Virus record (IMG/VR): IMGVR_UViG_3300020042_002824
Origin: a virus
Taxonomy: Duplodnaviria > Heunggongvirae > Uroviricota > Caudoviricetes
Reading direction: 5' to 3' (one strand)
Length of the DNA: 26,483 nt
In this document: positions 1 to 26,483 of the stretch, one piece after another
Position numbering within the stretch: position 1 is the stretch's first letter
How the letters are laid out: each line of letters starts with the position of its first letter
Notes under the pieces: generated by a model
The model's database searches: none
The model's input: only the letters and a program-made list of their open reading frames with translations
What the model was told of the DNA's origin: nothing
Program-made: the position numbers and the translations under genes

Positions 1-3000
1 GTTGGTACAGCATACCATGAAGTGTTTGAAGCTGTATGGAAGATGTTCTCTAGCCCTGAGGAAAGAGATAACATTGTAAGTGAATTCAAAGATAGAAGTG
101 GTAGTTTTGTAGATAGAATTACAGGACAAGATATTAAATATTCTAATGCCACTGCTTTTCAAATCAAAGAACAATTAGCTGAGGAATTCAGAGACTTTGT
201 ACAATATGGCAAAGTTCCAACTAAGCCAAGTAAAGGACAACCATTTATTGTTAAGTTGTTTAATGACTTAGTTAATTTTATTAAGTCATTCTTCTATGGT
301 CCTCAAGCTGCAAGAAACACAGAAGAGTTATTCAAGAGAATGACTAGTGGTTTCTATAAAGAATATTCTCCTTTAGATTCTAAATTATCATATGCTAAGA
401 ATGGCATTATAGATATTTCAGATGCTTATGGTGGAGCTAACAGTGAGTATCGTATTAAGGATCTACCTGGTCAAACTGTGCATGACATCATGCAACAAAT
501 GACCTATGTAACATTAGGTAAGTTTACAAAGAATAACAAGAGTCTTTTCTCTATTCCAAGCGTAAACAAAATAGAATTATATCAAGAGCTTAAAGAAGAC
601 TTACAAAAGACAGCCCTTAAAACAATGAAGGCTGCTGAAGATTTAATAGATCAAGGTGTAATCACTGAAGAGCAAGCAGCTCCTACTAAAGAGAAGTCTA
701 GAGCTTTATGGCAAAAGATTACAGACAACTGGGATGAGTTAGCTGAAAAACATAAAGAATACTTATCTGCTTATAATATTGAGTTTGATAATAACAATGA
801 AGCAGCTTACATAACTGATAAAGCTAAAGAAGATCCATATGGTGAAGCCACTCAAATAGATAATTTCAAGAGAGCAAACGCTGCTGTAAAGCTATTACTA
901 TCTACAATACCTATTGTAAGAGAAGGTGAAATTGTGCGTTCATCTATCAATGGTGCCACATTACTTCCTACTAGTCAGGTGTTTATGGCTATTATGAACC
1001 AAACACATGATTCTAATAGCCCTGATGAAATGATTGAGGGTCTTCGCAAACTGGCTGAGAATGATGAAAACTATCGCACTCTATATGAACGCATATCAAA
1101 GAGTTCATATAACATGGATACATTTGAGTTTACTGATTTGAAGAACAGACATGACCTTCAATTAGTTTCAGCTCTATGGAGAACTTTCAATAAGCAAAGT
1201 CCTATTGTAAAGAACTTATACATATTACCTAATGGAGAAGTACAAGTGGGTGATTCTAACTTTGCCACTGCTGCAAGACAACTTAATCAAGATTTCTTAA
1301 ATGCTATTGTTGTTTCTGTAAAGAAACAAAATGGATACTTCCAGTATAGCAGTTTACAAAAAGCTTACATGCCTGTTGTAGATGCTAATGGCAAAGCTGT
1401 TATTTCTAAGTTTGCTGTAGATACACTAGATGAACAACTTAACTTCTTAAAGAAGTTTGGTATTGTATTTAACAAAGCTGACCTATTAGAAATGTCAGGT
1501 GAGGATCAAGATGACTTCTCAGAATCAGTAAAGGGTATTAAGAAAAGTTTCACTGAATTAAATAAGATAGCTACCTTCTCTGGTAGTGTATTATCTATCA
1601 ATGGTAGATTATTAAAACTAGCTAATATCAAAGCTAAGATAGATAACCCTGAGTTTGATAGTGTATTCTATAATGTAAATGGAGACGCTACACAATCATT
1701 CATTGGTGTTAATGCTTTAAGTAAATTATCAGATATTCTTTCTAAAGCACAGAATATCAATGACTTACGTGATACTCCATATTCATATTTACTTACAGAT
1801 AACTTTGCTAAGAACTCAGTTATCCTAGGACAGATGTTCAATATTGCTGAAGGAGGTAATCGTATAAAGGGTACAGAAAAGTTAATGGAAGCTTCTTGGG
1901 CTGATGGTACATTAGACCAAGGTAATGGTAAAAAGAAACAATCTTCTAAGCTTACATATAAACAACGTTTAGTACAAGAGATTAATATGAACCTTGCTGG
2001 TTACTATTATAACCTTGTACCTGGTGATGCTTCTCTTGAGCACATGGTAAACATGGGCAACTTTATTTCTAAGGAATCAATCAGAGCAGGTTATAATCAA
2101 CCAGGTGGTGTACTAGATACATTCAGAGGATACTTATTCTCTGAGATTGAATTAGCTAGAGAGACTCGTCCATTTACAAGAAACACCAATGAGTTACGCT
2201 TCTTCAAGGATATCCTTGGTGAAGAGTTACATGATCAAGTGATGGGTGAAGATGGTGAAGTGCTTACACCACAAGAAGTGTACGAAGCATTCACTGACGA
2301 GAATACAAATGTAAACGCAATAGATGAAGCCATCACTAAGTATATTGTTGAAAAGACAGCAGCATTCAAAAGAAGTCTTAGCAACTATGGTATCATTACC
2401 AAAGGAGAAGAGAAAGAAACTTGGTTTGTTGAAAACTTAGCGTTTGCTCAATCTGGTACCACTACAACAGAAAACCTAAATAGAGAACTTGAAATGTTGC
2501 AAATCAATTTCATGATTAACAACATTGAGTTACATAAATTATTATACTCAGATCCATATCAATATAAGGATGAGCTTAAACGTATCAAGAGTTTCCTATC
2601 TCCACGTCAATCTATTATTTCTAATTCAGCAAGCATGAACGCTGCGTTGAATAACATTTGGAATGAAGGATTTGATGAGGGTGATATAGGACGTACAGAC
2701 TTCACTCAAGACTATTTCAGAACAGCAACATATGCTGATGTCTTAGCAGTGGGTGATATTCCTGGCTATGAAGAAGAAGCTTTTGAAGAAACAGATGGTA
2801 GTGGTATTATTACTATGAAGGGATATCGCAACTTTAGAATACGTGCAGGTGAGTGGAATGATAATGAAGAATTACAATACAAATTTGATATTGCTTATGA
2901 GAAGCTTGTTAAGTCTGGTGCAAATAAAGAAGAGATTGCTGAGTTTAATAAAAAGAACCCAAGTGTAAAGAGTGCATACACTCCTCTTAAACCTATTGTG

Positions 3001-6000
3001 TCTGGTAACAAAGCTAATGGCAGATCTTACAATGATATTGTATTAGATAAGTTTGCTCTTTATCCATTGAGCTTCAGGGTGTTACATCAACTTAATCCTG
3101 AATCAAACAGTATTAAGTTTTACAATAAAATGCAAGCTGAGAACATTGATTATACAGTGTTCAAATCTGGTAGAAAGGTGGGAGCTGAAGAGCTTAACGA
3201 ACCATACAATGAGAACGATCAATTCAACGAAGCTCCTTATGTAGGTATTGTTAATGTACCATTTGGTATCATGTCTATACAATCTGAGGTTCCATCTAAG
3301 GATGAGCCTGTTGTAACTAGAGGTAGTCAGGTTACTAAGTTAGTCACTCTTGACTACATGGAAGCTGGTGTACCTATTGACTTTGAGCCAGGTGATAACT
3401 TCAATCAGCGTCTTGATAAATGGAATGCTCTTAAGAATAAGTCTACCTATAATGATGGTAAAAACTTATACAATGAGATTAAGAATAACCAAGAGTTATT
3501 AGAAGCAATGATTGATAATGGTTATCAAAGCCTTCTTAAACAAATGGGAATCAAGGAGTTAAAGAATGGTAAGTTTAAGATTGCAGACTTCTCCAAAGCT
3601 GCTAACTTATTACGTAGAGAGATTCTTAAAAGAGAAGTTAATGATAATGTGGCTGATGCGTTGGCTGGTTTCTTAGAAGGCAAAGTTGTTATTGAAGCAA
3701 CTCCTGCTTACCAACAAATCAGAAACATCCTATATTCTATTGCAGATAGAGAGGTGATTACACCAAAGATATCTGGTGGTCAAAAGGTACAGATTCCTTC
3801 TACATTCTTAGAAGAGAATAGAATTAAGTCTAAGAATGGTAAAGGATATACATCTGATGTTCTTAAGTTTTATACAAATAAAGAGGGTGAGCGTGTAGCT
3901 GAGGTGATGGTAGGTAGATGGTTTGACAGCAATAAGACTGACGCAGAACTTCTTGACTATTTAAACAATACAGAAGAAGGACAGAAGATATTAAAAGGTG
4001 TGGCATATCGTATCCCTACACAGAAACAAAACTCTATTGATGCAATTGTGATTAAGCAATTCCTTCCTAGAGAGTTTGGTGACAGTGTTGTGATTCCTTC
4101 TGCCCTAGTTAAGAAAGCTGGTTCTGACTTTGACATTGATAAGTTATTTATATACTTAAAGAATACTTATAAGGATGGTCTTGGCAACATCAAACTAGTT
4201 CCTTACTATGGTATTGGTGATGCTGCTAAAGAAAAGTTTGAAGACTTGTATGCTGATATATCTGAAAACAAGATTAAGATTACACAAGAAAGCAAAGTAA
4301 AACTTGGCAACTTACAAAACTTATTAAGTGACATTGCTCTTGGCGAAGCTTCTAGCAAGACTGCTGAGAAATGGATTCCTATACTTCAGAATATGTTTGG
4401 AGATAGTTTATCTGTTATTGAGATTGAAGATGCGTTGATGACTAAGTTGGAAGAGACAGGTAAAAAACTTGAAGACTTATATGACCTTGATTTACAGGCA
4501 GTTCTAATGGAAAAGTTTGTAGAAAGAATGTACAAGAAGAGTCTTGAGAATGAGTATATCCAGTCAATGGAAAACTTAATTACAAGAGAAGAAAACTTTG
4601 CTTCATTAACTAAGCCTAACTCTGCAGACCAAATGAAAGGGTTGGCTAAGAAGATTACAAGAAAGCTTGGGTTTGAATCATTTAACTATGACACTCCAGG
4701 CAATATGTTGGATAGAAACTTTATGTCTAGATTAAGACAAGCGTTTGTATCTGGTAAGTATGCAATTGGTATTGCTGCTGTAAACCAAACAAACCACTCT
4801 CTTAACCAAAGACAACCTATATATGTTGACACAGACAAACTAGCTATGTTAGATAGTGCTGACAGAGCATGGATAGGCAATGGTAAAATTAACTTTAAGG
4901 ATTACAATAAGATAATGATAAACAACAAACCTGTTGCTACATTGTCTATGGTTAAGAATGCTAAAGGAGATTACATCTCAGATATCATTGGTCAGTTTAT
5001 TGATGGATACGTGGATATCTCTAAGGGTCCATGGATCATGGAACTAGGTGCCACTCCTAATACAGCTTCCACTTGGTTATTCTTAACTAAGCTTGGTGTG
5101 CCTATTGAGGATGTTTCCTACTTTATGAACCAACCAATCATACGTGATTACTTACGTAAGATTGAAAATTCTGGATACTCTTGGTTATTTATTGAAGACT
5201 TTGTTAAAGAAATGAAACAAAGTCCTAAGTATAAGGTGGCTGATAACTATAACTTTAGTAAGATTACAACTATACCTTCTGCATCTAAGTTATCTAGTAC
5301 AGTGGGTAATAACAACTTAAACCAAGATCAGAAAGCTGAACAACAGTTTATGTTGGATGAGTTCTTAAAATATGCTAGGATGGCTAATCAAATGTTCCTT
5401 GTTACTCAAGGATCTAACTTTGATACAGCTACATTCAATGATCCATTCTTAGTGTTCAAGAAACAACAACAGTTGCTCAAAGCACAGAATACAATCATCT
5501 CTTCTGTAGATGACATATTAGCAAACTCTTTCTTAGGTAAGTTGGCTGAAAGAATTGGCAACATCAGAAATGCTTATGCTGAGATTCTTACCTCTGATAA
5601 AAACAACACTAGACGTGTTCTTGAGAATGTGCTTCTACCATATACAGATATGTCAGATGATGAATTTGTTAATGTGTCTAGAAAGGCTGTAACTAATCTA
5701 TTTGATTGGGCTGTACAGGTGGACCAAAAGCTTAACCAAGAAATCAGTGGTATGTTATTAGGTGATGACAATGCTGCTGGTGAAATTACAGACTTTGTAA
5801 ATAAGGTTAAAGCAGATCCTAACCATAAGTTGTTTGACAACATTATAGTTAATCTGTTAGAAAACCTACCTTCTCCTACAGAGGATGGAGTTAATAACAT
5901 TAAGATTAAGAACAAGAATAATAAGACATATGATCAAAACCAAATGATATATGGCTTCAAAGAACTTAAGTCTTATCTTGGCAAAGACCCTCTATATGAT

Positions 6001-6753
6001 AAGTTAGTTAGACTTTCTGTATTACAATCTGGTATTGCTAACAGTCCTATATCATTTACCAACTTACTTCCTTACGAAGACTTTGCAAAAATATATAACA
6101 AAACTTTGTCCAAGTTAGACAAAATGCCTAACTTAGATCAATTTTATAAACTAGGTGTATTCCAAAGAAACAACTGGGCTGATGATGATGTTGTTCCTTA
6201 CAAGAAAGCTACGTTCAAACAGGACAATCAAGGTAACTGGTATTACAGCAATGGCATACAGTTCAAGAAGAATGAAGCATTAAATCTTGATATCCAAGCA
6301 GGTAAGACTCCTCAGTTAGTAAAGATACATCACATGGCACGTGAGTCTAAGAGTGACTACATTGTGTACACATGGGAAGAAGGAACTAAGTCAGAGAAGA
6401 TTAAGATGAGAAAAGATGGTGACTTCTCTTACATCAAGAAAGGATTGTTCAAGAAGGTATATAATGGTGATACACCATTTGCTATCAAGAACTTCTATGG
6501 TGCTGATACATTCATCTACAAGATGATCAATGCATGGGGAGATAGCTACAAAGCTAATGAGTTCTATGAAAATGCTAGAGAATCTGTAATTCCTAATGGC
6601 TTTATTCAAACCATTGAGAAAGAAGATGATGATATTAGAAAGTATTTTGAGGTGAAGAAAGATAATGCTCCTAAGGCTGTATCTAAAAAGGTTAAGAAAA
6701 TCAAAGCTCCTGGTCTTCCAGAGATAGAAAATAACAATGTAAACAACTGCTAA
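1..6753 (+). CDS. Virion RNA polymerase, crAss-like/phi14:2 gp66 type (two-barrel RNAP), with an N-terminal zincin-like domain; 5'-truncated
   Basis: The frame is open from base 1 (VGTAYHEVFEAVW...), so the track start at 22 is not the true start. RIPTQ...VIPSALVKKAGSDFDIDKLF carries the catalytic DxDxD as DFDID at 4126-4140, the variant known from crAss-like vRNAPs. Other conserved blocks: ETDGSG, TPLKPIV, DKFALYPL, GIAAVNQ, QFIDGYVDISK. Zincin-like HEVFE at 16-30 with a downstream EQLAEEF. Confidence 0.9.
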   Translation, partial: VGTAYHEVFEAVWKMFSSPEERDNIVSEFKDRSGSFVDRITGQDIKYSNATAFQIKEQLAEEFRDFVQYGKVPTKPSKGQPFIVKLFNDLVNFIKSFFYGPQAARNTEELFKRMTSGFYKEYSPLDSKLSYAKNGIIDISDAYGGANSEYRIKDLPGQTVHDIMQQMTYVTLGKFTKNNKSLFSIPSVNKIELYQELKEDLQKTALKTMKAAEDLIDQGVITEEQAAPTKEKSRALWQKITDNWDELAEKHKEYLSAYNIEFDNNNEAAYITDKAKEDPYGEATQIDNFKRANAAVKLLLSTIPIVREGEIVRSSINGATLLPTSQVFMAIMNQTHDSNSPDEMIEGLRKLAENDENYRTLYERISKSSYNMDTFEFTDLKNRHDLQLVSALWRTFNKQSPIVKNLYILPNGEVQVGDSNFATAARQLNQDFLNAIVVSVKKQNGYFQYSSLQKAYMPVVDANGKAVISKFAVDTLDEQLNFLKKFGIVFNKADLLEMSGEDQDDFSESVKGIKKSFTELNKIATFSGSVLSINGRLLKLANIKAKIDNPEFDSVFYNVNGDATQSFIGVNALSKLSDILSKAQNINDLRDTPYSYLLTDNFAKNSVILGQMFNIAEGGNRIKGTEKLMEASWADGTLDQGNGKKKQSSKLTYKQRLVQEINMNLAGYYYNLVPGDASLEHMVNMGNFISKESIRAGYNQPGGVLDTFRGYLFSEIELARETRPFTRNTNELRFFKDILGEELHDQVMGEDGEVLTPQEVYEAFTDENTNVNAIDEAITKYIVEKTAAFKRSLSNYGIITKGEEKETWFVENLAFAQSGTTTTENLNRELEMLQINFMINNIELHKLLYSDPYQYKDELKRIKSFLSPRQSIISNSASMNAALNNIWNEGFDEGDIGRTDFTQDYFRTATYADVLAVGDIPGYEEEAFEETDGSGIITMKGYRNFRIRAGEWNDNEELQYKFDIAYEKLVKSGANKEEIAEFNKKNPSVKSAYTPLKPIVSGNKANGRSYNDIVLDKFALYPLSFRVLHQLNPESNSIKFYNKMQAENIDYTVFKSGRKVGAEELNEPYNENDQFNEAPYVGIVNVPFGIMSIQSEVPSKDEPVVTRGSQVTKLVTLDYMEAGVPIDFEPGDNFNQRLDKWNALKNKSTYNDGKNLYNEIKNNQELLEAMIDNGYQSLLKQMGIKELKNGKFKIADFSKAANLLRREILKREVNDNVADALAGFLEGKVVIEATPAYQQIRNILYSIADREVITPKISGGQKVQIPSTFLEENRIKSKNGKGYTSDVLKFYTNKEGERVAEVMVGRWFDSNKTDAELLDYLNNTEEGQKILKGVAYRIPTQKQNSIDAIVIKQFLPREFGDSVVIPSALVKKAGSDFDIDKLFIYLKNTYKDGLGNIKLVPYYGIGDAAKEKFEDLYADISENKIKITQESKVKLGNLQNLLSDIALGEASSKTAEKWIPILQNMFGDSLSVIEIEDALMTKLEETGKKLEDLYDLDLQAVLMEKFVERMYKKSLENEYIQSMENLITREENFASLTKPNSADQMKGLAKKITRKLGFESFNYDTPGNMLDRNFMSRLRQAFVSGKYAIGIAAVNQTNHSLNQRQPIYVDTDKLAMLDSADRAWIGNGKINFKDYNKIMINNKPVATLSMVKNAKGDYISDIIGQFIDGYVDISKGPWIMELGATPNTASTWLFLTKLGVPIEDVSYFMNQPIIRDYLRKIENSGYSWLFIEDFVKEMKQSPKYKVADNYNFSKITTIPSASKLSSTVGNNNLNQDQKAEQQFMLDEFLKYARMANQMFLVTQGSNFDTATFNDPFLVFKKQQQLLKAQNTIISSVDDILANSFLGKLAERIGNIRNAYAEILTSDKNNTRRVLENVLLPYTDMSDDEFVNVSRKAVTNLFDWAVQVDQKLNQEISGMLLGDDNAAGEITDFVNKVKADPNHKLFDNIIVNLLENLPSPTEDGVNNIKIKNKNNKTYDQNQMIYGFKELKSYLGKDPLYDKLVRLSVLQSGIANSPISFTNLLPYEDFAKIYNKTLSKLDKMPNLDQFYKLGVFQRNNWADDDVVPYKKATFKQDNQGNWYYSNGIQFKKNEALNLDIQAGKTPQLVKIHHMARESKSDYIVYTWEEGTKSEKIKMRKDGDFSYIKKGLFKKVYNGDTPFAIKNFYGADTFIYKMINAWGDSYKANEFYENARESVIPNGFIQTIEKEDDDIRKYFEVKKDNAPKAVSKKVKKIKAPGLPEIENNNVNNC

Positions 6754-9700
6754 TGAGCAAATGTATATTAGATATTAAGTTTGATATTACAGACACAGCA
6801 AGAGATCTTGCTATGGATAATGGTGGATTTACCTACATCCATGGAGAAAGAGACTCATTAAGAATAACTGATAATACGTTAGCTGAGCTTTCTGCTAAGA
6901 AGGTTAATGATGCCTTTGGAGAAATGTTACTCACTCCAAGCTATGGAGATAGAACAACCTACTTCATTAGTCCATCTAATGAGCTTGCTCAGAAGTATTT
7001 AGATTATTACAATAGTGAGTTGGCTGTAGAAGAAAACAAACCAACAACAGAAGGAGAGGATAATAATTATACTAATGATGAACCAACTAACTTCTTACAA
7101 GTAACTGGATTTCCAAGCACAGTGGCTACTCCTGCTATTATAGAAAAGGTTAAGGAAGCTGCTACTAAAATGGGTATATCTATTGAAGACTTAGCAACAT
7201 ATGCTAAAAACACTGGCTTAGACACTACAAACATTAATGGTGTAGCTGACTTGGCTAGAGGTGTTATTGCTATTGCTGAGGGTCAAGAAGATGTAGCATT
7301 AACAGAAGAGCTTGTTCACATAGCTACAGCTATGATAGAACAGACTAATCCTCAACTAGTTACGCAAATGATATCTAGAATAGATAAGTTTGCCATCTAT
7401 AATCAAACATACAAATTATACAAGGACAATAAAGATTACCAACTTCCTAATGGCAAGCCAGATATTCGCAAGATTAAGAAGGAAGCTGTAGATAAGTTAA
7501 TTGCTGAAGTGATTGTAAATGAAGGCACTGGTAATGAATACTTCCCTGAGTTAGCTAATGAAGATAACATATCATTAGTTCAGAAGTGGTGGAGTATGAT
7601 TAAAGACTTTATTCATGGACTATACAGTAAAGCTAGTATAGATATATTTAGAGAAGCAGCTAGTGAAATTCTTGGTGGTAAGATAGAAGGTATTCCAATT
7701 ATTAATGGTCAAGGTCCTTACTATCAAATCATTAGTCCTCAACAGAAAGCCATCCAGGATAATATCAACAATACAAGAGATAGTCTTAGAAAGGTTGAAT
7801 ATGCTGAGAAAAATGCTGATCCTTTGTTATTAGATTCTGAAGAAGCAAACAATGGCTATGAGATTAAGAATGATGATGGCACGTGGACAAAGATAACAAA
7901 GAGGGTAACTGATAGGGTCAAAGCTTGGTATAAAGAAAGGTTTGGTAATAAGGTGTTTAGTGAACAAGAGAAGAAGTTTAATGAACTTAAAAGAACTCTA
8001 GGAGTAGCTGGACACAGAGACTTAGAAGAAATACATAGTAGATACTACAATGAAGATGGAACTAAGCGTGAGTATCCTGAGCCTAGACCTACTAAGTATA
8101 ATCTAGAGAGTAGAGCTATGTATGAAACTCTAGAAAACTATTACACAGAATTAATTGAAACATTCCCAAAGGATACACTTGTATTCTCTGAGGTTGTTAT
8201 ATATGATAAGAAGAATAAAGAGGCTGGAACAATTGACTTCTTAGCTGTAGAACCAGAAGGTAAAACACATATTCTAGATTGGAAGTTCATGCACATTGCA
8301 GGTAATGATGTAGCATGGTTTAAACAAGGAGCGTTCAATATCCAGATTGGAACATACAAGAACATCCTACGTGAGAACTATGGCATCAAAGACTTTGGTA
8401 TGTTGCGTGCTATTCCTATATCTCTAGAGTTTGGAAGAGTGGATAAGATGGATGCTAGAAAAGGATTTAAACTTGATGGCATAGCAATAGGATCTGTAGA
8501 CAAGTCTAAGATAGATCCATTGACAGAGATGAAACTTATTCCTCTATCTGAGGAATCAGAAACCACTGGTAGTGAAGCACTTGATGGTGTATTAGGTAAG
8601 TTGAATGCATTGATGCGTGAATATGCTAAAGAGAAAGTGACTGATGAGGGAGAGCGTATCTTCAAGATTGAACGTATGAATACTCTTAGAAGAGCTATTC
8701 GTTTAGTACAAGGAACTGGTAACTTACAACCACTAGTGGATGTAATCCAGGTTATGAGAAGAGATGGTGATAGAATCTTAAATGACTATAATACCATCTT
8801 CAAAGACAGACCTGCTAGAGATACAGACTCTACAAACCAAGAGCTATCTGATTTTGCTGATGACATGAACAATTACATTAGATTCTCTGAGGTATTTTCA
8901 AGCATTGGTGATGATATAGGTTATTTAATCTATACAGTAGACATGGAAGAGGGAGCTACTACAGAAGCAGAAAAAGAAAACATAGACCTTAGAAAGGAAA
9001 TATTACAAGACTTAGATTCTGAATCTAAAGCTATTAGAATTTCTATCAAAGAAATCACCAAGGCATCAGAAGCCTTTGCTGATAAACACATAGGACAAAG
9101 AAACCTTGTAGCAGGATTGACCAAAGCTGAGGCAGTAATCAAAGGACTGGCAGCTAGGTTTAGAGGAGTATCAGAATTACCTTCACGTGCATTGCAAGTA
9201 TTATATAAGCTTACATCTACAGCAAAGAACAATGCTGCATCTGATGCTTTCAAAGAAGTGGAAGTATTAATGAGCCTTAGAGATAAGCTTGTTGCTAGAG
9301 GTGGTGATACAAGAAAGCTTGTACAAAAGCTTTACCAAAAAACTACAGAAGGTGGATTAGTAAATAAACTAATCTATAAATATAAGAAAGACTTCTTTGA
9401 GCAAATAGATGCAAAAGCTAAAGAGGGTGGAGATAAAGAATGGTTATTAAATAACATTGATGTAGAAGCTTATAAGAAAGAAGCTGCTCCTTTATTAGAA
9501 AGCCAAATTGCTAGAATTAATAAAAACTCATATTCTGGTTCAGCAGAGGAACAAAATGAACAAAGAGAAAAATATATACTTGAGGCACAACGCTTATGGG
9601 ATATAGATAGAGAAGACTTCAATGGCTTCAATAACTATGTTGTTAAAAGACATCCTAAGAGTGAATGGCTATCTGATGAATACTTAGATATTCAGAAAGA

Positions 9701-11861
9701 CCCTGACCTACTTGAGCTATACAATTTCATCACTAAGTATAATGAGAAGGCAAAGGATATTGGTTACATCAACAATATGGTGGCTAAGAACTTCCTACCA
9801 TTCATTAGAAAAAGTATGGCTGAGCAACTTGTGTGGGATAATAAGTTGTCTATCATGAACAACTTCTATAACAGTCTTCAAGCTAGAACAGATGACACTG
9901 GTTATGGTAGCATTAACGAAATTACAGGGGAACTACAAAATGGTATTCCTAAATACTATACATATGACTTCACACAAACTGATATAGGAGTTAATGACTA
10001 CTCTGAGGTGAGTGAAGACTTATTTAAAAATCTTATTCTATACATCCAACAGGTAGAGAAATATAAGTATCTGTCTGAGGTGGAAGGTCAGTTAAACTTA
10101 GTAAGAACTATTGAATCATTCAAGGGACATCTTAACACCACTAGATACAGTGATGTAGTTAGAAAGGATGGTAAGGTGCAAGAACTCCCTGGTAATGAGG
10201 AGAATACAAAGATATATGATGAGTTCTTAAGAGCTTTATTGTATGATCAGAAATATACTATTGATGATGCAGACTTACCATTGAACATGGGTAAGGTGAC
10301 AAACTTTATTAAGAATGGTATCAATAAGGTGGCTGGTAAAGAAATCTTTACACCTGAAGAAAATCCTACACCTACATCATTAATTAAAACAATGGATGCT
10401 GCTAACAGAGCATTCCAATTAAAAACACTTGGATTTGAATTCATCTCTGGTGCTGCCAACATGTTTGGTGGTAACATTCAGATTGCCACCCAAGCAGGAA
10501 ACTACTTTAAGGCTAGAGAATTTGCTAAGAATGAAGCTAAGCTTATAGGGCAAAGTTTTAACAATGAGCAAGATAGAGAAACATTTATTGAACTTGTTAA
10601 TACATTCATGCCATTGAAAGATGACCCTTCTTATGAAGAGTTCAAAAGAGCTGGTATGACTACACTAACTAGAGGTAGTCTTTCTGACACACTCATGGTC
10701 TTTATGAGAAAGCCAGAACAACTTTTAGAGAAAGCTACATTCCTCACCCTTCTTGAAAACATGATGGTAGAGAATGGTAAGATAGTTAGTATCAGAGAGT
10801 TTGTAAACAGTAAGTACAAAGACAGATATGATAGTGCTGCTAAATTTAAAGAAAGCAAAACTAAGATAGATGCAGAGATTGAGGAGTTAAAGAAAACAAG
10901 ATCTATTGCTAATACCAAGAAGATGGAAGATGGCAAGTTAGTCATCCCTGGCTTGGATCTAAGCAATAGAGAAGAGATACAAAGACTCACTACACTGACT
11001 AGACGTATATCTAGAAACGCAGTGGGTAACTTATCAGATGGTGATATTAACAGAATGTCTATGTCCATTTGGACTAAGTCTATGATGTTATTCAAAAACT
11101 GGATTCCAAAGTTAACAGATACACGTTTCTCTGAATTCAGAAGAGTGAGTGATGACTTCTCTGTAGAAATTGGAGAAGATGGAATACCTGTTGGTGAGAA
11201 GTATGACATTGGACGTATTCGTCTACTAGCTGCTGTAATTGGTTCTTCATTTAAAGATAAGCAAACTAACCTACTCAACATCATGAATATGAATGATGAT
11301 GGTATCAAGAAGCTTAATGAGATGTATGAAGAGTACAGAGAAGAGTATGAAAGAACTACAGGTCAGGAGTTATACATGACCAAGGAGCAGTTCATTGATA
11401 TGGTGAGAAACAACTTACAGAATCAGATTAAGGAATTAGCCATCTTAGGTTCATTGATAGGAATGATGTTCTCTCTAGGATTCATAGCACCTGATGATGA
11501 TAAAGACAAGGCAGCTAAGAACTTCCACAGATACACAACAAAGGTGATAGATAAGTTTGTAGGTGAGCTTTCGTTCTTCTACAACCCAGTAAACTATCAA
11601 TCCCTATTAGATCAAGGTATATTCCCAGCAACTGGTATCATTAAAGACTTTGGTAGATTCATGGATCATGTATGGATGGAAACAACAGGACTTGACATGA
11701 AGTCAGAAACAACAGCAGAGGATGTAAGGAAGAAAGCACAGCCTGTAAAGAACGCTATGAAGATGTTTCCTTTCACAAAATCTCTTGTAACATACCTAGC
11801 AATTTTAGATGCTGACTTTGCTAAAGAATATGACGTTACTATACAGAAAGAAAATAGATAA
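6753..11861 (+). CDS. Giant virion cargo/DNA-ejection-type protein with a degenerate zincin motif and a PD-(D/E)xK (RecB/Cas4-like) nuclease domain
   Basis: 1702 aa, coupled to the RNAP gene by TAATG. EELVH at 7305-7319. Nuclease signature G-x2-G-H...SEVVIY...AGTIDFL...ILDWK...QIGTY at about 7999-8357. Largely helical remainder; hydrophobic LAILGSLIGMMFSLGFI near the C-terminus. The ejection role is inferred from size and adjacency to the vRNAP. Confidence 0.7.
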   Translation: MSKCILDIKFDITDTARDLAMDNGGFTYIHGERDSLRITDNTLAELSAKKVNDAFGEMLLTPSYGDRTTYFISPSNELAQKYLDYYNSELAVEENKPTTEGEDNNYTNDEPTNFLQVTGFPSTVATPAIIEKVKEAATKMGISIEDLATYAKNTGLDTTNINGVADLARGVIAIAEGQEDVALTEELVHIATAMIEQTNPQLVTQMISRIDKFAIYNQTYKLYKDNKDYQLPNGKPDIRKIKKEAVDKLIAEVIVNEGTGNEYFPELANEDNISLVQKWWSMIKDFIHGLYSKASIDIFREAASEILGGKIEGIPIINGQGPYYQIISPQQKAIQDNINNTRDSLRKVEYAEKNADPLLLDSEEANNGYEIKNDDGTWTKITKRVTDRVKAWYKERFGNKVFSEQEKKFNELKRTLGVAGHRDLEEIHSRYYNEDGTKREYPEPRPTKYNLESRAMYETLENYYTELIETFPKDTLVFSEVVIYDKKNKEAGTIDFLAVEPEGKTHILDWKFMHIAGNDVAWFKQGAFNIQIGTYKNILRENYGIKDFGMLRAIPISLEFGRVDKMDARKGFKLDGIAIGSVDKSKIDPLTEMKLIPLSEESETTGSEALDGVLGKLNALMREYAKEKVTDEGERIFKIERMNTLRRAIRLVQGTGNLQPLVDVIQVMRRDGDRILNDYNTIFKDRPARDTDSTNQELSDFADDMNNYIRFSEVFSSIGDDIGYLIYTVDMEEGATTEAEKENIDLRKEILQDLDSESKAIRISIKEITKASEAFADKHIGQRNLVAGLTKAEAVIKGLAARFRGVSELPSRALQVLYKLTSTAKNNAASDAFKEVEVLMSLRDKLVARGGDTRKLVQKLYQKTTEGGLVNKLIYKYKKDFFEQIDAKAKEGGDKEWLLNNIDVEAYKKEAAPLLESQIARINKNSYSGSAEEQNEQREKYILEAQRLWDIDREDFNGFNNYVVKRHPKSEWLSDEYLDIQKDPDLLELYNFITKYNEKAKDIGYINNMVAKNFLPFIRKSMAEQLVWDNKLSIMNNFYNSLQARTDDTGYGSINEITGELQNGIPKYYTYDFTQTDIGVNDYSEVSEDLFKNLILYIQQVEKYKYLSEVEGQLNLVRTIESFKGHLNTTRYSDVVRKDGKVQELPGNEENTKIYDEFLRALLYDQKYTIDDADLPLNMGKVTNFIKNGINKVAGKEIFTPEENPTPTSLIKTMDAANRAFQLKTLGFEFISGAANMFGGNIQIATQAGNYFKAREFAKNEAKLIGQSFNNEQDRETFIELVNTFMPLKDDPSYEEFKRAGMTTLTRGSLSDTLMVFMRKPEQLLEKATFLTLLENMMVENGKIVSIREFVNSKYKDRYDSAAKFKESKTKIDAEIEELKKTRSIANTKKMEDGKLVIPGLDLSNREEIQRLTTLTRRISRNAVGNLSDGDINRMSMSIWTKSMMLFKNWIPKLTDTRFSEFRRVSDDFSVEIGEDGIPVGEKYDIGRIRLLAAVIGSSFKDKQTNLLNIMNMNDDGIKKLNEMYEEYREEYERTTGQELYMTKEQFIDMVRNNLQNQIKELAILGSLIGMMFSLGFIAPDDDKDKAAKNFHRYTTKVIDKFVGELSFFYNPVNYQSLLDQGIFPATGIIKDFGRFMDHVWMETTGLDMKSETTAEDVRKKAQPVKNAMKMFPFTKSLVTYLAILDADFAKEYDVTIQKENR

Positions 11862-11891
11862 GGAATGCTATATTATGTGGCATTCTTTATC
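11857..11891 (+). terminator. Possible intrinsic terminator or processing hairpin after the cargo gene
   Basis: GATAAGGAATGC (11857-11868) pairs with GCATTCTTTATC (11880-11891): 12 bp with one G-U, overlapping the stop codon. The U-tract is weak. Confidence 0.4.
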
Positions 11892-11899
11892 CTAACTCA

Positions 11900-11929
11900 T
11901 TGAAAATAAACTAATTTCAACTATTTTTG
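11900..11929 (+). promoter_or_regulatory. Bacteroidota housekeeping-sigma promoter (-33 TTG, -7 TAnnTTTG)
   Basis: TTG at 11900-11902, 19-nt spacer, TATTTTTG at 11922-11929. This matches the Flavobacterium/Bacteroides consensus and is intergenic. Confidence 0.75.
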
Positions 11930-11934
11930 CGTAT

Positions 11935-11967
11935 ATAGGTGTACTTTACAAAAAGAGGTACACCTAT
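11935..11967. repeat. Perfect 10-bp inverted repeat (hairpin or operator) just downstream of the promoter
   Basis: ATAGGTGTAC (11935-11944) and GTACACCTAT (11958-11967), extendable inward by U-G/U-A/U-G pairs. Confidence 0.8.
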
Positions 11968-12008
11968 TTGCGTATCATTTACTTACACATTTTTATTATT
12001 AATATATT

Positions 12009-12311
12009 ATGGATGTATCTTGCTCAGCAGAACCATGTCCAGTCATACTAAATGCCACCTGTGTCTTTTATGAAGGTGAGAATTTAATATACACTGGCAT
12101 CAATACTAATGATAGTCTTCAAACTGCTCTACAAAAAATAGACGCTAAGTTTGGAGATGTTGGTCTTGGGTATATATTCCAAAATGGAATTATACAGTCA
12201 GCTCCTGGTCAACCAGAAGCAAAGAGTTTTAGAGTGCAGTATGCAGATCTAGACACTACAGCGTTTGCAGATCTTGCTGCTGCTGTTTTAGCCTCTGCTG
12301 AAGAAGCATAA
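12009..12311 (+). CDS. Short Cys-containing protein resembling a tail-fibre N-terminus; possibly chimeric or truncated
   Basis: 100 aa. N-terminus SCSAEPCPVILNATCVFYEG...NDSLQTALQKID, with an abrupt compositional change after APGQP to an Ala-rich helix. Confidence 0.5.
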   Translation: MDVSCSAEPCPVILNATCVFYEGENLIYTGINTNDSLQTALQKIDAKFGDVGLGYIFQNGIIQSAPGQPEAKSFRVQYADLDTTAFADLAAAVLASAEEA

Positions 12312-12331
12312 GCTAAAATAATGAAAATTAA

Positions 12332-12363
12332 TTTGGTTTTCTCGTAGAGATGACATATATTTG
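12332..12363 (+). promoter_or_regulatory. Bacteroidota housekeeping-sigma promoter for the glycosylation/sulfation cluster
   Basis: TTTG at 12332-12335, 20-nt spacer, TATATTTG(CA) at 12356-12363; the ATG follows at 12381. Confidence 0.75.
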
Positions 12364-12380
12364 CAGGCAAAACCAACGTT

Positions 12381-13256
12381 ATGAATATTATTTTCCAGAT
12401 CAATGGGGGTATTGGCAAGTGTATCCTTGCTACATCCATGTGTGAGGTGATACATCACCAATATCCTGAAGATCAACTGATTGTTGTTAGTGGCTACCCT
12501 GAGGTGTTCTTGAACAATCCATATGTTCACAGATCATTTGCTTTTGGTCAAGCTGCCTACTTCTACCAGGATTATATAGAGAACAAGGAGTTTGCTGTGT
12601 TTGCACACGATCCTTATGTGGATACACATTACATTAGACAGGATGAACATCTTAGCTATACATGGACCAGGATCTTTGGTTTACCTGCTCCTGAGAATGT
12701 AAATCCACAAATCTATTTAACAGACAGAGAGCGTCAGTTCTTTGGTAGTAAGTTTACCTCTGATAAGCCTATATTCCTAATGCAAACCAACGGGGGTGCT
12801 GCAGGACAGGAGTTAAAATACTCATGGGCTAGAGACATTCCAGCTAACACAGTGTTGAATGTTATAGAGGAATTCAGAAATGATTACAACATTGTTCACA
12901 TTAGAAGGGAAGATCAAACAGCTTTCCCTGGAACAATCCCTGTAACAGACAACTTTAGAGCTTTAGCTGTATTGATAGAACTAAGTGAGAAGAGATTGTT
13001 TATGGACAGCTTTGCACAACATGCAGCAGCTGGATTAGATAAACCTTCTACAGTGCTATGGATAGCTAACAGCCCTGTGGTGTTTGGTTATGATATACAC
13101 AGTAATATCCTATCTAACCCACATACAAAGAAACCAGAACTACGTAATGCATATTTCCAGAAGTTTGATATTGCAGGAAACCTATTAGAGTTTCCTTATA
13201 ATATGGAACATGAAATATTCAACGTTGATAACATAATCGCTTCTCTAAAAGCATAA
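12381..13256 (+). CDS. GT-B glycosyltransferase, GT9 (heptosyltransferase)-like
   Basis: N-terminal GGIGK (cf. GGIGD)...YPE...PEVFLNNPYV; C-terminal FMDSFAQHAAAGLDKPSTVLW matches the GT9 pattern DSGxxHxAAAxxxPTVxLF. Confidence 0.75.
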   Translation: MNIIFQINGGIGKCILATSMCEVIHHQYPEDQLIVVSGYPEVFLNNPYVHRSFAFGQAAYFYQDYIENKEFAVFAHDPYVDTHYIRQDEHLSYTWTRIFGLPAPENVNPQIYLTDRERQFFGSKFTSDKPIFLMQTNGGAAGQELKYSWARDIPANTVLNVIEEFRNDYNIVHIRREDQTAFPGTIPVTDNFRALAVLIELSEKRLFMDSFAQHAAAGLDKPSTVLWIANSPVVFGYDIHSNILSNPHTKKPELRNAYFQKFDIAGNLLEFPYNMEHEIFNVDNIIASLKA

Positions 13257-13262
13257 CTACAT

Positions 13263-14084
13263 ATGGATAAAATATTCTATCAAAGCTCTCTACCTAGAGC
13301 TGGAAGTACATTATTGCAAAACATCTTGGCTCAAAACCCTGATGTGTATGCAACCCCTACAAGTGGTGTTCTTGAATTAATATTTGCAGCAAGAGCTAAC
13401 TATACCAACTCTCCTGAGTTTAAAGCACAGGATCCTAAATTAATGGAAGATGGTTATAAAGCTTTCTGTAAAGCTGGTATGGATGCTTTCTACAACGCTA
13501 TTACAGACAAGAAATATGTTATAGATAAAAGCAGAGGATGGGGGATTCATTATGACTTCCTACAGTTTGTACAAGGAGAAGAACCAAAGATTATCTGCAT
13601 GGTGAGAGACCCACGTGATATCTTTGCTTCTATGGAAGGTAATTTTAGAAAGCACCCAGAGAAACAATCTGATATATTAGATTGGTCTAAAGGACAAGGA
13701 ACAACAGTTCCTAAACGTATTGACATCTGGTCACAGAATCCTCCTGTAGGACTGGCTTTTGAAAGACTCTCTGAGATATTCAGAATGGGATTAGATAGCA
13801 AGATGTTGTTTGTAAGGTTTGAAGACTTGTGTCTTTATCCTGATACAGAGATGATTAGGATATATGAATACCTTGGCATTCCTCATTACAAACATGACTT
13901 TGATAACATAGAACAATTAACTAAAGAAGATGATGCGGTGTATGGTGCTTTTGGTGACCACGTGATTAGAACCAAGCTTGAACCTGTTCCTTCTAAAGCT
14001 AAGCAGCTATTAGGCAAGGATGTTACAGATTGGATTTACACTAATTACAAATGGTTCTTTGATACCTTTAGATACAGTAAGTAA
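13263..14084 (+). CDS. PAPS-dependent sulfotransferase
   Basis: 5'-PSB loop SLPRAGSTLL, 3'-PB motif RDPRDIFAS, and VRFEDL. Confidence 0.9.
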   Translation: MDKIFYQSSLPRAGSTLLQNILAQNPDVYATPTSGVLELIFAARANYTNSPEFKAQDPKLMEDGYKAFCKAGMDAFYNAITDKKYVIDKSRGWGIHYDFLQFVQGEEPKIICMVRDPRDIFASMEGNFRKHPEKQSDILDWSKGQGTTVPKRIDIWSQNPPVGLAFERLSEIFRMGLDSKMLFVRFEDLCLYPDTEMIRIYEYLGIPHYKHDFDNIEQLTKEDDAVYGAFGDHVIRTKLEPVPSKAKQLLGKDVTDWIYTNYKWFFDTFRYSK

Positions 14085-14884
14085 TGAAGACAAAGTTTCA
14101 AATAGGTTTATATCAACTTGATAAAAAGGATTTTAGAAATGCTTTTCATGTAAACAAGTTAATATATGCTTTGTTTCCTAAAGATAATGCTGTTACAAGC
14201 TCTATTATAAATGGATGGCAGTATGAGAAGTATATGTTTGATTTCCTTGAACAGAATCAAATAGATTGTGAAGGAAAAGATATTCTTGACGTAGGAGCTA
14301 ACAATGGTAACTTTGCTGTAGACTTTTCTCATTTAGTTGGTGACCACGGTAGAGTGTTTAGTTTTGAGCCACAACGTATCATATACTATCAATTGTGTGC
14401 TAATGTATTCCTTAATGGACTAGACAATGTATATTGTCAAAATGTGGCAATTGGAAATGGTGTTGATAAAGAAGTTGTTATACAGATTCCTGATTATCAC
14501 AGTAAAGAAGAAGTTAACTTTGGAGATGTAAGAGTTAGTAACTATGGAGGAGATATAGTTGAGCAAAGAGCTTTAGACAGTTACACCTTTACTAGTATTG
14601 CATTTATTAAAATAGATGTACAAGGATACGAATTATTTGTGATTGATGGTGCTAAAGAAACTATTAAGAAACATAGACCTTATATGTTCATAGAGTTTGA
14701 AGATCACCTACTGAAAGAACAAGGAACATCAGAGGCAGAACTAAAATCTAAGATAGAATCATTAGGATATGTGGTAAAGCAGTTTCAAGAAGGCATTCCT
14801 TATCAAACAGAGAGTGGCAAATGTCTTGATTGTGTATGTATACCAGAGGAAAAATTTAAAGAATTTAATCATATAATACCATGA
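14084..14884 (+). CDS. FkbM-family SAM-dependent methyltransferase
   Basis: LDVGANNG...GRVFSFEP...FIKIDVQGYELFVIDGAKETIKKHRP..FIE. Confidence 0.9.
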   Translation: MKTKFQIGLYQLDKKDFRNAFHVNKLIYALFPKDNAVTSSIINGWQYEKYMFDFLEQNQIDCEGKDILDVGANNGNFAVDFSHLVGDHGRVFSFEPQRIIYYQLCANVFLNGLDNVYCQNVAIGNGVDKEVVIQIPDYHSKEEVNFGDVRVSNYGGDIVEQRALDSYTFTSIAFIKIDVQGYELFVIDGAKETIKKHRPYMFIEFEDHLLKEQGTSEAELKSKIESLGYVVKQFQEGIPYQTESGKCLDCVCIPEEKFKEFNHIIP

Positions 14885-15333
14885 TAGTAGTACTATTTGG
14901 GCAGCCTCACTCAGGCAAAACTACATTAGCTCAAGAGCTAGAATTTGAAGAACTATATGACTATCATATAGATGGTGACCATCTCAGAACTATGTTTAAG
15001 AACACAAACTATAGTAAAGAAGGTAGAATAAGCAACCTTAATAGAGCTAGTGACATTGCTACATATTTACATTACAATGGTAATGATGTTGTATTGTCTT
15101 TAGTATATCCTTACAAAGAAGCTAGAGACTATTTAAATAGCCTGGTTCCAGATGTTAAGTGGGTATATCTACATTATACTGGAGAAAGAGGTAGAGAAGA
15201 ATTCCATGTTAAAGACTTTGAATTCCAATACCTAGAAGAAAAAGTGTTACAACTAAATACATCAGATCTATCAATTGAAGACTGTATTACTAAAATTCAA
15301 AACTACATTGATGAAGATTCTAGCAAAGGGTAA
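14881..15333 (+). CDS. cysC: Adenylyl-sulfate (APS) kinase-like P-loop kinase, shortened lid region
   Basis: P-loop GQPHSGKTT, then IDGDHLR, YSKEGRISNL.RA and VVLSLVYPY..AR follow the CysC pattern. Only 150 aa. Confidence 0.75.
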   Translation: MIVVLFGQPHSGKTTLAQELEFEELYDYHIDGDHLRTMFKNTNYSKEGRISNLNRASDIATYLHYNGNDVVLSLVYPYKEARDYLNSLVPDVKWVYLHYTGERGREEFHVKDFEFQYLEEKVLQLNTSDLSIEDCITKIQNYIDEDSSKG

Positions 15334-15694
15334 TGGTAATGGAAGTGGTTGGGCTATGTTCATAGGAAGATGGCAACCATGGCATCCTGGTCATAGATGG
15401 TTAATTGATCAGAAATTAAATGAAGGTAAGAATGTACTTCTCTGTGTAAGAGATGTTAAAGAGGATGAAAAGAACCCTTGGTCTGCATGGCAAGTGATGA
15501 TGAATTTGACAGAAGAATTGATGGACTTAATTGAAGAAGGAAGAGTGAGACTTATGATTATCCCTGATATTGAATCTATCAATATTGGTAGGGGTATTGG
15601 TTACGATGTTATAGAACATACACCTCCCCAAGATATACATGACATCTCAGCAACTAAGATTAGAGAACAATTGAAAGCTGAAGGCAAGCTCTAA
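15311..15694 (+). CDS. HxGH-superfamily nucleotidyltransferase (cytidyltransferase/NMNAT-like)
   Basis: FIGRWQPWHPGH motif and C-terminal ISATKIR (KMSKS-equivalent). The likely start is the ATG at 15311, a 23-nt overlap with the upstream gene, rather than 15275. Confidence 0.8.
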   Translation: MKILAKGNGNGSGWAMFIGRWQPWHPGHRWLIDQKLNEGKNVLLCVRDVKEDEKNPWSAWQVMMNLTEELMDLIEEGRVRLMIIPDIESINIGRGIGYDVIEHTPPQDIHDISATKIREQLKAEGKL

Positions 15695-15900
15695 TGGTAG
15701 GAACTAAAAGACACATAGCAAAAACTATAAGTTACAGACTCATAAGTACAGGAATTGGATTCCTTCTTATGTGGATAGCAACAGGCAGTATCAAGATAGG
15801 TGCTGCATTCAGTGTTGCTGAACTGGCATACAAGCCTTTCGTATATTTTATCCATGAACGTGTTTGGTACAAATGGATTAAGTACGGCATAAAGAAATAA
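15694..15900 (+). CDS. DUF2061-like small membrane protein
   Basis: RHIAKTISYRLIST...two hydrophobic helices...YFIHERVW; coupled by TAATG. Confidence 0.8.
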   Translation: MVGTKRHIAKTISYRLISTGIGFLLMWIATGSIKIGAAFSVAELAYKPFVYFIHERVWYKWIKYGIKK

Positions 15901-15920
15901 ACCCTCTATTTTTTAATTAC

Positions 15921-15956
15921 ATAGCGTGACTCCCCAATTAGGGAAGGGCATGCTAT
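15921..15956. other. Intergenic stem-loop between the sulfation cluster and the lysis cassette
   Basis: ATAGCGTG/CATGCTAT outer stem (one G-U) plus an inner TCCC/GGGA stem. Confidence 0.45.
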
Positions 15957-15964
15957 TGTCATTT

Positions 15965-16261
15965 ATGAAACAAATGAAACAACAAATTGAAGCCTTCAAA
16001 GTTTGGATTTTCCCTAGCCTAGTGTCAATACTAGCTATGATGATTTGGAATGATGTTAATGAAATCAAATCAGATGTTAAAGCCTTAATGGCTCAGTCTA
16101 ATGTAGACAAAACACGTATAGACAACCTAGAAAGGAATGTCTTTAAAACACAAGCAAGTGCCCCAATTGCACCTATGGAGGAACCTCCTATCACTGTCAG
16201 GATTGCTGATAACAGAGAGTTTGCTTATGTTAAATTAAAAAAGAAATCATATGAGCCTTAG
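15965..16261 (+). CDS. Single-TM coiled-coil protein (holin- or spanin-like)
   Basis: Hydrophobic WIFPSLVSILAMMIW followed by a heptad-like region. The likely start is the ATG at 15965 or 15974, not 15926. Confidence 0.5.
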   Translation: MKQMKQQIEAFKVWIFPSLVSILAMMIWNDVNEIKSDVKALMAQSNVDKTRIDNLERNVFKTQASAPIAPMEEPPITVRIADNREFAYVKLKKKSYEP

Positions 16262-16475
16262 AAGTATTATAAAAGACATGCTTACAGATGAGCGTGGATC
16301 TACTAGCCATAAGAGAGCAATTGTTACACTGAGTGCTGTATGCTTACTCAGTGCATTCATGTTTAACTTCAATGTTAACACACACATGGCAGACCTAGTA
16401 GCTGGTATCATATTCGTAGGAATGGGATTCACTACATGGGATAAATTTTCAACTAAAAAGAAAGACAATGAATAA
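16251..16475 (+). CDS. Putative holin (2 TM, basic C-terminus)
   Basis: 74 aa with two hydrophobic segments and a KKKDNE tail; lies upstream of the endolysin. Confidence 0.55.
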   Translation: MSLRSIIKDMLTDERGSTSHKRAIVTLSAVCLLSAFMFNFNVNTHMADLVAGIIFVGMGFTTWDKFSTKKKDNE

Positions 16476-17085
16476 GAACATATTATCATTAGCTGTGATT
16501 GTGCTTATTGCAATCATAGTGTTACAAAGAACTGGTTGTGGACCTGATAAAGCTGCTAAGGGACCTGACACAGTGGTGGTACATGACACTACATATGAAG
16601 TGCGTGATAGTCTCATCGTAAAGAGAATGACTGTTTACAAAACACTTCCTCCTGTACATGATACACTTCCTCCTCAGTATATAGCTGATACAAATTATGC
16701 TGCTTTGAAGCTGCAATATGAGAAACTATTAGGAATGTTCCTAGCTAGAAATGTTTACGTGGACAGCTTAAAGCTAGACTCTGTAGGATATGTAGTGGTG
16801 AGTGATACAGTGCATTCTAACAAACTAGATAATCGTGGATATCAATATCATTATAAGATACCTACAATTCATACAACAACTACTATCACTAAGTATGCCC
16901 CTCTGAAGAATCAATTGTATGCAGGTGGTGGTATAGGTGGTAATAAGACACTGGGTGTAACAAACCTAAATGCTGGTGTGCTTCTTAAGACTAAGAGTGA
17001 TCAGATTTACAGTGTTACAGTTGGTACAAACACTGATGGTCAAATAAGTTATGGCTTTCAGACATTTTGGAAACTTAAAAAATAA
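16468..17085 (+). CDS. Membrane-anchored periplasmic protein, possibly spanin-like
   Basis: N-terminal hydrophobic helix followed by a Cys, seven D-(S/T)-(V/T/L) motifs and a beta-rich C-terminus; located in the lysis cassette. Confidence 0.45.
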   Translation: MNKNILSLAVIVLIAIIVLQRTGCGPDKAAKGPDTVVVHDTTYEVRDSLIVKRMTVYKTLPPVHDTLPPQYIADTNYAALKLQYEKLLGMFLARNVYVDSLKLDSVGYVVVSDTVHSNKLDNRGYQYHYKIPTIHTTTTITKYAPLKNQLYAGGGIGGNKTLGVTNLNAGVLLKTKSDQIYSVTVGTNTDGQISYGFQTFWKLKK

Positions 17086-17088
17086 AAC

Positions 17089-17250
17089 ATGAAGAAGATT
17101 TTAGACTTACTTAAAAAGTTATTTGGTAAGAAAGAACTAGCTGGTACAGCTGTAGAAGTTAAGCAAGAGGAACCAATCCTAGTTGTTGAACCAAAGCCTG
17201 TAGCTGCTAAGAAAAAACCTAAAAAGAAGAAGAAGAATGACGTTAAATAA
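17089..17250 (+). CDS. Small Lys-rich protein (53 aa; absent from the ORF track)
   Basis: MKKILDLLKKLFGKKELAGTAVEVKQEEPILVVEPKPVAAKKKPKKKKKNDVK fills the gap between genes and overlaps the endolysin start. Confidence 0.7.
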   Translation: MKKILDLLKKLFGKKELAGTAVEVKQEEPILVVEPKPVAAKKKPKKKKKNDVK

Positions 17251-17854
17251 TTTGAAGGGGCATGTCCCTGATAGCATATTAGATAAGATACCTGAGGTGA
17301 TGGAGAAGTTTCAGATAAACACCCCAGTGCGCCTTGCTCATTTCCTAGCACAAACAGGACATGAGAGTGGTGGATTTAGAGCATTCCAAGAAAACCTTAA
17401 CTATGGTGCTAAAGGATTAACAAACACATTTAAAAAGTATTTTAAGCGTGCTGATGGAACAATTGATGAACCTAAAGCACTAGCCTATGCTAAGAAGCCT
17501 GAGAAGATTGCAAATCTTGTATATGGTGGACGTATGGGTAATGGTCCTGAAGCATCAGGAGATGGTTATAAGTTTCGTGGAAGAGGAGCAATACAACTGA
17601 CTGGTAAAGATAACTACACAGCATTCTTTAAATCAATAGGACTAGGACCTGATGCAGATCCTAATCTAGTTGGTACACAGTATGCGCTGTTATCTGCAGC
17701 TTGGTTCTGGAGCAAGAATGGATTAAATAAAATAGCAGATGAAGGAGCTACAGATGCTGTAGTGACTAAGATTACCAAGCGTGTAAATGGTGGTACTATT
17801 GGTCTTGCAGATCGCATCAAACACTTCAAAGAATATCATTCATCATTAGTTTAA
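17237..17854 (+). CDS. Glycoside hydrolase family 19 endolysin
   Basis: LAHFLAQTGHESGGF..FQENLNY; FRGRGAIQLTGKDNY; SAAWFW; ITKRVNGG.IGLADR. Confidence 0.93.
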   Translation: MTLNNLKGHVPDSILDKIPEVMEKFQINTPVRLAHFLAQTGHESGGFRAFQENLNYGAKGLTNTFKKYFKRADGTIDEPKALAYAKKPEKIANLVYGGRMGNGPEASGDGYKFRGRGAIQLTGKDNYTAFFKSIGLGPDADPNLVGTQYALLSAAWFWSKNGLNKIADEGATDAVVTKITKRVNGGTIGLADRIKHFKEYHSSLV

Positions 17855-17872
17855 CATTTAAAAACAACCAAC

Positions 17873-17995
17873 ATGGCAAAGGTAAAAGCAGACAGCAGGA
17901 AGATTAGCTTTGGCAAACGCAAGGGTGGCAAGGCTAAAAAAACTTCTGGTCCTAAAGACAAAGCTGTCAAGAAGTATAGAGGACAAGGAAAATAA
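17873..17995 (+). CDS. Small basic protein ending KKYRGQGK (40 aa; absent from the ORF track)
   Basis: MAKVKADSRKISFGKRKGGKAKKTSGPKDKAVKKYRGQGK with an A-rich leader; fills the gap exactly. Confidence 0.75.
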   Translation: MAKVKADSRKISFGKRKGGKAKKTSGPKDKAVKKYRGQGK

Positions 17996-18003
17996 AAAAT
18001 ATT

Positions 18004-18648
18004 ATGGGGGCAAAACTATCGCAAATTGGAACATACATAGGGCAAAAACTATTTTTGTTTTTTCTCTATGGTGCTCTGATATTCATCTTATGTGGCCTAG
18101 GTGCACAGGTCTTTTTCTTATACCTGGAGTTTACAAACCAGCATGAGAAGATTCAAAACATTGTCAATCAACTTACATGGAAGTTTGATGGCAGATTTAA
18201 AAATAGTCCAGGTAACATTTATTACGAGCAGTCTAACAAGATTAGCATTGGAGCTGTCACTAACAAAGTGAAGATAGGTGCTCTTGCTGGTAATAGAAAC
18301 CTGGAGTTTGGTGTTAAGAATATAATAGAAGAAGTGTTGCAAGACATGGACTATGCTATTGATCCATCAGCTAGTTTACAAATCACAGCAGACATTGTAT
18401 ATCTGGATGTTCTAAAGAACAGTTCCCAGGTGTCTGTATTTCATAAAGAAAAAGAATCAGTAGTCATTAGACTATCTGGAACATTACTTAAAGATGGTAA
18501 AGTTATTAAAAAAGCTTTTGCAGAGGAGTCTGCAGCTGAAACAAGTATGTCCACTCTACTAATAGATGAGGGTGGCAAGTTTAACCAACAGAATTTGTCT
18601 AGTGCTTTGAAGAAAGCTTCTAACTCATTGGTAAACAAACTGTTATGA
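18004..18648 (+). CDS. Membrane-anchored CsgG/TolB-N-like protein, paralogue of 21962-22681
   Basis: N-terminal TM segment. Shares GVKNIIEEVL / GVANISMEYL and KFNQQNLSSALKKAS / KFNQSTISIATKKAL with the CsgG-like ORF. Confidence 0.5.
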   Translation: MGAKLSQIGTYIGQKLFLFFLYGALIFILCGLGAQVFFLYLEFTNQHEKIQNIVNQLTWKFDGRFKNSPGNIYYEQSNKISIGAVTNKVKIGALAGNRNLEFGVKNIIEEVLQDMDYAIDPSASLQITADIVYLDVLKNSSQVSVFHKEKESVVIRLSGTLLKDGKVIKKAFAEESAAETSMSTLLIDEGGKFNQQNLSSALKKASNSLVNKLL

Positions 18649-20345
18649 TGAAAAAGTTATTATTTTTTGTCACACTTTTTACAATATTTGTGAAACATTC
18701 TTATGGACAAAACCCTGAGTTAAAGCTCAGTCCTAATGTTATTACAACTAACATTAGTGGTGGGTCTATTAAGAAAGGAGACACTGTACAAGTGTCTTTA
18801 ATATATAAAGCAGCTGCAGGTAAACCTGTACGTTCTTTCTATTTGGATTTCCAACATCAGATTACAGCTATCAATATGTTAGACTTAACATTTGGTAATG
18901 CTGTTCCTCAGGGTGGACAAACATCTTATCAGAACACATACTATCCTGGCTACTTCCTAAACAGAACTCCACAAAACTCTACAGAATCTAGTCAACAAAA
19001 CTCTAACAATCTAAGTTATGGATATAGTCAGACTAGTGGTAGAGCCATCAATCGCATATGGGCTGTATCAAGTGTAGACTTAGTAGATGGTCTGTTCTGC
19101 AACATTAGATTTAAAGTGGAGCAGGTGGCTGCAGGGTTTGCATATGACTCTATCTATTACAACTTTGCACAAGCATACAGTGGTAACTATGGAGGAACCT
19201 ATTATGATACAAAGATGCCTAAACCTAACTCAGCTTGGGTAGGACTTACACCAGTGGCTAATGCACTTGTTAATGGTGAAATAAAACTAAATAATAATTT
19301 AACAACTGGCTATCAACCTCAAGTGTTGTTTATTGACTCAGCTACAAACATTGTAAAAGCTACTGTCACTCCAGCTGCTAATGGTACATTCACTCTTGGT
19401 AGTGAGCTAACACCTAATACAGCTTATAAGATCTTATTGAATGTTAAATCAGATAGCATCCCAGCCATATTGAATAGAGCAATTACAGTGAGTGATTACA
19501 CAGCTGCAGCTACAGAGTTTGTAAAGCAAAATCTAAATGGTACATTCAGTAATAGTAACATTGCTTCTGGTATTGGATTCTTAGCAGCTGATGTTAATGA
19601 TAACAGAGTGTTTGATGGTGGTGATGTAACAGCATTGTTTGCACAAGCTGTAGGAGCTGACACAATCTTTGCTGCACAGCAAGGACAAACATTATGGAAC
19701 GTTCCTGCTTTCTTAAGCAACACATATGACACGCTATCTGCTACCTCTTGGAGAAATGTAACAGACAAATATACAATCAACTTCAGGACTAGTGATGTAG
19801 CTAGACCATTAAGTATTAGCTATCTAATCCCTGGAGACATCAATAGATCACACAGTTCACTTAGAACACAAGCTCCAACAGTAACTACATTTGCTACAGG
19901 GTTTGTTAATACACCTAATGAAAACTTACCTGCTGTAGATGTTAGCTTAAACAACTTAACACTGACTAGTAATGAATTCACTATTCCAGTGAGTGTAAAT
20001 ACAAATAAGGCTGAGCTATCAGCATTACAGTTTGAGTTTGTATATGATCCAACTAAAGTGAAATTTGAATCTATCAAAGCAGACATGCCTACGTGGATTG
20101 TATTTGTAAACAATCACAATGGACGTATTAAGTTTGGTGCTGTAGATAGAGAAATGAAAACTCCATACACAGGAAAAGATCTTGTTCCTTTCAAGCTTGT
20201 CTTCTCTACATTACAAAGTGGCTTGGATATCAACTCAGCTATTAAGGTGACAGCTAACATGGATGCATCAAACATGGCTGGTAAACAACTAGGTGTAAAC
20301 CTAAACACAACAACTATTAAATTAACAGGCTATAATAATTTCTAA
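18645..20345 (+). CDS. Exported protein with cohesin-like and dockerin/EF-hand-like domains
   Basis: Signal peptide MMKKLLFFVTLFTIFVKHSYG|Q. Ca-binding-like DVNDNRVFDGGDV and GDINRS. C-terminal LSALQFEFVYDPTKVKFESI is a cohesin-type pattern. Confidence 0.65.
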   Translation: MMKKLLFFVTLFTIFVKHSYGQNPELKLSPNVITTNISGGSIKKGDTVQVSLIYKAAAGKPVRSFYLDFQHQITAINMLDLTFGNAVPQGGQTSYQNTYYPGYFLNRTPQNSTESSQQNSNNLSYGYSQTSGRAINRIWAVSSVDLVDGLFCNIRFKVEQVAAGFAYDSIYYNFAQAYSGNYGGTYYDTKMPKPNSAWVGLTPVANALVNGEIKLNNNLTTGYQPQVLFIDSATNIVKATVTPAANGTFTLGSELTPNTAYKILLNVKSDSIPAILNRAITVSDYTAAATEFVKQNLNGTFSNSNIASGIGFLAADVNDNRVFDGGDVTALFAQAVGADTIFAAQQGQTLWNVPAFLSNTYDTLSATSWRNVTDKYTINFRTSDVARPLSISYLIPGDINRSHSSLRTQAPTVTTFATGFVNTPNENLPAVDVSLNNLTLTSNEFTIPVSVNTNKAELSALQFEFVYDPTKVKFESIKADMPTWIVFVNNHNGRIKFGAVDREMKTPYTGKDLVPFKLVFSTLQSGLDINSAIKVTANMDASNMAGKQLGVNLNTTTIKLTGYNNF

Positions 20346-20722
20346 TGAAAGAACTAAGAATATTACTAGGGCTATACATATTAATCATTGTTACAGTGAT
20401 TGCTTGTACAAAGATTGATGTTCCTGCTCCTCAGGTGATTGACCTAGGTAAGCAGTCTACATCCACATCTATTGTTAATCTATCTACAGTGTTAATTAAA
20501 GATAAGGTGGACGTAACAATGAACCTTACACCAGGAGCTAAATACTCCTTGATGTTAATTGATTTAAACAATGATGTTAAAAAGTCTACAGGCTTCACAG
20601 CTGATAACACATTGGTTATCAAAACATTAGACTACTCAGATGTTAAAACTGGAGATTACACTCTTGAATTAATTGACATCTCTGGTAAAGAATATAAAAG
20701 ATTAATAACTATAAAACATTAA
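20345..20722 (+). CDS. Lipoprotein resembling a stand-alone T9SS C-terminal sorting (CTD) domain
   Basis: Lipobox-like VIA|C after a hydrophobic leader; YSLMLIDL...LDYSDVKTGDYTLELID...KRLITIK follows the type-A CTD pattern. Confidence 0.5.
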   Translation: MKELRILLGLYILIIVTVIACTKIDVPAPQVIDLGKQSTSTSIVNLSTVLIKDKVDVTMNLTPGAKYSLMLIDLNNDVKKSTGFTADNTLVIKTLDYSDVKTGDYTLELIDISGKEYKRLITIKH

Positions 20723-20726
20723 TAAC

Positions 20727-21029
20727 ATGTCAGAAGAACAAGCAGGTGGTGGCACCTCTATAAAAAACATTCTAATTGGATTAGTAAGTACAGTTACACT
20801 AGGTGTAGGTGGTTGGTTTACAACCAAACTAACTGGTGGTGATGAGAAAGAAGCTGCTCCTGCAGCTGCTGCTCCAGTAATTAATATCACCAATTCTAAC
20901 CAACAAGCTCAACAAGCTGGTGGTGGTAAGACAATTGTCATCAAAGAAAAGGAAGTTGCAGCTAAACCTGCACCTGCTACTAAGAAAAAAGATGGTGATG
21001 AGTTTAAAGAAGAAGCTCCAAAGTGGTAA
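20727..21029 (+). CDS. Single-TM protein with Ala/Pro/Gln- and Lys-rich linkers
   Basis: ILIGLVSTVTLGVGGWF followed by low-complexity sequence. Confidence 0.75.
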   Translation: MSEEQAGGGTSIKNILIGLVSTVTLGVGGWFTTKLTGGDEKEAAPAAAAPVINITNSNQQAQQAGGGKTIVIKEKEVAAKPAPATKKKDGDEFKEEAPKW

Positions 21030-21030
21030 T

Positions 21031-21168
21031 ATGGCAAACGCACAAAAGAAACCAAAGGCTCAGAGATCTAGAAGATCTGGTATAAAGAAAGCTGAGCTAA
21101 TCAAATCAAATCAACAAGTAATATCAAACGTATGGACTTATTTAAATCAAAACCAACTGAAGAAGTGA
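21031..21168 (+). CDS. Small basic protein (45 aa)
   Basis: MANAQKKPKAQRSRRSGIKKAEL... starts 1 nt after the upstream stop. The track's 20920 start is probably wrong. Overlaps the next gene by 37 nt. Confidence 0.5.
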   Translation: MANAQKKPKAQRSRRSGIKKAELIKSNQQVISNVWTYLNQNQLKK

Positions 21169-21722
21169 AAAAAGAAGCTACAGGTTTTCGTGAACTCTTA
21201 GCAAACATGATGGCAAGAAGGTGGTACATCACTGCCTTGGTGCTTGGGTCATTCATGCTTATCATTGGTGGTATATTTGTAGCTGTTAACTATAACGCTA
21301 CAATGCCTGCTGAATGGAAGGAGTTGTTGTTCTTAATGCTAGGTGCCTTCATTGGTTCTTATGGAAAGATTATAGACTACTGGTTCAGTGATACAGACAA
21401 AGACAAGATGCTCGTACAAAAGATGGACGAGGAGGATGGCACAACGCTGTCTCACACCAATGACATGAAAGAGAGTAACAAACCAGTTGCTCCTACAGTT
21501 CCTGATGCATTTGTCAAAGCTGCAGAGCGTGCTTCAGAAATGGCTATCGTAGAGAACAAACAAGAATATGAGTTAAAGAAAGACCAGCAAGAGCATGAGC
21601 AAGAGATGGAGAAGCTTGAGTTTTTACATCATGAGCACAAACAATGTGAGCATGTATTTGCTGATGTAGATCATGATGGAGACTATGAATGTATCCACTG
21701 TGGTAAGATAAAAGATTTCTAA
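21132..21722 (+). CDS. Two-TM membrane protein with a C-terminal His/Cys metal-binding tail
   Basis: TM helices (WYITALVLGSFMLIIGGIFVAV; ELLFLMLGAFIGSY); tail HHEHKQCEHVFADVDHDGDYECIHCG. Confidence 0.7.
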   Translation: MDLFKSKPTEEVKKEATGFRELLANMMARRWYITALVLGSFMLIIGGIFVAVNYNATMPAEWKELLFLMLGAFIGSYGKIIDYWFSDTDKDKMLVQKMDEEDGTTLSHTNDMKESNKPVAPTVPDAFVKAAERASEMAIVENKQEYELKKDQQEHEQEMEKLEFLHHEHKQCEHVFADVDHDGDYECIHCGKIKDF

Positions 21723-21746
21723 CTTAATTTAATAACATGGACACTC

Positions 21747-21965
21747 ATGACCAAAAGAAAAACAATCAAGAGACTGACATATCTGAAAGACATGAGCCTA
21801 ATGCTAGCCATGTTCTTTCTTCCATTTGGGTACGACTTTTTGTTCAAGACTATAATGAACGCTACAGGTTCTTTCTGGGTAGCAGACATTATTTTCTATT
21901 GTATCTCAGGGTCATTTTTTCTGTCTTATATTTTATTATTGAAGCATTTAAATAAGCATAAATGA
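21747..21965 (+). CDS. Small two-TM membrane protein
   Basis: LMLAMFFLPFGYD...FWVADIIFYCISGSFFLSYILLL; ATGA-coupled to the next gene. Confidence 0.7.
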   Translation: MTKRKTIKRLTYLKDMSLMLAMFFLPFGYDFLFKTIMNATGSFWVADIIFYCISGSFFLSYILLLKHLNKHK

Positions 21966-22681
21966 AGAAGTTACTACTTGTCCTTGTAACATTTTTATAT
22001 ATAAATTTGTTACAAGCTCAACTAGCCAAAACCTCTACAGAGCAATACAAGGCTAGCTTTGAGAAGGCTATAGATATTTCGAGCTTTCTAGATTATGATG
22101 GACCTCAAATCCCTATTCAGATCTTGAAGTGTGGCATCAATGATGAGATGTATGAGCTATATCCTGAGCTAAAAGAAAAGCGTGTGGGCCTAGGGGTGGC
22201 TAACATATCTATGGAATACTTGGAGAACCTAAACAGATTCAAATTTACAGAAGACAAAACAGAGATTAAGAACAGAATGGTGAAGCAGTTTCAGGCTTCC
22301 CAAGCTGGCATATCTGAGAATAAGTTAGATGGACGTGGTAAGATTAATCTAGCTAAATACTTTGTAACTATTGAATGTTATGATTATAGTATATCAGAAG
22401 ATGAAACTATTAGCCTTAAGGATGGTACAAAACAACTTATGGTTACGAGGATTGGTTTACAAGTTAGATTCACAGATGCTGAAACTGGTGTGGTGTTCTC
22501 AGGCTCTGGGCTTGGTGATGCAAAGACAACTAAAGAGACTGCTGGGATAACTTCAGACGCTGCTTTAGATCCTGTTAAGTTTAATCAATCCACTATATCT
22601 ATAGCAACTAAGAAGGCCCTGGACATAGCTTGTGCTAGGATCTTGGACAGGATGGTGAAGAAAGGAATCTTCACTAAGTAA
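21962..22681 (+). CDS. CsgG/HfaB-family-like exported protein
   Basis: Signal peptide. LGVANISMEYLENLNRF...A.YFVT...YDYS...IGLQVRFTDAETG.V...G.G and a terminal helix IATKKALD follow the CsgG-family layout. Confidence 0.7.
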   Translation: MKKLLLVLVTFLYINLLQAQLAKTSTEQYKASFEKAIDISSFLDYDGPQIPIQILKCGINDEMYELYPELKEKRVGLGVANISMEYLENLNRFKFTEDKTEIKNRMVKQFQASQAGISENKLDGRGKINLAKYFVTIECYDYSISEDETISLKDGTKQLMVTRIGLQVRFTDAETGVVFSGSGLGDAKTTKETAGITSDAALDPVKFNQSTISIATKKALDIACARILDRMVKKGIFTK

Positions 22682-23907
22682 TGAAGCAGTTTATTTTTAT
22701 TCTATTAGTGGTAGTCTTACTACCAATATTTGGGTATTCTCAAACTATCATACAGACGTTTACAGATCCTTGTACAAAGGTGACAACTACATTCACTATA
22801 CCTATTACAGGTAGTACAACGTTGGTATTTTACAACAAATCTAAAACATTCACATCAGCTGATGTACAATCTGGTGCTCTCCAAGCATGGTTGAATCAGG
22901 TGTATGAAGAATATAGAAAACTCAGTCCTTGCTCTGTAGCACAAGCAACACAAACTTCCACACAGATAACAGCTGCTGCTGTGAGCTCAGCTGTTGGGAG
23001 TGCTGTTAGTTCAGCTGCCAGTTCTGCTGTAGGGGCTGCTACATCTTCAGCTGCCAGTAGTGCAGCAAGTGGTGCTAGTTCTGCCGCAGCAAGTTCAGCT
23101 AGTTCTTCTAGTAGTTCTTCTAGCAACAGTTCAGAATCAAGTAGCAGTTCTGAAAGCTCATCTAGCTCAGAAAGTAGTTCTGAATCCAAATCTGAAAGCA
23201 AGGGGGGAGGGGGTAAGGGAGGTGGTAAATCTGGTGGAAAGAGCCAAGCTAAGATGAACCCCATACTCTTCAACTCTGATCTTACAGGAGGACAAACATT
23301 AGATGGTTCTGTCAACCTTGTGGTTACATCAGGTATATCTCAAAGCTCTATGGCAGGAGATGCTAGCTGGGGAGTTACAGGAATGGTCTGGAGCAACCTT
23401 AAACAGTTTGCTATAAGTGGACGCTATACCAAGATGAACTTTGATGGTGGTAAACTACAGAACATATCTAACTATGGTGGCACTGTAGCTTATGCTTTTG
23501 GTAATGTGTTTGGGTTTGTAACATATGCCAAAATCTTTCCTCTAGGAAAGTGGGGAGTTACAGGTGTCAACGCTACAATAAGTGTAGCTTCTGCAGACTA
23601 CAAAGATGATGAGAAACAATACACAACTACACACTCTTTATTATTCTTCTATACAAAACCATTCACCATCAATAGAAAAATAACACTATCTCCTGATATA
23701 TACATCTCTGGTAGCCCTGTTACATATGGCACCAAAGATGGTCAGTTCATAGTGAGTGATGACATGATGTTCCTAACAGGATGCAGCATGGACTACTCAA
23801 TTACAAAGAGATTCAAGTTTAACACAGGACTAAGAACTAGCCTTAGCACCAATCCAGAGATGCCCATCTTGGTCTTTGCTGTGATAGGAAGCAAGTTAAA
23901 TTTATAA
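22681..23907 (+). CDS. Exported protein: small N-terminal domain, Ser/Ala-rich linker, probable outer-membrane beta-barrel
   Basis: Signal peptide; S/A/E/G low-complexity tract at about 22966-23244; amphipathic beta-strands ending FAVIGSKLNL. Confidence 0.6.
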   Translation: MKQFIFILLVVVLLPIFGYSQTIIQTFTDPCTKVTTTFTIPITGSTTLVFYNKSKTFTSADVQSGALQAWLNQVYEEYRKLSPCSVAQATQTSTQITAAAVSSAVGSAVSSAASSAVGAATSSAASSAASGASSAAASSASSSSSSSSNSSESSSSSESSSSSESSSESKSESKGGGGKGGGKSGGKSQAKMNPILFNSDLTGGQTLDGSVNLVVTSGISQSSMAGDASWGVTGMVWSNLKQFAISGRYTKMNFDGGKLQNISNYGGTVAYAFGNVFGFVTYAKIFPLGKWGVTGVNATISVASADYKDDEKQYTTTHSLLFFYTKPFTINRKITLSPDIYISGSPVTYGTKDGQFIVSDDMMFLTGCSMDYSITKRFKFNTGLRTSLSTNPEMPILVFAVIGSKLNL

Positions 23908-23963
23908 CTAAAAAAGTTAAAACACTTATAACTAATTTAGTTATTGTAAATTATTGATCCTCA

Positions 23964-23993
23964 TTGTTAATAGTAAAAAGTAACATATCTTTG
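23964..23993 (+). promoter_or_regulatory. Bacteroidota housekeeping-sigma promoter for the fibre/decoration genes
   Basis: TTG at 23964-23966, 19-nt spacer, TATCTTTG at 23986-23993; the ATG follows at 24014. CTCA precedes the TTG, as at 11900. Confidence 0.8.
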
Positions 23994-24013
23994 AAAATTA
24001 ATTTTATTTAATC

Positions 24014-24673
24014 ATGGCTATACCTTCAAGGCCTATAGGACAAGGTCCACAGGCAGAATTACTCTGGAACATTTCTAAGCAGATGGACCAGCTTATTTGC
24101 GCTACTTGTGGTATGACTGGTCCAGAAGGTCCACAGGGTCCTCCAGGTCCTGCTGGTGGTAGTGGTGGTCTCTTTGCTCAGACAGCAAACAGCACTATAA
24201 TCACTAACACCACTGTAGAAACTAGTCTTATTAATGGTGGTGTAGGTACACTCACTGTACCAGCTAATGGGTTCTCTGTAGGAGATAGCTTTAGAGCTGT
24301 ATTTGGTGGTATGATGAACGCTAACAATAATCAAACTATTAGAATTAGAGTGAGAGCAGGATCTGTTCTTCTTCTAGATAGTGGTTTACAGAATCTAGGT
24401 AGTAGTGTTATAAATGATGTGTGGTCTTTAAATATTGATTTTACAATTAGACAACTTGGAACTGCTGGTGTAGCATCTATTGTAGCACTAGGTAGTTTCC
24501 ATTATACAAAAACTAACAACGCTTCTGTTCAAGGATTTGGATTTAACGTAGTGAACAACACAACATTTGATACAACAATTTCTAATACATTAGATGTAAC
24601 AGCTCAATGGGGTGCTGCATCTACAGGAAACAACATATACAGCGATATTTTTATATTGAATAAAACTTATTAA
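24014..24673 (+). CDS. Virion fibre/decoration protein with a short collagen-like stretch and a beta-sandwich head
   Basis: GPEGPQGPPGPAG (Gly-X-Y) after a conserved N-terminal module; beta-rich C-terminus. Confidence 0.65.
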   Translation: MAIPSRPIGQGPQAELLWNISKQMDQLICATCGMTGPEGPQGPPGPAGGSGGLFAQTANSTIITNTTVETSLINGGVGTLTVPANGFSVGDSFRAVFGGMMNANNNQTIRIRVRAGSVLLLDSGLQNLGSSVINDVWSLNIDFTIRQLGTAGVASIVALGSFHYTKTNNASVQGFGFNVVNNTTFDTTISNTLDVTAQWGAASTGNNIYSDIFILNKTY

Positions 24674-24675
24674 AA

Positions 24676-24819
24676 ATGGCAATACCAAGTAGACCAATAG
24701 GTCAGGGACCAGAGGCAGAGTTATTGTGGAACATATCATTCCAAATGGAACAATTAATCCGTGCTGTGAGTGCGTTAGCACCTGAAACAACCACAACAAC
24801 CACTACTCCTGCTCCTTAA
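24676..24819 (+). CDS. 47-aa paralogue of the 24014 N-terminus with a poly-Thr tail (absent from the ORF track)
   Basis: MAIPSRPIGQGPEAELLWNISFQMEQLIRAVSALAPETTTTTTTPAP. Confidence 0.85.
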   Translation: MAIPSRPIGQGPEAELLWNISFQMEQLIRAVSALAPETTTTTTTPAP

Positions 24820-24828
24820 TATAATAAA

Positions 24829-25287
24829 ATGAGTTTAATTGCTTACATAAGATATGATAATAAGGGAAGGATTGTTCCAGGTGGACCAATAGTAACTTCA
24901 GTTAAGCCAAAGGTGGGTGACTGGGTTGCTATTAGTGACGTTCTTGTTACAACCACCCCTCCCAATTATAAACTACGTGCATTCGTTAGATATATAAATA
25001 GAATAGGTAGTCAAAATAACAGCAACAAATATGTAGCTGGAAGTCTAATCCTTCAACATGATGCTCCTCAGGATGGTAATTGGAAAGAGGTTTATTTCAT
25101 AAAGCCTTGTGATTCTTGTACAACAACAACCACTACATCTACTACTACTAGTACAACAACCTCTACAACTAGTAGTACATCTACCACAACTACCACTACA
25201 ACTATAGCTCCTACTGGTGATTTTATATTAGCAGAGAATAGTGACCCTATCATAACAGAGGATGGTGATAATTTAATAATAGAATAA
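24829..25287 (+). CDS. Probable virion decoration protein: tandem small domain, 28-residue Thr/Ser linker, acidic C-terminal motif
   Basis: LIAYIRY..GRIVPGGPI...PKVGDWVAI recurs as LRAFVRY...KYVAGSLI...PQDGNWKEV. Codons 25120-25203 are all Thr/Ser. Ends FILAENSDPIITEDGDNLIIE. Confidence 0.65.
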   Translation: MSLIAYIRYDNKGRIVPGGPIVTSVKPKVGDWVAISDVLVTTTPPNYKLRAFVRYINRIGSQNNSNKYVAGSLILQHDAPQDGNWKEVYFIKPCDSCTTTTTTSTTTSTTTSTTSSTSTTTTTTTIAPTGDFILAENSDPIITEDGDNLIIE

Positions 25288-25306
25288 AAATATAAAAATA
25301 TAAAAA

Positions 25307-26483
25307 ATGGCAAACGTAAAAATAAGTGCATTATCAAATGCTGCTCCATTAACAGGAACTGAAGAAGTTCCTTTAGTACAGGGTGGTGTAACTTTAAAAA
25401 CCACAACTCAAGATATTGCCAATTTAGGTGGTGGCATTATAGTTGCTGGCACTGGTACTAATTCATCTATAAGATGTGGAGTTAGTAATACTGCTTCAGG
25501 AAATTATTCAGCTGCATTAGGTGGTTGTAATAACACAGCAAGTGGGTCTAAGTCATTTGTAGGTGGTGGTAGATTTAACACAGTTAGTTCAGATTACAGT
25601 AGTGTAATTAGTGGTGGTGAGTGTAATACAATTTGTGCGTCTGCTCCTAATTCAACAATTAGTGGTGGATATTGTAATACAGTTAATTCCCCACAAGGAT
25701 TTATTGGTGCAGGGGATTACAACACAATTGCAAGTGGATTTAGGTCATTTATTGGTGCAGGCAATTCTAATACAGTATGTAATAGTGGTGGTTCAGCAAT
25801 TATTAATGGTCAGAATAACTTAATTACAGGGGGATTTGGGTCATCAATTGGTTTTGGTCTTTACAATATTAGTTGTGATTCATATCTTTCAACTGTTAGT
25901 GGTTCAGATAACTGCATTATTAATGGATATTACGCAACAATTATTAATGGTTCTCAAAATACTATAGATGGTGTTAGTTGTGAGCAGTTTATTGGTGGTG
26001 GTTTTAATAATAAAATATGTAATACTAGAGGTTCATTTATTGGTACAGGCTTTTGCAATACAATATGTAGTAATGTGGCATTCCAACCTTCATACCCTGT
26101 GATAGTTGGAGGGTTTGGTAATAGTGTTAGTAGCGCATATAATTCAATTGACGGTTCATCTATTGTTGGTGGTGTAAATAACAACATTCTTGGTACAACA
26201 GGAAGTGCTTGCGAATCTTTTATTGGTGGCGGTGCTTCTAATAGAATATGTGATGTTGGTATTTCATCTATTGTTGGTGGTAGTAGTAATACAATTAATT
26301 GTAATGGATTTGGTTCATTTATAGGCGGTGGTATAAATAACAACATTCGTTATAATGTTTCGTTTATTGGCGGTGGTTCAAGTAACACAGCTAGTGAATA
26401 TTTGACAACAATTACAGGTGGTGGTCAGAATTCTATTTATAGTCCTTTTTCATCTATTGGTGGTGGATATTTAAACAGTATTA
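25307..26483 (+). CDS. Beta-helix repeat tail fibre/adhesin, 3'-truncated (absent from the ORF track)
   Basis: Manually translated open frame of at least 392 aa: MANVKISALSNAAPLTGTEEVPLVQGG..., then about 14-16-aa repeats (S-F/I-I-G-G-G-x-x-N-T/N-I). No stop before the window end. Confidence 0.85.
   Translation, partial: MANVKISALSNAAPLTGTEEVPLVQGGVTLKTTTQDIANLGGGIIVAGTGTNSSIRCGVSNTASGNYSAALGGCNNTASGSKSFVGGGRFNTVSSDYSSVISGGECNTICASAPNSTISGGYCNTVNSPQGFIGAGDYNTIASGFRSFIGAGNSNTVCNSGGSAIINGQNNLITGGFGSSIGFGLYNISCDSYLSTVSGSDNCIINGYYATIINGSQNTIDGVSCEQFIGGGFNNKICNTRGSFIGTGFCNTICSNVAFQPSYPVIVGGFGNSVSSAYNSIDGSSIVGGVNNNILGTTGSACESFIGGGASNRICDVGISSIVGGSSNTINCNGFGSFIGGGINNNIRYNVSFIGGGSSNTASEYLTTITGGGQNSIYSPFSSIGGGYLNSI

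Follow-up and report, generated by a model that had tools for sequence, protein, structure and literature searches.

The window, the whole 26,483-nt stretch of viral DNA that was analysed, carries six plus-strand genes at positions 12381-15900 that encode, in order, a glycosyltransferase-like protein (GT), a sulfotransferase (ST), an FkbM-family methyltransferase (MT), an APS-kinase-like protein (KIN), a small HxGH nucleotidyltransferase (NT) and the membrane protein DUF2061 (Table 1). The coordinates agree with the first-pass annotation, and family matches and motifs confirmed the enzyme set from ST to DUF2061. The six genes are closely packed, with junctions consisting, in order, of a 6-nt gap and overlaps of 1, 4, 23 and 1 nt.

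Table 1. Features of the cassette and its surroundings in the window.
Feature	Position	Strand	Basis
crAss-like virion RNA polymerase homologue	1..6753	+	tblastn
100-aa stub, like the N-terminus of a collagen-repeat fibre	12009..12311	+	sequence comparison with relative L015
Bacteroidota-type promoter-like motif, TTTG-N20-TATATTTG	12332..12363	+	pattern match; putative function
GT9-fold (GT-B) glycosyltransferase-like protein (GT), 291 aa, divergent	12381..13256	+	fold search
PAPS-type sulfotransferase (ST), 273 aa	13263..14084	+	Sulfotransfer_3 6.7e-17
FkbM-family SAM-dependent methyltransferase (MT), 266 aa	14084..14884	+	PF05050 1.4e-21, TIGR01444 3.9e-27
APS-kinase-like P-loop kinase (KIN), 150 aa	14881..15333	+	PF01583
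Small HxGH nucleotidyltransferase (NT) of 127 aa, with an NMNAT-like core that lacks the acceptor subdomain; sulfate adenylyltransferase candidate	15311..15694	+	motifs, profiles, fold
DUF2061 small membrane protein, 68 aa	15694..15900	+	PF09834 4.3e-15
Small membrane-protein genes and GH19 endolysin, co-directional	15926..17854	+	ORFs, profile matches

A tblastn search with the first open reading frame of the window matched 89 crAss-like phage records, including the 'catalytic RNA polymerase subunit' of Cellulophaga phage phi14:2. This match to the crAss-like virion RNA polymerase places the window in Crassvirales; the source is an uncultured freshwater crAss-like phage. The stub upstream of the cassette has 71% identity to the initial ~70 residues of a 1338-aa collagen-repeat protein of a relative (L015:815-4831), and in relatives the cassette lies immediately 3' of Peptidase_S74 or collagen-repeat fibre genes, in agreement with its earlier placement among virion genes. 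The endolysin (17237-17854) matched phrog_181 (6.9e-71) and also Glyco_hydro_19, and the genes downstream of DUF2061 probably form a lysis module with putative holin and spanin roles. The cassette of this phage is thus located in the tail-fibre/lysis region, between the tail-fibre and lysis genes. Support for its expression is limited to short exact pieces found in metatranscriptome libraries, and these libraries may contain DNA.

The promoter-like motif agrees with the Bacteroidota -33/-7 consensus and ends 17 nt 5' of the GT start codon, and both boxes are conserved ahead of GT in about 12 related viral contigs. Across the window the motif occurs four times against 1.5 expected, a count that alone is not significant. 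A terminator scan found no terminator-like site 3' of DUF2061 or between the small membrane-protein genes and the endolysin, and the genes after DUF2061 begin 25 nt downstream; the transcription unit probably extends past DUF2061 into the small membrane-protein genes and the endolysin. A single operon of six genes is thus too strong a description, because MT is optional and transcription probably runs into the lysis genes.

GT gave no Pfam match (PF01075 included) and no PDB sequence match, but it matched phrog_8954 (3e-8). The top structure matches of its AlphaFold model (pLDDT 71.6) were GT9 enzymes (3tov at 9e-9, then WaaF, TibC and WaaC), and the Foldseek matches with E<=1e-3 comprised GT9 enzymes and three chains of plant NDH-PSI complexes. 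The GT9-like assignment made earlier is thereby upheld, drawn solely from the fold search on a predicted model. Aligned with Bacteroidota GT9 proteins, GT has GGIGK where they have the GD motif, so that an invariant Lys stands at the place of the conserved Asp; it retains the C-terminal DSxxxH donor-site motif common to these proteins. Given this Lys, GT is a putative heptosyltransferase.

ST also matched Sulfotransfer_1 (1.6e-13) and, partially, NoeE (8.6e-11), and annotated cyanophage sulfotransferases are ~30% identical to it. Its 5'-PSB (LPRAGST) and 3'-PB (RDPRDxxxS) motifs show no change even in comparison with a homologue of 18% identity; with both PAPS-binding motifs retained, ST is predicted to be of the PAPS type, as had been proposed. 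Both family scores of MT exceed the respective cut-offs.

A search with ST as the query returned 32 viral loci. GT was found in every locus whose flank extends far enough, and KIN, NT and DUF2061 in about 28, four of them with an altered gene order, whereas MT was found in only about 10 and is an accessory gene outside the core set. The genes recur in an unrelated myovirus, in the order GT9-like, ST, FkbM, ST, KIN-NT fusion, DUF2061 and GT1, and in a polysaccharide locus ST is followed by a KIN-NT fusion, GmhA and GT1 genes, in that order. The majority of related viral contigs, like the myovirus, thus carry GT, ST, KIN, NT and DUF2061 as a set; the first-pass annotation had named a lack of such co-occurrence as grounds for refutation. 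One relative, on a 111-kb record, has GT-ST-MT without KIN, and many KIN-NT genes lie in contexts without a recognisable sulfotransferase (Xylella phage Salvo, Stenotrophomonas phage DLP_6, L037, L039, L041 and the L134 clade).

KIN matched APS_kinase PF01583 at 6.1e-12 (46 bits; cut-off 21), and its best PDB sequence matches are exclusively APS kinases (2yvu, 1.2e-9). The P-loop, DGDxxR, aromatic-plus-Arg and N..R motifs are retained, but a lid segment of ~20 residues is deleted and, at 43 bits, KIN falls well short of the NCBIfam equivalog cut-off of 138.7. NT carries the motifs GRWQPWHPGH (HPGH) and ISATKIR and matched CTP_transf_like at 5e-4, slightly below the cut-off. By both sequence and fold it is nearest to archaeal/NadM NMNAT (profile 1.7e-9), then to PPAT, with no specific likeness to Sat, CysD or other ATP sulfurylases. 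We placed its start at 15311 (alternatives 15275 and 15356); this ATG, within KIN, is conserved among relatives, and so is the 23-nt KIN/NT overlap. KIN and NT are functionally linked, judging by their gene fusions, which occur in more than 50 protein clusters with the kinase N-terminal and the nucleotidyltransferase C-terminal (~260 aa in total). Co-folding of the two lends weak support, with a score of 0.34 against 0.02 for the best control, at least 97% contact agreement between runs and partner pLDDT of at least 87. In calibration, 58 of 80 solved complexes attained that mark, as did 2 of 110 mismatched pairs; among scores no higher than 0.60 were only seven of these 58 complexes but both of the mismatches.

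KIN, NT and DUF2061 are also linked to sulfate activation. In ~70 Bacteroidota loci DUF2061 is fused to, or immediately 5' of, a canonical cysC in cysC-cysD-cysN-cysQ operons; P0096 and P0097, for example, are DUF2061 fused to textbook CysC, with cysD, cysN and cysQ next. Among 80 genome loci found with DUF2061, cysC was adjacent in 73, cysD in 66, and cysN and cysQ in 62 each, and DUF2061 neighbours KIN-NT in 39 of the 79 viral loci that were retrieved with KIN-NT. In a gammaproteobacterial MAG, KIN-DUF2061-NT is convergent with a TPR-sulfotransferase; KIN is its sole APS-kinase match, and neither Sat nor a PAPS_reduct-family match (CysD undetected) was found in that MAG. The fusions, the DUF2061-cysC operons and the MAG locus thus give the proposed PAPS supply real comparative support. 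NT, being NMNAT-like, is a candidate for the APS-forming step.

Considering this evidence, we regard the locus as probably a phage-borne glycan-tailoring module with its own activated-sulfate supply. NT would convert ATP and sulfate to APS, a role that we infer since NT is non-homologous to known ATP sulfurylases, and KIN, from its homology and conserved motifs, would phosphorylate the 3'-OH of APS to give PAPS. DUF2061 may partner the kinase at the membrane, as it apparently does with CysC in Bacteroidota. The sulfate-activating pair would most likely be an unusual, stripped-down one. The GT9-fold enzyme would move a heptose-type sugar from an ADP-sugar, presumably provided by the host here and by phage genes in some relatives, and the same glycan would be O-sulfated by ST and, where MT is present, O-methylated. 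Five relatives have ADP-heptose genes inserted between KIN and NT: alongside a HAD phosphatase, these are homologues of heptose-7-P kinase (3e-40), heptose-1-P adenylyltransferase (4e-26) and ADP-heptose 6-epimerase (3e-49). The acceptor is quite possibly a phage fibre or another virion protein, possibly a host envelope glycolipid or glycan, and with smaller probability something else.

Instead of decorating the virion, the cassette might act late in infection on the host envelope, remodelling the LPS/LOS core or a different lipid-linked glycan and so blocking superinfection or the sticking of progeny to debris, a tentative alternative that we take seriously. GT9, the GT25 genes inserted in some relatives' cassettes and the ADP-heptose genes are classic tools of LPS-core synthesis, and GT9 enzymes and HldE-like kinases also occur in Bacteroidota from the likely host clades. 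The cassette includes a membrane protein, and its gene content varies greatly among relatives, as at receptor-related loci. However, the cassette lies immediately after tail-fibre genes and ahead of lysis genes, every transferase is predicted to be soluble, and the Asp that is catalytic in LPS heptosyltransferases is missing from GT. LPS seroconversion by phages is, to our knowledge, confined to temperate ones. Comparable published viral glycan clusters, moreover, act on virion fibrils (PMC10117803).

It is unlikely that NT is an NMN or other phosphoester adenylyl- or cytidylyltransferase and that KIN has a different small substrate, the pair serving NAD salvage or nucleotide-activated decoration (e.g., with glycerol-phosphate) while ST uses host PAPS. 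The NMNAT and PPAT matches of NT, the lid-less, sub-equivalog KIN and the position of KIN-NT in early or DNA-metabolism regions of the Xylella and Stenotrophomonas phages agree with such roles, and the likely hosts already have cysDN and cysC, so that a second PAPS supply is not strictly needed. However, the NMNAT match is confined to the first ~75 residues of NT, which lacks the C-terminal part that binds NMN, KIN resembles APS kinases in both its matches and its motifs, and DUF2061 is associated with cysC, not with NAD genes. The ADP-heptose cassettes have a separate HldC-like adenylyltransferase, and NT is therefore not that enzyme.

Least probable is the reading of KIN, NT and DUF2061 as a general auxiliary module of sulfur assimilation, which would raise APS/PAPS so that the host can make cysteine, Fe-S clusters and SAM, and which would lie beside an unrelated glycan-tailoring set. 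In its favour, KIN-NT of marine phage contig L039 adjoins a SAM synthetase, SufE, NifU, Fe-S assembly genes and DUF2061 are no more than 8 kb away, and the record has no sulfotransferase; recognisable sulfotransferases are absent from many other KIN-NT loci, and bacterial DUF2061 belongs to an assimilatory cysC-cysDN operon. Here, however, the trio is embedded between ST and glycan genes and moves with them despite reordering, the adjacency recurs in the myovirus, the polysaccharide locus and the MAG, and domain and profile searches found no cysH or sulfite reductase in the window. The cassette is without reductive sulfur genes, in line with the earlier preference for surface or virion modification over sulfur-assimilation metabolism.

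Several known systems resemble parts of the glycan-tailoring module. Mycobacteriophage virions are glycosylated by phage-encoded cytoplasmic glycosyltransferases; glycosyltransferase families and hosts differ, and we know of no sulfation or PAPS supply described there. GT shares the GT-B/GT9 fold with WaaC, WaaF and the protein-heptosylating BAHT enzymes TibC/Aah, and related phage cassettes contain ADP-heptose pathway genes, but GT is shorter than GT9 heptosyltransferases, differs at the N-terminal GD motif and has no evident iron-finger region like that of TibC. Bifunctional PAPS synthases, such as human PAPSS1/2 and the Aquifex aeolicus SAT/APS kinase (PDB 2gks), often join the two consecutive steps in one chain. 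Their kinase domains are matched by KIN, and PAPSS has the kinase N-terminal and the second enzyme C-terminal, the same order as the KIN-NT fusions. However, the second phage domain is without detectable homology to the ATP sulfurylase domain, and the fusions are far smaller than these enzymes (550-630 aa).

Dedicated bacterial sulfation cassettes (rhizobial NodP/NodQ with NodH, NoeE/NoeI of Rhizobium sp. NGR234, and Xanthomonas RaxP/RaxQ with RaxST) likewise combine a sulfotransferase with a dedicated ATP sulfurylase and APS kinase. The Nod and Rax systems use CysDN/CysC-type enzymes and modify the Nod factor and the RaxX peptide; they are non-viral and have neither DUF2061 nor an NMNAT-like enzyme. 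NoeE, the family match of ST, works with a sugar O-methyltransferase on one sugar, which parallels the pairing of ST with the FkbM enzyme.

The nearest published viral counterpart is the group of fibril-glycosylation clusters of Megavirinae, with an SAT/APS kinase and a sulfotransferase (Ma457 and Ma461 of Moumouvirus australiensis; ORF724/725 of Cotonvirus), in which sulfation is predicted, not demonstrated (PMC10117803). The first-pass annotation knew of no established sulfated phage particles; because these giant-virus clusters have been published, the idea of sulfation is not without viral precedent. They belong to giant viruses and use a canonical bifunctional SAT/APS kinase of ~620-655 aa, whereas the tailed phage of a bacterial host described here has a lid-less kinase, a small NMNAT-like enzyme and DUF2061, with GT9/heptose-type sugar chemistry. 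In both cases, a viral glycan cluster joins glycosyltransferases, sugar-nucleotide pathway genes, methyltransferases and a sulfotransferase with a dedicated, here putative, PAPS-making enzyme.

The six ORFs of the cassette, which encode a glycosyltransferase (GT), a sulfotransferase (ST), an FkbM methyltransferase (MT), an APS-kinase-like protein (KIN), an HxGH nucleotidyltransferase (NT) and a DUF2061 protein, are real and tightly packed. ST, MT, KIN and DUF2061 passed their Pfam gathering scores, and NT fell just below its cut-off. The motif TTTG-N20-TATATTTG matches the Bacteroidota promoter consensus and also lies 5' of GT in about a dozen relatives. This conserved promoter-like motif and the packed ORFs agree with the first-pass annotation of a six-gene operon under one promoter, but a fixed unit of six genes is probably an overstatement, as a terminator scan found no terminator-like site after DUF2061 and MT is optional. 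The transcription unit probably extends through the endolysin gene and the three small membrane-protein genes before it. These three co-directional ORFs encode hydrophobic segments, had no family matches, and probably act in lysis as holin- or spanin-type genes. The ORF that precedes the cassette shares 71% identity over its first ~70 residues with the N-terminal end of a collagen-repeat fibre protein of a relative; by this resemblance it appears to be the remnant of a fibre gene, as a stub or a docking module.

Features of the window and of the comparison loci
Feature	Coordinates	Strand	Length (aa)	Remark
RNA polymerase homologue	1-6753	+
ORF preceding the cassette	12009-12311	+	100
Cassette	12332-15900	+
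Promoter-like motif	12332-12363	+
GT	12381-13256	+	291	GT9 fold
ST	13263-14084	+
MT	14084-14884	+		FkbM family
KIN	14881-15333	+
NT	15311-15694	+	127
DUF2061	15694-15900	+
Three small ORFs	15926-17085	+	111, 74, 205	between DUF2061 and endolysin
GH19 endolysin	17237-17854
Exported protein	22681-23907			long Ser/Ala-rich tract
Thr/Ser-run protein	24829-25287		152	run of ~28 Thr/Ser
Collagen-repeat fibre protein of a relative	L015:815-4831		1338
Three-domain protein of some relatives	L007:857-4333		1158	methyltransferase-GT4-type-GT9-type
Insert between ST and methyltransferase	L016:6701-7952			GNAT acetyltransferase, fatty-acid-hydroxylase-family protein
Marine phage contig region	L039:3461-16786
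Gammaproteobacterial MAG locus	L065:5591-9144			KIN-DUF2061-NT convergent with a 784-aa TPR-sulfotransferase

The first-pass annotation had staked its operon on the genes occurring together across genomes, and co-occurrence was seen in 32 viral loci found with ST as the query and in an unrelated phage. GT directly adjoins ST wherever the flank is present. Of the 32 loci, about 28 also contain KIN, NT and DUF2061, and the gene order is mostly conserved; in four contigs it is KIN-NT-GT-ST, and DUF2061 lies about 4.5 kb off. MT was found in only ~10 of the 32. The unrelated phage, which has sheath and terminase genes, carries genes for a GT9-like enzyme, ST, FkbM, ST, a KIN-NT fusion, DUF2061 and GT1 in that order. 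When KIN-NT was used as the query, 79 viral loci were recovered, 39 with DUF2061, 21 with the GT9-like gene and 19 with the ST clade of the window, all of them lower bounds given the narrow HMMs; the figure of 19 is not a rate, because the ST HMM was built from one clade. Other relatives contain GT25 enzymes, an additional sulfotransferase, or a GNAT protein with a fatty-acid-hydroxylase-type protein. The last two lie between ST and the methyltransferase in L016, an insert that hints at the modification of lipids or additional modification of the sugar. In some relatives, a three-domain protein is encoded directly 5' of KIN-NT-GT-ST.

Every long ORF of the window lies on the + strand, and the GC content is about 35%. 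The first ORF is homologous to the crAss-like virion RNA polymerase (89 crAss-like records matched in tblastn, including gp66 of Cellulophaga phage phi14:2), and a Pfam search of the two giant ORFs of the window returned no family. Judged by its sequence, the window comes from an uncultured crAss-like phage, because of this RNA polymerase homology, the endolysin, and related IMG/VR contigs of ~104-118 kb; the placement in Crassvirales rests on the RNA polymerase homologue, the remaining hallmark genes falling outside the window. A DNA search with positions 12000-16500 found no match in 50,697 phage records. Near-identical copies of the cassette occur in at least 15 DNA runs, which come from at least 10 studies and are mainly freshwater metagenomes. 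Three metatranscriptome libraries, each from a different study, contained short pieces of 99-100% identity, with one piece across the KIN/NT overlap and another across the GT/ST junction. They give a hint of expression, covering parts of the cassette only, and since such libraries can contain DNA these parts may be carry-over.

GT was recognized by its fold alone. A Pfam search gave no family at E<=0.1, PF01075 (Glyco_transf_9) included, and a profile of 15 homologues had no match among PDB sequences. The structural model (pLDDT 71.6) matched 3tov (9e-9), 1psw, 4rb4 and 2h1h in Foldseek, with WaaF, WaaC and the protein heptosyltransferase TibC among the matches; all 33 matches at E<=1e-3 were GT9 proteins except three chains of plant NDH-PSI complexes. 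The C-terminal D-(S/T)-x-x-x-H donor-site motif is kept, D209, S210 and H214 being invariant in phage and bacterial sequences. The N-terminal G-D motif, whose Asp is the catalytic base in WaaC, is absent: the LGD of four Bacteroidota GT9 proteins aligns with IGK in the phage, where K13 is invariant in the 15 homologues. The DSxxxH motif shared with the Bacteroidota GT9 proteins and the Lys in place of Asp mark GT, as modelled, as a divergent GT9-fold enzyme, which perhaps takes a different kind of acceptor.

Our best guess for the donor is a sugar of the ADP-heptose type, because ADP-heptose genes occur in relatives and GmhA lies beside the KIN-NT fusion of another locus (L042). In five relatives, a cupin, an HAD phosphatase and homologues of HldA, HldC and HldD are inserted between KIN and NT, with matches to heptose-1-P adenylyltransferase (4e-26), heptose-7-P kinase (3e-40) and ADP-heptose 6-epimerase (3e-49); the window has none of these genes. 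No phage-borne heptose (PfkB) kinase was found in five related records, three of them near-complete, a blank that says little. Genomes from the clades with the closest DUF2061 proteins have 2-5 genes for GT9 proteins, and an HldE-like kinase is encoded in four of the five, so the host could supply an ADP-heptose donor to phages that lack the heptose insert, including that of the window.

ST scored 62.9 bits with PF13469 (cut-off 27) and 51.1 bits with PF00685 (cut-off 22), and its best NCBIfam match was the Nod-factor sulfotransferase NoeE. The 5'-phosphosulfate loop LP(R/K)xG(S/T) and the 3'-phosphate motif RDxRDxxxS are invariant in eight sequences down to 18% identity. From its family and these binding motifs, ST is predicted to be a PAPS-dependent sulfotransferase. 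MT scored 77.9 bits with PF05050 (cut-off 22.7) and 95.5 bits with TIGR01444 (cut-off 37.7).

KIN matched the Pfam APS_kinase family with 46.2 bits (cut-off 21.1), and its best matches were exclusively APS kinases (PDB 2yvu at 1.2e-9, 8a8h, 3cr7 and 1d6j). It stayed below the NCBIfam equivalog TIGR00455, with 43.1 bits against a cut-off of 138.7 and a match over residues 2-96 only. The segments GQPHSGKT, IDGDHLR, YSKEGR and SNLNR align with the P-loop, the DGDxxR, the aromatic-plus-Arg (FSxxDR) and the N..R motifs of CysC. About 20 residues of the mobile lid (..CExRDxKGLYxKAR..) are deleted in all phage sequences compared with five CysC sequences. KIN and NT are often a single protein: a search with NT for longer proteins yielded more than 50 clusters of 250-280 aa with PF01583 N-terminal to the NT domain, and a search of viral sequence with such fusions gave at least 588 confirmed stretches. 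The possibility that the two ORFs are one frameshifted gene was rejected, as their overlap is kept in dozens of relatives and is therefore no sequencing error. Co-folding of KIN and NT from the window scored 0.34 (best control 0.02), a mark reached by 58 of 80 solved complexes and 2 of 110 mismatches, with 7 of the 80 complexes and both mismatches at 0.60 or under. The runs agreed in at least 97% of contacts with partner pLDDT of at least 87, and these models lend weak support to an interaction.

The motifs GRWQPWHPGH and ISATKIR of NT, invariant in 16 sequences, are of the NMNAT type (GRxQPxHxGH and ISxTxxR), and the nearest characterised relatives are archaeal/NadM NMN adenylyltransferases. 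A 16-sequence profile matched NMNATs at 1.7e-9 over the first ~75 residues of NT only; the matches cover NMNAT residues 7-85 of 181, with 29.4 bits for TIGR01527 against a cut-off of 181. The model (pLDDT 77.9) resembled NMNAT and then PPAT in fold. NT had no sequence match to ATP sulfurylase (PF01747, CysD/CysN), only to NMNAT/cytidylyltransferase-type families, and just one sulfurylase-like chain appeared in the fold search, at rank 49 (E 0.12). NT stops just past ISATKIR and therefore lacks the NMN-binding part of NMNATs. This absence is compatible with a very small acceptor and proves nothing; as a speculation, the invariant GR(G/D)xGY loop is a candidate anion site. A role of NT as the ADP-heptose adenylyltransferase was discarded, since a separate HldC-like gene is present in the relatives that have the heptose insert.

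DUF2061 is the most telling link of the trio to PAPS supply. The phage protein scored 56.3 bits (cut-off 23.1) and spans the full Pfam model PF09834; an Atlas look-up returned DUF2061 clusters only, mostly viral. Homologues with 54-61% identity are fused to a textbook CysC (P0096 and P0097) and followed by cysD, cysN and cysQ. A scan of one genome per species gave 80 loci, mainly from Flavobacteriales and other Bacteroidota, with cysC directly downstream in 73, cysD in 66, and cysN and cysQ in 62 each; in about 70 of them, DUF2061 heads a conserved cysC-cysD-cysN(-cysQ) operon. The Bacteroidota proteins (L054-L127) are either tandem pairs of ~142 aa or CysC fusions of 278-345 aa. DUF2061 thereby gains a testable context as a CysC partner in sulfate activation. 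NT holds the position of ATP sulfurylase, adjoining or fused to the APS kinase and near a sulfotransferase. By position, KIN-NT-DUF2061 appears to mirror the DUF2061-CysC-CysDN of the likely host, with NT in the sulfurylase's place. The trio also occurs in a gammaproteobacterial MAG (2.6 Mb, maybe incomplete), where we found no Sat, CysD or PAPS_reduct-family match and KIN was the sole APS-kinase match. A DUF2061-KIN-NT locus on a 375-kb Bacteroidota contig (L075) was dropped as bacterial evidence, as it looked like a prophage-type run of small ORFs.

We offer, tentatively and with more doubt than belief, the reading that NT is an unrecognised minimal ATP sulfurylase and forms with KIN and DUF2061 a mini PAPS synthase, which would feed ST for a sulfated heptose-type glycan on virion fibres. 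The virion would then be the first phage particle to be sulfated. With at least 588 viral stretches, such a synthase would be widespread in phages, and some bacteria would have it too. KIN-NT may provide activated sulfate for different purposes, or may have another function, because the pair is found where no sulfotransferase is recognisable, as in L037, L041, the L134 clade and L039. Xylella phage Salvo gp32 (L033) and Stenotrophomonas phage DLP_6 AAY80_227 (L034) likewise have KIN-NT with no recognisable sulfotransferase nearby. In cultured Xylella, Xanthomonas and Stenotrophomonas phages, the fusions lie in early/DNA-metabolism regions under the labels 'kinase', 'adenylylsulfate kinase' or hypothetical, and these isolates are convenient for enzyme work. 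The marine contig L039 encodes KIN-NT and DUF2061 with SAM synthetase, SufE, NifU, Fe-S assembly proteins, IMPDH and NAD synthase, and resembles an island of auxiliary genes for sulfur and cofactors.

As for the acceptor, a virion protein is only marginally the likelier, at somewhat less than an even chance, because of the fibre-adjacent position, the soluble transferases, the fibril clusters of giant viruses and the TibC fold match. In relatives, the genes directly 5' of the cassette encode large fibres or spikes that contain collagen repeats or a Peptidase_S74 chaperone domain. A host envelope glycan, to which the LPS-core flavour of GT9, GT25 and the ADP-heptose genes and the membrane protein in the cassette point, is almost as probable, and an acceptor other than these two is less likely. 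Two proteins of the window, one exported with a Ser/Ala-rich tract and one with a Thr/Ser run, are possible O-glycosylation substrates by composition.

This phage group is abundant in fresh water, and the conservation of the cassette next to its receptor-binding genes implies that charge-modified glycans matter, in adsorption, virion protection or host-surface masking. NT, a very small enzyme, may adenylylate sulfate independently of Sat and CysDN. If it does, sulfur metabolism would have to be annotated differently in viruses and in streamlined bacteria, and biocatalysis would gain a compact PAPS-regeneration part.

Among bacteria, sulfated glycans are uncommon; dedicated sulfation cassettes have been described. 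Cyanophage sulfotransferases have already been annotated. Our literature search on DUF2061, on crAss-like phages with sulfotransferase and on phage sulfotransferase or PAPS found nothing on such a cassette, and for sulfated glycans on virus particles it found the predicted giant-virus case alone, with no report for phages. In that case, the fibril glyco-clusters of Megavirinae contain a predicted SAT/APS-kinase and sulfotransferase pair (PMC10117803). New here are the phage setting beside fibre genes, the proposed heptose-type chemistry, and a non-canonical supply line that would consist of a lid-less kinase, an NMNAT-like enzyme and DUF2061.

Follow-up and report, generated by a model that had tools for sequence, protein, structure and literature searches.

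A conserved phage gene block with two CsgG-superfamily proteins, a stalked outer-membrane barrel and a cohesin protein, possibly remodelling the envelope of Bacteroidota hosts

The DNA analysed here (the window, 26,483 nt) originates from a freshwater phage infecting Bacteroidota and carries, at 18004-23907, nine mostly overlapping genes read from the sequence, all on the + strand. Eight of the nine products bear a signal peptide, a lipobox or a TM helix. The block is accessory and swappable, and there is about an even chance that it encodes an outer-membrane/periplasmic scaffold, made late and remodelling the envelope of the infected Bacteroidota cell. A first-pass annotation had placed the same nine ORFs on this strand at these coordinates, and they are all present; it had interpreted them as a trans-envelope apparatus, possibly an entry/exit conduit, built around CsgG-like proteins. 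A phage-borne, conserved unit with envelope-bound products, two CsgG-superfamily proteins, a cohesin and a barrel is retained from that interpretation; the curli-type channel and the trans-envelope conduit are not. No published description of this module was found in the literature. The features are as follows.

17237..17854, + strand: GH19-type endolysin, context gene directly 5' of the block
17874..17996, + strand: very basic 40-aa ORF (MAKVKADSRK...), previously unlisted, between the endolysin and M1
18004..18648, + strand: M1, inner-membrane-anchored, shortened CsgG/LpoB-like paralogue (N-terminal TM at 16-34)
18645..20345, + strand: M2, exported 566-aa protein (signal peptide; C-terminal cohesin domain 444-539)
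20345..20722, + strand: M3, small lipoprotein (lipobox VIAC, Cys21), translationally coupled to M2
20727..21029, + strand: M4, protein of 100 aa with a single Gly-rich TM (~14-32)
21031..21168, + strand: M5 (corrected), 45-aa basic ORF filling the M4-M6 gap, without export signal
21132..21722, + strand: M6, inner-membrane protein (TM 33-51 and one further hydrophobic stretch)
21747..21965, + strand: M7, holin-sized membrane protein of 72 aa (two hydrophobic stretches)
21962..22681, + strand: M8, periplasmic CsgG/HfaB-superfamily protein (sequence chain and predicted fold)
22681..23907, + strand: M9, signal peptide, N-domain, stalk and outer-membrane barrel (alignment, AF2, Foldseek)
23908..24013, + strand: AT-rich intergenic spacer containing a -7 box of Bacteroidota type, TATCTTTG, at 23986

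The genes overlap by 4 nt at the M1/M2 and M7/M8 junctions and by 1 nt at M2/M3 and M8/M9, and M3 and M4 are spaced by 4 nt. According to the preferred explanation, the cassette would be transcribed with the lysis genes and its products installed in the host envelope, M8, M9 and M1, joined by the phage-specific M4, representing a phage copy of a bacterial outer-membrane complex. M9 could insert in the outer membrane as a ~12-stranded barrel, with a long flexible stalk bearing a small domain held by a disulfide. M8, exported by Sec and cut by signal peptidase I, would be seated in the periplasm beneath the outer membrane. By analogy with CsgG, PelC and FlgT, which share its fold, M8 would probably assemble there into a ring or scaffold and not into a lipid-embedded curli-type pore. 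M1 and M4, the latter with an extended Pro/Ala-rich tail, are tethered in the inner membrane and could reach this assembly. The variable payload would comprise the cohesin/dockerin-like M2 and its coupled lipoprotein M3; in relatives it extends to C-type lectins and to a cohesin protein sorted by the T9SS. Such an assembly would re-dress the cell envelope and surface late in infection; adsorption of progeny or competing phages to the dying cell and to its debris might thereby be prevented, or adhesion might be altered. Late co-transcription with lysis genes is odd for superinfection exclusion, normally an early function.

Conservation was counted in 80 IMG/VR loci (uncultured phage contigs) selected by M8. 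M9 is present in all 80, M4 in 75, M2 in 70, M1 in 69, M6 in 67, M3 in 51 and M7 in 36. The gene set is kept as a unit: the order is near-constant in most of these loci, and the outer flanks (a glycan-modification operon and fibre genes) are not conserved. M8 evolves slowest of the block genes (identity 78-99% even in endolysin-chosen loci) and M2, the most variable member, fastest (24-55% identity to relatives, the closest phages excepted), the pattern expected if an exposed payload sits on a scaffold under constraint.

Counterparts of M8, M9 and M1 lie side by side in bacterial MAGs as chromosomal clusters F0a-F1-F0b (Cloacimonadota, KSB1, Bacteroidota, Ignavibacteriota, Fibrobacterota, Spirochaetota and other phyla). 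Their neighbours, among them exported caspase, PA14, GLUG and T9SS-CTD proteins, appear from sequence to be variable exported partners. The core M4-M8-M9-M1, plus cohesin/lectin proteins, was also found in the cultured Flavobacterium phage immuto, in which M8-M9-M1 follow the bacterial order with M4 ahead of it; the M4 homologue, imm16 (E 3e-7), directly precedes the M8 homologue. M4, with its Pro/Ala/Lys/Gln-rich tail ending in Trp, is a member of the conserved phage core. The immuto module is neighboured by a C-type lectin protein and by a cohesin protein whose Por_Secre_tail domain is a true one (E 2.4e-8), an indication of surface display through the host T9SS.

A near-isogenic relative, L118 (91%-complete), has the same backbone without the block and has no M8 anywhere in its genome. 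Three spanin-like genes occupy the same slot, encoding a TM with a coiled coil, a lipoprotein with a coiled coil, and a signal peptide with a coiled coil and C-terminal TM. The block is therefore accessory and dispensable for both virion assembly and replication.

The main rival to envelope remodelling is a role in lysis, in which the cassette or part of it (the outer-membrane lipoprotein M3, the barrel M9, and M1, M4 and M6 on their inner-membrane tethers) would bridge the membranes and either perform or regulate disruption of the outer one, the final lysis step, in place of a classical spanin. This is unlikely, though the strongest of the alternatives. The block stands directly behind holin-like genes and the endolysin (Pfam Glyco_hydro_19, E 1.6e-7; PHROG 181 endolysin, E 7e-71) with no promoter-like box between, and the endolysin apparently shares a transcription unit with it. 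On the + strand from 12356 to 23986, no -7 box was found within any intergenic spacer before the one at 23986, whose spacer marks the 3' limit of the block and the likely start of the fibre-gene unit. A further -7 box match, at 17905, sits within the 40-aa ORF. Signs of expression of the block come only from short contigs of RNA libraries, in which DNA may be present.

PHROG searches of the 26,483-nt stretch recognised no classical spanin pair, and phage CsgG/CsgF have been proposed to regulate lysis (PMC9004378). The spanin-like cassette in the L118 slot fits a lysis role as well as envelope remodelling, or better; of its genes only the 143-aa one was searched for genome-wide, and it is absent from three module-bearing genomes. 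However, the bacterial M8/M9/M1 clusters contain no lysis genes, the immuto module lies among replication/nucleotide-metabolism genes ~17 genes from a glucosaminidase-type lysin, and membrane fusion offers no obvious role for cohesin, lectin and dockerin payloads. Moreover, L118 is a single replacement case, and slots beside lysis genes are classic moron sites, as exemplified by lambda bor. The products of lambda Rz/Rz1, Bor and Lom and of T5 Llp are inner- or outer-membrane proteins encoded next to the lysis genes and serving in lysis, exclusion or surface change. The block shares with these spanins and morons the position of membrane-protein genes beside lysis genes, but no homology to them was found, and the cassette is far larger and derives from a bacterial envelope complex.

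The CsgG-likeness first suggested for M8 is borne out by profile search and fold comparison. M8 alone falls under every Pfam threshold; Pfam CsgG (PF03783) matches 15 of the 34 members of its family (best E 4e-23), and the family profile matches PDB CsgG 6lqh (E 0.0025). The AF2 model (pLDDT 82) contains a long beta-hairpin, a second hairpin being modelled without confidence. CsgG structures 4uv2/6l7a are the top Foldseek matches in PDB (E 2e-7, TM ~0.5), with PelC and LptE also among the fold matches; in AFDB the matches include NMB1126/1164 (E 7e-13), CsgG (6e-8) and HfaB (1e-5). For M1 (core domain ~ residues 76-214) the likeness holds only via a bacterial bridge family: M1 matches M8 in BLASTP (E 4e-4) and only weakly in direct profile comparison (14.6%), while its profile matches F0b (96.4%, E 1.2e-9) and F0b matches the M8 family profile (99.9%, E 2.5e-33).

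A true CsgG-type (type VIII-like) channel, with M8 and perhaps M1 as an outer-membrane pore exporting M2 or an unrecognised fibre subunit, is quite improbable, even though the best fold matches are CsgG structures and the M8 model has the alpha/beta core of the curli channel (type VIII; PDB 4uv2/4uv3/6l7a) and the long hairpin that sets CsgG apart from LpoB, PelC and LptE. M8 has a type-I cleavable signal peptide with Gln after the cleavage site and no lipobox Cys, which its bacterial orthologues do have; its hairpin is ~6 residues shorter than that of E. coli CsgG and carries a family-wide conserved E(D/E)E acidic cluster. A curli-type outer-membrane channel is unlikely for M8, which lacks the lipid anchor and has an acidic hairpin. 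M1 is anchored in the inner membrane, and M8 is always paired with an adjoining dedicated barrel, M9, and a second, shortened paralogue. The reported lack of a curlin (CsgA, CsgB) was confirmed by domain checks of the block products, which detected no CsgE or CsgF either.

Phage CsgG/CsgF clusters are known and lend the channel some support. 'Curli' clusters of csgG-csgF occur in pelagimyophages of the HTVC008M group (PMC7029224) and in OM43 phage Melnitz (PMC9004378), and the roles suggested for these phage CsgG-family proteins are in lysis, uptake or aggregation (PMC7029224, PMC9004378). These clusters, like the present block, place CsgG-family proteins on phages without curlin genes. Theirs are canonical CsgG and CsgF, near proteobacterial curli genes, whereas this block belongs to another subfamily, lacks CsgF, has Bacteroidota hosts and adds a stalked barrel and cohesin/lectin proteins.

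Both the barrel and the Ser-rich linker previously proposed for M9 were recovered. A cleavable signal peptide followed by Gln precedes a conserved ~60-aa N-domain in which two Cys are conserved (DPCTK...SPCS); then follow an Ala/Ser-rich helix, also conserved, and a disordered stalk (~114-191), Ser-rich and then Gly/Lys-rich; residues 195-408 form an outer-membrane beta-barrel of ~12 strands in the AF2 model. The M9 profile matches bacterial F1 (96.3%, E 1.6e-9). Foldseek returned FapF (1.5e-7), NanC and the EspP/BrkA beta-domains from PDB and autotransporter barrels from AFDB; no Pfam or profile match to FapF or autotransporter families was found. FapF (Pseudomonas functional amyloid) and type Va autotransporters likewise have a ~12-stranded barrel at the C-terminus, joined by a flexible linker to an N-terminal domain, but the M9 model has no in-pore helix just before the barrel, fap genes are absent and the likeness is generic.

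An outer-membrane pore or uptake device, letting solutes or polymers into or out of the infected cell through the M9 barrel while M8 serves as a periplasmic funnel in the manner of PelB/PelC, is very improbable. The barrel does resemble the 12-stranded channels NanC/KdgM and FapF, and PelC, of the same fold as M8, gives a precedent for a ring under a barrel; in PelB-PelC and LptD-LptE, proteins of this fold (PelC ring, LptE plug) work with an outer-membrane beta-barrel. However, likeness among 12-stranded barrels is generic, the stalked N-domain and the cohesin payload are left unexplained, and no polysaccharide synthase or other polysaccharide or LPS genes are linked to the block. M9 has no sequence kinship to PelB or LptD, its barrel is small, and its contact with M8 is putative.

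The M2 cohesin (Pfam PF00963, E 1e-7) scores better than the family cut-off and recurs in seven of eight homologues; one homologue has Lectin_C. The dockerin announced with it amounts to a single EF-hand-like motif, DVNDNRVFDGGD, a dockerin-like Ca-loop at ~ residues 315-337 with no Pfam Dockerin_1 match. The signal peptide is cleavable and followed by Gln, the N-terminal region is beta-rich and the C-terminus (...IKLTGYNNF) is conserved. Since neither a T9SS CTD nor a lipobox was found in M2, it may stay in the periplasm. Cellulosome scaffolds similarly combine cohesin with dockerin-type Ca-loops, and M2 relatives mix cohesin, dockerin-like and lectin modules; unlike cellulosomes, the block has no enzymes, a Gram-negative host and a dockerin below Pfam recognition, and anchoring in immuto would use a T9SS CTD and not SLH or sortase.

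M3, described earlier as a CTD-like lipoprotein, does have the lipobox (Cys in six of seven aligned sequences). Its ~100-aa beta-sandwich domain shows a T9SS-CTD-like sequence pattern, without a Pfam match; Por_Secre_tail is present in 15% of the members of a related viral Atlas cluster, and the CTD likeness is a lead only. M6 gives weak PHROG 9990/1544 matches in its TM region; its C-terminal half is acidic and coiled and ends in a zinc-ribbon-like motif (C-x2-H...C-x2-C), so this end is probably cytoplasmic.

Bacterial orthologues, whose existence bears on the view of the block as a captured island, were found for M8, M9 and M1 in one cluster. The phage M8s form a single clade (SH-aLRT 98-99) nested inside an FCB-group bacterial branch, which indicates a single, old capture. 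A recent bacterial island or misassembled fragment without a phage-specific role is effectively refuted, despite the clustered orthologues, by identity to bacterial proteins of only 26-36%, the well-supported clade, matches in ~513 IMG/VR stretches and 6250 protein clusters, the presence of the block in complete phage genomes with terminal repeats, and a GC content equal to that of its flanks.

Two small basic ORFs were also revised. The small basic protein of the first-pass annotation exists, but its 82-aa GTG frame at 20920 was replaced by the conserved 45-aa M5. An RSRRSGIKK-type motif is conserved in relatives having a ~100-nt M4-M6 gap; M5-type ORFs of 35-56 aa occur in a subset of relatives, are absent where this gap is 17-28 nt, and in L118 adjoin the other small basic ORF. 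M5 is probably an optional backbone gene outside the envelope function. Many relatives have a homologue of the 40-aa ORF immediately behind GH19 (identity up to 97%), and the module-less L118 has one as well; the ORF is a backbone gene outside the envelope set.

The envelope block lies in a single co-oriented late region of an uncultured phage, and GC is 0.33-0.40 across the window. The genes are arranged in the following order:

two giant ORFs, upstream of all the following
sulfo/methyl-glycan operon
o15926 and o16251, small membrane proteins, between the glycan operon and o16468
16468-17085 (+), o16468, conserved 205-aa protein
17237-17854, GH19 endolysin, directly before the block (Pfam E 1.6e-7; PHROG 181 E 7e-71)
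17874-17996 (+), previously unlisted ORF (MAKVKADSRKISFGKRKGGKAKK...), 40 aa, very basic, between endolysin and M1
18004-23907 (+), envelope block M1-M9, in which M4, M6 and M7 are small inner-membrane proteins and M4 belongs to the conserved core
21031-21168, M5 in its corrected frame, 45-aa basic ORF

All nine ORFs claimed in the first-pass annotation are present in the block at the coordinates given there, joined by 1- or 4-nt overlaps or by gaps of a few nt. Export or membrane signals (signal peptide, lipobox or TM segment) are carried by eight of the nine products. In M2 (the cohesin protein), M8 (the CsgG-superfamily protein) and M9 (the stalked barrel) Gln stands directly after the signal peptide, as is usual for exported Bacteroidota proteins. 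The nine ORFs have weak PHROG matches only, to families without function, and the two giant upstream ORFs and the holin-like ORFs have no PHROG match. In Pfam, the cohesin of M2 is the sole match above threshold among the block ORFs; NCBIfam gave nothing useful for them.

The small basic protein described earlier is a real gene, its correct frame being that of the 45-aa ORF. The 40-aa basic ORF is up to 97% identical in relatives, where it always stands right after GH19; in L118, a close relative without the block, it adjoins an M5-like ORF. Since both basic ORFs lack an export signal and both occur in the module-less L118, they are taken as backbone genes.

No Bacteroidota-type -7 box (TAnnTTTG) is found in the + strand intergenic spacers between 12356 and 23986, so a single long late transcript may span the glycan-modification operon, the lysis genes and the envelope cassette. 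As for the TAGCTTTG match at 17905, it was rejected as a promoter, since it falls within the 40-aa ORF, and a sigma-70-type promoter scan was uninformative, giving fewer matches than shuffled sequence. Most of the block is covered by RNA-library contigs of three studies at 90-97% identity; since carried-over DNA may account for them, they hint at transcription only weakly at best. In one contig from a marine RNA library, 17962 is joined to 23904 with the whole cassette left out; this is weak evidence, as the match on the shorter side covers only 36 letters.

In the best 80 of the 513 M8-bearing IMG/VR stretches, the order o15926-o16468-GH19-M1-M2-M3-M4-M6-M7-M8-M9 recurs, while outside the block neither the glycan operon nor the fibre genes are conserved across loci. 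The gene set is a conserved unit. M8 and M9 occur together in 80 of 81 loci (80 from IMG/VR plus immuto, a cultured Flavobacterium phage with the core of the block). The cassette is very common: M8 relatives number about 6250 at E<=0.01 (among 90%-identity protein clusters), and near-identical DNA was found in freshwater and lake metagenomes from more than ten studies. Bacteroidota phages of two or more unrelated lineages carry it.

The CsgG-like character of M8 is borne out by its fold, and sequence matches of its family point the same way. The AF2 model (pLDDT 82) has the alpha/beta core of CsgG and HfaB, which is common to LpoB, PelC, LptE and TolB-N. In a Foldseek comparison with the PDB, CsgG was the best match (E 2e-7, probability 1.0, TM ~0.5), followed by FlgT, GNA1162, PelC and LptE; in AFDB/Swiss-Prot it was the Neisseria CsgG-family lipoprotein NMB1126/1164 (E 7e-13), with CsgG and HfaB also matched. 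M8 and M1 themselves gave no Pfam match at E<=1; PF03783 (CsgG) is matched by 15 of 34 M8 homologues (best E 3.7e-23), and the M8 family profile matches PDB CsgG with E 0.0025.

The second proposed CsgG-like paralogue, M1, is linked to M8 only through a bacterial family. Direct profile comparison of M1 with the M8 family gave 14.6% probability over 31 columns only, and the M1 profile has no match among PDB sequences. The M1 family matches the profile of its bacterial counterpart F0b at 96.4%, and F0b matches the M8 family at 99.9%; kinship of M1 and M8, weak when compared directly, appears clear via this bridge. M1 has an uncleaved TM anchor instead of a lipobox and is a shortened M8 paralogue, inner-membrane-anchored in this phage.

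M9, previously noted as beta-barrel-like with a linker, was modelled as a stalk and a barrel of about 12-13 strands, in agreement with that description. It begins with a conserved N-domain, in which two Cys are conserved as well, and goes on with an Ala/Ser helix, also conserved, a low-complexity stalk that varies in length and the barrel; the best fold matches of the barrel (12-stranded FapF, NanC and autotransporter beta-domains) reflect a generic likeness. M9 resembles type Va autotransporters in layout and barrel fold (~13 strand segments counted); it has no Pfam Autotransporter match, and its model shows no helix in the pore just ahead of the barrel. A predicted complex of M9(21-408) with M8(21-239) scored 0.03, which is taken neither for nor against such a pairing.

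Species-representative genomes were scanned with a sub-alignment of distant M8 relatives, and 18 loci were found in MAGs of many phyla. The cluster F0a-F1-F0b (counterparts of M8, M9 and M1, respectively) occurs in Cloacimonadota, KSB1, Bacteroidota, Ignavibacteriota, Fibrobacterota, Spirochaetota, Acidobacteriota and Myxococcota. F0a, a lipoprotein orthologous to M8 (26-36% identity, E to 5e-43), usually adjoins F1 of about 410 aa, and the paralogue F0b of about 215 aa is also adjacent. F1 is laid out like M9, with a signal peptide, an N-domain bearing an RTFT motif, a charged linker and a barrel ending in ...RF; profile comparison of M9 with F1 gave 96.3%. Judged by sequence, M8-M9-M1 of phages form a cluster of the F0a-F1-F0b type.

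None of F0a, F1 and F0b has a curated family name, and NCBIfam gave only sub-threshold LpoB and TDE1717-barrel matches for the triad. The F1 profile has no match in the PDB, and an equivalent of M4 was not found upstream of bacterial F0a genes. The neighbours are often exported caspases (Peptidase_C14), transglutaminase-like, PA14, GLUG and T9SS-CTD proteins and sensor kinases; some of these caspases begin with a CsgG-like domain. The M8-type domain also occurs in fused forms (P0218, P0219, P0229, P0259, P0253). Some fusions (495-535 aa) join a CsgG-like N-terminus to a caspase C-terminus, and one of 642 aa has an N-terminal Ser/Thr-kinase-like region, a TM segment and a C-terminal CsgG-like domain.

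In a maximum-likelihood M8 tree rooted on F0b, all phage-type M8s fall into one clade (SH-aLRT 98-99), nested beside sequences of Bacteroidota, Ignavibacteriota, KSB1 and Cloacimonadota. Because the phage sequences form one clade nested among FCB-side bacterial ones, the tree indicates that the gene was captured once, long ago, from a bacterium of the FCB group and then spread among phages. A recently captured bacterial island is contradicted by this single nested clade and by the 26-36% identity to F0a. The cassette shows that phage cargo is not limited to lone outer-membrane 'morons': this is an envelope complex of several proteins and of bacterial origin. In the cultured Flavobacterium myovirus immuto, M8-M9-M1 stand in the order known from bacteria, with an M4 homologue in front; the module is adjoined by a C-type lectin protein and by the cohesin protein imm15, which has a T9SS sorting domain (Por_Secre_tail, E 2.4e-8). 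Immuto and Flavobacterium sp. LMO8 are a cultured phage-host pair in which the function is directly testable.

The exported protein M2 contains the cohesin assigned to it (PF00963, E 9.9e-8, 32.7 bits against a cut-off of 24.1, residues 444-539), as do 7 of 8 M2 homologues. The dockerin assigned to the same protein fails, a dockerin module having two Ca-binding F-hand repeats: M2 has one canonical Ca loop, DVNDNRVFDGGD, and a degenerate first repeat (alignment A7), and Dockerin_1 has no match in M2 or in 7 homologues. M2 homologues are very variable, and one carries a C-type lectin. M3 is a small lipoprotein as described; its supposed CTD has no Pfam counterpart, Por_Secre_tail (PF18962) matching neither M2 nor M3, and a viral Atlas cluster related to M3 with this domain in 15% is a lead only.

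These data support a late-expressed envelope complex. M9 would be located in the outer membrane with M8 beneath it, M1 and M4 would be tethered to the inner membrane, and M2 and M3 could serve as a variable binding payload. Remodelling of the surface or envelope, with adhesion and a block on adsorption to debris and the dying cell counted as its sub-variants, is the most likely role, and we give it about an even chance of being correct. It is favoured because of the cohesin, lectin and T9SS-CTD payloads, the non-lysis contexts of the bacterial homologues and the position of the immuto module, which is not beside the lysin. A wider scheme is offered as a rather speculative one: M9/F1, M8/F0a and M1/F0b would together be a machine for display or secretion at the outer membrane that has so far gone unrecognised and is widespread in the FCB group and other diderms. 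Its exported partners would vary, being caspases, lectins and adhesins in bacteria and cohesin and lectin proteins in phages. Bacteroidota phages would have captured it once and would use it to cover the lysing cell and its membrane debris with binding proteins.

A role in lysis has to be weighed against remodelling, and L118 bears on it. This 104.9-kb record (91% complete), found among loci selected by the endolysin, lacks M1-M9 throughout, and its flanking genes are 85-97% identical to those of the window. Between endolysin and fibre gene it has three other genes (L118 10628-11614), then the two small basic ORFs:

L118 gene 1, 100 aa, TM and coiled coil
L118 gene 2, 113 aa, lipoprotein and coiled coil
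L118 gene 3, 143 aa, signal peptide, coiled coil and C-terminal TM

With M1-M9 missing and other genes in this slot, the block is an accessory, exchangeable cassette. The three genes look like spanins and are candidates for such a set in a Bacteroidota phage. None of them was found in the other viral loci compared (~160), and the 143-aa gene, the only one of the cassette searched for genome-wide, is absent from three module-bearing genomes (two with terminal repeats). This natural swap with a spanin-like cassette raises the question of how Bacteroidota phages breach the outer membrane. It speaks for lysis, as do the position beside the endolysin, the inferred co-transcription with lysis genes and the parallel with an idea published for Melnitz CsgG/CsgF (PMC9004378). 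A two-component spanin pairs a type II inner-membrane protein that has a periplasmic coiled coil with a small outer-membrane lipoprotein, beside the endolysin. The block has a lipoprotein, M3, and inner-membrane-tethered proteins, M4 and M1, but no coiled coil is evident in these, and no block ORF matches a PHROG spanin. With the bacterial homologues in non-lysis contexts and the immuto module apart from its lysin, lysis is judged clearly less likely than remodelling, yet a serious rival to it. In the neighbouring o16468 the N-terminus is hydrophobic and closes with a Cys (..RTGC; L118 ..DRSC), and the C-terminal half is Gly-rich and beta-like; o16468 accompanies the endolysin in 49 of 80 loci, as well as in L118, and may belong to the lysis set as a lipoprotein.

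That the block encodes a true secretion pore of the CsgG type is quite improbable. In the curli channel, each subunit gives two amphipathic transmembrane beta-hairpins to a lipid-embedded barrel, and the M8 model does not show such a pair. Its one long hairpin (133-172), about 6 residues shorter than the aligned E. coli CsgG segment, bears an E(D/E)E cluster conserved throughout the family, and a continuous hydrophobic face is missing; the second has pLDDT below 65. M8 has no N-terminal lipobox Cys (...LLQAQ/LAKT), bacterial orthologues having GCASVSTE; this Cys was lost in the phage clade and kept by the bacterial relatives. Because of the lost Cys and the acidic cluster on the modelled hairpin, M8 is read as a periplasmic CsgG-fold protein, not a curli-type pore. 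No csgE, csgF or curlin (csgA/B) was matched by Pfam or NCBIfam in any block ORF, consistent with the earlier statement that no curlin is encoded.

Literature searches gave only the pelagiphage and Melnitz CsgG/CsgF papers, and no published description or annotation of the module was found. The phage CsgG genes in those papers are canonical csgG-csgF pairs of pelagimyophages (PMC7029224) and Melnitz (PMC9004378), which differ from the M1-M9 block in subfamily and gene set. The present analysis adds the orthologous bacterial triad, the tree pointing to a single capture, the absence of a lipid anchor from M8 along with its acidic hairpin, corrections to the small ORFs and the spanin-like replacement.

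M8 is the slowest-evolving gene of the block; in endolysin-selected loci identity is 78-99% for M8, 71-94% for GH19 and 39-87% for M2. In the relative L002/L175, M8 is 97% identical to that of the window, the endolysin 72%, M1 72% and M2 55%, a contrast which points to M8 being very strongly constrained, or else to its exchange between phages.
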